Below are positions 1 through 38,948 of a DNA stretch of 38,948 nucleotides, piece after piece. The notes beneath the pieces are model-generated. The model made no database searches, had not been told where the DNA came from, and was given only the letters and a program-made list of their open reading frames with translations. Position 1 is the first letter of the stretch. Each line of letters opens with the position of its first letter. Made by a program: the position numbers and the translations under genes. This DNA comes from Nitrospirota bacterium (lineage in GTDB: Bacteria > Nitrospirota > Nitrospiria > Nitrospirales > NS-4), in NCBI GenBank assembly GCA_005877855.1, contig VBOF01000023.1, forward strand, positions 1-38,948. The letters are read 5' to 3'.

Positions 1-1
1 A

Positions 2-718
2 CCGATCGGCTTCTTCCAGGCGGTCGCCGGACCGTCCCGTTCAGCCACTATTCCTCATGCAGAAACGACGCGCCTGATCGCCGAAGTCAAAAAGGCCTCG
101 CCCAGCAGGGGAGTCCTCTGCGAGGACTTCGACCCCCTCAAGATCGCCCAGACCTATCACGAACATGGCGCCGCCGCGCTCTCCGTCCTGACCGACCGGG
201 AGTTCTTCCAGGGCAGTCTCGACCACCTGCGCGCAATCCGCGAGAAGGTGCCGTTGTCCGCGCTCAACAAGGAGTTCATGGTGGACGAGCTGCAGTTCTA
301 CGAGGCGCGGGCACACCTAGCGGACGCCGTGCTCCTGATCGTTGCTGCTCTCGATCGTGTGCAACTGGTTGATTTCTACCATCTGGCCCGGCAAGAGTTC
401 GGCCTGGACGTCCTGCTCGAGGTGCACCAGGAGCGGGAGCTGGACCTGGTCCTCGAACGGCTTGGCGAAGCCCGGATCATCGGGATCAACAACCGCGACC
501 TGACGACGTTTGTGACAACCCTCGATGTGACCCTCCGGTTGGCCAAGCGCATTCCTGGCAACAAGCTGATCGTCAGCGAGAGCGGGATCTTCACGCGGAA
601 CGATGTGAAGCGGGTGGCCGAGGCGGGCGTCCGGGCCGTCCTGGTCGGCGAGTCCCTCATGACGGCCAAGGACGTCGGTGCGAAGATGAAGGAATTGATC
701 GGGCGCGAGGAAGAGTAG
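2..718 (+). CDS. trpC: Indole-3-glycerol phosphate synthase, 5' end cut by window edge
   Basis: Frame 2 is open from nt 2. Translation includes IAEVKKASPSRGVLCEDFDP, LSVLTDREFFQGS, GINNRDL and SESGI, which are typical TrpC motifs. Track ORF 248..718 is only the part after an internal start. Confidence 0.9.
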   Translation, partial: PIGFFQAVAGPSRSATIPHAETTRLIAEVKKASPSRGVLCEDFDPLKIAQTYHEHGAAALSVLTDREFFQGSLDHLRAIREKVPLSALNKEFMVDELQFYEARAHLADAVLLIVAALDRVQLVDFYHLARQEFGLDVLLEVHQERELDLVLERLGEARIIGINNRDLTTFVTTLDVTLRLAKRIPGNKLIVSESGIFTRNDVKRVAEAGVRAVLVGESLMTAKDVGAKMKELIGREEE

Positions 719-721
719 TTT

Positions 722-1087
722 CTACACCACGAACATCAGGCCGACCCGCTGGCTGGGTCCATGGTCCTTGTCCCTCACCCACTGCACGCGGGCGAGCACC
801 GGCACGTTCACCGGAACGGAGGGCATGGGGATCCAGGTCCGGACCAGCGAGCCGATCTCCAGGAATGAGTGCCCTCGTGTCTCCATGGCGATCCCGCCGC
901 TACTGAGGTCCACGATCTTCCCCTGAAAAAGCACTTCCTGGGGCGGCATGCTCGGTGTGCTGACCTTTCCCGTGTAGGTGACAGGGGACGCATACGAATG
1001 GCGTGGTGCCTTTCGTTTTTCCTCAGGCGATTGAACCACGGCACCAATCCTTTCGGGCAGGAGTTCACCGAGGGTAGACGGCAGCAA
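722..1087 (-). CDS. PilZ domain protein (c-di-GMP binding type)
   Basis: 121 aa ORF with an RxxxR-like KRKAPRHS motif followed by DLSSGGIAMET (D/NxSxxG). Convergent with trpC, only 3 nt between the stop codons. The start is TTG at 1087, or an internal GTG. Confidence 0.6.
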   Translation of the reverse strand: MLPSTLGELLPERIGAVVQSPEEKRKAPRHSYASPVTYTGKVSTPSMPPQEVLFQGKIVDLSSGGIAMETRGHSFLEIGSLVRTWIPMPSVPVNVPVLARVQWVRDKDHGPSQRVGLMFVV

Positions 1088-1111
1088 GCATAGACTGTTC
1101 GCTGTCGGACC

Positions 1112-2516
<1,405 letters not shown>

Positions 2517-2532
2517 ACGCGCGGATTATAGC

Positions 2533-3423
2533 ATGGAGCCTGGCTTGATGGCGCGGAGGGGTTGTGCTACGTTACACAACACAGCGTCAGTCGCAGCCGT
2601 CCGGCCCATCAAGAGGTTGATCCGTCCCGTGCGTCAGAAGGCCTTCATCACAGTGCTGGTCGTCAGTGCCGCGTGCGTCCTACCCTCGGCCGGCCTCGAT
2701 GCGGCCGGCAACAATCCCGTCCTCAAGGAGATTCAAAACACCGAAGAGTATTTCCCGGACGAGATCGGCAGCGTCTGGCGGTATCATGGCCGCACCCACA
2801 CGGATACGGTCGCGCAGGCCGGCGAGGTCACCTTTTCGAACGAAGTATCCGCCATCGGCACGACCAACATCAAAGGCGAAACCGTCAAGATCTTCCGCGA
2901 AACCAACCAAGGGAACAAGGGACCGACCGACGGGTTTTTCCGCCGGGACAAGACGGGGATCACCTACTATGGAAGCCAGCCCACCACGCCGTTTGAACAG
3001 CAGCTGGTCCCCTACCGGGTGCTGGCGTTCCCCCTGGTCATGAACGGCACCTTCCGGCAGCTCGAGAAGCGGGGCGTGGACATGCAGGCGGATCTCGACG
3101 GCGACGGCAGTCATGAGCGGGCGGACGTCGTGGCCGACGTGCGGGTCGTGGCGCACACGCCGGTAACGGTGCCGGCCGGCACCTTCAACGATGCCGTCCA
3201 GATCGATGCCTCGATGACCATCGTGATCTCCCTGACGAAGGACCGGCGCGTGATCACAAGCCGGGACCGGATCACGAGCTGGTTCGCCCGCGGCGTCGGA
3301 CTCGTGAAGTATGTAGAGGAGATCGAAGCCCCGCCCGTGCTGGAAACGCGGGGCGAGGTGACCTATGTGAGCGAGGAGCTGGAAAGCTACGCCCTCAAGG
3401 GGACGGTGGAAAGGGGCCTCTAA
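2533..3423 (+). CDS. Hypothetical secreted protein
   Basis: 296 aa ORF with a signal-peptide-like segment RQKAFITVLVVSAACVLPSAGLDAAG. I recognise no family. The true start may be the in-frame GTG at 2629. The 3' end overlaps the convergent bioF by 29 nt. Confidence 0.5.
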   Translation: MEPGLMARRGCATLHNTASVAAVRPIKRLIRPVRQKAFITVLVVSAACVLPSAGLDAAGNNPVLKEIQNTEEYFPDEIGSVWRYHGRTHTDTVAQAGEVTFSNEVSAIGTTNIKGETVKIFRETNQGNKGPTDGFFRRDKTGITYYGSQPTTPFEQQLVPYRVLAFPLVMNGTFRQLEKRGVDMQADLDGDGSHERADVVADVRVVAHTPVTVPAGTFNDAVQIDASMTIVISLTKDRRVITSRDRITSWFARGVGLVKYVEEIEAPPVLETRGEVTYVSEELESYALKGTVERGL

Positions 3424-4591
3424 GTCTCTCCCGCAGAGCATCGTCCGACGTGCAGACCTTCTGCAAGACCTCCAGCAGGTGATCAATCTGTGCCGGCGCG
3501 TGGCCGGCCGTCACGCTCAGGCGGATGCGACTGGTGCCGGCAGGTACCGTCGGAGGGCGGATGGCCGGCGCGTAGACGCCGTGGGCCAGCAGGGCCTCGG
3601 AGAGACGGAGCGCCGCCTCGGCATCTCCGATGAAGAGCGGAATGATCGGCGTGCGGCTGTCCAGGGTGTCGAAGCCCGCCTGCCTGACGCCGTCGTGAAG
3701 GCGACGACGCAGAGCCCACAACCGCTCCCGTCGCTCCGGTTCATCTTCGATCACGTCAAGTGCGGCGATGGCGGCCGCGGCCAGCGCGGGCGGGAGCGCG
3801 GTCGTGTAGATGAAGGTGCGCGCCCGGTTCACTAGGTACTCGATCAGGTCTCGAGGCCCCGCCACGAAGCCACCGAGCCCCCCCAGCGCCTTGCTGAGGG
3901 TCCCCATCTGCACGAGCGGCCGGCCCTCCAGACCGAAGTGCTCCACCGTCCCCCGACCGGTCGCTCCCATGACGCCGGTCCCGTGCGCGTCGTCCACGAC
4001 CACGGTGGCGCCGGCGTGCTCCCCCGCCTTGTCGAGCTCGGGGAGGGGAGCCAGGTCGCCGTCCATGCTGAACACGCCGTCCGTGACGACCAACGCGGGG
4101 CGGGGAGCCCGCCCACGTCGCAGGAGCCGCGTCAGCTGTGCATAGTCCCGGTGACGATACACCCGCAGCGGGACGTCGCAGAGGCGGCACGCGTCAATCA
4201 AGCTGGCGTGGCAGAGCCTGTCGGCGTAGATGACGGAGCAGTCTTCCGCCAGTGTGGTGATCAGGCCCAGGTTCGCCTGGTATCCGGTCGGGAACACCAG
4301 AGCGGCCTCGACGCGCTTGAAGGCCGCCAGGCGCGCTTCCAGTTCCCGATGGGGGCGCAGACTCCCGGATACCAGCCGCGAGGCCCCCGCCCCAACCCCG
4401 TAGCGGCGGACGGCGTTGATGGCGGCTTCGGTCACCCGCGGATGGGCGGCGAGGTCCAAGTAATTATTGGAGGAGAAAAGGAGGATCCGGCGTCCTTCCA
4501 GCTCGACTTCGGGGCCGGGGGCGGAATCGATCGTGCGCAGTCGCCGGAGGAGGGAGCGCCGGGCCAAGGCATCCAAGCGGGAGCGGAACAT
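3395..4591 (-). CDS. bioF: 8-amino-7-oxononanoate synthase
   Basis: Contains LLFSSNNYLDLAAHPRV, DDAHGTGVMG and the PLP-lysine motif GTLSKALGG. ATG at 4591 is preceded by AGGGG. The track ORF extends to a TTG at 4627. Confidence 0.9.
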   Translation of the reverse strand: MFRSRLDALARRSLLRRLRTIDSAPGPEVELEGRRILLFSSNNYLDLAAHPRVTEAAINAVRRYGVGAGASRLVSGSLRPHRELEARLAAFKRVEAALVFPTGYQANLGLITTLAEDCSVIYADRLCHASLIDACRLCDVPLRVYRHRDYAQLTRLLRRGRAPRPALVVTDGVFSMDGDLAPLPELDKAGEHAGATVVVDDAHGTGVMGATGRGTVEHFGLEGRPLVQMGTLSKALGGLGGFVAGPRDLIEYLVNRARTFIYTTALPPALAAAAIAALDVIEDEPERRERLWALRRRLHDGVRQAGFDTLDSRTPIIPLFIGDAEAALRLSEALLAHGVYAPAIRPPTVPAGTSRIRLSVTAGHAPAQIDHLLEVLQKVCTSDDALRERLRGPFPPSP

Positions 4592-4639
4592 GACGCCCCT
4601 CATACTCCGGACCTGTCGAGGTGTCAACCGCGACGGCCG

Positions 4640-7027
4640 TTACGGCGCACTGAGGGTCGCGCGCCTTCGCCAACGGGCATGTCCGATCATGCCCAGACAG
4701 ATCAGCATGCCTGCGAGGGAGGCCGCTGCGCCCGCGCGCAGCAGTGGCGTCTCATACCGGAATGTGACGGTGTGGTCGCCCGCCGGCACGATGACTGCCC
4801 GCACCAGCGCATTGGCCCGCAGAATCGGCATCTCAGCGCCGCTTTCCAGGGTAGCCCGCCAGCCCTGATCGAAGGCGTCCAGCAGGACCAGGACAGCCGG
4901 CTGCGGGGTCTCCACCCGCACCCGCACCTCTTCGGGTGCGTAGCGCTCGATCACGGCGGAGCCGCTGAGCGCGGGGCCCGGCAGGGTCGCGTCGGTCGTT
5001 TCGATCACATCCACGTCTCCGTTCAGGAAATCGGGCCTCGCGAGGAGGGCGGCGGGATCGAGGGGCGTGGGGGCGTGCTCCGGACGCGGCGACAGATAGA
5101 CGCGCGGCCTGGCGGGGATCGGATTCTCGAACAGCGCCAGGTCATAGGGCGGAAGCTCCGCCACAAGCCCCTTCGCGAGCCGCGGGTCTTTCAAGTGGTA
5201 CCGCCGACCGATGTAGTACTTGGCGTTCAGACGCGCCGCGGCCTCGATACCCGTCCGCGGGTTCAATGTCTCGGCGAACCGGGAGCTGTAACCAGACAGA
5301 TAAGGCAAAACGGATTCGAGGTGAAAATCAGCGTTGTGCTCGTGGTCGAGAGCCTGCCGACGTTCCACTGACCCGGCGCCATCGTACCCGAGCAGACCCA
5401 TGAATTCGCTCGGCCACACGAGGACCGGCTCAGGAATAGAAATCAGTCGGAACCGTCCGGGACCGCCCGTGCCTTCACGCGCCTTCAGGATTTCGGCGAG
5501 TGGCGGGGTGAAGGTCGCGGTTTCGCCGGGTGCGGTGTGATAGACCTCCAGGTTCGCGCGTGTGAGGTCCAGCGCCACTATCATCACCAAGGCGACGAGG
5601 AGCGCTGCTTGCTGAAGTAAGTGCCGGCGAATCGCAAGGATCACGAGGGCCGTTCCGCTAGTCGCGGTTGCACTCCAGAGAAAGGCAACCGCTGCCGTCT
5701 GTGTCACTTCGCGGGCCAAGCCTTCAGTTGCTCCGAAATACGCAGTTGTCCACATGCTGGCTGCCTCGGTCCGAAGGCCGAGCCACGCTGCTGTACACAG
5801 TGCGGTCGCCACGAACCAAGGTGCGGGCCTTCCCTGGTCAGTCCGTAACACATCGAGTCCTGCTCCGGCGAGCATGGCAGCTGCAAAGGTCACCACTCCT
5901 ATGAACTTTTCAGGGTACCGGAACGCCGACCAGAGTGGCACCACCTTATACAAGACCGCGTACAGACCGCCGAACTGCCCGAGCGAAAGCAGCAGCGCAA
6001 CGCCACCGAGTACAACGAACACGTTCAGATCGCGGCGGTGCCAGGCCCCGAGGAGGGCCAGTCCTGTGACAGGGACCCCCAGGTAGACACTCTCGGCCCA
6101 GAAGCCGCCGTGCGGTGTGCCGAACAGGACGCGTGCCATCACCACGGGATCTACTTGTTCGCGTAGTGGCGAGGCGAGCACGTTCACTAACCGCAGGGGA
6201 TAAGTCGACCAGTGGAGCGCCTGCTCTTGGAACAGAAAGGGCAGTGCGCGTTCGCTGCCTAGAAAAACCACCCAGGCTGGCCCGAGTTGCACACCTGCCA
6301 GCAGGAGGGCGAGTCCTGCGGTGAGGGCCAGCCGGAGCCCCGCTTCCCGGTAGGCGCCAGGCGCACGGGCCCAGGCCCAGAGCAGGGCAATGAAGCCATA
6401 GTAATACCCCGTCTGCACATCGCCGTTGAGGAAGAGCGTCGCCCACACGACCGCCGGTGCCACCGCCCACGGGCGCGTGCCCACGAGGACCTTCTCCAGC
6501 CCGGCACAGAAGAACGGGAGCAGGCAGATCGAGTACAGGTACGTGAGGTTGTCCGTGAGGGACACGACGTAGCCGGAGAGCGCGAACGCCAGGCCAGCCA
6601 GCAGCGCCCCGGTGCGCGAGACGTGCAGCGTGCGGCCCAGCGCAAAGGCGCCGAGCGCGGCGAGCAGGCACGCGAGCAGCGTCGAGAGCCGATACGCGTC
6701 GGGGACCGAGAAGAAGACGTAGAGCGCCGTGAACGGATGGAAGACGCCCGTGTGTGTCACGCCGATATACGGGCGGCCTAGGGCCTCGTACGGGAACCAC
6801 TGCGGGAGTTCACCGGTGGCAAGCCGCTCGATGAGGTAGTGCTTGAGCGGGAGAAAAAACCGGAATGCATCGCGTTTGATGAGGACCAGCCCCGGCCACC
6901 AGAGGCCGTGGTAGAAGACGAGGGTGATGCCGCAGAGGGCGGCCACGGCGGCGCCCGAGGGCGCGCTGAGCCACGCGATGCGGCCGCGCCCGGCGCGGGT
7001 CGGCTCGGGTAAAGCGGATGTCCTCAT
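4640..7027 (-). CDS. YfhO-like GT-C fold polytopic membrane protein, paralog 1
   Basis: ~795 aa with many TM helices. The first loop reads LIKRDAFRFFLPLKHYLIERLATGELPQWFPYEALGRPYIG. A C-terminal soluble domain (LLDAFDQGWRATLESGAEMPILRANALVRAVIVPAGDHTVTFRYETP) is followed by a final TM helix, the YfhO-family layout. The likely ATG at 7027 overlaps the stop of paralog 2 as ATGA. Confidence 0.65.
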   Translation of the reverse strand: MRTSALPEPTRAGRGRIAWLSAPSGAAVAALCGITLVFYHGLWWPGLVLIKRDAFRFFLPLKHYLIERLATGELPQWFPYEALGRPYIGVTHTGVFHPFTALYVFFSVPDAYRLSTLLACLLAALGAFALGRTLHVSRTGALLAGLAFALSGYVVSLTDNLTYLYSICLLPFFCAGLEKVLVGTRPWAVAPAVVWATLFLNGDVQTGYYYGFIALLWAWARAPGAYREAGLRLALTAGLALLLAGVQLGPAWVVFLGSERALPFLFQEQALHWSTYPLRLVNVLASPLREQVDPVVMARVLFGTPHGGFWAESVYLGVPVTGLALLGAWHRRDLNVFVVLGGVALLLSLGQFGGLYAVLYKVVPLWSAFRYPEKFIGVVTFAAAMLAGAGLDVLRTDQGRPAPWFVATALCTAAWLGLRTEAASMWTTAYFGATEGLAREVTQTAAVAFLWSATATSGTALVILAIRRHLLQQAALLVALVMIVALDLTRANLEVYHTAPGETATFTPPLAEILKAREGTGGPGRFRLISIPEPVLVWPSEFMGLLGYDGAGSVERRQALDHEHNADFHLESVLPYLSGYSSRFAETLNPRTGIEAAARLNAKYYIGRRYHLKDPRLAKGLVAELPPYDLALFENPIPARPRVYLSPRPEHAPTPLDPAALLARPDFLNGDVDVIETTDATLPGPALSGSAVIERYAPEEVRVRVETPQPAVLVLLDAFDQGWRATLESGAEMPILRANALVRAVIVPAGDHTVTFRYETPLLRAGAAASLAGMLICLGMIGHARWRRRATLSAP

Positions 7028-9414
7028 GGCGGGGCCGTCGGAGGGCCCAGCCGCTGCCAGCGGGCACGTGCGAGCAGCGCCAGGCAGAGCGCACACCCCA
7101 CCAGGGAGGCCGCCGCGCCCACGCGCAGCAGCGGCGTCTCATACTGGAACGTGACGGTGTGGACGCCCTCCGGCACGATAACTGCCCGCACCAGCGCATT
7201 GGCCTGCAGAATCGGCAACTCAGCGCCGCTTTCCAGGGTGGCCCGCCAGCCCTTGTCAAAGGCATCGAGCAGAATGAGGACGGCGGCGTGCGGGGTCTCC
7301 GTCCGCACCCGCACCTCTTCGGGTGCGTAGCGCTCGATCACGGCAGAGCCGCCGAGCGCGGGGCCCGGCATGGCGACGTCCGCCGTTTCGATCACGTCCA
7401 CGGTCCCGTCCAGGAAATCGGGTCTCGCAAGCAGGGCTACCGGATCGACCGGTGAGGCCGCACGCTCGGGTTTCGGCGACAAATAGGCCCGCGGCTTGGA
7501 AGGAATGGGATTCTTGAACAGCGCGAGTTCGTACTCCGGCAAGGTGGCCACCAGCCCACGTGCAACCTGCGACTCCTTCAAGTGAGACAGCAAGCCGATG
7601 TAATAGGTCACGTTGAAGCGCGCAGCCGCCTGCGTTCCCATCTTCTGCCTGACCATGGCAATAAACTCTGCCTTGTAGCCGGGAAGATAGCGTTTGGCCA
7701 ACTCGATATGGAACTCGGCATTGTGTAACACGTCAAGCGCCTGTCGCCGCGCCACCATCACCGCCTCATAGTAGCCAAGCTGGTGAATGAGGGATTCTGG
7801 AACTACCGCTTTGCGCTCGTCGAGGGGGACCACTCGGAAATGGCCGGGATGCAGGGAGCCTTCACGCGATTTGAGCACTTCGGCAAACGGTGGGACGAAC
7901 GTGGCGGCCTCAACGGGTGCGGTGTGGTAGGCACCGAGGTTCGCGCGTGAAAGGTCCAGGGCAACGATTATGACCAGGACGATGAGAAGGAGCCTCGGAT
8001 GAAGCCGCCCGCGCGTAAGCCCGCCCACGATGATTCCTACGCCCAGCGCCGCAACTGCGCTGAACAGAAAGGCCAGGGCAGCCGAGTCGGTCAACTCGCG
8101 AGCCAGGGTCGCCGGTGCTCCAAGGAGGGCGGCTGTCCACGCGCTGACGATGTCGATATGAAAGCCGAGCCCCGCGACTCCGCAGAGGACCGCTACTGCA
8201 AACCAGGGCCTCTGGCCTCCAGCCCCAGTCCGCAGTGCATCGAGCCCAGCTCCTGCCAGCATCGCGATGGCGAAGGAAAAGAGGCCCATGAACTTCTCGG
8301 GGAATCGGAATGCTGACCAGAGCGGCACGATCCGGTAGAAAACCTCATAGAGGCCGCCCCACCGCCCGAGCGAGAGAAGAAGTGCCAGGATGCCCAGGAG
8401 GGCCAGAACGCGCAAGTCACGGCGCTGCCACGCCCCCAGGAACGCCAATCCTGTCACTGGAACCCCGAGGTAAAGACTCTCCGCCCAAAAATAGCCGATG
8501 TCTCTTCCCCTCAAACCGCTGTATGAAGCTCCTGCCTCATCGGTCGGGTCGGCGTATTCGCCGATCGGCGAAGCCAAGACGGTCAGGAGGCGAAGGGGAT
8601 GGGTTGACCAGACCAGCGCTTGTTCATGGAACTGCGCTGGGTGCAGGCGTTCGCTGTCTACGAAAACAGCCCATGCCGGTCCCAGTTGAATGGCTGCGAG
8701 CAGGATGACAAGAGCGCATACCGGCGCCAGCCTGAGGCACGCTGCGAGTCGAGAGTCTCGGGCGCGTGCTGCTGTCCAAAGGAGCGCGACGAAACCGTAG
8801 TAATACCCCGTTTGGATGTCGCCGATCAGAAAGACCGTTGTCCAAACGACTGCCGGCGCCACCGCCCATGCGCGCGCGCCGTTCAAGGCCTTGTCAAGGG
8901 CGAGGCAGAACAGCGGCAGCATACAGATCGAGTACAGGTAGAGGACGCTCTCGGTGAGCGAGACGACATAACCCGAGAGGGCGAAGGCAAGGCCGGCGAG
9001 CAAGGACCCCGTGCGCGAAACGTTCAGCCTGCGACCCAGCGTGAAGGCTCCAATGGCGGCCAGCAGGCAGGTGAGGAGCGTTGCGGCGCGATGCGCATCG
9101 TGCACTGAAAAGAGGAACGCCAGCGCTGTGAACGGGTGAAAGGTCCCGGTGTGGGTCGCTCCGATATACGGGCGGCCCAAGGATTCATAGGGGAACCATT
9201 GCGGAAGCTCGCCCGCCGAAAGCCGCTCCATCAGGTACTGCTTGAGCGGGGGATAGAATCCATAGGAATCCCGTTTAATGAGCACAAGACCTGGCAGCCA
9301 GAGTCCATGGAAGAAAGCGAGTGTGACGCCGAGGAGGGCAATGACGGCCAGGACGGTCCTTGTCTTAGCAGCCAGTCTGGGAGAGGAAGCTTCCGGGAGC
9401 GCGGGCGAGTTCAT
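7024..9414 (-). CDS. YfhO-like GT-C fold polytopic membrane protein, paralog 2
   Basis: Same architecture as paralog 1 and collinear with it over its full length. The likely ATG at 9414 overlaps the stop of paralog 3 as ATGA. Confidence 0.65.
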   Translation of the reverse strand: MNSPALPEASSPRLAAKTRTVLAVIALLGVTLAFFHGLWLPGLVLIKRDSYGFYPPLKQYLMERLSAGELPQWFPYESLGRPYIGATHTGTFHPFTALAFLFSVHDAHRAATLLTCLLAAIGAFTLGRRLNVSRTGSLLAGLAFALSGYVVSLTESVLYLYSICMLPLFCLALDKALNGARAWAVAPAVVWTTVFLIGDIQTGYYYGFVALLWTAARARDSRLAACLRLAPVCALVILLAAIQLGPAWAVFVDSERLHPAQFHEQALVWSTHPLRLLTVLASPIGEYADPTDEAGASYSGLRGRDIGYFWAESLYLGVPVTGLAFLGAWQRRDLRVLALLGILALLLSLGRWGGLYEVFYRIVPLWSAFRFPEKFMGLFSFAIAMLAGAGLDALRTGAGGQRPWFAVAVLCGVAGLGFHIDIVSAWTAALLGAPATLARELTDSAALAFLFSAVAALGVGIIVGGLTRGRLHPRLLLIVLVIIVALDLSRANLGAYHTAPVEAATFVPPFAEVLKSREGSLHPGHFRVVPLDERKAVVPESLIHQLGYYEAVMVARRQALDVLHNAEFHIELAKRYLPGYKAEFIAMVRQKMGTQAAARFNVTYYIGLLSHLKESQVARGLVATLPEYELALFKNPIPSKPRAYLSPKPERAASPVDPVALLARPDFLDGTVDVIETADVAMPGPALGGSAVIERYAPEEVRVRTETPHAAVLILLDAFDKGWRATLESGAELPILQANALVRAVIVPEGVHTVTFQYETPLLRVGAAASLVGCALCLALLARARWQRLGPPTAPP

Positions 9415-11647
9415 CGACGAGATCCTGTGGGATATCTGCGCCTCCACCAGGCATGGCTGATCAGTCCGAGGCACAGCAGGCAGCCGGCCAGTGACGCTGC
9501 GGCGCCGGCCCTTAACAACGGGGTTCGGTAGGAAAACGTCACCACATGGGCGCCTGACGGCACGACCACCGCCCGCACCAGCGCGTTGGCGCGTAGAATC
9601 GGAATCTCAACGCTGTTCTCGAGCCTGGCTGTCCAGCCCTTATCGAAGGCGTCGAGCAGAACGAGGACGGCCGGCTTTGGGGATTCGACCCGCACCCGTA
9701 CGTTCTCGGGTGTGTAGTGGTCGATCGTCGTGCGCCCATCACCGGCTGGTCCCGGCAACGTGGGGTCTGAGGTTTCGATCACGTCCACCTCGCCGCTCAG
9801 GAAATCCGGCCGTGCGAGCATCGCGGCCGGATCGACCGGCGAAACGGCGCGCTCCGGTCGCCGCGATAAATACGCGCGCGGCTTGGCGGGGACGGGGTTG
9901 TGGTACAGGGCAAGATCGTATGCAGGAAGCGCAGCCACGAGCGCTTTCGCGAGTGGCGTCTCGTTCAAGCGTGATTGGCGACCGATGTAGTAGGTGACGT
10001 TGAAACGCGCGGCGGCCGTGACGTCTTTTCTCCACTGCTCCACCATGAACTGAAGGGCGGAACCGTACCCGGGCAGATAGAAGTTTGCGGACTCGATATG
10101 GAATTGAGTGTTGTGCTCCAAATCCAGCGCTTGTCGGCGCGCCATCGACTTCGCCCCATGGTGGTCAAGCGAGCGAAAGATTCGCTCCGGCATTGCGATT
10201 TTCTCCTCGGCGGTTCCAATCATGCGGAAGCGCCCAGGGACCACCCCGCCTTCGCGTGCCTTGATGGCCTCGGCCAAAGGTGGAATGAACGTCGCCAATT
10301 CTTCGGGTCCTATGTGGTAGGCGCCCAGGTTTGTGCGTGCGAGATCGAGCGTCATAATCGCTGCAAGGGCGGTGAGCAGGAACGCTTCAGAGAGTCGTCT
10401 CCTCCGGGCTCCCAGGACGGCCACCCACACACCCAGTGCCGCCAGTGTGCTGAAGAAGAAAGCGTGCGTTCCTGACCGGGTTATCTCGTATGCCAAGGCC
10501 GGCGGTGCTCCGAAATGTCCAGACATCCATGCGCTGGCGGTTTCCGCGTAGAGTGCAAGCCCCGCACTAGCGCATAGGATTGCTCCGGCAAGCCAGAGCG
10601 CCGGGCGTCCCGTGCCTGTCCTTACCGCGTCGAGCCCGGCTCCTGCAAGCATCGCGGCAGCGAACGACACCACGCCCATGAATTTCTCCGGGTATCGGAA
10701 TGCCGACCAGAACGGCACCACACGGTAGAAGATCTCGTAGAGTCCGCCGTACCGGCCGAGGGCAAGAAGCAACGGCCTCTCCCTTCCAGCGGTCGGGTGC
10801 CGAAGAAGAAGTGCCCTACGTCCGCCGGATCCGCGTTCTCGCCAATCGGGGAAGCCAGTACGGTCACCAGACGCAGGGGATGAGTTGACCAATAGAGCGC
10901 ATGCTCATGGAAGGAAGTGGGCTGCGCGCGGGTACTATTAGCGAACACCGCGGCGGCAGGTCCAAGCTGAATGCATGCGAGAAGGACCGCCAAGCTGCCG
11001 GCTAGGAATAACCGAAGACAGGCCTCGCGGCGAGAACCCGGTGCGCGCGCCATCGCCCACGCAAGCGCGATGAACCCGTCGTAATACCCTGTTTGTATAT
11101 CACCGATCAGAAACACTGTTGCCCACACGGCCGCGGGCGCCACCGTCCAGGCACGCGAACCGACCAGCGCTTTTTCAAGCGCGGCGCAGAAAAGCGGCAG
11201 CACGCAGATCGAGTAGAGGTATGCGATGTGGTCGGTGAGCGACACGAGGTACCCGGAAAGCGCGAACGCCAGGCCGGCGACCAGCGCGCCCGAGCGCGAA
11301 AAATTCAGCATCCGTCCCAGTACGAAGGCTCCGACCGCGGCCAGCAGACATGACAAGAGTGTCGAGGCACGATACGCGTCGGGGATCAGAAGGAGGAAAT
11401 AGAGCGAGGTGAACGGGTGGAAGACGCCCGTGTGGGTCACTCCGATGAACGGACGCCCGAGTGCCTCGTAGGGGAACCACTGTGGCAGTTCGCCGGCCGA
11501 GAGCCTCTCGATGAGATACTGCTTGATCGGGAGGTGCAGCCGAAAGGCGTCGCGTTTGATGAGCACCAGTCCAGGCAGCCAGAGACCATGGTAGAAGGCA
11601 AGGGTGAGACCCAGTAGGACTGTCACTGCACGAGACTCAGGCAGCAT
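9411..11647 (-). pseudogene. YfhO-like membrane protein paralog 3, disrupted by an internal deletion plus frameshift
   Basis: The N-terminal half (frame of ORF 10622..11785) and the C-terminal half (frame of ORF 9411..10892) are each collinear with paralogs 1 and 2. The segment equivalent to FWAESxYLGVPVTGLAxLGAWxRRDL... is missing. The span is 2237 nt, not a multiple of 3. Confidence 0.7.
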
Positions 11648-12374
11648 TCTTTCGCGCCACCACCAGGACATTTTTCCCGAACCACGGATTCTGTAAACCT
11701 TCCAACCACCGGGTGAACGGGACAAACCACGTATCGTAAAAATGCGCGAGGTGGGTGTTGATGGACGTGCGCCTCCCAACGACATTCAGAAGGTACCAAG
11801 GCAGTACCCCCATGCAGTCCATGTACTTGGACTTGACTACATCAAATCCCCCGTCGCGCAGCAACCCCTCCAAGTGCGGCTTCTCGTAGCGCCGGTAGTG
11901 GCCGACCGCCCTGTCCAGCGCGCTATAGAGCCACGGCAGAGCCGGCACGAACACGACAAACGTGCCACCCGGCACGAGCGCGTGGTAGGCAGCGCGGATT
12001 GATGCCTGATCGTCCGCGATGTGTTCGAGGACATTGATCATGAGCACGGTGTCAAACCGTTCCGGGGAAGATCGGAAGACCTCGTTGGTTGTCGTCAGGC
12101 GGCCTGCCCGCAGTAGATCGGGGTGGGCGGTCTCCAACCGCTTGTGCAGATGCTGGTAGAGGGTGCCCTCTGGCTCGAACACCTCCAATCGCGCCGTCGG
12201 GTGGCAGGACACATGTGAGCGCACGAGCCGGTTGGTGAAAGTGCCGATGCCGGCCCCGATTTCGACCAGCCGCTCCCCGAAGAACGGACGGACTTCCTCG
12301 AAGAGCCATCGGTAGTAGTTCTCCAGATCGTCGAGGGCCAGGAGGCTTGCTGTCAGGCACTCGCCTTCAGTCAT
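11637..12374 (-). CDS. Class I SAM-dependent methyltransferase
   Basis: Motif I LVEIGAGIGTFT, then DTVLMINVLEHIAD and LVPGGTFVV. It is the first gene of the minus-strand operon and its 3' end overlaps the start of paralog 3. ATG at 12374; the track start is GTG at 12392. Confidence 0.8.
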   Translation of the reverse strand: MTEGECLTASLLALDDLENYYRWLFEEVRPFFGERLVEIGAGIGTFTNRLVRSHVSCHPTARLEVFEPEGTLYQHLHKRLETAHPDLLRAGRLTTTNEVFRSSPERFDTVLMINVLEHIADDQASIRAAYHALVPGGTFVVFVPALPWLYSALDRAVGHYRRYEKPHLEGLLRDGGFDVVKSKYMDCMGVLPWYLLNVVGRRTSINTHLAHFYDTWFVPFTRWLEGLQNPWFGKNVLVVARKNAA

Positions 12375-12485
12375 ACGTGTTGGCGCGCGCACGGCCCATG
12401 CGAAGGAATTCTAGACGCGGGTCTGGAAAGAGGCAAGGACAAACTGGTATAAGGGACCGCGGTTGAGGGCTGTTACTGGAACAAG

Positions 12486-13253
12486 ATGTTCAAGATTAAG
12501 AAATACCGGAAAGAAGCGACCGATCCGGGCCAACTTGTCGATTCCGTTGAACAGGCGGCTCGCCAGGCGAAGGAAAATCTGGCCTGGCTCATTGCCGGCG
12601 TGGTCGTGGCTGTCCTGGTAGGCGCGGCGGTCGGGGGGTTCCTGTGGATGCGCCAGCAGGACGACCGCGCTGCGGCCGACCTGTTCTATGAAGCCACTCA
12701 ACTGGTGTCCGAGCCCTCGCAAACGGGAGCGCCCCCGGCGCCGCGCCGTTCGGAGGACTTACAGAAAGCCATCGAGGCATTCCGGAAGATCCTCACCGAC
12801 TTTCCGAACAGCTCGGTCGCGCCCCAGGCCGCGTATCTGTTGGGAAATGCCTTGAGCGAGCGCAAGGACTGGGATGGTGCCATCAAGGCCTACCAGGATT
12901 TTCTGGCCCGCTACGGCGCCAACCGACTCCTCGTTCCGCTGGTCTATCAGCGCATGGCCTATGTGCAACTGGCGCAAGGCAAGCTGGACGAAGCGGAAAA
13001 GACGTTGACTGCGATCGTGCAGATGGCGAGCGCTCCCAACAAGGATCACGCGCTCTACGAACTCGGCAAGATCAACGAACTGCTGAACCGACAGGAGGGC
13101 GCGCTGGCGTACTACCAACAGATCGTGAAAGACCACCCGTCCTCCCCCTTCGCGACCGAAGCCTCCGTTCGCATCAAGACCCTCGATGCGCGAAAAGCCG
13201 TTGCGCCCGCTACGGGGACTCCAGCGCCCACTCCTCCGCCGCCACAGAAGTAA
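12486..13253 (+). CDS. Membrane-anchored TPR protein (YfgM/TPR_21-like)
   Basis: N-terminal TM helix WLIAGVVVAVLVGAAVGGFLW followed by TPR-like repeats (AAYLLGNAL..., ALYELGKI...) and a Pro-rich tail. Confidence 0.5.
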   Translation: MFKIKKYRKEATDPGQLVDSVEQAARQAKENLAWLIAGVVVAVLVGAAVGGFLWMRQQDDRAAADLFYEATQLVSEPSQTGAPPAPRRSEDLQKAIEAFRKILTDFPNSSVAPQAAYLLGNALSERKDWDGAIKAYQDFLARYGANRLLVPLVYQRMAYVQLAQGKLDEAEKTLTAIVQMASAPNKDHALYELGKINELLNRQEGALAYYQQIVKDHPSSPFATEASVRIKTLDARKAVAPATGTPAPTPPPPQK

Positions 13254-13307
13254 ACCTGATTCCGACATGAACGTCTCAGCGACGACGGGCAGCGAGCCTG
13301 GGATGCG

Positions 13308-15287
13308 ATGAGTACCGGCCGTCCCAATCAATGCCTGTCGTGCTACCACATGCCGGCGCTCCTTGTTGCAACCGGAGTGGTCGTGCTCGGGACCGCGTTG
13401 GTGGACCTGTCCCGACTGTGGCTGTTGGTGGTGCCGATAGTTGTCTGCTTGATGGTCTCTGGCGCTGGTGCGCTGGTCGACCGAGCTGTTGGTGGCCTTC
13501 TGGCCGGGCATGAGTATCCGCCGATGGTCGGGCTGTCGGTCCGCATGGGTGTGGGGCTTGCGTGCTTGTCGTTGGTGACTTTCCTAAGCGCATTGAGCGG
13601 GATGCTCTGGCTGGCAGGGCTGGCCGCGCTTCCGGCCATCACATACGGGTGCGTCTGTGTCATCCGCGCGAGCTTTCGGTTGCGTCCGTTCCGTGTGGCT
13701 CTGGCAACAGGGGTCGGAGGGAGCCTGCTGGGTGGCGGATGGCTCGTGGCGTGGCTCTGGGCCACGATCCCGCCCACCTTCTACGATGAACTGGCCTATC
13801 ATCTGGTGATTCCGCAACGGGTCCTTGAGACGGGAGCGATCCAGACGACTCCCTGGGTGTTCTTTACCTTCATGCCCCATGCGTACGATCTGTTGCTGGC
13901 ATGGGGGATGGCGTTCGCCGGGGATCTCGGTGCCAGGGCTATCATCGTCGCGTTGTGGGTGGCGTGCTCGCTGGCAGCCTGGGGGTTGGCCGAGGGGATT
14001 ACCGGGCCCGGGGCTTCTCCGTGGGCGGCGCCTCTCGTGGCGGGCGCGCTGGCGACGTCGCCCATGCTCTGGTTTCTCGCTACGCTCCCGTTTGCAGAAA
14101 CCGCTTTGGTCGCAGCGGTCGTCACCGCGGCCGTCGTGCTTGTCGCTCCGCCGGCCGAACGGCGTCCCTGGTTGGCGCTCGGGTTAGTCCTGGGGTTGGC
14201 CGCCTCGGTCAAGCTCGCGGGGCTGTATTGGGTCGTGGCAGGACTGGCCGCGACGGCTGTCGCGGGATGGACGGGAAGGGATACCCTCCGGGCGGGCGCG
14301 GTTGCGCTGGCGAGTGTTGCGCCTTGGTGGGTTCGGGCGTTCGTCCATACGGGTAATCCGATCTATCCGATGGCGTACGGATTGCTGGGGGGCCGTCCAT
14401 GGAGCGAAGAGAGCCAGGCGCGGGTAATGGCGGACCTGCCCTACGGTGCTCCGGGCAGCCTCGGCTTGGGAGGCCTGCTGAGCCTGCCGCTGGATATGGT
14501 GCAACGCCCGGAACGCTTTGGATCAGCCTCGGAGGCGGGTGTGCTGGCCGTCGCGGCGACCTGCCTGGTCTTGGCTTTGCCGGTCATCTCCCGGGTTGTT
14601 GGGCTCAGCGAGCGCGGCCGGCGTCTGGGCGATGCCGCCGCGATCTTCGTGGCCCTGTCAGGCGCCGGATGGGTCCTCACATCTCCGACCACGCGATTCT
14701 TCGCCCCGGCGTTTGTCGTCGGCCTGGCGGGGCTGGTCGGGACCCTGCTGTATCTCCGACGAGCGGGCCGAGTGGTGGCGCTGATCGTAATACTCGTCGG
14801 GGGGGTGTGGGGGACGGCCCGGTTTCTTCATCAGCACGCGGCCGTCTTCTCATCACTTGAAGTGGCCCTCGGACGAGAGAGCGCCGATGCATACCTGACC
14901 CGGCAGCTCGACCATTTCGCCGCCGCACGCTTCGTGCAGGAGAGACTGCCGCCTGACGCGCGGCTGCTCCTTATCGGCGAGACCCGGCCCTACTATTTTT
15001 ACCGAGAAGCCATGGCGCCGTCCGCCTATGATGTCCATCCCCTGCGCCGTTGGGTCCAGGAGTCTCCATCCCCGGAGGCACTGGCAAAGCGCCTGGCCGC
15101 CGAGGGATTCACTCATGTCGTGCTTAACATCTACGAGCTCAAGCGCCTCCATGACAACTACGGCCTGCTGGCTTTTTCCGGTGATGAGGCGGAAGCGAAC
15201 ACCCGACGCCTCAGGGAACTCCCCCGCGCATTGCGGCTGCTGTTCGCGGCGAACGGGGTGTACGTCTTTGAAGTGCCTCGGCAGTAG
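13308..15287 (+). CDS. GT-C fold glycosyltransferase, GT39/ArnT/PMT-like
   Basis: 659 aa with about 12 TM helices. The first periplasmic loop carries FYDELAYHLVIPQ (DE..Y motif of family 39/83 enzymes). It also has a soluble C-terminal domain. Confidence 0.6.
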   Translation: MSTGRPNQCLSCYHMPALLVATGVVVLGTALVDLSRLWLLVVPIVVCLMVSGAGALVDRAVGGLLAGHEYPPMVGLSVRMGVGLACLSLVTFLSALSGMLWLAGLAALPAITYGCVCVIRASFRLRPFRVALATGVGGSLLGGGWLVAWLWATIPPTFYDELAYHLVIPQRVLETGAIQTTPWVFFTFMPHAYDLLLAWGMAFAGDLGARAIIVALWVACSLAAWGLAEGITGPGASPWAAPLVAGALATSPMLWFLATLPFAETALVAAVVTAAVVLVAPPAERRPWLALGLVLGLAASVKLAGLYWVVAGLAATAVAGWTGRDTLRAGAVALASVAPWWVRAFVHTGNPIYPMAYGLLGGRPWSEESQARVMADLPYGAPGSLGLGGLLSLPLDMVQRPERFGSASEAGVLAVAATCLVLALPVISRVVGLSERGRRLGDAAAIFVALSGAGWVLTSPTTRFFAPAFVVGLAGLVGTLLYLRRAGRVVALIVILVGGVWGTARFLHQHAAVFSSLEVALGRESADAYLTRQLDHFAAARFVQERLPPDARLLLIGETRPYYFYREAMAPSAYDVHPLRRWVQESPSPEALAKRLAAEGFTHVVLNIYELKRLHDNYGLLAFSGDEAEANTRRLRELPRALRLLFAANGVYVFEVPRQ

Positions 15288-15299
15288 CGTGAGGGCGAA

Positions 15300-16514
15300 T
15301 TACGACTTGGCCTTGCCCAGTTGAGGGATGAGGAGCCACTCTCCAGGCTTGAGCTTGGAGGATTTGTCCAACGCGTTGGCGTCGAGGATCGCCGCGAGGG
15401 GGGTGTGGTGACGCGTCGCGATGTGGTGCAGAGTCTCACCACGGCGGACCTGATAGCGCGTTGCCTGGACCCGCTTCCAGTCCGGGTACGAAGCCAGGTT
15501 GCTCAACAGCAGGTCCTTGCTCCCCACCGGAACCTTCAAACGGTAGGTGGGATCCGGCGGGGTCAGGTCCTTGCGAAGCTCGGGGTTCAGGGCCTTTAAC
15601 TCCTGGTATGTCACGCCGGCGGCCTTGGCTGCCATCCGCAAGTGGATCGGCCGCGTGAGGACTGCTTCCTCGTACTCGACCGGAGGTTGCGGGCCGAGCA
15701 TGAACCCGTAGCGGCTCGGGTCTTTGGCGATGAGTGTCGCGGCGAGAAACCGGGGCACGTATTCCCGAGTTTCGCGCTTGAGCAGCTTGGTGTCGGTGAG
15801 GTCCCAGAAGTCGTCGGCGCGGGCGCGGACAAGCGCGCGGCCCACCTTCCGCTCGCCCGCGTTGTACGCAGCCATCGCCAGCGGCCAGGAGCCGAAGAGG
15901 TGGTACAGATCGCGTAGATACTGAGCGGCGGCCAGCGTGGATTTCACGGGGTCTCGCCGCTCGTCAATCCAGTTGTCGACCCGCAGGCCGTACGTCTTGG
16001 CGGTGGACTGGATGAACTGCCACGGTCCGACCGCCTTGGCGCGGGAGACGGCGTTCGTGCTGAACCCACTCTCCACCAGCGAGAGGAAGATCAGGTCCGC
16101 TGGCAGGTTAAACTCCGCGAAGACCTGCTGGATCATCGGCCGGTGACGCTCAAATCGCTGCAACCAGAGTTCGAAATGATCGCGGATGTTGAAGGTGAAA
16201 ATCAGGACATGCTTGTCGATCTTGGGTGTCCGCACGATCGGTACGTCGAAGTCGACCGTTTCCTCCGCGGCCTCAAGCGGTTCGGTCGTCGTGACTTCGA
16301 GCAACGAAGGGCCCGACGTCCCTTCCCCCACGGGAGGGGGAGAGGGGGGTGCCGTCTCGATGCGGGGGGTTGAATCCACGGTGGCCCCCAGCGGCGGATC
16401 ACCGGCCGCAGGCTCCTCCGGTTCGGTCCCGGACAGCGCAAGTGCCTCCGTCGGTACGACCCCGGCGGTCAAGATTCCGCTCAGCAGCAGCACGAAAAAG
16501 AAACGGATGTGCAT
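15300..16514 (-). CDS. mltD: Lytic murein transglycosylase with C-terminal LysM (MltD-like)
   Basis: Signal peptide MHIRFFFVLLLSGILTAG. SLT catalytic region LVESGFSTNAVSRAKAVGPWQFI. LysM-like YQVRRGETLHHIATRHHTPLAAILDAN. GGAG Shine-Dalgarno 7 nt before the ATG. Confidence 0.8.
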   Translation of the reverse strand: MHIRFFFVLLLSGILTAGVVPTEALALSGTEPEEPAAGDPPLGATVDSTPRIETAPPSPPPVGEGTSGPSLLEVTTTEPLEAAEETVDFDVPIVRTPKIDKHVLIFTFNIRDHFELWLQRFERHRPMIQQVFAEFNLPADLIFLSLVESGFSTNAVSRAKAVGPWQFIQSTAKTYGLRVDNWIDERRDPVKSTLAAAQYLRDLYHLFGSWPLAMAAYNAGERKVGRALVRARADDFWDLTDTKLLKRETREYVPRFLAATLIAKDPSRYGFMLGPQPPVEYEEAVLTRPIHLRMAAKAAGVTYQELKALNPELRKDLTPPDPTYRLKVPVGSKDLLLSNLASYPDWKRVQATRYQVRRGETLHHIATRHHTPLAAILDANALDKSSKLKPGEWLLIPQLGKAKS

Positions 16515-16639
16515 GGGTTTCTCCGAGAGCCCTTTAGTATAGACGAAGTGCCGCCTGAAAGCAAGAGACGGCCGATCGGCTCATGCCGTTAGTCGTTGAT
16601 AATCAGTTGATTTCTTTCCCGAATAGGTCTTCTGGCGCC

Positions 16640-16668
16640 TTGACAGGTTCCTGAGCATGTGGTAGCGT
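16640..16668 (+). promoter_or_regulatory. Sigma70-type promoter candidate for the aminotransferase-serA operon
   Basis: TTGACA (16640-16645), a 17-nt spacer, then TAGCGT (16663-16668) with a TGn extended -10. It lies ~50 nt upstream of the ATG at 16720. Confidence 0.45.
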
Positions 16669-16719
16669 GCCCACGTCTTCATCCATCCAGCTTCCCCTGC
16701 AGAAGGAGACCCTTAGGCT

Positions 16720-17862
16720 ATGGTGAAACGGTACCTGTTGGCGCCAGGGCCGACCCAAGTTCCCCCGGAAGTGCTGTTGGCCATGGCCCGGCCGATTCTG
16801 CACCACCGGGCGCCCGAGTTCGTCACGTTGTTCGGGCAGGTGCGCGATGACCTGAAGTGGCTCTTTCAGACCACGAACGATGTCCTGACGCTCGTTTCGA
16901 CGGGCACGGGCGCCATGGAGGGGGCGGTGTCCAACTTCCTCTCGCCCGGCGACAAGGCGCTCTATGTCAACGGCGGGAAGTTCGGGGAGCGCTGGGGCAA
17001 GCTCTGCAAGGCCTTCGGCGTGAACGCGATCGAGATCAAGGTGGAGTGGGGCGAAGCGGTCGATCCCTGGGTGGTGGCCGATGCGCTGAAAAAGGACCCG
17101 GCTATCAAGGCGGTGTACGTGCAGGCGAGCGAGACGTCCACCGGGGTGGCCCACGACGTCCGGGCGTTGGCCGAGATCGTGCGGGCCCGCGCGGACACGA
17201 TTCTGGTGGTGGATGCGATCACCGCCTTGGGCGTGTTTGATTTGCGGACCGACGAATGGGGCCTCGACGTGCTCGTCGCCGGGTCGCAGAAGGCGTTGAT
17301 GCTGCCACCGGGCCTGGCCTTCGTGAGCGTGAGCGAGAAGGCGTGGCAACTGGCCGGTAAGGCCAAGAACCCGGCCTTCTACTTCAACTTCAAGAAGGAA
17401 CAAGAGGCCCAGCAGAAGAACCAGACTGCGTACACTGCCGGAGTCTCGTTGATGGTGGGGCTCCAGGAAGTGCTGAAGCTGCTCAAGGCGGAGGGTCTGG
17501 GCAATGTCTTCGCGCGCCACGCGCGCCTGGCCCATGCGATGCGGGAGGGGATGAAGGCCGCCGGGCTTTCGCTCTTTCCCAAGCAGAGCCCCAGCGATGC
17601 ACTCACGGTGGTATCGGCGCCGCCGGGCGTGGACGGACAGGCGGTGTACAAGAACCTGCGCGAACAGTACGGGATCACAGCGGCCGGCGGGCAGGACCAC
17701 CTCAAGGGGAAGATCTTCCGGATCTCGCACATGGGGTACATCGATACCTTCGACGTCATCCAGGCGATCGCCGCCACTGAGATGGTGCTGAAAGGGCTGG
17801 GCCATCCGGTGAAGCTGGGGGCGGGCGTGGGGAAAGCCGAGGAGCTGCTGCTCGCCAAATGA
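16720..17862 (+). CDS. Class V aminotransferase (serine-glyoxylate / phosphoserine aminotransferase type)
   Basis: YLLAPGPTQVPPEVL, STGTGAMEGAV and GSQKALMLPPGLAF (PLP lysine). ATGA overlap with serA suggests it acts as the phosphoserine aminotransferase step. Confidence 0.8.
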   Translation: MVKRYLLAPGPTQVPPEVLLAMARPILHHRAPEFVTLFGQVRDDLKWLFQTTNDVLTLVSTGTGAMEGAVSNFLSPGDKALYVNGGKFGERWGKLCKAFGVNAIEIKVEWGEAVDPWVVADALKKDPAIKAVYVQASETSTGVAHDVRALAEIVRARADTILVVDAITALGVFDLRTDEWGLDVLVAGSQKALMLPPGLAFVSVSEKAWQLAGKAKNPAFYFNFKKEQEAQQKNQTAYTAGVSLMVGLQEVLKLLKAEGLGNVFARHARLAHAMREGMKAAGLSLFPKQSPSDALTVVSAPPGVDGQAVYKNLREQYGITAAGGQDHLKGKIFRISHMGYIDTFDVIQAIAATEMVLKGLGHPVKLGAGVGKAEELLLAK

Positions 17863-19439
17863 AAATCCTGGTCAGCGACGTCCTCTCCAAGCAGGGGATC
17901 GAGATTCTCGAGAAGGCGGGTCTGACCGTCGATGTCAAGACCAAGCTGTCCAAGGAAGATCTTCTCCACGAGCTCAGGCACTACGATGGCCTGATCGTCC
18001 GCAGCGCGACCAAGGTGACGGCCGAGGTGATCGCCGCCGCCGGCAAGCTGCGAGTGATCGGCCGGGCAGGGTCCGGCCTGGACAACGTGGACACCGCGGC
18101 GGCGACCAAGCGCGGAATCGTCGTGATGAACACCCCGGGCGGCAACACGGTCACCACGGCCGAGCACACCCTGGCGCTGATCCTCGCACTGGCCCGCAAG
18201 ATCCCGCAGGCCACCGCCTCGATGAAGGGCGGCAAGTGGGAGAAGGACCGGTTCATGGGCGTGGAGCTCTACAACAAAACCCTCGGCATCGTCGGGATGG
18301 GTCAGATCGGGAGCCACCTCGCGAAGCTTGCCCAGGGCATGATGATGAACGTGATCGCCTACGATCCGTACCTTGCCGAAGAGCGCGCCCGCAAGATGGG
18401 AGTCGAGATGATGGGCCTGCACGAGCTCTTCCGACGCGCCGACATCCTGTCGGTGCACACACCGCTGACGGCCGAGACCCAGAACATCATCAACGCCGCG
18501 ACGATCGCGACGATGAAGGATGGCGTGCGCATCATCAACTGCGCCCGCGGGGGGATCATCAATGAGAAGGACCTCTACGAGGCGCTGAAGAGCGGCAAGG
18601 TCGCGGGCGCCGCGTTCGACGTGTTTGAAGAGGAGCCGGTCGCGCCCAACCACCCCCTCCTGACGCTGGACAACTTCCTCTGCACCCCGCACATCGGAGC
18701 GGCCACCACCGAAGCCCAGGAGAACGTGGCGGTCGGGATCGCCGAGCAGATCGTGGACTACTTGACACGCGGCATCGCGCGGGGCGCCGTCAACATCCCG
18801 TCGGTGCCGGCCGAGATGCTGCCGCGGCTCCAGCCTTACATCACGCTGGCCGAGAAGCTGGGGCTCCTGCACTCCCAGCTGTACGAGGGCGGGATCGAAC
18901 GGGTGACGATCGAGTACAAGGGCGAGGTCGCCGGAGTCAACGTGGCGCCGCTGACCATCGCCGCGCTGAAGGGCCTCCTCACGCCGATCCTGGAGGAGAC
19001 GATCAACTACGTGAACGCGCCGGTTGTGGCGCGGGAGCGCGGGATCGAGGTCAAGGAGGTCAAAAGCAGCGATGCGGGCGACTTCACCAGCCTGGTCACG
19101 CTCCAGGTGGAGGCTGAGAAGAAGACCAGCCGGATCGCCGGGGCGCTGTACGGCCGGCGGGACCCCAGGATTGTGCAGATGGATTCCTTCCGGGTGGAGA
19201 TCGTGCCGGAAGGGCACATGCTTTTCATCCTGAACCACGACCGTCCCGGCGTCATCGGTCAGGTGGGGCAGATCCTCGGCGAGCACCAGATCAACATCGC
19301 CCGCATGCAGTGTTCGCGGGAAGAGAAGGGGGGCCACGCGTTACTCATCGTGGGCGTGGACGCGCCGCTGCCCGCGGAAGTCTTACGGGCCGTCACGGTC
19401 GCGAAGAACATCATCTCGGTCAAACTCGTTCGTCTCTAG
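17859..19439 (+). CDS. serA: D-3-phosphoglycerate dehydrogenase with C-terminal ACT domain
   Basis: 526 aa. NAD-binding motif GIVGMGQIGSHLA, then the NCARGG and PHIGAAT motifs, and an ACT-like tail (LFILNHDRPGVIGQVGQILGEHQINIA). Confidence 0.9.
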   Translation: MKILVSDVLSKQGIEILEKAGLTVDVKTKLSKEDLLHELRHYDGLIVRSATKVTAEVIAAAGKLRVIGRAGSGLDNVDTAAATKRGIVVMNTPGGNTVTTAEHTLALILALARKIPQATASMKGGKWEKDRFMGVELYNKTLGIVGMGQIGSHLAKLAQGMMMNVIAYDPYLAEERARKMGVEMMGLHELFRRADILSVHTPLTAETQNIINAATIATMKDGVRIINCARGGIINEKDLYEALKSGKVAGAAFDVFEEEPVAPNHPLLTLDNFLCTPHIGAATTEAQENVAVGIAEQIVDYLTRGIARGAVNIPSVPAEMLPRLQPYITLAEKLGLLHSQLYEGGIERVTIEYKGEVAGVNVAPLTIAALKGLLTPILEETINYVNAPVVARERGIEVKEVKSSDAGDFTSLVTLQVEAEKKTSRIAGALYGRRDPRIVQMDSFRVEIVPEGHMLFILNHDRPGVIGQVGQILGEHQINIARMQCSREEKGGHALLIVGVDAPLPAEVLRAVTVAKNIISVKLVRL

Positions 19440-19482
19440 CTTGTCCGCGCGGCATGCGGCTAGACCTCAAGTCCGTTGTACG

Positions 19483-20556
19483 ATGACTCGACCTGCCCGC
19501 TCTCCGATCCCGCAAGGCGTCGCCACTTTTCTGCCCGTCGAGGCGGGCGAGAAGCGCGCCGTCGAGGAGGTCGTTTTCTCGGTGTTCCGTGAGCACGGGT
19601 ACCGGGAAGTCATCCCCCCTACCTTCGAGTACCTGGACATCCTGGCGCCCGGCCTCGACGCCGAACTGATCGAGAAGTCCTACAAGGTGGTAGACCGGGC
19701 CACGGGCCGCATCCTGGTCGTGCGCCCGGACGTCACCGCCCAGATCGCCCGGATGGTGGCGATGGGGATGGTAAACCAGCCTCTTCCCCTGCGGCTCTGT
19801 TACAGCGTCAATGTCTTTCGCTACGAGCCGGAGCACGCAGGCCGCGACCGCGAGATCTTCCAAATCGGTCTCGAGCTGATCGGGCCCAAGGGCACAGCGG
19901 CCGATGTCGAGCCGATCATGGTGGCGGCGGAGTGCCTCCGTCGCCTGGGAGTCACGGCCTTCACGATCGCCCTCGGGCAGGGCGCCTTCTTCAATGCGCT
20001 CCTTCGCCGGACCGGCGTGGCGGAATCCGTACAGCGGAGCCTGCGTGAAGCGGCGGCGCGGAAGGATGTGCCCAGGATGGAGGTGCTGTTGCACGAGGCC
20101 GGCGTGCGTGGCCGTGCTGCCAACGCCCTCCTTGCGGTACCCGAACTGTACGGGGGCGCCGAGATTCTGGAGGAAGCCACGCGCCTGGCACCTCCGACCG
20201 AGGATTGCCGCCGACCACTCGCCCGGTTGCGCGAAGTGTGGGATCGGATGGCGGCGGCCGGCCTGGGCGGCGCGCTCCTGCTGGACATGGGAGAGATCCG
20301 CCGGATGGAGTATTACACTGGCCTGGTCTTCGACATCTATGTGGACGGGGTGGGCGCCGAGATCGGAGGCGGGGGGCGGTACGATCACCTGATCGGCCGG
20401 TTCGGGCACGAGGTCCCCTCCACGGGGTTTGCGTTCGACCTCGACCGACTCTTGCAGCTCCGCGCCGCGCCGGGCGGTCGGGAGCATGCCAGTGGCGTAC
20501 GCAGCCGCGACGCGGCGGTTCGTACCCGGCGAGCGCAGCGCGGAGGTCGGCGGTGA
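19483..20556 (+). CDS. hisZ: ATP phosphoribosyltransferase regulatory subunit
   Basis: HisRS-like motifs without an anticodon domain: YREVIPPTFEYLD, RPDVTAQIARM, RLCYSVNVFRYE, GGGGRYDHLIGRFG and GFAFDLDRL. ATG at 19483; the track TTG is at 19441. The Arg-rich last ~30 aa are of uncertain authenticity. Confidence 0.8.
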   Translation: MTRPARSPIPQGVATFLPVEAGEKRAVEEVVFSVFREHGYREVIPPTFEYLDILAPGLDAELIEKSYKVVDRATGRILVVRPDVTAQIARMVAMGMVNQPLPLRLCYSVNVFRYEPEHAGRDREIFQIGLELIGPKGTAADVEPIMVAAECLRRLGVTAFTIALGQGAFFNALLRRTGVAESVQRSLREAAARKDVPRMEVLLHEAGVRGRAANALLAVPELYGGAEILEEATRLAPPTEDCRRPLARLREVWDRMAAAGLGGALLLDMGEIRRMEYYTGLVFDIYVDGVGAEIGGGGRYDHLIGRFGHEVPSTGFAFDLDRLLQLRAAPGGREHASGVRSRDAAVRTRRAQRGGRR

Positions 20557-21968
20557 AGCCCCGCGGCTTGCCAGACCCCTCGGATCCCACTGCGGTCAGA
20601 CTGCCTCCGCAGAATCTCGAAGCTGAGAAAGCCGTGCTTGGGGCCATCCTCCTCGACAACCAGGCGCTCTACAAGGCTCTCGAGGTCATCAGCTCTGACG
20701 AGTTTTATCTCCCAAAGCACCGCAGGATCTTCGAGGCCATGATCACGTTGCTGACTGAGCAGAACCAGGTCGTCGATCTGGTGACCCTCTCCGACCACCT
20801 CCAGCACGCCGGGGCCTTGGAAGGGGTCGGGGGCAGCGCGTACCTCACCGACCTTGCCCAAGCAGTCGCGACGGCGGCCAGCGTGACCTACCACGCGAAG
20901 CTCATCCACGAAACCGGGATCAACCGCATTCTCATCAATGTCTCCACGGAGATCGTCACTCGCGGGTATGAGGGAACCAAGCGAGTCGATGAATTACTGG
21001 ACTATGCGGAGAGGAACATTTTCGGGATCGCGGAACGCCGGCTGAAACGCTCCTTCAGCCCGATGGGCGCCGTCGTGACCGATACGGTGGAACACATCAA
21101 CAAACTGTATGAACAGAAGGAAAAGATCACCGGCATTCCGACGGGGTTTTCGGACCTCAATGAAAAGACCGCCGGCCTGCAGCCTTCTGATCTGATCGTC
21201 GTGGCCGGGCGACCCAGCACAGGCAAGACCAGCTTGGCGCTGGGGATGGCTTTGCACGCCGCCCTGCATTCTTCTCGGCCGTCTAAGGTGGCGATCTTCA
21301 GTCTGGAAATGTCCAAGGAGCAGTTGTGCATGCGTCTGCTGAGTGCCGAGGGACGGGTGGATATGCACCGTATCCGGACGGGCCAACTACAACGAGAAGA
21401 CTGGCCGAATCTGACCCGCGCCGCCGGCAAGTTGAGCGAAAGCAAAATATACATCGACGATACGCCGGGCATCACCGCCCTGGAAATGCGCGCCAAGATC
21501 CGTCGCCAAAAGGCAGAAACCGGTCTCGATCTTGTGGTGGTCGATTACCTTCAGTTGATGTCCGGAAGCGATAACAGTGAAAATCGTCAGCAAGAGATCT
21601 CGATCATTTCGCGATCGTTGAAGTCCGTCGCCAAAGAATTGAACATCCCAGTCATCGCCTTATCCCAGCTCAGTCGTGCGGTGGAGAGTCGGCCGGACAG
21701 GAGACCGGTCCTGGCCGATCTCCGGGAATCGGGCGCCATCGAACAGGATGCCGATTTGGTCCTGATGATCTACCGTCGAGACCTGCACGCTGCGGAGAAG
21801 GGCAAAACGGAGGATTGGAAAGAGGAGCGAACCGAGGAGAAGGCAGATCGTGAACGGGTGGCGGAGATTATCATTGCCAAGCACCGGAATGGGCCGACGG
21901 GCGTGGTGAACCTGACATTCCTCCCTGAGTATGCCAAGTTCGAAAACTACATCCCGGAACCAATTTGA
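20553..21968 (+). CDS. dnaB: Replicative DNA helicase
   Basis: PPQNLEAEKAVLGAILLD, Walker A GRPSTGKTSLAL, VVVDYLQLM, IALSQLSR and KHRNGPTG. GTG start at 20553 behind GGAGG, overlapping the hisZ stop as GTGA. The upstream part of track ORF 20205.. is hisZ read out of frame. Confidence 0.9.
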   Translation: MKPRGLPDPSDPTAVRLPPQNLEAEKAVLGAILLDNQALYKALEVISSDEFYLPKHRRIFEAMITLLTEQNQVVDLVTLSDHLQHAGALEGVGGSAYLTDLAQAVATAASVTYHAKLIHETGINRILINVSTEIVTRGYEGTKRVDELLDYAERNIFGIAERRLKRSFSPMGAVVTDTVEHINKLYEQKEKITGIPTGFSDLNEKTAGLQPSDLIVVAGRPSTGKTSLALGMALHAALHSSRPSKVAIFSLEMSKEQLCMRLLSAEGRVDMHRIRTGQLQREDWPNLTRAAGKLSESKIYIDDTPGITALEMRAKIRRQKAETGLDLVVVDYLQLMSGSDNSENRQQEISIISRSLKSVAKELNIPVIALSQLSRAVESRPDRRPVLADLRESGAIEQDADLVLMIYRRDLHAAEKGKTEDWKEERTEEKADRERVAEIIIAKHRNGPTGVVNLTFLPEYAKFENYIPEPI

Positions 21969-21993
21969 CTCTCCTTTCAGGTACCTCTATAAT
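21965..21993 (+). promoter_or_regulatory. Sigma70-type promoter candidate for the TPR gene
   Basis: TTGACT (21965-21970), a 17-nt spacer, then TATAAT (21988-21993). It straddles the dnaB stop, ~55 nt upstream of the ATG at 22049. Confidence 0.5.
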
Positions 21994-22048
21994 CTTTCCT
22001 AGGATCAAAGACTAGTCCGCCGTTGATGCTGGCGAGCGCAAAGGTGCG

Positions 22049-23866
22049 ATGTTCGGCACACTGAGTACGAGGCAGAAGGCATGGGTGATCGCTGTGCTGA
22101 CCTGCTTCGCGCTCCTGTCGGTTGACGCACTCGCCACAGAGCGGCCGGCCCTGCCTGCGAAACCGCCCGGGTCAGAACAAGCTCCGGACCCGGCCGCGTT
22201 CTACCATTTCATGCTCGGCTACCAGCGCGAATTGTACAATGATGCGGGAGAGGCCGAGGCGGAGTATCTCAAGGCCCTCGCTCGCGATCCCAACTCGGTG
22301 GCGATCCATCTTCGGCTCGCGACGCTCTATCAAGCCCAGGGCGAGCATGACAAGGCTCAGGCCCACGCTGAAGCCGCGCTGGCCCGAGACGCAACGAACC
22401 TCCAGGCCCTGCACATGCTGGCGAGCGTGGCCGTGGCCGCGGGCCGAGCGGACCAAGCCATCGAACTCTACCAGCGGATCGTCGCGCTCTGGCCCCAGGA
22501 AACACAGGCCTATTCTTCCATGGCGATGTTGCTGTCAGGCCTGAAGCGGTACGACGAGGCGGAGCAGACCATCCGCCGGGGGATTGCCGTCTCGCAGACC
22601 GCGGCGCCGACCGGCTACCTCTACCTGGGTCACATACTGGTTGAGCAGAAGGCCTGGGACCGGGCCGTGCAGGCCTATCGCGACGCGCTCGCCATCAACC
22701 CTAGCTTTGAGCCGGCCCACTTGGGACTGGCCGCGACACTGGAAGCCAAGGGTGACACGGCTCAGGCCATCGCAGTTCTCCGCAAGGTGTTGCAGGAGGT
22801 CAACAAGGGCAACCGGGAAGCACGTCAGCGGCTGGTCCGCTTGCTGTTGACGCAGAAGGCTTACGAGGCCGCGCTCGCCCTCTTGCGCGAAGCCGTCCAG
22901 GAATCCCCCGATGACGTGGACGCCCAGCTCCGGATCGGGCTGATCTACGGGGAGCTGAAGGACTATGTCAAGGCGGTCGAGCAGATCAAGCGCGTACTCG
23001 CCTTGCGACCGCAGGAGCTACGAGTCCGCGATCATCTGGCTTACTTGTACGAAGAGATGAAGGAGTTCGACAAAGCCATCGCCGAATACCGGACGATCAT
23101 CCAGGCCGACGCGCGGTACTCCGACGCGCATCTCCATCTTGGCTACCTGCTCTACCGCCTGAAACGGAATGACGAGGCCCTCCCGCATTTCCAGCAGGTC
23201 ATCGTCCTCAACCCCAAGATGACGGAGGCGTATCTATTGCTCGGCCTGACCCTGCTCCAGGCGTCGCGCCAAGAGGAAGCAGTGGCGGTCTTTCGCGAGG
23301 GGCTGCTGCGCAATCCCGAAAGCGCCGACCTCCATTTCAACCTGGGGACTGCGTACGACAAGATGGGCCGGTTCGACGAGCTGGTCCATGAGATGGAGGA
23401 GGCCATCCGGCTGGATCCCACGCACGCCGATGCGCTCAACTACCTGGGTTATACCTATGCCGAGCGCGACATGCGATTGGAAGAAGCGGTGGTGTTGATC
23501 CAACGGGCGCTCGCGGTCAAGCCCCAGAACGGCTACTATCTCGACAGTCTCGCCTGGGCCCATTACAAGATGGGCCGCTTCCAGGAGGCCCTGGAAGAAA
23601 TGAAACGGGCCGTCGCCGTGGTGCCCGACGACCCTGTCTTTCTCGAGCACCTGGGCGAGATCTACCTCAGCCAGAGTCTCCTGGGCGATGCTCGCGAGGC
23701 CTGGCTCCGCTCGCTGGAACTCGATCCGACGAATCACAAGCTTGCGGAGCGGTTCAAGGCGAAGGGATTCGGGGATCCGGCCACGGAGGAGCGAATCCGG
23801 AAATCGCAGGGGGGGCTTTCCAATAAGGCGCTGTCATCTGGTAGCAATTTGGGGCCTACACGGTGA
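22049..23866 (+). CDS. Secreted multi-TPR repeat protein
   Basis: 605 aa. Signal peptide AWVIAVLTCFALLSVDALA, then about 14 TPR units (e.g. AEAEYLKALARDPNS, HLGLAATLEAKGD, ADLHFNLGTAYDKMGR). Confidence 0.75.
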   Translation: MFGTLSTRQKAWVIAVLTCFALLSVDALATERPALPAKPPGSEQAPDPAAFYHFMLGYQRELYNDAGEAEAEYLKALARDPNSVAIHLRLATLYQAQGEHDKAQAHAEAALARDATNLQALHMLASVAVAAGRADQAIELYQRIVALWPQETQAYSSMAMLLSGLKRYDEAEQTIRRGIAVSQTAAPTGYLYLGHILVEQKAWDRAVQAYRDALAINPSFEPAHLGLAATLEAKGDTAQAIAVLRKVLQEVNKGNREARQRLVRLLLTQKAYEAALALLREAVQESPDDVDAQLRIGLIYGELKDYVKAVEQIKRVLALRPQELRVRDHLAYLYEEMKEFDKAIAEYRTIIQADARYSDAHLHLGYLLYRLKRNDEALPHFQQVIVLNPKMTEAYLLLGLTLLQASRQEEAVAVFREGLLRNPESADLHFNLGTAYDKMGRFDELVHEMEEAIRLDPTHADALNYLGYTYAERDMRLEEAVVLIQRALAVKPQNGYYLDSLAWAHYKMGRFQEALEEMKRAVAVVPDDPVFLEHLGEIYLSQSLLGDAREAWLRSLELDPTNHKLAERFKAKGFGDPATEERIRKSQGGLSNKALSSGSNLGPTR

Positions 23867-23949
23867 CACGAATCGTCTTCCCCGATGACTGGGGAGCGGT
23901 CAGGCCTAATAACCCTGTGTTTTATCTCTGAGGATCAGCCGCCCGTGGC

Positions 23950-23965
23950 TGGCAGAGTAATTGCT
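23950..23965 (+). promoter_or_regulatory. Sigma54 (-24/-12) promoter candidate upstream of pilin 1
   Basis: TGGCAG-AGTAA-TTGCT has the canonical GG/GC spacing of TGGCAC-N5-TTGC. It lies 75 nt upstream of the ATG at 24040. Type IV pilin genes are frequently RpoN/PilR dependent. Confidence 0.6.
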
Positions 23966-24039
23966 TAACCAGTGACGGGTTCTACTGTCTAGCCGCCAGG
24001 GAAAGGGCTCTTTCTCTCGTGTTGGCAGAAGGATTCTCG

Positions 24040-24522
24040 ATGCCCAATCGCGTGCCAAAGGGATCCCAGGGCTTTACCTTGATCGAGCTGATGATCGTGG
24101 TGGCGATCCTTGGTATCCTAGCGGCCATCGCCATCCCGAACTTTATGACCTACCAAGCCAAGGCTCGGCAGGCAGAGGTCAAGTCCATGCTTGCGGGTAC
24201 CTTCATGGCCGCTACCACAGTGATGTACGCGCAAAACGGAACGTATGTGATTACAGATATCGGTCAGCTTGGCTTTGCTCCGACCGGGACACCAAGGTAT
24301 TCCTACTGGTTTGACGTCAATGGTACACCTACACGCATCGTCGGTGGGAGCACCGCAACGGCTCCGTGCGACGTCAACAGCGCTCCAGTCGGAGTGGCAT
24401 CTTCAGGATCAGGATTTACGGCCGGAGCGAGGGGCAATATCGACAGTGATCCCACCTGTGACGATTGGCTCATCAATGACACCAAAATTCTCACGAATAT
24501 CAGCAATGATGTTACCAGCTAA
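24040..24522 (+). CDS. pilA: Type IV pilin (class III signal peptide), paralog 1
   Basis: MPNRVPKGSQG|[37 protein letters not shown] shows a prepilin cleavage site and Glu+5. Two C-terminal Cys are present. GAAGGA Shine-Dalgarno 6 nt before the ATG. The track ORF starts at an upstream GTG at 24019. Confidence 0.9.
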   Translation: MPNRVPKGSQGFTLIELMIVVAILGILAAIAIPNFMTYQAKARQAEVKSMLAGTFMAATTVMYAQNGTYVITDIGQLGFAPTGTPRYSYWFDVNGTPTRIVGGSTATAPCDVNSAPVGVASSGSGFTAGARGNIDSDPTCDDWLINDTKILTNISNDVTS

Positions 24523-24530
24523 AGGGGCGA

Positions 24531-24561
24531 CAATTTGTGACGGCCTCTCAGACACAAATTG
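24531..24561 (+). terminator. Weak hairpin after pilin 1 (possible partial terminator/attenuator)
   Basis: CAATTTGTG (24531-24539), a 13-nt loop, then CACAAATTG (24553-24561), 9 nt after the stop. The stem is AT-rich and has no clear U-tract. Confidence 0.3.
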
Positions 24562-24756
24562 CCATCTTCTCGGAAGCTTCAGAGTCACGGTTCAAGACTT
24601 TTGGACGTTTTCCTGGCAAAGATGGTTGCCCGGTGACGGCACGGGTATTGCTCTCTTTAAGAGGAAAGGCGACCGTGGGGCCAGGGGTGAGAGGATTCAA
24701 GAAGAGCGGATGGTACGGTCGTGAAGGATAACGTTTAACCACAAGGAGGGTTTGCG

Positions 24757-25215
24757 ATGTTGGATCGGATAAAAGGGAACAAGGGCTTCACCTTGATCGA
24801 ATTGATGATCGTGGTCGCGATCATCGGGATTTTGGCGGCGATCGCCATCCCGAACTTCATGACCTACCAGGCCAAGTCCCGGCAGTCGGAGGCTAAGGTG
24901 GGGCTTGGCGGTATCTTCACCACCGCGACGTCGTACTTCGCCGAGAATGGAACGTTCAGTGTCCTGCCCAGCGGCCTTGGCTACGCTCCGGCCGGGTCAC
25001 CGAAGTACACGTTCTCCTATAATGCGACTCAAATCAACACCGTCGCAACTGCCACTATTTGCAATGGCGTGACGACAGTTGTTGCGCCTGTTGCTACCGC
25101 CTCAGCGTTCACGTCCGGGGCCAGAGGCAATATTGACGGTGATCCCAGCTGTGACGAGTGGACGATCAATGACGTTCGGGCCCTGGTCAATACGGCCAAC
25201 GATGTGGCCAGTTAA
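24757..25215 (+). CDS. pilA: Type IV pilin (class III signal peptide), paralog 2
   Basis: [10 protein letters not shown]|[45 protein letters not shown] Shine-Dalgarno upstream. The C-terminal tail [18 protein letters not shown]...NDVAS is shared with paralog 1. Confidence 0.9.
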
Positions 25216-25243
25216 CCATTAGGGTCTGACAGGAACAGGAAAA

Positions 25244-25277
25244 GAGGGCCCCCGAGTGGGGGCCCTCGATTCTTGTT
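25244..25277 (+). terminator. Rho-independent terminator after pilin 2
   Basis: Perfect 10-bp GC stem GAGGGCCCCC (25244-25253), loop GAGT, GGGGGCCCTC (25258-25267), followed by the T-rich GATTCTTGTT. Confidence 0.75.
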
Positions 25278-25320
25278 GCAGAGTGCAAACAGGGCATGGG
25301 TGTCTTCGTGACGCCTCTCC

Positions 25321-27288
25321 ATGCCAGTACAAGAATCCCGTCGCATTTATAGTCCGCTCGTCGTCCTGGGCGGTCTCACGATCTTCGCGCCGCTCATCGA
25401 CGGCGGGACCACGCATCTGCCGGTCCTGATCATCCGACTCACCCTCCTGGTGGCTGCGACGGTCTGGACCATTGCCTCGTTGAAATCCGGGCGGATCACT
25501 GTGCCGTGGAGCCGGCTCTTCGTCCCTATGGCGATTTTTCTGGGGTGGGCTACTCTCTCCATCCTCTGGTCTCCGTACACCGCGATCAGTCTCCAGTGGC
25601 TTCTCAGCCTCTTCAGCTATGCACTGATGCTGTTTTTCGTTCTGCTGCTTGTTGACTCGCCCTGGCAGGTTCGGGCTCTGGTGATGGTGATTCTGGGGAT
25701 GGGTCTCTTCGAAGCCGGGGTGGGGATGTACCAATATCTGTGGCTTCGCCAGCCCAGATCCACCGGGACCTTCTTCAATCCCAACTTTTTCGCGACCTAC
25801 GAGGTGGCCACCTTTGCGGTGGCCTTCGGGCTACTGTGCTTCCGGGGACGAGAAGATGGCTTCAGATGGGCAAACCCCCTGTTGTGGCTCACGCCCTTGG
25901 TGGTCGGACTTGCGTTTGTGCTGGCCCAATCACGAGGGGGCCTGCTGGCATTCGTGGCGTCTGGGGCATTCATTGGACTCTCACGGTTCGGCAAGCCCTT
26001 TCTGGGCATCCTCTTGCTGGGTTTCGTCCTAGGCGCTCTTGTTCCCAATCCTCTCCAGCAGAGGATTCTGGCGGTCGGAACGAAAGACCCTTACGCCTTT
26101 ACCCGGCTGGACATCTGGAAGAATTCAGTAGAGCGCATAGCCGATCACCCATGGGGCGTGGGTCTGGGAATCTACAAGTACACCTCATTCCGGTATCGCT
26201 TTCCCATCGAAGGGTCAATCGCGCGGTTCGCAAAGCGGGCGGAATCTGCCCACAATGACTACTTGCAAATGGCTGTGGAGTTAGGAGTGGTGGGGCTGGT
26301 CATGTTTCTGGTGGGCCTAGGGTTCTTGGGGTGGGAAATCAGGGAGACTTTGCGCCTTGGCCTGGCGCCCTGGGAAAGAGGGGCGGTCATCGGATTGAGC
26401 GGAGGGATCCTGGGTATCCTGACACATGGTGCCGTGGACGCGGTGTTTCATGAACCAGCGATCGTCCTTCTCCTCTGTCTGTTTGCGGGATTGATCTTGG
26501 TCCTGCGACGGATGAGGACGTCCGGTTCCTTCTCGGTTGTGGAGGTGCCATTTGCGTATCGACCCATCAGGGCAGTTTTGATCGTGGTTCTGGCTGCCTT
26601 GCTGGGCATTCTTGTCATCCGTCCAGCCGCCGCGTGGTACGCCTTTGACGAGGGAGAACGCGAAATGGCAGTCGGCCGTGTCGGTCACGCGTTGGATTGG
26701 TATCAATGGGCCACGTACATCGACCCCGGCACCAGCAGCTACCACGATGCCGTAGCGGCCACGCAGGTTCGTCTCTATCGGCAATTCGGGGCGGTGAAGC
26801 ACCTTCACGGCGCTGCCAGTGAGCTTCAGGTCGCCTTGGAACTGAACCCACTGGATGCCCGATTAGCCAATCAGTTGGGACAGCTCTTTGTCTTGCTTGC
26901 TGAACAAGCCCCCACGAAAACAGAGCGGCAGGCGTTGCTGGAGGACGCTGAAGGGCATTATGAACAGGCAAGCCAGCTGGATCCCTATTCGCCCTTCAAC
27001 TATTTCGAGCTGGGCAAGCTGCAATGGGCCCAGGGGCGTGTGCCTGAGGCGATGGCCTTGTTCACGCGGGCAACAAGTTACGAACCCAATTTCCTGCCAG
27101 CACGGCTTTACCTGGCCGAGCTCTTGTTAACGACTGGGCAGAAAGAGAGGGCAGCCTCGGAATACACCGAAATCCTGAACATCAAAGAACGCTACCAAGC
27201 ACGGGCTGCCACGAGCCTTGAGCGACAGTACCTGGAAGTCGACCTTGACCACCTCCGACGTTCATTGGCTAGGGTGGAGGCGTCATGA
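25321..27288 (+). CDS. O-antigen ligase family (Wzy_C) membrane protein fused to C-terminal TPR repeats
   Basis: 655 aa and polytopic. LAQSRGGLLAF and AESAHNDYLQMAVELGVVG are typical of the WaaL/PglL/TfpO family. The C-terminal ~220 aa are TPR-like (HYEQASQLDPYSPFNYFELGKL..., FTRATSYEPNFLPARLYLAELL...). Confidence 0.8.
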   Translation: MPVQESRRIYSPLVVLGGLTIFAPLIDGGTTHLPVLIIRLTLLVAATVWTIASLKSGRITVPWSRLFVPMAIFLGWATLSILWSPYTAISLQWLLSLFSYALMLFFVLLLVDSPWQVRALVMVILGMGLFEAGVGMYQYLWLRQPRSTGTFFNPNFFATYEVATFAVAFGLLCFRGREDGFRWANPLLWLTPLVVGLAFVLAQSRGGLLAFVASGAFIGLSRFGKPFLGILLLGFVLGALVPNPLQQRILAVGTKDPYAFTRLDIWKNSVERIADHPWGVGLGIYKYTSFRYRFPIEGSIARFAKRAESAHNDYLQMAVELGVVGLVMFLVGLGFLGWEIRETLRLGLAPWERGAVIGLSGGILGILTHGAVDAVFHEPAIVLLLCLFAGLILVLRRMRTSGSFSVVEVPFAYRPIRAVLIVVLAALLGILVIRPAAAWYAFDEGEREMAVGRVGHALDWYQWATYIDPGTSSYHDAVAATQVRLYRQFGAVKHLHGAASELQVALELNPLDARLANQLGQLFVLLAEQAPTKTERQALLEDAEGHYEQASQLDPYSPFNYFELGKLQWAQGRVPEAMALFTRATSYEPNFLPARLYLAELLLTTGQKERAASEYTEILNIKERYQARAATSLERQYLEVDLDHLRRSLARVEAS

Positions 27289-28163
27289 GCAGCGCTGGAC
27301 AGTATGCAGCGATTTCCACGTCTACTGTGATCCTCATCATGGGATTGCACTTCCTTCAGGTCCGGCTTGATGAGCAGCGCGCCCCCATCACGCAGTTTCA
27401 GCGGTTCATGTACTTACCTCAAGGCGAGCATTTGAAAATCGCCGCCTTGGGTTATCAACACGTGGTGGCCGATCTTCTCTGGATACAGGTTATCCAGGCT
27501 ATGGGAGAGCGTCAGGTGACAGAAGAAGCCGGCCACTGGATCTACCGGGCGTTGGATATCATCACCACATTAGACCCCAAGTTTGTCCGGGTCTATGAGG
27601 TCGGAGGCATCGCGCTGACGACGCTGGTAGTCCACATTGACGAGAGCAACCGGATCCTGGAGAAGGGGATCCAGCACAATCCTGACGTTTGGACGCTGCC
27701 CTTCTTGCTCGGGTTCAACTATTACTTCGAGTTGCATGATGACGCCAAAGCGGCCGACTATATCGCCAAGGCTTCCCGCCTCCCTGGGGCGCCCGAGTAC
27801 CTCGCGAGCTTCGCCACCCGGCTCTATGTCTCGGCTAGGGAGCCGCAAGTCGCCATCGACTTTCTGGCCCAGATGTATGAGCAGACCTCAGATGAGAACA
27901 TCAAACGGATCCTCGAGCAACGGCTGAAGGAGGTCGTGGTAGAGCGGGATCTCCAGCTGCTCGAGAGGGCCATTAGCCGATACCGGGAGCGGTACACACG
28001 GGCACCCGAGCGTTTAGAGGACTTGGTGACTTCAGGGCTCCTGCGCTCGTTGCCCCGCGAGCCGTTCGGTGGCCGCTACCTCTACGACCCGCAGACGCAG
28101 ACGGTGCGCAGCAGTGAGATGAAGGAACGGCTGAAAGTGTACGGCAAAAGGAGACCGCGATGA
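27285..28163 (+). CDS. Hypothetical membrane-anchored helical-repeat protein (positional PilG analog)
   Basis: 292 aa with an N-terminal TM helix (AAISTSTVILIMGLHFL) and a helical, TPR-like remainder. ATGA overlaps on both sides. I recognise no family with confidence. Confidence 0.5.
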   Translation: MSSAGQYAAISTSTVILIMGLHFLQVRLDEQRAPITQFQRFMYLPQGEHLKIAALGYQHVVADLLWIQVIQAMGERQVTEEAGHWIYRALDIITTLDPKFVRVYEVGGIALTTLVVHIDESNRILEKGIQHNPDVWTLPFLLGFNYYFELHDDAKAADYIAKASRLPGAPEYLASFATRLYVSAREPQVAIDFLAQMYEQTSDENIKRILEQRLKEVVVERDLQLLERAISRYRERYTRAPERLEDLVTSGLLRSLPREPFGGRYLYDPQTQTVRSSEMKERLKVYGKRRPR

Positions 28164-29089
28164 CCCCGATTCGCACAGACGGGCTGACCAAAGAGTTTCG
28201 TCTCGGCCTCGGTCGCCAACGCGTCGTGGCATTGGACCGCTTGAACCTGGAGGTGCACCAGGGCGAGATCTTCGGATTTCTGGGGCATAACGGGGCTGGC
28301 AAGACCACCACCATCAAACTGCTCTTGGGCCTGCTCGCCCCGACTGCCGGACAGGCCTGGATTCTGGATCGGCCGATCGAGGACGTCACCATCAAGCAAC
28401 AGGTGGGTTTTCTCCCGGAGGCCCCGTATTTCTATGAATACCTCACGGCAGAGGAGTTTTTGACCTTCTATGGACAGCTCTTTGGCCTTGGCGGAGCGCC
28501 GCTAACGAAGAAAGTCGAGGAGTTGTTGGAGATGGTCGCCCTGACCGACGCACGTCGTCTCCAGCTCAGAAAATTCTCGAAGGGCATGCTCCAACGGATC
28601 GGCTTGGCGCAGGCGTTAATCAATGACCCTGCCTTGGTCGTTCTGGACGAGCCCATGTCGGGGCTGGATCCCATTGGGAGGCGGGATGTTCGTGATATCA
28701 TACTTAGCCTCAAGGAAGAAGGGAAAACCGTGTTCTTCAGCACCCATATCCTCCCGGATGTCGAGATGATCTGCGATCGGGTGGGCATTCTCGTGCGGGG
28801 ACGTCTCCGGGCCGTGGGGACCGTCCAGGACTTGGTGGGAACAAGCGGCGTCGCTTCCGTCGAAATGGTCGTCGCGGGGCTGACCGACGCCGGCATTCAG
28901 GAAGCCGAGAGGCAAGGCGGGAAGGTGCTTCGCAGAGGAGCGCAGGTCTTGCTCAGACTGGATGATCCGAGCCGGGTGGACTCTCTTGTGGAGCTGGTTC
29001 TCCGATCGGGCGGCCGGCTGGTGTCTCTGGTGCCGCACAAGCGCACGCTGGAAGACCTTTTTCTTGAACAGGTGAAGGCAGGTCTTTGA
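28160..29089 (+). CDS. ABC transporter ATP-binding protein (ABC-2 subfamily)
   Basis: Walker A GHNGAGKTTT, signature variant FSKGMLQR, Walker B LVVLDEP and H-loop FSTH. Confidence 0.9.
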   Translation: MTPIRTDGLTKEFRLGLGRQRVVALDRLNLEVHQGEIFGFLGHNGAGKTTTIKLLLGLLAPTAGQAWILDRPIEDVTIKQQVGFLPEAPYFYEYLTAEEFLTFYGQLFGLGGAPLTKKVEELLEMVALTDARRLQLRKFSKGMLQRIGLAQALINDPALVVLDEPMSGLDPIGRRDVRDIILSLKEEGKTVFFSTHILPDVEMICDRVGILVRGRLRAVGTVQDLVGTSGVASVEMVVAGLTDAGIQEAERQGGKVLRRGAQVLLRLDDPSRVDSLVELVLRSGGRLVSLVPHKRTLEDLFLEQVKAGL

Positions 29090-29856
29090 TGAGCCGGATC
29101 ATTGTGATTGCGCTGAACACCTTCAAAGAGAATCTCCGAGACAAGATTCTCTATAACCTGGTGTTCTTTGGCCTGCTCTTGATCGGCAGTTCGATTCTGT
29201 TGAGCACCTTGACCATGGGGGAGCAGGCCAAGATCATTCAAGACATTGGGCTGGCAAGCATCAATCTCTTCGGTGTCATCATCGCGATCTTCGTCGGGAT
29301 CGGTTTGGTCAGCAAGGAGATTGAGAAGCGGACCATTTATACGATCCTTGCGAAGCCCGTTCAGCGGTATCAATTTCTTCTCGGACGGTACTGCGGATTG
29401 GCTCTCATTCTTTTGGTCAATACTGCGATCATGGTGGTGGGGTTTTTTTTCATTCTCCTCGTCGGAAAGATCAGCCTGGGCTCAGGACTCATCAAGGCGA
29501 TTAGCTTGATCTATATCGAGCTCTTGGTGATCGTGGCAGTGGCCGTCATGTTTTCCAGCTTCACGACGCCGACGCTGAGCGCCAGTTTTACCTTGGCGAT
29601 TTGTGTCATTGGCCATCTGACCGCTGATCTCAGGGTGCTGGGCGCCAAGCTCCAGAATGAGCTGACGAAGGGGATTCTTGACGGACTGTACTACATGCTT
29701 CCCAACCTCGAGTACTTCAACGTGAAGGGCCCGGCTGTGCACGGCATTGCGATCGCGCCGCTGTACGTCGTCTCAGCGATAGCCTACGGGGTCCTCTACA
29801 GCGCGGTGATTTTGCTGATCTCCTGCGTGATCTTCCAGCGAAGGGATTTCAAATGA
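29089..29856 (+). CDS. ABC-2 type transporter permease
   Basis: ~255 aa with six predicted TM helices. The ATG at 29089 overlaps the ATPase stop (TGATG). The track start is TTG at 29086. Confidence 0.75.
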   Translation: MSRIIVIALNTFKENLRDKILYNLVFFGLLLIGSSILLSTLTMGEQAKIIQDIGLASINLFGVIIAIFVGIGLVSKEIEKRTIYTILAKPVQRYQFLLGRYCGLALILLVNTAIMVVGFFFILLVGKISLGSGLIKAISLIYIELLVIVAVAVMFSSFTTPTLSASFTLAICVIGHLTADLRVLGAKLQNELTKGILDGLYYMLPNLEYFNVKGPAVHGIAIAPLYVVSAIAYGVLYSAVILLISCVIFQRRDFK

Positions 29857-30662
29857 CCTCCCCACCCCCACGCGCAAGATCACCGCACCGAGGCCGGGAC
29901 GATCTGAGTCGATTCCAGCGGCTCCAGGTCGAGCATTTCGCGCGCGCGGATGAGGCCAAGTTCCTGTGGCAGACACAGGACGCATACTTAGCCAAGACCG
30001 AGCGAGCGCTACTGGACCGCGTCCCGGTGAAGAGCTCCGATCGGTTGCTGGAGGTGGGATGCGGCGAAGGCGGTAATCTCCAACTGCTGGGGCTCACTCC
30101 CCTGAGTGCGGTGGGCGTTGATTTCTCCCACGCCAAGGTCAGCTGGGCTCGGCATCATTGTGGGGCGGCTAGGTTCGTGTGTGCGGATGGGACACGCCTT
30201 CCCTTCCAGGACGAAACATTCGATGTGGTCTTATGCCGGGATGTCCTCCACCACACCGTAGACAAGTCAGAAGTGGTCGGAGAGCTCATCCGTGTGTGCC
30301 GCGCATTCGGACGAGTCGTGATCATCGAGCCCAACGGCGGCAGTCCGATCGTAGGATTGCTAGGCCTGCTGGTGGAGGCGGAGCGCGAGCTACTCCGAAA
30401 CTCGTTGGGCGGCGTGCTCGCACTGCTGGATCGAGGACAAGTCGCCGAGCCCGATGTGAGCTGGGCGCAGCCGTTTCCCGCAGGCCGGGTGTTATTCCAC
30501 TACCGCTGGGGGCTGCCTCGTCTCTCTGCCTGGTTAGCGGGCGCGGTGCTTGCGGCTGAGCGGCTGATCGGCCGGCTCGTGCCGACGGAACGATGGGCGT
30601 ACATGATCATCACAACGGTCAAGACCGCCTCGGGCAAACCAGTCGTCTCCGAAAGCGTATGA
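29853..30662 (+). CDS. Class I SAM-dependent methyltransferase
   Basis: Motif I LLEVGCGEGGNL, then FDVVLCRDVLHH and GRVVIIEPN. ATGA overlap with the permease gene. Confidence 0.8.
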   Translation: MTSPPPRARSPHRGRDDLSRFQRLQVEHFARADEAKFLWQTQDAYLAKTERALLDRVPVKSSDRLLEVGCGEGGNLQLLGLTPLSAVGVDFSHAKVSWARHHCGAARFVCADGTRLPFQDETFDVVLCRDVLHHTVDKSEVVGELIRVCRAFGRVVIIEPNGGSPIVGLLGLLVEAERELLRNSLGGVLALLDRGQVAEPDVSWAQPFPAGRVLFHYRWGLPRLSAWLAGAVLAAERLIGRLVPTERWAYMIITTVKTASGKPVVSESV

Positions 30663-30672
30663 GGATCAATCT

Positions 30673-32166
30673 GTGAGACTGCAACAAGAACGCGCGGTTC
30701 CCCGGTTTCAGCCATCCGGCAACGGTCAAGCGACGGCGCCTCGCGTCGTCAGTTCCACAGACAAGGCGCGTGCCTTTTTCGATGCGCTCGCACCGACGCG
30801 GGATCGCGACAAGACGCGTCACTGGTATTACTACCGGTACCTGACGGCGTTTCTCCAGTTCGTTGTGCCACCGGGGCAGCGGGTGCTCGAGGTGGGATGC
30901 GGGACCGGAGATCTTCTGGCCGCTGTCGATCCGGTGGTCGGGGTCGGCCTGGACATCAGCCACGCCATGCTCACGATCGCGCGGCGCAAATACCCACACC
31001 TACATTTTGTCCAGAGCGATGCCCATGGTCCTGCTCTGTCCGGTCGCTTCGACTACATCATCCTCTCAGACCTTGTCGGGGATCTGGAAGATGTGCAGGA
31101 GGCCTTTGCCCGCTTGAAACACTTGGCGGGTCCCGGAACCCGTCTGATCATCACGTATTACAACTACCTGTGGGAACCCGTGCTCAAGCTCGCGGAGCGC
31201 CTGGGGCTCAAATCTCCGCAGAACGTCCAGAACTGGTTGCCAGTAGACGACATCGAGGGGTTTCTCGCGCTCTCTGGCTTCGCGACGATCCGCAAGGGCT
31301 ACCGGCTCCTCCTTCCCGTGTACCTTCCCGGCCTGTCCTGGTGCTGCAACACCATCCTGGCGCATCTGCCGGGGGTACGCCGCCTCTGCTTGACCCAATA
31401 CCTCATCGCGCGGGTCGCGCCTGATCCGGCCGACCGTCGCGAGTACTCGTGTTCGGTGATCGTTCCGTGCCGGAACGAGGCCGGGAACATCAGGGAGATC
31501 GTCAACCGGACGCCGTCGCTCGGAGCGGGCACCGAGGTCATCTTTGTGGACGGTAATTCCACCGATGGCACCGTGGATCGCATCCAAGAAACCATCGCGA
31601 GCTATGAGGGACCCAACACGATCCGGTTGATCCACCAGGGCGAAGGGGTTGGGAAGGGCGATGCGGTGCGCAAAGGATTCGAGGCGGCCACGGGGGAGCT
31701 GCTCATCATCCTGGACGCAGACGTGAGCGTGGATCCTGAGGCGCTCCCCAAGTTTTACCACGCGATCGTTGAAGGCCATGGCGAATTCGCTAACGGGAGC
31801 CGCATGGTGTATCCCATGGCGAGTCAGGCGATGCGCCTGCTCAATCTGATCGGCAACAAGGTCTTCAGCATGATCTTTACCTGGCTCCTGGAACAACGCC
31901 TCCGGGACACCCTCTGTGGGACGAAGGCGTTGCTCCAACGGGACTACGAGAAGATCAAGGCCGGCCGATCTTACTTCGGCGACTTCGATCCATTTGGCGA
32001 CTTCGATCTCCTGTTCGGCGCGGCCAAGCAGAACCTGAAAATCGTGGAACTGCCGGTCCGCTACCGGGATCGCACGTACGGGGAGACCAAAATCAGCCGA
32101 TTCCGGCATGGTCTGCTCCTGCTGCGGATGTGTTGGATCGCCTACAAGCGGTTCAGGCTCTATTGA
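30673..32166 (+). CDS. Fusion protein: N-terminal SAM methyltransferase plus C-terminal GT2 polyprenol-phosphate glycosyltransferase (DPM1/GtrB/ArnC-like)
   Basis: N-terminal domain: VLEVGCGTGDLL and FDYIILSDLVGDLED. C-terminal domain: CSVIVPCRNEAGNI, VIFVDGNSTDGT, GKGDAVRKG, ILDADVS and RTYGETKIS. GTG start 7 nt after GAGGA. Confidence 0.8.
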   Translation: MRLQQERAVPRFQPSGNGQATAPRVVSSTDKARAFFDALAPTRDRDKTRHWYYYRYLTAFLQFVVPPGQRVLEVGCGTGDLLAAVDPVVGVGLDISHAMLTIARRKYPHLHFVQSDAHGPALSGRFDYIILSDLVGDLEDVQEAFARLKHLAGPGTRLIITYYNYLWEPVLKLAERLGLKSPQNVQNWLPVDDIEGFLALSGFATIRKGYRLLLPVYLPGLSWCCNTILAHLPGVRRLCLTQYLIARVAPDPADRREYSCSVIVPCRNEAGNIREIVNRTPSLGAGTEVIFVDGNSTDGTVDRIQETIASYEGPNTIRLIHQGEGVGKGDAVRKGFEAATGELLIILDADVSVDPEALPKFYHAIVEGHGEFANGSRMVYPMASQAMRLLNLIGNKVFSMIFTWLLEQRLRDTLCGTKALLQRDYEKIKAGRSYFGDFDPFGDFDLLFGAAKQNLKIVELPVRYRDRTYGETKISRFRHGLLLLRMCWIAYKRFRLY

Positions 32167-32225
32167 GAAAGCGTGGCGCGGCTGGCTGCGGACGCTGAAG
32201 GCCTTCTTGAGATGGGAGCGTGGTT

Positions 32226-33383
32226 ATGAGAGTGCTGGCGGTTGTGCCCCCCGATCCATGGGTGGAGGTGAATGTGCTGCAAACGCTTCGCCAGCACTAC
32301 TGCGAAGACCTCTATGTCTTCCTTTGTCCGGAAGAGAACCAATTGGGACTCCGACAGTGGAGGGCCCGACGCGATGCCTTAAACGAAGACTTGGTACGTC
32401 TCGCAGGAAGCCTTCGATCAACCGGGCGTCTGGACGTGATCTTTTTCATTGTTTACGACGATTTTCTGACAGTCGAGACCGCAAAGAGATTGCGGGCCAT
32501 GGGCGTGGCGATGATCAATTACCATATCGACATGGTCTTCCAGTGGTATCGGGTCATCCGTACGGCTCCATTCTTTGACTTGCTCGCGGTCGCCCAAATG
32601 TCGAATGCTGAGCATCTGGCCGCCTACAATCCGAATATCGAATGGATGCCCATGGCCGCGAATCCGAGCTTTTATCACTCGCGTGCGGGAACCGTCCCCG
32701 CTTACCAGTACCAAGTTTCGTTCATCGGCAGTTTTAATCCATACCGACGTGCGCTACTCGCCGAGTGCGTTCGAAGAAACCTCACTCCGGTAGTATTCGG
32801 ACAGGGCTGGCGGAGTGGGGAGTCCCAGGGTCGGAAATTCAAATGGGACCCGTATAAGGTGCTTCACGATCTTCGATTTTATGCGGTGCCGCGATGGCGG
32901 GTAGAGGGGCTTGCAAGCGTGACGGGTCCGATCACGCGAAAGTATTCGCGGTGGCGCGCGTTAAAGCCTCCCGCCGGCCTGGATTGCCGAGGACCCTGCG
33001 AGACCGAAGCGCTCCCCGCCATTTTCAGAGTCAGCCAGGTGAATCTGGGCTTCTCCGACACAGGCTGGCACAGCAAGAAAGGCATTGTTCGATCCGGGAT
33101 GCTGCAGTGTCGCCTTCGAGACTTCGAAGTCCCCATGTCCGGAGGGTTTTATCTGGTTCAGGAAGCGCCAGACCATCGCGAATATTACGTGATCGGCAAA
33201 GAGATTGAGACGTGGTCTGCGCCCGAAGAGCTCGTCGATAAGGTGAAGTTTTATTCCCGTAACGAAGAAGCCGCTCGGCGAATTCGTGAAGCCGGACAGA
33301 AACGGGCGCTTGAAAGTCACACCTGGCGCCATCGGTTTGATCGCCTGTTTGTTCGACTGCGATCGGTCGGAAGGCTGTCGTGA
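32226..33383 (+). CDS. CgeB-like glycosyltransferase (DUF3880 / Glyco_trans_1_2 type)
   Basis: Contains FIGSFNPYRRALL, and the C-terminal LRDFEVPMSGGFYLVQ...ELVDKVKFYSRNEEAARRIREAGQKRALESHTW resembles CgeB/YkvP family tails. ATG at 32226 behind GGGAG. Confidence 0.55.
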   Translation: MRVLAVVPPDPWVEVNVLQTLRQHYCEDLYVFLCPEENQLGLRQWRARRDALNEDLVRLAGSLRSTGRLDVIFFIVYDDFLTVETAKRLRAMGVAMINYHIDMVFQWYRVIRTAPFFDLLAVAQMSNAEHLAAYNPNIEWMPMAANPSFYHSRAGTVPAYQYQVSFIGSFNPYRRALLAECVRRNLTPVVFGQGWRSGESQGRKFKWDPYKVLHDLRFYAVPRWRVEGLASVTGPITRKYSRWRALKPPAGLDCRGPCETEALPAIFRVSQVNLGFSDTGWHSKKGIVRSGMLQCRLRDFEVPMSGGFYLVQEAPDHREYYVIGKEIETWSAPEELVDKVKFYSRNEEAARRIREAGQKRALESHTWRHRFDRLFVRLRSVGRLS

Positions 33384-33402
33384 GTGCCTGGATAGAAGCG
33401 AG

Positions 33403-34242
33403 ATGAACCTACAAGAGGCTGAAAGTAGCACGATCCTGATCACACCTGCCCAGGGCTGGGTCTCACTGCACCTGAAAGAACTTTGGGAGTATCGGGAGCT
33501 TTTCTATTTCCTGGTCTGGCGGGACATGAAGGTTCGTTATAAGCAGACCATTCTAGGCGTGGCATGGGCAATCCTCCAACCGGTCTTCACGATGTTCGTG
33601 TTCACGGTCTTTTTCGGCTGGCTGGCTCACATGCCTTCTGATGGAGTGCCCTATCCCATCTTTGCCTACTCCGCGTTGCTGCCCTGGCAATTATTTGTCC
33701 GGTCGCTAACTGCCTCGAGCAATAGCGTGGTGGCGAATGAGAACCTCATCACGAAAGTGTACTTTCCACGGCTTGTGGCGCCTCTCTCTGCGACGGTGGC
33801 TGGCGTGTTGGACTTCGCGATTGCCTCTGTGGTGCTGTTCGTCATGATGTGGTTCTACCATATTGTACCAACGAGTGCTGTGTGGTTGCTCCCATTGTTC
33901 GTGCTGCTGGCGATCGCCACCGCATTAGGCGTTGGATTATGGCTCTCGGCGTTGAACGTACAGTATCGCGATGTGGGACATGCCATCCCATTCCTGACAC
34001 AAATCTGGTTGTTTGTTACGCCGATCGTCTATCCCAGCAGCCTAGTACCGGAGCCATGGCGCATCGTGTATGGGCTTAATCCGATGGTCGGTGTGGTCGA
34101 GGGTTTCCGGTGGTCGTTGTTGGGAACGGGAAGCGGACCTGGCGGCATACTGACGGCATCGACGTTGGTAGCCTGCGCGTTACTGGTCTCCGGCATGTTC
34201 TATTTTCGTCGCATGGAGCAAACGTTTGCGGATACGGTGTGA
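33403..34242 (+). CDS. wzm: Polysaccharide ABC exporter permease (ABC-2, Wzm/TagG type)
   Basis: LWEYRELFYFLVWRDMKVRYKQTILGVAWAILQPVFTMFVFTVFFG is the hallmark Wzm/KpsM N-terminal motif. ATG at 33403; the upstream part of track ORF 33286.. overlaps the previous gene. Confidence 0.85.
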   Translation: MNLQEAESSTILITPAQGWVSLHLKELWEYRELFYFLVWRDMKVRYKQTILGVAWAILQPVFTMFVFTVFFGWLAHMPSDGVPYPIFAYSALLPWQLFVRSLTASSNSVVANENLITKVYFPRLVAPLSATVAGVLDFAIASVVLFVMMWFYHIVPTSAVWLLPLFVLLAIATALGVGLWLSALNVQYRDVGHAIPFLTQIWLFVTPIVYPSSLVPEPWRIVYGLNPMVGVVEGFRWSLLGTGSGPGGILTASTLVACALLVSGMFYFRRMEQTFADTV

Positions 34243-34245
34243 GCC

Positions 34246-35556
34246 ATGGGTGATACTGCCATCCGTGTAGAAAACGTATGCAAACGCTATCGCATCGGCC
34301 AGCGCCAACGGTACAAGACTCTCCGTGACGCGCTGTTTGGCGTCATGGGTACGCCGTTTCGAGGCCTAGGTGCGTGTTTGAGTGGTCAAGGTACATCGAA
34401 GAGCTATCAGGAATCAGACAACTTTATCTGGGCGCTCAAAGATGTATCCTTTGAGGTCAAGCGTGGAGAAGTCATTGGCGTCGTCGGGCGGAATGGGGCT
34501 GGCAAGAGCACGCTCCTGAAAATTCTGTCTCGTATCACTAAGCCTACGAAGGGCTTCGCGGAGATCCATGGCCGTGTGGGGTCGTTGCTGGAAGTGGGCA
34601 CCGGTTTTCATCCGGAACTGACTGGTCGCGAGAACATTTACCTGAACGGCGCCATTCTCGGAATCAAGAGAAAGGACATAGATCGCCGGTTCGATGAGAT
34701 CGTGGCTTTTGCCGAGGTGGAGAAGTTTATTGATACTCCCATTAAGCATTATTCGAGCGGGATGTACCTGCGCTTGGCTTTTGCCGTAGCCGCCCACCTA
34801 GAGCCGGAAATTCTGCTGGTGGACGAGGTGCTTGCCGTAGGTGATGTCGCCTTCCAGAAAAAATGTATGGGCAAGATGGGAGATGTGGCCAAAGAAGGAA
34901 GGACAGTGCTGTTGATAAGCCATAATATGGCGGCGGTGGAAAACCTGTGCCAGCGAGGGGTGGTCCTTCACCAAGGGCAGATCACATATATCGGTAACCA
35001 GGCTGAGGCTATCGCTCAATACCTGAAAAGCCTAAGCGGGAACGCGCTCTCTTTGATGGATCGAAAGGACCGCATTGGATCCGGCGCCGTGCGAGTGGTC
35101 GGCATCGAAGTAAAAGATGTGCATGGGAATACCCTTGATTCTGTAGCCAGTGCTCAAGACCTGGATCTTTACCTTTACTTCGTGACCGCAACCGGTTTCC
35201 GCAGTCGGAGGGTCATTGCCAGCCTGCTTTTGAAGACTCAGTTGGATGTGCCAGTCTTTCTCCACCACAATCGGCTGACCGGCGATGAGTTTGGGGAATT
35301 GCCTGAATCGGGCGCCTTTGTCTGTCGTTTGCAACGGTTGCCGCTGCCGCCCTCCACCTACCAGATTACGTACAGCATCCTGGCAGATGGAGAGTGCCTC
35401 GATGGGATCACCAATGCTGTCGAGATGACGGTCGTCGAGGGTGATTTTTTCGGGTCTGGCGAGGTTCCGCCGATCAGTCACGGCGTGTGCTTGGCCGAGG
35501 GCAGGTGGAGGCTACTGCCCGGGTGCGCTCCTTCGGGTCTCAGAAGGCAGTCATGA
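34246..35556 (+). CDS. wzt: Polysaccharide ABC exporter ATPase with C-terminal glycan-binding (Wzt_C-like) domain
   Basis: Walker A GRNGAGKSTLLK, signature YSSGMYLRLAFA and Walker B LLVDEVLAVGD. An extra ~170 aa beta-rich C-terminal domain is present, as in Wzt proteins that recognise capped O-polysaccharide. Confidence 0.85.
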   Translation: MGDTAIRVENVCKRYRIGQRQRYKTLRDALFGVMGTPFRGLGACLSGQGTSKSYQESDNFIWALKDVSFEVKRGEVIGVVGRNGAGKSTLLKILSRITKPTKGFAEIHGRVGSLLEVGTGFHPELTGRENIYLNGAILGIKRKDIDRRFDEIVAFAEVEKFIDTPIKHYSSGMYLRLAFAVAAHLEPEILLVDEVLAVGDVAFQKKCMGKMGDVAKEGRTVLLISHNMAAVENLCQRGVVLHQGQITYIGNQAEAIAQYLKSLSGNALSLMDRKDRIGSGAVRVVGIEVKDVHGNTLDSVASAQDLDLYLYFVTATGFRSRRVIASLLLKTQLDVPVFLHHNRLTGDEFGELPESGAFVCRLQRLPLPPSTYQITYSILADGECLDGITNAVEMTVVEGDFFGSGEVPPISHGVCLAEGRWRLLPGCAPSGLRRQS

Positions 35557-36203
35557 GCAGGAACCTGGTATCCCACATCCGACAGGTGGTGAGGGCTTTC
35601 GTTGGTCGTGACGATCTTACCGAGCCGCTTGAGGTGAAACGGTCTGAGTGGAGGTTCTATCTAGATTATTTGCCGAGCAGCGCGGGGTTCAAACAGTTGA
35701 AAACCGCTTGTGAGTTATCCGGTCGAAGCAATATCGTGTTGAGCAACGTCGCGTTGGCGGACCGAGAGGGTGTTGTCAAACTGCATGTCTATGATCGCGA
35801 CCACCTGAGTTGGAGCTCCCTGGCCGAACGCCCTTTGCATAGATATGGACTTCCCGTGCAGTCAGTGGGGACAGAGGAGGTTCTGGCAACCACTGTTGAC
35901 GCCTTTTGTGAGAAAAATGCCATCTCCCGGATCGACTTGCTCAAAATAGATGTTGAAGGCGCGGAGTATCAGGTCCTGCTTGGCGCGCGATGCATGCTGC
36001 AAGAGAAACGCGTCCGCTGTTGCGTTTTCGAATTTGGCGCGACCACGTTCGATATGGGCAACGACCCTGACGCCATTGAGGACTACTTAACTGGATTGGG
36101 CTATCGGCTTCGCAATATCGTGAGCCGAGATCCCGTCTTCCCCGGGCGCACTGGTGCCGAGGCGGCGCGCTTTTCCATGCACGTGGCGACACCTGAGCCA
36201 TGA
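35553..36203 (+). CDS. FkbM-family methyltransferase-like protein, N-terminally degenerate
   Basis: NVALADREGVVKLHV and LLKIDVEGAEYQVLLGA are typical of FkbM/Methyltransf_21. The expected DxGANxG SAM loop is not visible. ATGA overlap with wzt. Confidence 0.6.
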   Translation: MSRNLVSHIRQVVRAFVGRDDLTEPLEVKRSEWRFYLDYLPSSAGFKQLKTACELSGRSNIVLSNVALADREGVVKLHVYDRDHLSWSSLAERPLHRYGLPVQSVGTEEVLATTVDAFCEKNAISRIDLLKIDVEGAEYQVLLGARCMLQEKRVRCCVFEFGATTFDMGNDPDAIEDYLTGLGYRLRNIVSRDPVFPGRTGAEAARFSMHVATPEP

Positions 36204-36949
36204 TACGAGAAGCCTCTTGGATGCTGCGATATGCCGGCCGTTCGCTTCGCGACACGGTGCGCGCATGGCCCCGTGGACTTGCTGGATGGAAGAAATTCTG
36301 GGCGAGCTATCTGCAGTATACGCGGATGGCTCCGTCGGACCGACAGCCGCTGGTGGGTTTTTTATATCCCTGCCTGGGCGATGATACGGCAGAAACTCCC
36401 ATCGAGCCCACGTACTTCTACCAGGATGCCTGGGCGTTTGAAAAAATAGTGCGAAACCGCCCCGTTCGACATGTAGATGTCGGCTCTCACTACAAGTTCG
36501 TCGCGTTGCTTTCGAAAGTCGTTCCGGTCACGATGGTGGATTTGCGACCGCTCTCGCTGCCCCTCGACTCAGTCGCATTTGAGAAGGGTTCGATTTTGAA
36601 TTTGCCCTTCGCGAGCCGCTCGGTGCCCTCCGTCTCCAGTCTGTGTGTTGTGGAACACATCGGCTTGGGGCGCTACGGCGACCCCCTCGACTCGTTCGGT
36701 TCTGAACAGGCTATTCAGGAACTCAGGCGTGTTGTCCAGCCCGGTGGAGACCTGTACGTGTCCGTTCCTCTCGACGACGAGAATCGCGTCTATTTCAACG
36801 CGCATCGGGCTTTTCGCGAGGACTACGTACTGAAGTTGTTCGAGCCCTTCCAGGTTGTGGAGCGCCGGTATATCTATGGCAAAACTTTTACTGACCGACT
36901 TCAGCCAGGGTTCGGCATAGGGTGCTATCACCTGAAATGCAGGTGTTGA
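36200..36949 (+). CDS. SAM-dependent methyltransferase-like protein (DUF268/Methyltransf_11-like)
   Basis: HVDVGSHYKFVALL..., ILNLPFASRSVPSVSSLCVVEHIGLGRYGD and VVQPGGDLYVSVP. ATGA overlap with the preceding gene. Confidence 0.55.
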   Translation: MIREASWMLRYAGRSLRDTVRAWPRGLAGWKKFWASYLQYTRMAPSDRQPLVGFLYPCLGDDTAETPIEPTYFYQDAWAFEKIVRNRPVRHVDVGSHYKFVALLSKVVPVTMVDLRPLSLPLDSVAFEKGSILNLPFASRSVPSVSSLCVVEHIGLGRYGDPLDSFGSEQAIQELRRVVQPGGDLYVSVPLDDENRVYFNAHRAFREDYVLKLFEPFQVVERRYIYGKTFTDRLQPGFGIGCYHLKCRC

Positions 36950-36998
36950 GCGAGGCTCGCATGAATTTCCTCGCAATGATTCTGCGGTAGGGCACGGT

Positions 36999-37721
36999 AT
37001 GATGGGACAGCTCATACATGGGGACCTTCCTAAGGAGCTCATGCTGCAACTGAAAGGAAAATACGCCTTGGAAGATTTCATCGAGACGGGGACCTATCAA
37101 GGCGGCACAGCCGTGTGGGCCGCGGCTCATTTCGATCGTGTGACCACTATCGAGTTTTCAAGGTCCCTCTATGAGGAGACGAAGGCCCAGCATGACGGGG
37201 CATCGAACCTAAGTTTTCTATTCGGAGATTCGCGAGAGGCCTTGCGCGCGATTGTCCCCACGCTCCAGCAACCCGCCATTTTCTGGTTGGACAGCCATTG
37301 GAGCGGCGGCCAGACCTATGGCCAGAATGACGAATGTCCGCTGCTTGAAGAAATTGAAGCAATCACCTCATCTGTGCACACACATTTTCTGTTCATCGAT
37401 GACGCACGGTTGTTTGCCGCCCCGCCGCCTCGGCCGCATCGAATAGACCAGTGGCCGACGATTGATGAAGTCATTGGCGCGCTCACCTCTACAAGTCACA
37501 GATATTACATCGTTATCATTGAGGATGTAATTGTGGCCGTCCCTGAACACGCGCGGGCCCTTGTCGCTAGCTATTGTCAAGAGGTGAATACAAGAGCCTG
37601 GCAAGAGTTTGGGAGAAACCGAGAAAAAGGCGTGAAAAGAAACGGATTGCAAAGAATGATGCAAAGGCTCGGTGCATTGGCTTATGGCTTGCGCATGCCG
37701 TTCAAGCGCTTTCGGTTCTGA
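36999..37721 (+). CDS. Class I methyltransferase-fold protein (Methyltransf_24/CmcI-like)
   Basis: FIETGTYQGGTAVWAA, TTIEFS, FLFGDS, IFWLDSHW and FLFIDDARLF resemble macrocin/CmcI-type sugar O-methyltransferase folds. Confidence 0.45.
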   Translation: MMGQLIHGDLPKELMLQLKGKYALEDFIETGTYQGGTAVWAAAHFDRVTTIEFSRSLYEETKAQHDGASNLSFLFGDSREALRAIVPTLQQPAIFWLDSHWSGGQTYGQNDECPLLEEIEAITSSVHTHFLFIDDARLFAAPPPRPHRIDQWPTIDEVIGALTSTSHRYYIVIIEDVIVAVPEHARALVASYCQEVNTRAWQEFGRNREKGVKRNGLQRMMQRLGALAYGLRMPFKRFRF

Positions 37722-37745
37722 GAGTCCGACGAGCATGAGAAGGCG

Positions 37746-38948
37746 ATGATCCCCCTTCATCCGGTAACAGACGTCGATCACGCGTGCCCCCATTGTCACG
37801 TCCGGTTGGGGGTGAAAGGCTGGTATATCCCTGGGATGCGCAACCTGGCGGAACTGGCATGCTCGCAGTGTGGGCGAGAGTTTTATGGCGATTTGCCTGC
37901 CGGTCATGGTCTGCACTATCCAATGCTCCTGGAGAAGGCCACCGGGGTGGTACATGATCGAGTCTCGGTGCCGTGGTTCTCAGAGTGGCTGTACGCGTCC
38001 TACACCCAAAGGCGAAGCGAGCCACTCAGCCTGCACGTGGAAGAATACAAGCCAGTCCGACGCGCCGTGCTCCTGAACTGCTTGGATTTCCGCTATGGAC
38101 ATTGCTTGCTGAAGTTGCTCAACGCACAACACTACCTGGATCGCAGGCCTGATCTCGGACTGATTGTTCTGGTGCCACGCTACTTGCGGTGGTTGGTGCC
38201 CGAGGGCGTCGCCTCGATCTGGACGGTGGATCTGCCTCTCAGCAGGGGGATCGAGTGGAACGACTGGCTAGGCCAGGAGATCCATCGCCGAATAGAGGAA
38301 CTGGAGGAGTGCTATTTGAGCGTGGCTTTCTCGCATCCGCACCCGGACGACGTTGCCATCGAGAAGTTTACACGTGTCACGCCTTTCCCAGTGCACGAAT
38401 GGGAAGAACGCCTGTATAGGCCGACGGTCACATTCATCTGGCGAGGCGACCGTCTCTGGATCGGCGCGCCTTCTGACGGAATTCCCGAAGGAGAGATAGG
38501 GAGCTCTTCATGCGCCACTCTTGAGCAATCTCTGAAAATCGTCACACTTGCAACCCGTTTGAGAAAACGATTACCGGGTCTCGATTTTGCGGTTGCTGGG
38601 TTGGGGAAGCCAGGAGGGCTGCCAGAGTGGATTCTCGACTTGCGTATGACGACCCCTGACGAGGAGGCGGAACGTAGATTATGCCAACGATACGCGCGCA
38701 GTCATGTGATCATGGGCGTCCACGGCTCAAGCATGCTGCTCCCGTCTGCTCACGCAGGAGCCGTCATCGAGCTGATGCCAGAGGAAAGGTGGGGCAACGC
38801 ATTGCAGGACCTTCTTTTGCGCAAGGGCGATCTGCGGGAGGCACTTTTCCGTTGCCGCGTTTTACCACTCACCCTTTCGGTCGATGCGCTTTGCAATGTC
38901 GTGGTGTCGCTGTTGGACAAATGGACGGGGATGTTGCTGCATATGCAA
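37746..38948 (+). CDS. Hypothetical protein, 3' end beyond the window: N-terminal Zn ribbon plus a GT61/DUF563-like C-terminal motif
   Basis: Not in the supplied ORF track because no stop is reached. My own translation from ATG 37746 is open for 401 codons to the window end. It reads MIPLHPVTDVDHACPHCHVRL...CSQCGREFYGD (CxxC...CxxC), and later HVIMGVHGSSMLLPSAHAGAVIELMPEERW resembles the GxHGAxLxN...viEl motif of family 61 glycosyltransferases. Confidence 0.6.
   Translation, partial: MIPLHPVTDVDHACPHCHVRLGVKGWYIPGMRNLAELACSQCGREFYGDLPAGHGLHYPMLLEKATGVVHDRVSVPWFSEWLYASYTQRRSEPLSLHVEEYKPVRRAVLLNCLDFRYGHCLLKLLNAQHYLDRRPDLGLIVLVPRYLRWLVPEGVASIWTVDLPLSRGIEWNDWLGQEIHRRIEELEECYLSVAFSHPHPDDVAIEKFTRVTPFPVHEWEERLYRPTVTFIWRGDRLWIGAPSDGIPEGEIGSSSCATLEQSLKIVTLATRLRKRLPGLDFAVAGLGKPGGLPEWILDLRMTTPDEEAERRLCQRYARSHVIMGVHGSSMLLPSAHAGAVIELMPEERWGNALQDLLLRKGDLREALFRCRVLPLTLSVDALCNVVVSLLDKWTGMLLHMQ

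Follow-up and report, generated by a model that had tools for sequence, protein, structure and literature searches.

The window analysed here is a 38,948-nt stretch of the forward strand of contig VBOF01000023.1, from the genome of a Nitrospirota bacterium of the Nitrospirales (GCA_005877855.1); all features described below lie on its plus strand. Two paralogous type IVa prepilin genes stand in tandem, pilA1 (24040..24522) and pilA2 (24757..25215), the former starting with an ATG at 24040, while the frame can also be read from a GTG further upstream, at 24019. Their products are 55% identical, carry the prepilin site G|FTLIE and two Cys each, and match Pfam N_methyl with E-values of 2e-10 and 7e-10, respectively; PilA1 also scores 34 bits against Pilin_PilA. 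They share the C-terminal tail ...ARGNID.DP.CD.W.IND...NDV(T/A)S, which ends in NDVTS in PilA1 and in NDVAS in PilA2, the final residue being Ser in both. Open reading frames and N_methyl matches agree with the sequence-only reading, which had recognised two tandem type IV pilins with this site, these Cys and a terminal Ser.

Each pilin gene is preceded by a sigma-54-type promoter-like site: TGGCAG-N5-TTGCT at 23950..23965, 75 nt upstream of pilA1, and CGGCAC-N5-TTGCT at 24637..24652, 105 nt upstream of pilA2. With at most one mismatch, this motif has three matches in the window, two of which fall in the two pilin upstream regions, and a looser form (GG-N10-GC core) precedes 50 of the 98 pilins of related loci (expected, 0.02 per upstream region). 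Between pilA2 and the ligase gene, a G+C-rich hairpin (25244..25267; 10 bp, nine of them G-C pairs) is followed by a T-rich tail and acts as a candidate terminator or attenuator, as already proposed from the letters alone. Of 70 related loci, 99% have a strong hairpin just after their final pilin gene (median of -28 kcal/mol within 40 nt). Given separate sigma-54-type promoters for the pilin genes and a strong terminator behind them, the ligase would be made at a much lower level than the pilins, together with the PilG/H/I-like ABC module described below.

Upstream of the pilins (22049..23866), a gene encodes a 605-aa secreted or membrane-anchored TPR protein with matches to Pfam TPR families and one N-terminal hydrophobic segment. 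It scores 136 bits against NCBIfam type_IV_pilW and 113 bits against Tgl, both below the cut-offs, and is kept upstream of the pilins in the Nitrospirota loci and in L099; it may be a PilF/PilW/Tgl-like pilus assembly factor.

The ligase gene (25321..27288) is the first member of a conserved module that the sequence-only reading had missed. It is always followed by P292 (27285..28163), a protein that spans the membrane once, contains a TPR-like helical domain and matches no Pfam family; homologues of P292 hold the same place in the more distant loci L087, L088, L090, L091, L095, L096 and L099. Next come an ABC ATPase of DrrA/GldA type (28160..29089) and an ABC-2 permease (ABC2_membrane_2; 29086..29856), 56% and 55% identical to their Desulfobacterales copies, of which the ATPase copy precedes pilD. 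By position, the three are PilG-, PilH- and PilI-like, and the conserved order of pilin(s), ligase-TPR, small TPR-like membrane protein, ABC ATPase and ABC-2 permease parallels the gene order of Myxococcus pilA-pilGHI. Past the permease, in a variable glycan-assembly region (29853..36949), gene content differs among related loci; in the window it consists of a methyltransferase, a methyltransferase-GT2 fusion, a GT1-like gene, a Wzm permease, a Wzt ATPase with the carbohydrate-binding domain Wzt_C, an FkbM methyltransferase and another methyltransferase. This region is the likely source of the lipid-linked donor glycan.

Domains, fold and topology of the ligase-TPR protein

Profile searches with the 655-aa product matched Wzy_C (PF04932) over residues 193-330 (69.9 bits, E 2.7e-19; 25897..26310) and TPR families over approximately residues 540-625 (TPR_19, E 7.8e-12). 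Both domains had been predicted from the motifs SRGG and AHNDYLQ..ELG, which are present at 204-207 and 310-322, and from a C-terminal TPR extension of about 220 aa, which measures 219 aa beyond the last transmembrane (TM) helix (residues 437-655). The pilin, terminator, Wzy_C and TPR features are far beyond chance. Across 58 homologues, residues S204, R205, G206, H311, E320, L321 and G322 do not vary. The catalytic residues R205, R262 and H311, in or beside a large periplasmic loop, correspond to E. coli WaaL R215, R288 and H338 within the same local motifs, and they are invariant in the 58 close homologues as well as in 11 very distant ones (22-33% identical to one another). In E. coli WaaL these residues are needed for function, and they are conserved in PglL (PMC3643930).

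For the membrane part, the structure closest to the AF2 model (pLDDT 81.7, pTM 0.86) is WaaL 7tpg (Foldseek: E 1.4e-7, TM 0.57/0.62). Sequence comparison supports membership of the Wzy_C/WaaL/O-OTase superfamily with an intact catalytic triad. Sequence and fold do not separate O-OTases from WaaL, and the sole solved relative is a WaaL. Membership of the PglL family, as first suggested, is not supported, with no match to PglL_A (PF15864) or Wzy_C_2 in the profile search even at E≤10; size and C-terminal architecture also differ from those of PglL.

With nine TM helices before the catalytic loop, four after it and positive charge on the cytoplasmic loops, the topology places the TPR domain on the side of the catalytic loop. 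The 13th TM helix (26572..26628), identified by hydropathy, positive-inside count and an AF2 helix at 415-443, returns the chain to the periplasm and is absent from WaaL, which has 12 TM helices. The periplasmic TPR domain that follows (residues 437-655; 26629..27285) comprises about five helical hairpins according to Pfam TPR families, AF2 (pLDDT mostly 85-95) and Foldseek, in which its best matches are the TPR superhelices CTPR, OGT, SPY and MamA.

Linkage of ligase and pilin genes

The position of the ligase gene immediately 3' of the pilins, pointed out by the sequence-only reading for the window, is kept in relatives, contrary to the unlinked orthologous loci which that reading had named as a refutation. 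A pilin lies directly upstream of the ligase in 70 of 71 informative Nitrospirota loci, with ligase identities of 34-64%, and in the single exception transposase genes occupy the pilin position. The same was observed in 11 further, more distant loci, among them L087 (pilT-pilC-pilS-pilR-pilA-ligase-P292-like), L089, L090, L091 and L095, and in a GC-rich lineage pilins are found 22-180 nt upstream of the ligase in all six informative metagenome loci. In a TA06 genome, the ligase comes right after pilB-pilT-pilC-pilS-pilR, with sugar-nucleotide, Wzx and glycosyltransferase genes behind it; it likewise marks the junction of pilus and glycan genes in the window, L081 and L090. No pilin gene was found in the 4.8-6 kb read upstream of the ligase in four distant members (L082/83, L084/85, L086 and L092), and the gene directly upstream in L088 is a non-pilin. 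The linkage of ligase and pilin genes is robust. Counting against the ligase as a pilin O-OTase, a strong terminator separates it from the pilins in 99% of the Nitrospirota loci.

Since synteny at the Nitrospirota locus also takes in the housekeeping genes hisS and dnaB, part of this conservation is simple inheritance. It is conceivable, if unlikely, that the pilin neighbourhood as a whole is inherited synteny and that the ligase-TPR protein is the LPS O-antigen ligase (WaaL) of the lineage, transferring a Wzm/Wzt-exported, methyl-capped polysaccharide to lipid A-core, with the TPR domain contacting other envelope machinery, e.g. Lpt or chain-length components. Its top structural match is a WaaL, it shares fold and catalytic residues with the enzymes of E. 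coli and Cupriavidus (7tpg), and it is predicted to use, like WaaL, a periplasmic Und-PP-glycan donor. The downstream cluster, with its Wzt carbohydrate-binding domain and several methyltransferases, is of the ABC-transporter-dependent O-polysaccharide type, a pathway that requires WaaL and is exactly what WaaL would serve. A conserved ligase next to varying glycan genes is also the pattern of waaL and O-antigen loci, lptD adjoins the pilin in L091, and a second Wzy_C gene was not found in the DNA examined. However, pilin and ligase are neighbours again in distant lineages that otherwise have different surroundings, among them canonical pilBTCSR(A) clusters and intergenic gaps of 22-30 nt, and a pure LPS enzyme would have no reason to hold this position. 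Whereas E. coli waaL is located among the LPS-core (waa) genes, the window ligase lies among pilus genes, with no waa genes nearby in the window. The WaaLs compared (7tpg and E. coli WaaL) have 403-419 aa and lack the TPR domain that here follows 13 TM helices; we know of no characterised WaaL with such a domain, and TPR domains are typical protein-docking modules.

It also seems improbable that the ligase, the PilG-like protein and the ABC-2 transporter form a single machine, equivalent to Myxococcus PilGHI, with an acceptor other than the major pilin. In that case the ligase would attach or polymerise a surface polysaccharide associated with the pili, or modify a different pilus or envelope component that the pili require for assembly or function. 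Every Nitrospirota locus shows the order ligase, P292-like, ABC ATPase, ABC-2 permease, as do L088, L090, L091 and L096, and the TA06 locus has no adjacent pilin gene. In the Desulfobacterales locus L094, the P292-like/ABC/ABC-2 trio (43%, 56% and 55% identity), with glycan genes upstream and no adjacent Wzy_C gene, directly precedes pilD and minor pilins. This mirrors M. xanthus, where pilG, pilH and pilI, encoding an uncharacterised protein, an ABC ATPase and an ABC-2 permease, stand directly past pilA and are followed by pilD; to our knowledge, no Wzy_C gene occupies the pilA-pilGHI position in Myxococcus. Genetic coupling of pili and exopolysaccharide in Myxococcus and Geobacter points the same way, and the Geobacter cluster GSU1498-1508 presumably adjoins pilA (GSU1496), by locus tags. 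This is an exopolysaccharide cluster with an ABC transporter (PMC3495685), and M. xanthus pilG, pilH and pilI mutants lack pili (PMC3724824). Against such a machine, the likeness of P292, the ATPase and the permease to PilG, PilH and PilI is one of gene position, the R/R/H triad characterises ligases and O-OTases rather than Wzy polymerases, no Wzy is required by a glycan pathway that depends on an ABC transporter, and the commonest immediate neighbour of the ligase is the major-pilin gene itself.

Candidate acceptor sites in the pilins

The sequence-only reading had taken the C-terminal Ser of the pilins (in PilA1, codon 24517..24519) as the acceptor, following TfpO, and had described the tail as conserved. 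Among relatives, the tail is indeed conserved up to ...NDV, but the 0-4 residues after it, terminal Ser included, are variable. Only 26 of 101 linked pilins (26%) have Ser as their last residue; a pilin with terminal Ser is missing from 48 of 70 loci, and one with terminal Ser or Thr from 34 of 70. Distant linked pilins terminate in V, Y, F, L or N (F, L, V or N in the GC-rich lineage with tightly linked pilins), and no single conserved Ser/Thr acceptor position was found at the C-terminus of the linked pilins. As a property of the pilin/ligase-TPR system, the C-terminal Ser logic is not supported by these counts. That a TfpO/TfpM-type enzyme glycosylates the C-terminal Ser of both pilins is very doubtful: both do end in Ser, linked pilins are enriched in terminal Ser (26% vs 7% in overall composition) and Ser/Thr (42% vs 17%), 64 of 97 have Ser/Thr among the residues past NDV, and the gene order of TfpO and TfpM is matched, but the loci whose pilins lack such an end all keep a conserved, apparently active ligase, and TfpO and TfpM have 420-470 aa and no TPR domain (PMC9829042).

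A better candidate is a stretch within the Cys-Cys loop that is conserved in composition. In PilA1 it is the Ser/Thr/Ala/Gly/Pro-rich SAPVGVASSGSG (24379..24414), and in PilA2 a Ser/Thr/Ala/Pro-rich stretch of 12 residues (25072..25107). Across the linked pilins, the 12-mer preceding a conserved F-T-(A/S)-G-A motif has an S/T/A/G/P fraction of 0.77 vs 0.47 elsewhere in the pilin head domain and an S/T fraction of 0.29 vs 0.19 (Wilcoxon p 4e-12), with at least one S/T in 94 of 95 pilins. Counting against an internal acceptor, the argument is one of composition only, and it is weakened by pilin surface loops often being S/T/A/G-rich anyway. By analogy, PglL and PglS modify an internal Ser in low-complexity or disulfide-bounded loops (PMC3643930, PMC9829042), and the ComP sequon CTGVTQIASGASAATTNVASAQC (quoted in PMC9829042) resembles the segment proposed here.

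Known systems and a model for pilin glycosylation

TfpO (PilO; P. aeruginosa group I, Acinetobacter) and TfpM (Moraxellaceae) are, like the window ligase, Wzy_C enzymes with a conserved catalytic His, and their genes adjoin a type IV pilin gene on its 3' side and point the same way; with PglS, they are dedicated to pilins, and a surface-polysaccharide pathway lends them the lipid-linked glycan that serves as donor (PMC9829042). They act strictly on a C-terminal Ser/Thr (PMC9829042), whereas the window ligase has 655 aa, a 13th TM helix, a periplasmic TPR domain and linked pilins without a conserved terminal residue. PglL (Neisseria) and PglS (Acinetobacter baylyi) share Wzy_C and the conserved Arg/Arg/His, and their genes often lie beside pilins (PMC3643930, PMC9829042), as do 21 of 31 PglL homologues (PMC3643930); unlike the window, pgl systems do not include a PilG-like/ABC module.

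The TPR fusion, thought at first to be undescribed, has precedents. TfpW (P. aeruginosa group IV, Pa5196/PA7), a polytopic enzyme of 646 aa whose C-terminal TPR domain is periplasmic, is encoded 3' of pilA and glycosylates pilin (bioRxiv 10.1101/2020.04.19.049825). Architecture and position are almost identical to those of the window ligase, and the TPR domain of TfpW was modelled best on OGT, which the window TPR domain likewise matches. However, TfpW belongs to the ArnT/Emb-like GT-C arabinosyltransferases, has a DDX motif and uses single D-Araf units, while the window ligase is of the Wzy_C/WaaL type, predicted to transfer glycans en bloc; Foldseek ranks WaaL first and ArnT 45th (E 1.7). 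The S-layer glycan pathway of Geobacillus is also ABC-transporter-dependent. The S-layer O-OTases of Geobacillus stearothermophilus (WsaB/WsaA) and Paenibacillus alvei (WsfB) combine Wzy_C with a TPR element, fused in WsfB and encoded next door as WsaA, and a C-terminal TPR motif is reported for WsfB and PglL; Wzm/Wzt and several methyltransferases accompany the window ligase, and the Geobacillus cluster contains the rhamnosyltransferase/2-O-methyltransferase WsaE (PMC2943079). These enzymes differ in being Gram-positive, in having an S-layer protein as acceptor and in lacking a pilin or PilGHI-like context.

The reading we favour, with about as much confidence as doubt, is that of a periplasm-facing oligosaccharyltransferase of the Wzy_C (WaaL/PglL/TfpO) superfamily whose acceptors are the products of the type IVa pilin genes directly before it and perhaps other envelope proteins. 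It would transfer a preassembled undecaprenyl-pyrophosphate-linked glycan to these pilins. The downstream methyltransferase, glycosyltransferase and Wzm-Wzt genes, variable among relatives, would make the glycan, which would then be flipped to the periplasmic face by their products; there, the lipid-linked donor would be bound by the catalytic loop (R205, R262, H311) as in WaaL. Brought to the periplasm by the 13th TM helix, the TPR superhelix would lie beside this loop and offer a docking surface for the protein acceptor. TPR domains are also present in TfpW and in OGT-type enzymes, a parallel for acceptor docking. The acceptor residue would most likely be a Ser/Thr of the Ser/Thr/Ala/Gly/Pro-rich stretch in the pilin disulfide loop, following the logic of PglS/PglL and not that of the TfpO C-terminal Ser, and the enzyme may be coupled to the ABC module. 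On the evidence of sequence and structural models, the ligase-TPR protein is plausibly a pilin O-oligosaccharyltransferase of a new subfamily, and its recurrent pairing with pilins in several uncultivated bacterial lineages is probably the marker of a pilin glycosylation system.

Linkage of the ligase gene to type IV pilus genes

In the window, the gene of the ligase, a 655-aa protein with a Wzy_C domain and C-terminal TPR repeats (25321-27288, + strand), starts 105 nt past pilA2, the second of two paralogous pilin genes, on the same strand. A scan of one genome per species yielded 80 related loci, all from Nitrospirota, with ligase identities of 34-64%. These loci share a constant block comprising hisS, dnaB, the gene for the TPR protein TPR605 (22049-23866, + strand), one to three pilins, the ligase-TPR gene, the gene for the membrane protein P292 (27285-28163, + strand), an ABC ATPase and an ABC-2 permease, after which variable glycan genes follow, either GT/Wzm/Wzt or methyltransferase/GT2. 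A pilin was encoded directly 5' of the ligase in 70 of the 71 Nitrospirota loci with enough upstream DNA. In the lone exception (L063, positions 1-2650), no pilins were found 5' of the ligase and, since IS110-like and IS3-like transposase ORFs occupy that position, the pilin region has been replaced or displaced by a mobile element. Together with the homologues of the ligase, these loci place the source of the window in Nitrospirota (Nitrospirales). Because hisS and dnaB are equally syntenic, the linkage within Nitrospirota could by itself be inherited gene order.

A profile search over 1.84 billion cluster representatives (one per 50%-identity cluster) showed that the Wzy_C plus TPR fusion is a large family, with at least 533 representatives at E<=1e-30; the majority have lengths of 600-700 aa (typically about 630-700) and match end to end. 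In a few larger fusions of 1041-1460 aa (P0348, P0357, P0368, P0371, P0376, P0381 and P0389) the ligase-TPR unit is C-terminal; the one examined (L086, 6001-9198) sits in a YfhO/GT2/GT4 glycan cluster with TPR genes nearby and no pilin.

The genomic contexts of distant members repeat the linkage to pilus genes. In a locus of candidate division TA06 (L081), the ligase follows pilB-pilT-pilC-pilS-pilR and precedes sugar-nucleotide, Wzx and glycosyltransferase genes; a pilin ORF was looked for in this locus and none was present. The ligase follows pilT-pilC-pilS-pilR-pilA and precedes a P292-like gene in L087, follows a pilin in L089, and stands between a pilin and a P292-like gene in L095. The order is uncalled pilin, ligase, 236-aa protein, ABC, ABC-2, and aminotransferase and methyltransferase genes in L090, lptD, pilin, ligase, 261-aa protein and ABC in L091, and ligase, 317-aa protein, ABC and ABC-2 in L088. 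A metagenome scan seeded with a two-sequence alignment of the L091 and L095 proteins gave seven loci, in one of which (L096) the whole module was present, and all six with upstream DNA encode one or two pilins 22-180 nt 5' of the ligase. No pilin neighbour was found in L082/83, L084/85, L086 and L092, in which 4.8-6 kb upstream was read. Altogether, pilin and ligase genes adjoin in 70 of 71 Nitrospirota loci and in 11 distant loci, so that the possibility raised by the sequence-only reading, that relatives would never show this linkage, does not apply. The tie between this ligase subfamily and type IV pilus genes thus recurs in distant lineages and is more than inherited synteny.

Architecture of the ligase and its relation to known enzymes

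The assignment of the ligase to the Wzy_C superfamily, made in the sequence-only reading, was borne out by the Wzy_C match, the catalytic Arg/Arg/His and a WaaL-like polytopic fold. In Pfam, Wzy_C (PF04932) scored 69.9 bits against a gathering cut-off of 31.7, with the entire profile covered by residues 193-330, and TPR repeats were detected at the C-terminus. S204-R205-G206, R262 and H311 (AHNDYLQ) were invariant across 58 homologues, and 11 family members with mutual identities of just 22-33% likewise keep R205, R262 and H311 (R208, R265 and H315 in the alignment) without exception. An hhalign comparison with E. coli K-12 WaaL, statistically weak (E 0.35) and used solely for the local register, paired R205 with R215, while the other two motifs were matched by eye (FTR262LDIW with GAR288LAMY, and AH311NDYLQ with LH338NEIIE). 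R215, R288 and H338 of WaaL have been reported as important and are also conserved in PglL (PMC3643930).

An AlphaFold2 model of residues 1-444 (pLDDT 81.7, pTM 0.86) had one clear relative in Foldseek, the WaaL cryo-EM structure 7tpg_B (E 1.4e-7, TM 0.57/0.62), with RodA a distant second. This relationship was visible only with the separate model of residues 1-444, as TPR structures dominated the matches of the full-length model; likewise, a PDB sequence search returned only TPR proteins for the whole ligase and nothing meaningful for the membrane part alone. Hydropathy, the positive-inside count and the model helices gave a topology of nine TM helices, a large catalytic loop (residues 246-317) and four further TM helices, where WaaL has three. 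With nine helices before and four after the catalytic loop, the 219-residue TPR domain is predicted to lie on the periplasmic side, as does the active site. This domain was modelled confidently and resembles the TPR superhelices of OGT, SPY and MamA.

Several pilin-modifying enzymes share part of this architecture. Wzy_C transferase genes adjoin pilin genes in the case of TfpO, TfpM and PglS (PMC9829042) and of 21 of 31 PglL homologues (PMC3643930), and the position of the ligase gene immediately 3' of a pilin gene on the same strand is that of TfpO and TfpM. However, these enzymes have 420-470 aa and no extra domain (PMC9829042), whereas the ligase has 655 aa, a 13th TM helix and the TPR domain. 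[quoted passage not shown] TfpW, with 646 aa, 11 predicted TM helices, a periplasmic C-terminal TPR domain and a gene 3' of pilA (bioRxiv 10.1101/2020.04.19.049825), resembles the ligase in being a polytopic enzyme with such a domain and such a gene position, but its catalytic domain is of the ArnT-like GT-C type (bioRxiv 10.1101/2020.04.19.049825), ArnT/Emb-like with a DDX motif. The ligase has Wzy_C instead; ArnT (5f15) ranked 45th in Foldseek at E 1.7, and in the homologue alignment the first periplasmic loop contains no DDX motif and reads (I/E)GGTTH. A C-terminal TPR motif has also been reported for the S-layer O-oligosaccharyltransferase WsfB and for PglL, and a TPR protein is encoded next to WsaB (PMC2943079). 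The TPR fusion, which the sequence-only reading did not know to be described, thus has precedents in TfpW, WsfB and PglL. What appears to be undescribed in the searchable literature is the subfamily combining a Wzy_C core, a 13th TM helix and a TPR domain, its breadth over Nitrospirota, Desulfobacterota-like, TA06 and other uncultivated lineages, and its fixed partnership with a PilG/H/I-like module.

We consider the ligase to be a pilin-directed or pilus-associated O-oligosaccharyltransferase of a new subfamily, a reading to which we give about an even chance. Sequence and fold do not separate this activity from that of a WaaL serving the same downstream Wzm/Wzt pathway. An O-polysaccharide-type Wzm/Wzt cluster lies downstream of the ligase in the window, where no waa core genes were found. 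We regard a WaaL as a rather unlikely identity. A role as Wzy polymerase was ranked low, given the conserved WaaL-type Arg/Arg/His triad and the dependence of the local glycan pathway on an ABC transporter.

The P292/ABC module and the glycan genes

The window order of P292, ABC_tran and ABC2_membrane_2 fits, as an order alone, that of Myxococcus-type PilG, PilH and PilI. In M. xanthus the genes are arranged pilA-pilG-pilH-pilI-pilD, and PilG/H/I are needed for piliation (PMC3724824, PMC6060248). Since P292 and a distant P292-like protein, used as queries, brought up only homologues that are unnamed or labelled 'TPR repeat protein', the equivalence of P292 to PilG is proposed purely from gene order; in NCBIfam, no model matched P292. 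In a Desulfobacterales locus (L094), the stretch between glycan genes and pilD plus minor pilins encodes homologues of all three products, 43% (P292), 56% (ATPase) and 55% (permease) identical to the window copies. An exopolysaccharide/ABC cluster, GSU1498-1508, also exists in Geobacter (PMC3495685). The ligase and its neighbours might belong to a machine of the PilGHI type whose target is a polysaccharide or another pilus component, a reading which we hold to be improbable to much the same degree as a WaaL.

In the same Desulfobacterales locus (L094, 1-9000), the PilG-like/ABC/ABC-2/pilD block is preceded by genes for a TMEM260_N-type GT-C protein, a GT2, a 650-aa TPR protein, two B12-radical-SAM enzymes, an LPG_synthase_TM protein, a methyltransferase and a polysaccharide deacetylase. 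Pilus genes are thus adjoined here by an unusual cluster for glycan or lipid modification.

Downstream of the module in the window, the region 29853-36949 (+ strand) encodes five methyltransferase domains, among them MT269, an MT-GT2 fusion, an FkbM type and a DUF268/MT type, together with Wzm and a Wzt with a C-terminal carbohydrate-binding domain. The clustering of methyltransferase domains with Wzm and Wzt suggests a glycan that is methyl-capped and exported by an ABC transporter, in the manner of O9a-type O-antigens of E. coli or the S-layer glycan of Geobacillus. Elsewhere in the window, a run of genes for YfhO-family (GT-C-like) membrane proteins was found at 4640-11785 (- strand), in which the ORFs 10622-11785 and 9411-10892 overlap, the former matching no more than the N-terminal part of the YfhO profile and the latter no more than its C-terminal part; they may be one frameshift-split gene or an assembly error. 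A 659-aa polytopic membrane protein (13308-15287, + strand), for which no Pfam match was obtained, has a YDELAYH motif reminiscent of GT-C glycosyltransferases and adjoins a TPR/YfiO-like protein (12486-13253). Between this GT-C-like gene and the serA-like/hisS/dnaB housekeeping genes lies an SLT-domain lytic transglycosylase with LysM (15300-16514, - strand). The ORF 16603-17805 (- strand) is probably spurious, because its translation is implausible and of low complexity and it overlaps a 380-aa ORF on the opposite strand.

The pilins, a candidate acceptor region and the possible role of the module

The features described from the sequence alone, namely two pilins, a terminator and a Wzy_C plus TPR gene, were all found as ORFs, hairpin and Pfam domains. 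PilA1 (24040-24522) and PilA2 (24757-25215), both on the + strand and 55% identical, are prepilins with a short leader, a G|FTLIE site and two Cys, which match N_methyl (E 2e-10 and 7e-10); PilA1 also matches Pilin_PilA with 34 bits. These matches and the sigma-54-like sites mark them as type IVa major pilins. The closest curated model is Myxococcus-type PilA, with a match limited to the N-terminal ~100 residues. Elements resembling sigma-54-type -24/-12 promoters were found on the + strand 5' of pilA1 (23950-23965, TGGCAG-N5-TTGCT) and of pilA2 (24637-24652, CGGCAC-N5-TTGCT), and a looser motif precedes 50 of 98 pilins in related loci, with 0.02 expected per upstream region. Neither pilR nor pilS is within the window; the order pilS-pilR-pilA was seen in L087. 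Past pilA2 lies a 10-bp hairpin in which 9 pairs are G-C (25244-25267, + strand), and 99% of the Nitrospirota loci have a strong hairpin after the last pilin, for which reason the ligase and the ABC module are probably expressed separately from the pilins or by attenuated read-through. In the GC-rich lineage of the metagenome loci, the gap between pilin and ligase is just 22-30 nt.

Both window pilins end in Ser, within the common tail ARGNID.DP.CD.W.IND...NDV(T/A)S, and the sequence-only reading had proposed this residue as the acceptor. The Ser is indeed present in both, and terminal Ser is enriched among the 101 linked pilins of 70 Nitrospirota loci (26% versus 7% Ser in their overall composition). 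However, it is the last residue in just 26 of the 101, the others ending in Leu (17), Thr (16), N, G, K, I, F, A, V and others; 48 of the 70 loci have no Ser-ending pilin and 34 have neither a Ser- nor a Thr-ending one, whereas TfpO and TfpM use a terminal Ser/Thr. Linked pilins from distant loci have V, Y, S, F and Y as last residues, and those from the GC-rich metagenome loci F, L, F, V, N, F, F and F. Since the ligase is universally retained with its catalytic residues intact despite loci without Ser-ending pilins, terminal Ser is not, as judged from these sequences, a requirement of the system. The exact TfpO-type terminal-Ser model, which is partly nested in the O-oligosaccharyltransferase reading, is accordingly very unlikely in our estimate.

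The conserved tail extends to [ND]-D-[VAIL] in 97 of the 101 pilins and is followed by 0-4 variable residues. Its part GN.D.D...D.W..ND...NDV (about 24430-24510 in PilA1 and 25120-25205 in PilA2, + strand) is exceptionally rich in invariant Asp and Asn across PilA1, PilA2 and the 101 related pilins, and appears to be structural, possibly metal (Ca2+)-binding. Two Cys are present in 86 of the 101 pilins, and both are lost in 11, which retain the Asp/Asn tail. The TPR domains of Hop and PEX5 bind C-terminal peptides; docking of the ligase TPR domain to the NDV tail was set aside, because distant linked pilins do not have this tail.

A compositionally conserved candidate acceptor region was found inside the Cys-Cys loop, where the 12 residues before the invariant F-T-(A/S)-G-A motif are 77% S/T/A/G/P versus 47% elsewhere in the head domain, and 29% S/T versus 19% (Wilcoxon p 4e-12). 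At least one Ser or Thr occurs in this stretch in 94 of 95 pilins; it reads SAPVGVASSGSG in PilA1 and comprises 12 residues in PilA2. Exposed pilin loops are often rich in S/T/A/G/P anyway, and the stretch is proposed as a candidate only. It resembles the disulfide-bounded ComP sequon of PglS, quoted in PMC9829042, and the low-complexity acceptor sites of PglL (PMC3643930).

If the ligase is a pilin-directed O-oligosaccharyltransferase, its lipid-linked glycan would come from the variable glycan genes next to it, which in the window encode methyltransferases, GT2, GT1, Wzm and the Wzt with its carbohydrate-binding domain, and the periplasmic TPR domain would dock the acceptor. More speculatively, and with considerable doubt, ligase-TPR, the PilG-like protein and the ABC-2 transporter might make up a single conserved module for glycosylation at the pilus. 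Such a module would add another class of pilin O-oligosaccharyltransferase system to TfpO, TfpM, PglL, PglS and TfpW, one that occurs widely across Nitrospirota, Desulfobacterota and TA06 as well as other uncultivated lineages. The TPR domain would capture the membrane-embedded pilin, the glycan would be transferred to the Ser/Thr-rich disulfide loop, and the Myxococcus PilGHI transporter would be a remnant of, or a partner in, glycan- or pilin-handling machinery.

To our knowledge, the known cases in which Wzy_C enzymes O-glycosylate pilins come almost exclusively from Proteobacteria, from pathogens and their relatives. A WaaL with a TPR domain would be an architectural curiosity of modest interest. 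The results indicate a large uncharacterised subfamily with a distinct 13-TM-plus-periplasmic-TPR architecture, linked to type IV pilus genes in nitrite oxidisers as well as in further lineages that are environmentally important and mostly uncultivated. If the O-oligosaccharyltransferase reading is true, pilin glycosylation would reach new phyla, glycoengineering would gain an interesting new scaffold, an oligosaccharyltransferase that brings its own acceptor-docking domain, and there would be a testable lead on the role of the PilG/H/I-type ABC module beside pilA. The pilus linkage is strong and deep, and it offers a testable route to a new class of O-oligosaccharyltransferase and to the role of PilGHI-type transporters.

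Follow-up and report, generated by a model that had tools for sequence, protein, structure and literature searches.

A Wzy_C/TPR ligase between type IV pilins and a PilGHI-type trio at the head of a variable glycan island in Nitrospirales

TfpO (PilO) and TfpM of Pseudomonas, Acinetobacter and Moraxella, each encoded beside its own pilin, are known to glycosylate C-terminal Ser/Thr residues, and TfpM can move long chains, among them the O2a antigen of K. pneumoniae, an ABC-pathway product (PMC9829042). Another kind of system is found in the slg clusters of Geobacillus stearothermophilus and Paenibacillus alvei (WsaB/WsfB, Wzm/Wzt, WsaE). These low-GC clusters, set below the GC of their genomes and near the gene of the target protein, an S-layer protein, hold a gene set for ABC-dependent protein O-glycosylation; a Wzy_C transferase has a TPR motif of its own or a TPR protein encoded beside it, Wzm/Wzt are present, and a methyltransferase-glycosyltransferase fusion makes the terminal O-methyl cap (PMC2943079). 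The ABC-dependent O-antigen pathway of E. coli O8/O9a and Klebsiella (Wzm, Wzt-CBM, WbdD) shares the Wzt with a C-terminal carbohydrate-binding domain, has methyltransferases available for capping, and keeps its initiating enzyme outside a cluster devoid of Wzx/Wzy. In M. xanthus, the order pilA-pilG-pilH-pilI places a membrane protein that is not of the ABC kind, an ABC ATPase and an ABC-2 permease immediately downstream of pilA, and pili need PilG, PilH and PilI (PMC3724824).

The window studied here is a stretch of 38,948 nt from a bacterium of the Nitrospirales, the order of the nitrifier Nitrospira. From the ligase gene onward, it carries the front of an array that spans at least ~18.7 kb on one strand; a 99%-identical contig extends the gene chain ~5 kb past position 38948. 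The array joins three modules of known kinds: a Wzy_C ligase, a PilG/H/I-type trio and a glycan island. Its pilus-proximal part, with the region upstream, reads as follows.

22049..23866, + strand: secreted 605-aa TPR protein, PilW/PilF/Tgl-like by a weak score (Pfam TPR families)
23950..23965, + strand: sigma-54-type -24/-12 element, TGGCAG-N5-TTGCT, one mismatch, upstream of pilin 1
24040..24522, + strand: type IVa pilin 1, prepilin leader G|FTLIELM, C-terminus ...NDVTS (N_methyl, Pilin_PilA)
24637..24652, + strand: sigma-54-type -24/-12 element, CGGCAC-N5-TTGCT, upstream of pilin 2
24757..25215, + strand: type IVa pilin 2, C-terminus ...NDVAS (N_methyl, NCBIfam)
25244..25267, + strand: strong G+C-rich hairpin 3' of the last pilin and 5' of the ligase, a terminator or attenuator (10 pairs, 9 G-C)
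25321..27288, + strand: candidate Wzy_C-family glycan ligase/O-oligosaccharyltransferase with a C-terminal TPR domain (Pfam Wzy_C + TPR)
27285..28163, + strand: 292-aa membrane-anchored helical-repeat (TPR-like) protein in the PilG position, partner of the ABC pair
28160..29089, + strand: ABC ATPase in the PilH position, DrrA/GldA-like (ABC_tran, NCBIfam)
29089..29856, + strand: ABC-2 permease in the PilI position (ABC2_membrane_2, 57 bits)

The 605-aa protein, which scored 136 bits with NCBIfam type_IV_pilW (under the cut-off of 154), holds a conserved position between dnaB and the pilins and has a homologue in 59 of 61 loci. The top NCBIfam match of pilin 1, typeIV_PilA_Myxo, was likewise under cut-off.

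The ligase, 655 aa long, matches Wzy_C with 69.9 bits against a cut-off of 31.7, and the motifs QSRG and AHN(D/E)YLQM are invariant. None of the NCBIfam profiles reached cut-off for it; its AF2 model has a pLDDT of 74, and the matches of a structure search were confined to the TPR part (residues ~454-654). Thirteen membrane helices are predicted, and the extra helix would place the ~200-residue TPR domain in the periplasm, beside the catalytic loop. By domain and position, the enzyme can be likened to TfpO/TfpM: it is encoded directly 3' of a pilin, both window pilins end in Ser, and its donor would likewise be an Und-PP-linked surface glycan from an O-antigen-type pathway. TfpO/TfpM, however, have 420-470 aa and no TPR, are not coupled to a PilGHI-type trio, and draw on glycan genes at a distant O-antigen locus, whereas here these lie in the same array as the ligase. 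Compared with M. xanthus, the Nitrospirales have the ligase inserted between pilA and the trio. The original prediction regarded such a locus as non-canonical; nevertheless, a Wzy_C enzyme beside a pilin (PMC9829042) and a Wzy_C/TPR protein with Wzm/Wzt and a methyltransferase-glycosyltransferase fusion (PMC2943079) had already been described.

The trio likened to PilGHI by its gene order appears to belong to the type IV pilus apparatus. Its 292-aa protein had no match in Pfam, NCBIfam or PDB, yet its family comprises 4634 clusters, and its distant homologues (library E-values 1e-42 to 1e-53) are accompanied by ABC and ABC-2 genes. In one locus (L109), the homologue lies amid PilB/T, PilC, PilS, PilR, pilin and PilMNOPQ genes; in another (L110), it follows two pilins; and in a third (L111), it stands ahead of a prepilin peptidase and minor pilins. 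Since these homologous trios occur within complete type IV pilus clusters without glycan genes, the trio is best read as a pilus component and not as a second glycan exporter, and the proposal that two ABC exporters act jointly on the glycan is not supported. In Geobacter, the pilA-proximal ABC gene xapD (GSU1501), which has an effect on exopolysaccharide (bioRxiv 10.1101/114900), is placed by gene number a few genes past pilC/pilS (GSU1493/1494) (PMC5585712).

The third module follows the ABC-2 permease gene.

29853..30662, + strand: class I SAM methyltransferase, opening the variable island (Methyltransf_11, 74 bits)
30673..32166, + strand: methyltransferase-GT2 fusion (methyltransferase + Glycos_transf_2, Pfam)
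32226..33383, + strand: Glyco_trans_1_2 (CgeB-like) glycosyltransferase (74.9 bits)
33403..34242, + strand: Wzm, glycan-exporter ABC-2 permease (ABC2_membrane; NCBIfam Wzm/KpsM-like, under cut-off)
34246..35556, + strand: Wzt ATPase with C-terminal carbohydrate-binding Wzt_C domain (ABC_tran + Wzt_C)
35553..36203, + strand: FkbM-family methyltransferase, shortened in frame by a 34-codon deletion (Pfam match from profile position 47)
36200..36949, + strand: DUF268/Methyltransf_11-like methyltransferase (Pfam)
36999..37721, + strand: 240-aa ORF, possible methyltransferase by a weak match (Methyltransf_24, E = 0.18)
37746..38948, + strand: first 401 aa of a 634-aa protein that starts with a Cys4 zinc-ribbon-like segment and runs past the window end

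Pfam bore out the domain identities first read for the ligase/TPR protein, the ABC pair, the first methyltransferase, the fusion, the Glyco_trans_1_2 enzyme, Wzm and Wzt with Wzt_C. The Wzt_C match (37.8 bits against a cut-off of 30.4) has its counterpart on the Wzt of the relatives checked, and for Wzm the start ATG 33403 is favoured over GTG 33286. The NCBIfam matches of the fusion's GT2 part, all under cut-off, place it nearest to AglJ and polyprenyl-phosphate hexose transferases. Where three methyltransferase-like genes had been claimed after Wzt, the FkbM-family and DUF268/Methyltransf_11 assignments stand; the 240-aa ORF is weak, and a PDB search with it gave no match. Against six contigs of 98-99% identity, the FkbM gene lacks 102 nt at 35673/35674, and the missing segment (...VFDVGAYAGE...) is present in one of the six (L088). 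The deletion removes the SAM-binding motif, and so the protein is probably inactive here. The last ORF, whose full length of 634 aa is known from another contig (L089), had been labelled GT61-like; it had no match in Pfam, NCBIfam or PDB, leaving the label without support. A GT47-like enzyme is encoded past the window end, and YfhO-like GT-C genes lie upstream at 4640-11785.

The tight, same-strand packing of the chain was borne out by its overlaps and short gaps. All six stop/start overlaps were found as predicted (ATGA at 27285, 28160, 29853, 35553 and 36200; TGATG at 29087-29091), and the other gaps, foreseen to be small, measured 3-59 nt: 10 nt between the first methyltransferase and the fusion, 53-59 nt upstream of the Glyco_trans_1_2 gene, ~19 nt upstream of Wzm from the favoured start, 3 nt between Wzm and Wzt, and 49 nt and 24 nt for the remaining two. 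As anticipated, the hairpin at 25244-25267 is the sole strong one; the 22 other matches (stems of 5-8 pairs, 3-5 of them G-C) all lie within coding sequence. A scan for sigma-70-like promoters (5 found against 6.0 +/- 2.7 expected) placed none in the intergenic gaps of the chain. We infer co-transcription of the array genes. The pilins stand apart: a hairpin of -15 kcal/mol or stronger (median -29.6) occupies the equivalent position in 73 of 75 related loci, and a sigma-54-like element precedes each pilin (the window holds only three matches with a single mismatch, these two among them). Thus, the sequence indicates that the pilins are transcribed as their own unit or units; their linkage to the chain is conserved across the order, but transcript continuity between the two is not supported.

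Conservation was followed in 80 species-representative genomes of Nitrospirales, with denominators that differ by gene. Pilin, hairpin, ligase and PilGHI-like trio follow one another in a nearly invariant order. A pilin precedes the ligase in 72 of 73 loci, and downstream of the ligase come the 292-aa gene in 78 of 78 loci, the ABC ATPase in 68 of 68 and the ABC-2 permease likewise in 68 of 68. A same-strand Wzm/Wzt homologue follows within 6.3 kb in 49 of 53 loci; the other four have none within 7 kb. The layout is conserved order-wide, the glycan genes do not lie far from pilins in related genomes, and the link is not an accident of the window's genome. Exactly 3' of the ABC-2 gene, the picture changes. 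The island genes across loci (371 ORFs) fall into 125 families, of which 72 are singletons; the first methyltransferase has a homologue in only 3 of 68 loci by island clustering and the fusion in 7 of 68, while the Glyco_trans_1_2 gene occurs in 24 loci, mostly immediately 3' of the ABC-2 gene. Methyltransferases recur in the otherwise different islands of relatives. With GC falling from 0.61-0.70 upstream to 0.54-0.63, the island has the features of a low-GC, serotype-like variable glycan locus using the Wzm/Wzt-CBM export route.

By analogy with TfpO/TfpM and the S-layer slg systems, ABC-transporter-dependent O-glycosylation of the adjacent pilins is the best explanation, at a probability of about one half. 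Undecaprenyl phosphate would be primed by an initiating transferase encoded elsewhere, and the chain extended by cytoplasmic glycosyltransferases, among which are the Glyco_trans_1_2 enzyme, the GT2 fusion and the GT47-like enzyme. SAM methyltransferases would O-methylate it and cap its non-reducing end; Wzt_C would recognise the cap, and Wzm/Wzt would export the finished Und-PP-glycan. The ligase would then move it en bloc to a periplasmic acceptor, for which the adjacent pilins are the likeliest candidates. The transfer would take place before the pilus assembles or while it does so, at the Ser/Thr-rich C-terminus of the pilins or close to it. The predicted absence of Wzx/Wzy, an initiating transferase and a pilus motor held among the large ORFs scanned, several of which are matchless; the Wzm/Wzt pathway itself predicts the lack of Wzx/Wzy. 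Encoding the initiating transferase away from the glycan cluster is common. Differences from the slg clusters lie in the diderm host and candidate acceptor, in the window's lack of a WsaP-type initiating enzyme and rml genes, and in its larger number of methyltransferase genes. Compared with the O8/O9a and Klebsiella pathway, neither a WbdD-like kinase nor a coiled-coil ruler was identified, and the ligase sits in the same array, beside pilins and not in a waa core cluster.

Several observations count against glycosylation of the pilins: the conserved hairpin before the ligase, the initiating transferase missing from the window, the ligase's TPR-bearing build and its lack of an NCBIfam assignment, and the GT9 genes in relatives' islands described below. 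Nor is conserved linkage by itself proof of a shared function, given that neighbouring genes have a recombination history in common. The C-terminal Ser/Thr points both ways. Its enrichment favours this reading: it is the last residue in 44 of 105 unique related pilins (overall Ser+Thr composition 17%) and among the last three in 67. It is not universal, however, and many end in ...NDVAL, ...NDVAK or ...NDVGA, unlike the acceptors of TfpO/TfpM.

It is possible, though clearly less probable, that the ligase is the organism's WaaL, joining a methyl-capped polysaccharide exported by Wzm/Wzt to lipid A-core, its synteny with pilA/pilGHI being without biochemical meaning. Wzm, Wzt_C, methyltransferases, low GC and extreme variability between species are the signature of an ABC-dependent O-antigen, the Wzy_C domain is common to WaaL, a C-terminal Ser/Thr is not universal among the pilins, and GT9 (heptosyltransferase-family) genes in the islands of four relatives hint at LPS. 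However, the ligase lies outside the variable island, between two pilus-specific elements, pilA and the trio, to whose 292-aa gene it is translationally coupled by a 4-nt overlap in 58 of 79 loci. Profile searches of the window's ORFs found no LPS core genes, and typical WaaL proteins have ~400 aa and no TPR domain. In a mixed version, also possible, LPS and pilin would receive the same Und-PP-glycan, just as the O-antigen unit is shared between them in P. aeruginosa 1244.

That pilus core and island are merely neighbours and transcribed separately, the island occupying a recombination hot spot downstream of the core and the ligase taking its donor from another locus, is unlikely. In its favour, the trio occurs elsewhere without glycan genes, four loci have no nearby Wzm/Wzt, the 49-59-nt gaps could hold promoters outside the sigma-70 scan, and the island boundary is precise. 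Yet 49 of 53 species keep the Wzm/Wzt pair on the same strand although the genes around it have turned over completely, the window's ABC-2 gene overlaps the first gene of the island by 4 nt, and no strong hairpin interrupts the chain. Least likely of all, the trio would be a second exporter, of glycan or lipid-linked sugar, and would act on a single methylated glycan together with the ligase and Wzm/Wzt. It could, for example, flip a polyprenyl-phosphate sugar that the AglJ/GtrB-like GT2 fusion makes; YfhO-like users of such donors lie upstream, and tight overlaps join ligase, trio and first methyltransferase. But it is present in all loci while the fusion is in 7, and the glycan-free homologous trios and the M. 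xanthus requirement speak against this.

Glycosylation of the adjacent pilins thus stays the preferred reading, with methylation serving, as we infer, as the cap. For these Nitrospirales, the most likely role of the locus is to coat the pili, or else the cell surface, with a polysaccharide that bears a methyl cap.

From position 22049 to the end of the window, the genes form an unbroken series on the plus strand, in which two pilins are followed by a ligase, an ABC transporter trio and a run of glycan genes. The main features are as follows:

24040-24522, plus strand: pilin 1
24757-25215, plus strand: pilin 2
25321-27288, plus strand: ligase, a Wzy_C protein with a C-terminal TPR domain, starting 105 nt after pilin 2
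27285-28163, plus strand: gene for a 292-aa protein, the first of the PilGHI-type trio
28160-29089, plus strand: ABC ATPase
29089-29856, plus strand: ABC-2 permease
29853 to the window end, plus strand: glycan island

The original prediction had described the genes from the ligase onward as a tightly coupled chain. On re-reading of the sequence, the stop and start codons were indeed found to overlap at 27285, 28160, 29853, 35553 and 36200 (all ATGA) and at 29087-29091 (TGATG), the other gaps being of 10, 53-59, about 19, 3, 49 and 24 nt. A single strong hairpin was likewise recovered by a consensus scan at 25244-25267 (10 pairs, 9 of them G-C), directly 3' of the second pilin; the 22 further terminator-like matches have stems of 5-8 pairs with 3-5 G-C pairs and all lie within genes. 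On metagenome contigs 98-99% identical to the window, the last ORF reaches its full length of 634 aa, and four more genes in the same direction come after it: a 326-aa ORF (no Pfam match), a GT47-like glycosyltransferase, a second FkbM methyltransferase and a 530-aa ORF (no Pfam match). Since the genes run on in these near-identical contigs, the array spans about 18.7 kb or more from the ligase start.

Most of the earlier gene labels are backed by Pfam: Wzy_C with TPR, ABC_tran, ABC2_membrane_2, Methyltransf_11, a methyltransferase-Glycos_transf_2 fusion, Glyco_trans_1_2, ABC2_membrane (Wzm), ABC_tran with Wzt_C (Wzt), FkbM and DUF268/Methyltransf_11. Two labels fell away. The 240-aa ORF, taken for a methyltransferase, bears just a faint likeness to one (E = 0.18) and has no significant match in PDB and Pfam searches; the last ORF (401 aa within the window), called GT61-like, gave nothing significant in the same searches.

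The remaining genes of the window are trpC, a PilZ-domain gene, bioD/bioF-like genes, three to four YfhO-like genes, a methyltransferase, TPR and SLT/LysM genes, serC, serA, a hisS-like gene and dnaB; tRNA and Rfam scans of the window were empty. The small PilZ-domain protein is encoded at 722-1087 (minus strand), about 23 kb upstream of the pilins. The YfhO-like (GT-C) membrane genes, which are paralogues, lie at 4640-12392 (minus strand) and are followed by a class I methyltransferase; in the related locus L004, a YfhO and methyltransferase pair also adjoins serC. GT-C enzymes take polyprenyl-phosphate sugars as donors, and the AglJ/GtrB-like GT2 fusion of the island might make such a donor. 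One YfhO-like gene (9411-10892 and 10622-11785, minus strand) and the bioD-like AAA_26 gene (1112-1504 and 1465-1974, minus strand) each fall into two overlapping ORFs, one matching the N-terminal and the other the C-terminal part of the Pfam model; a sequencing error, a frameshift or decay to a pseudogene may lie behind this.

The window proteins were compared by tblastn with 83 non-redundant related loci. The taxon labels of the ligase relatives are Nitrospirae or Nitrospirota, and the best 80 genome loci all belong to Nitrospirales or Nitrospira. Across the 83 loci the gene order is near-invariant: serC, serA, hisS-like, dnaB, TPR, pilin(s), ligase, 292-aa gene, ABC and ABC-2. Two cultured Nitrospirales, N. 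moscoviensis and N. defluvii, have this core as well.

Conservation of the core genes (loci with a homologue / loci where the gene could be seen)
Pilin, upstream of the ligase: 72/73
292-aa gene: 78/78
ABC ATPase: 68/68
ABC-2 permease: 68/68
TPR protein: 59/61
dnaB: 54/55

A Wzm/Wzt homologue follows 19-6307 nt downstream of the ABC-2 gene in 49 of the 53 loci that extend 7 kb or more beyond that gene, and Wzt_C was found in the relatives checked. The rest of the island turns over: 371 ORFs from 68 loci, nearly all on the plus strand, fall into 125 families, 72 of them singletons, and the widespread families are limited to Wzt (48 loci), Wzm (45) and Glyco_trans_1_2 (24). The islands of the relatives also hold class I, TylF and CmcI-type methyltransferases, epimerases/dehydratases, UDP-glucose dehydrogenase, AsnB-type amidotransferases, GT4 and, in four relatives only, GT9 genes. 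The GC content falls from 0.61-0.70 upstream to 0.54-0.63 in the island. The locus consists of a conserved core and then a serotype-like glycan island.

In L006 and L012, which represent the nearest other species, the housekeeping genes on the flanks share 93-96% identity with those of the window, as against 63-69% for the pilins and 62-64% for the ligase; the pilins and the ligase, therefore, diverge much faster than their neighbours. As adjacent genes, they have a common recombination history, and correlated divergence of the two would not discriminate between readings. The divergence of the ligase does not obviously follow the glycan type, as its identity is about 62% both in L012, where Wzm is 30% identical, and in the related locus L013, where Wzm is 74% identical.

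The ligase matches Wzy_C (PF04932) over residues 193-330 with 69.9 bits (cut-off 31.7). Among 12 sequences with identities as low as 49%, its QSRG (Q203-S204-R205-G206) and AHN(D/E)YLQM (H311) motifs do not vary, and they hold candidates for the conserved catalytic Arg and His in the large periplasmic loop of WaaL, PglL and TfpM. In the AF2 model (pLDDT 74), nine helices precede the Wzy_C loop, itself modelled poorly (pLDDT < 50), and three follow it; an extra helix (about 415-437) then leads to a TPR domain (454-654). WaaL has 12 helices and both ends in the cytoplasm. On a topology of this type, the extra helix would bring the TPR domain to the periplasmic side, next to the catalytic loop. 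Searches with the ligase in PDB sequences and Foldseek returned TPR proteins only (OGT, MamA and designed TPRs), leaving the choice between WaaL and an O-oligosaccharyltransferase unaffected, and an exact look-up of the protein in the assembly collection gave no match. Between the ligase and the 292-aa gene, a 4-nt overlap is kept in 58 of 79 loci; this junction is tighter than the next one, where the gap after the 292-aa gene exceeds 30 nt in 40 of 73 loci. The ligase thus belongs to the conserved pilus core and not to the variable island.

The island, for its part, points to a particular way of making glycan. Wzm (ABC2_membrane, 68.8 bits) together with a Wzt that joins ABC_tran (78.7 bits) to the carbohydrate-binding Wzt_C (37.8 bits, cut-off 30.4) defines the ABC-transporter-dependent route. 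For the E. coli O8/O9a antigens, work cited in PMC2943079 has established a chain that is finished and capped on undecaprenyl diphosphate in the cytoplasm, recognised at its cap by the carbohydrate-binding module (CBM), exported and then ligated. As had been claimed, the scanned large ORFs of the window, several of them without any match, yielded neither Wzx nor Wzy, nor an initiating transferase or a pilus motor; the absence of Wzx/Wzy fits this pathway. An initiating phosphoglycosyl transferase was also not found among the scanned ORFs of the 5-kb extension. Four methyltransferase domains in the window score above the Pfam cut-off and a fifth lies on the extension; among them may be a chain-terminating enzyme, a role played elsewhere by WbdD-like methyltransferases or kinases. 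Compared with six metagenome contigs of 98-99% identity, the FkbM gene of the window (35553-36203) lacks 102 nt, in frame, at 35673/35674. The missing segment, read in one of the near-identical contigs (L088) as ...RPGMVVFDVGAYAGELTLLFSRFVVEAGRVYAFEA..., includes the SAM-binding Gly-rich motif (VFDVGAYAGE). The FkbM of this strain is, from its sequence, probably inactive, and the gap could be an artefact of assembly or a sign that glycan methylation varies between strains. In the proposed mechanism, the glycosyltransferases and methyltransferases of the island would build the chain, the CBM of Wzt would recognise its cap, Wzm/Wzt would export it and the ligase would transfer it.

The acceptor of this transfer is suggested to be pilin by two precedents. 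The pilin ligases TfpO and TfpM are encoded beside their pilin and modify its C-terminal Ser/Thr, TfpM transferring long polysaccharides including ABC-pathway O-antigen (PMC9829042). The present locus shares with them a ligase gene directly downstream of a pilin, and both window pilins, which carry the class III leader G|FTLIELM, end in Ser. A ...NDV(S/T/A) tail is common to the related pilins. Of 105 of these, 44 have Ser or Thr as the final residue (composition 17%) and 67 have one among the final three, counts that are phylogenetically non-independent; this is an enrichment and not a rule. The ligase differs in its 655 aa and its TPR domain, as TfpO and TfpM have 420-470 aa and no accessory domain (PMC9829042, Table 2). 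The second precedent is the slg clusters of S-layer glycosylation, in which a Wzy_C transferase with or beside a TPR protein occurs along with Wzm/Wzt and a methyltransferase-GT fusion responsible for the methyl cap at the chain end (PMC2943079). These three components are shared here at the domain level only; the structural neighbours are pilins instead of an S-layer protein, and no initiating WsaP-type enzyme is in view. The present locus combines both patterns, and O-glycosylation of the pilins by the ligase, a reading drawn by analogy, is given a probability of about 0.5.

The strongest competitor is that the ligase is a WaaL and the locus serves O-antigen. WaaL has about 400 aa, 12 helices and no extra domain, is linked to LPS core genes and uses lipid A-core as its acceptor. 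The island has every appearance of an O-antigen cluster, GT9 genes occur in some relatives and a C-terminal Ser/Thr is not universal in the pilins. Against this, the ligase sits and is coupled within the pilus core and carries a TPR domain; its model predicts 13 helices, and LPS core genes are absent from the window. The WaaL explanation is thus considered rather unlikely. A dual-use version, with the same glycan going to both LPS and pilin, is possible.

A hairpin with an energy of -15 kcal/mol or below follows the last pilin in 73 of 75 loci, its sequence varying between loci, and the ligase chain begins 3' of it. Two sigma-54-type -24/-12 elements with one mismatch each lie on the plus strand at 23950-23965 and 24637-24652, 75 and 105 nt upstream of the pilin starts; they are two of just three one-mismatch matches in the window. 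In Myxococcus, Geobacter and Pseudomonas, pilins are under PilR/sigma-54 control, and the same is suggested here by these elements. With hairpin and sigma-54-type elements, the pilins look like separately promoted and terminated or attenuated units. Within the chain itself, a scan of the window placed no sigma-70-like site in the intergenic gaps and gave a total not above chance. A further rival, in which the pilus core and the glycan island are independent neighbours in separate transcription units, is held to be improbable.

The nature of the trio bears on the last alternative. The 292-aa protein has no family match and is built of a membrane helix at the N-terminus with helical repeats after it; its AF2 model is of low confidence (pLDDT 63.6), and Foldseek gave weak helical-repeat matches, none at E <= 0.001. 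The best-modelled part, at residues of about 250-275, ends in ...LPREPFGGRYLYDPQTQTV..., which resembles the LPxDPWGxxYxY motif of GspG-type pseudopilins and is no more than a lead. A profile of the protein drew 4634 cluster representatives at E <= 0.001, and four distant family members were looked up.

Gene neighbourhoods of four distant homologues of the 292-aa protein
L108: ABC, ABC-2, 292-aa homologue; without pilus genes nearby
L109: PilB/PilT-type ATPase, PilC, PilS, PilR, pilin, ABC, ABC-2, homologue, PilM, PilN, PilO, unnamed ORF at the PilP position, secretin
L110: TPR protein, pilin, pilin, 292-aa homologue, ABC, ABC-2, TPR protein
L111: ABC-2, 292-aa homologue, prepilin peptidase, PilR-like regulator, minor pilins

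In M. xanthus, pili need the trio of the pilA-pilG-pilH-pilI(-pilD) arrangement (PMC3724824; PMC6060248). The homologue loci have the same arrangement, while in the window the ligase stands between pilA and the trio. As the distant homologues in L109, L110 and L111 stand in such pilus settings, the earlier label 'PilGHI-like' is supported by gene context, and judged on that likeness the first ABC module is a pilus component. The claim that this transporter works with Wzm/Wzt on a glycan found no support, and the two-exporter model built on it is very improbable.

In L110, the pilin pair and the trio are flanked by proteins of 761 aa and 811 aa (L110:4344-6629 and L110:11044-13479), each with an N-terminal region of about 500 residues without family match and with TPRs at the C-terminus. 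Genes for sugar modification (GT2, acetyltransferase, DegT, methyltransferase) are found next to them. The two proteins may represent another membrane-enzyme-plus-TPR system of pilin modification.

Pilin glycosylation by the ligase can be extended into a fuller, and doubtful, model. Type IV pili across the Nitrospirales would carry a long, methyl-capped Wzm/Wzt polysaccharide, attached by a new TPR-bearing class of pilin O-oligosaccharyltransferase, which would be physically coupled to the PilGHI ABC machine via its TPR-like, translationally coupled partner, so that glycosylation would take place as pilins are extracted from the membrane for assembly. The hypervariable island would then endow each species or strain with its own pilus 'serotype', and phages or grazers may supply the selection.

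Every module of the locus is of a known kind, as is the logic of joining them. What is new is the TPR-bearing, PilG-coupled form of a pilin-adjacent ligase, the glycan island within the same array and the conservation across a whole order of environmental importance. Literature searches on glycosylation, the pilins and the O-antigen ligase (waaL) of Nitrospira returned nothing relevant. Among the Nitrospirales are the main nitrite oxidisers, and also the complete ammonia oxidisers, of soils, waters and treatment plants. In the flocs and biofilms that these bacteria inhabit, their pili and surface glycans determine how they attach and aggregate and how susceptible they are to phages and grazers. 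If the ligase is a WaaL, the finding shrinks to an unusual but conserved placement of an O-antigen locus. If it is a pilin O-oligosaccharyltransferase able to transfer long ABC-pathway polysaccharides, the few enzymes in use for bioconjugate engineering would be joined by a TPR-bearing class. The locus also hints at a function for the neighbourhood of the long-enigmatic PilGHI module, and this order-wide array of pilin, ligase and glycan island provides a testable handle on the surface biology of the Nitrospirales.
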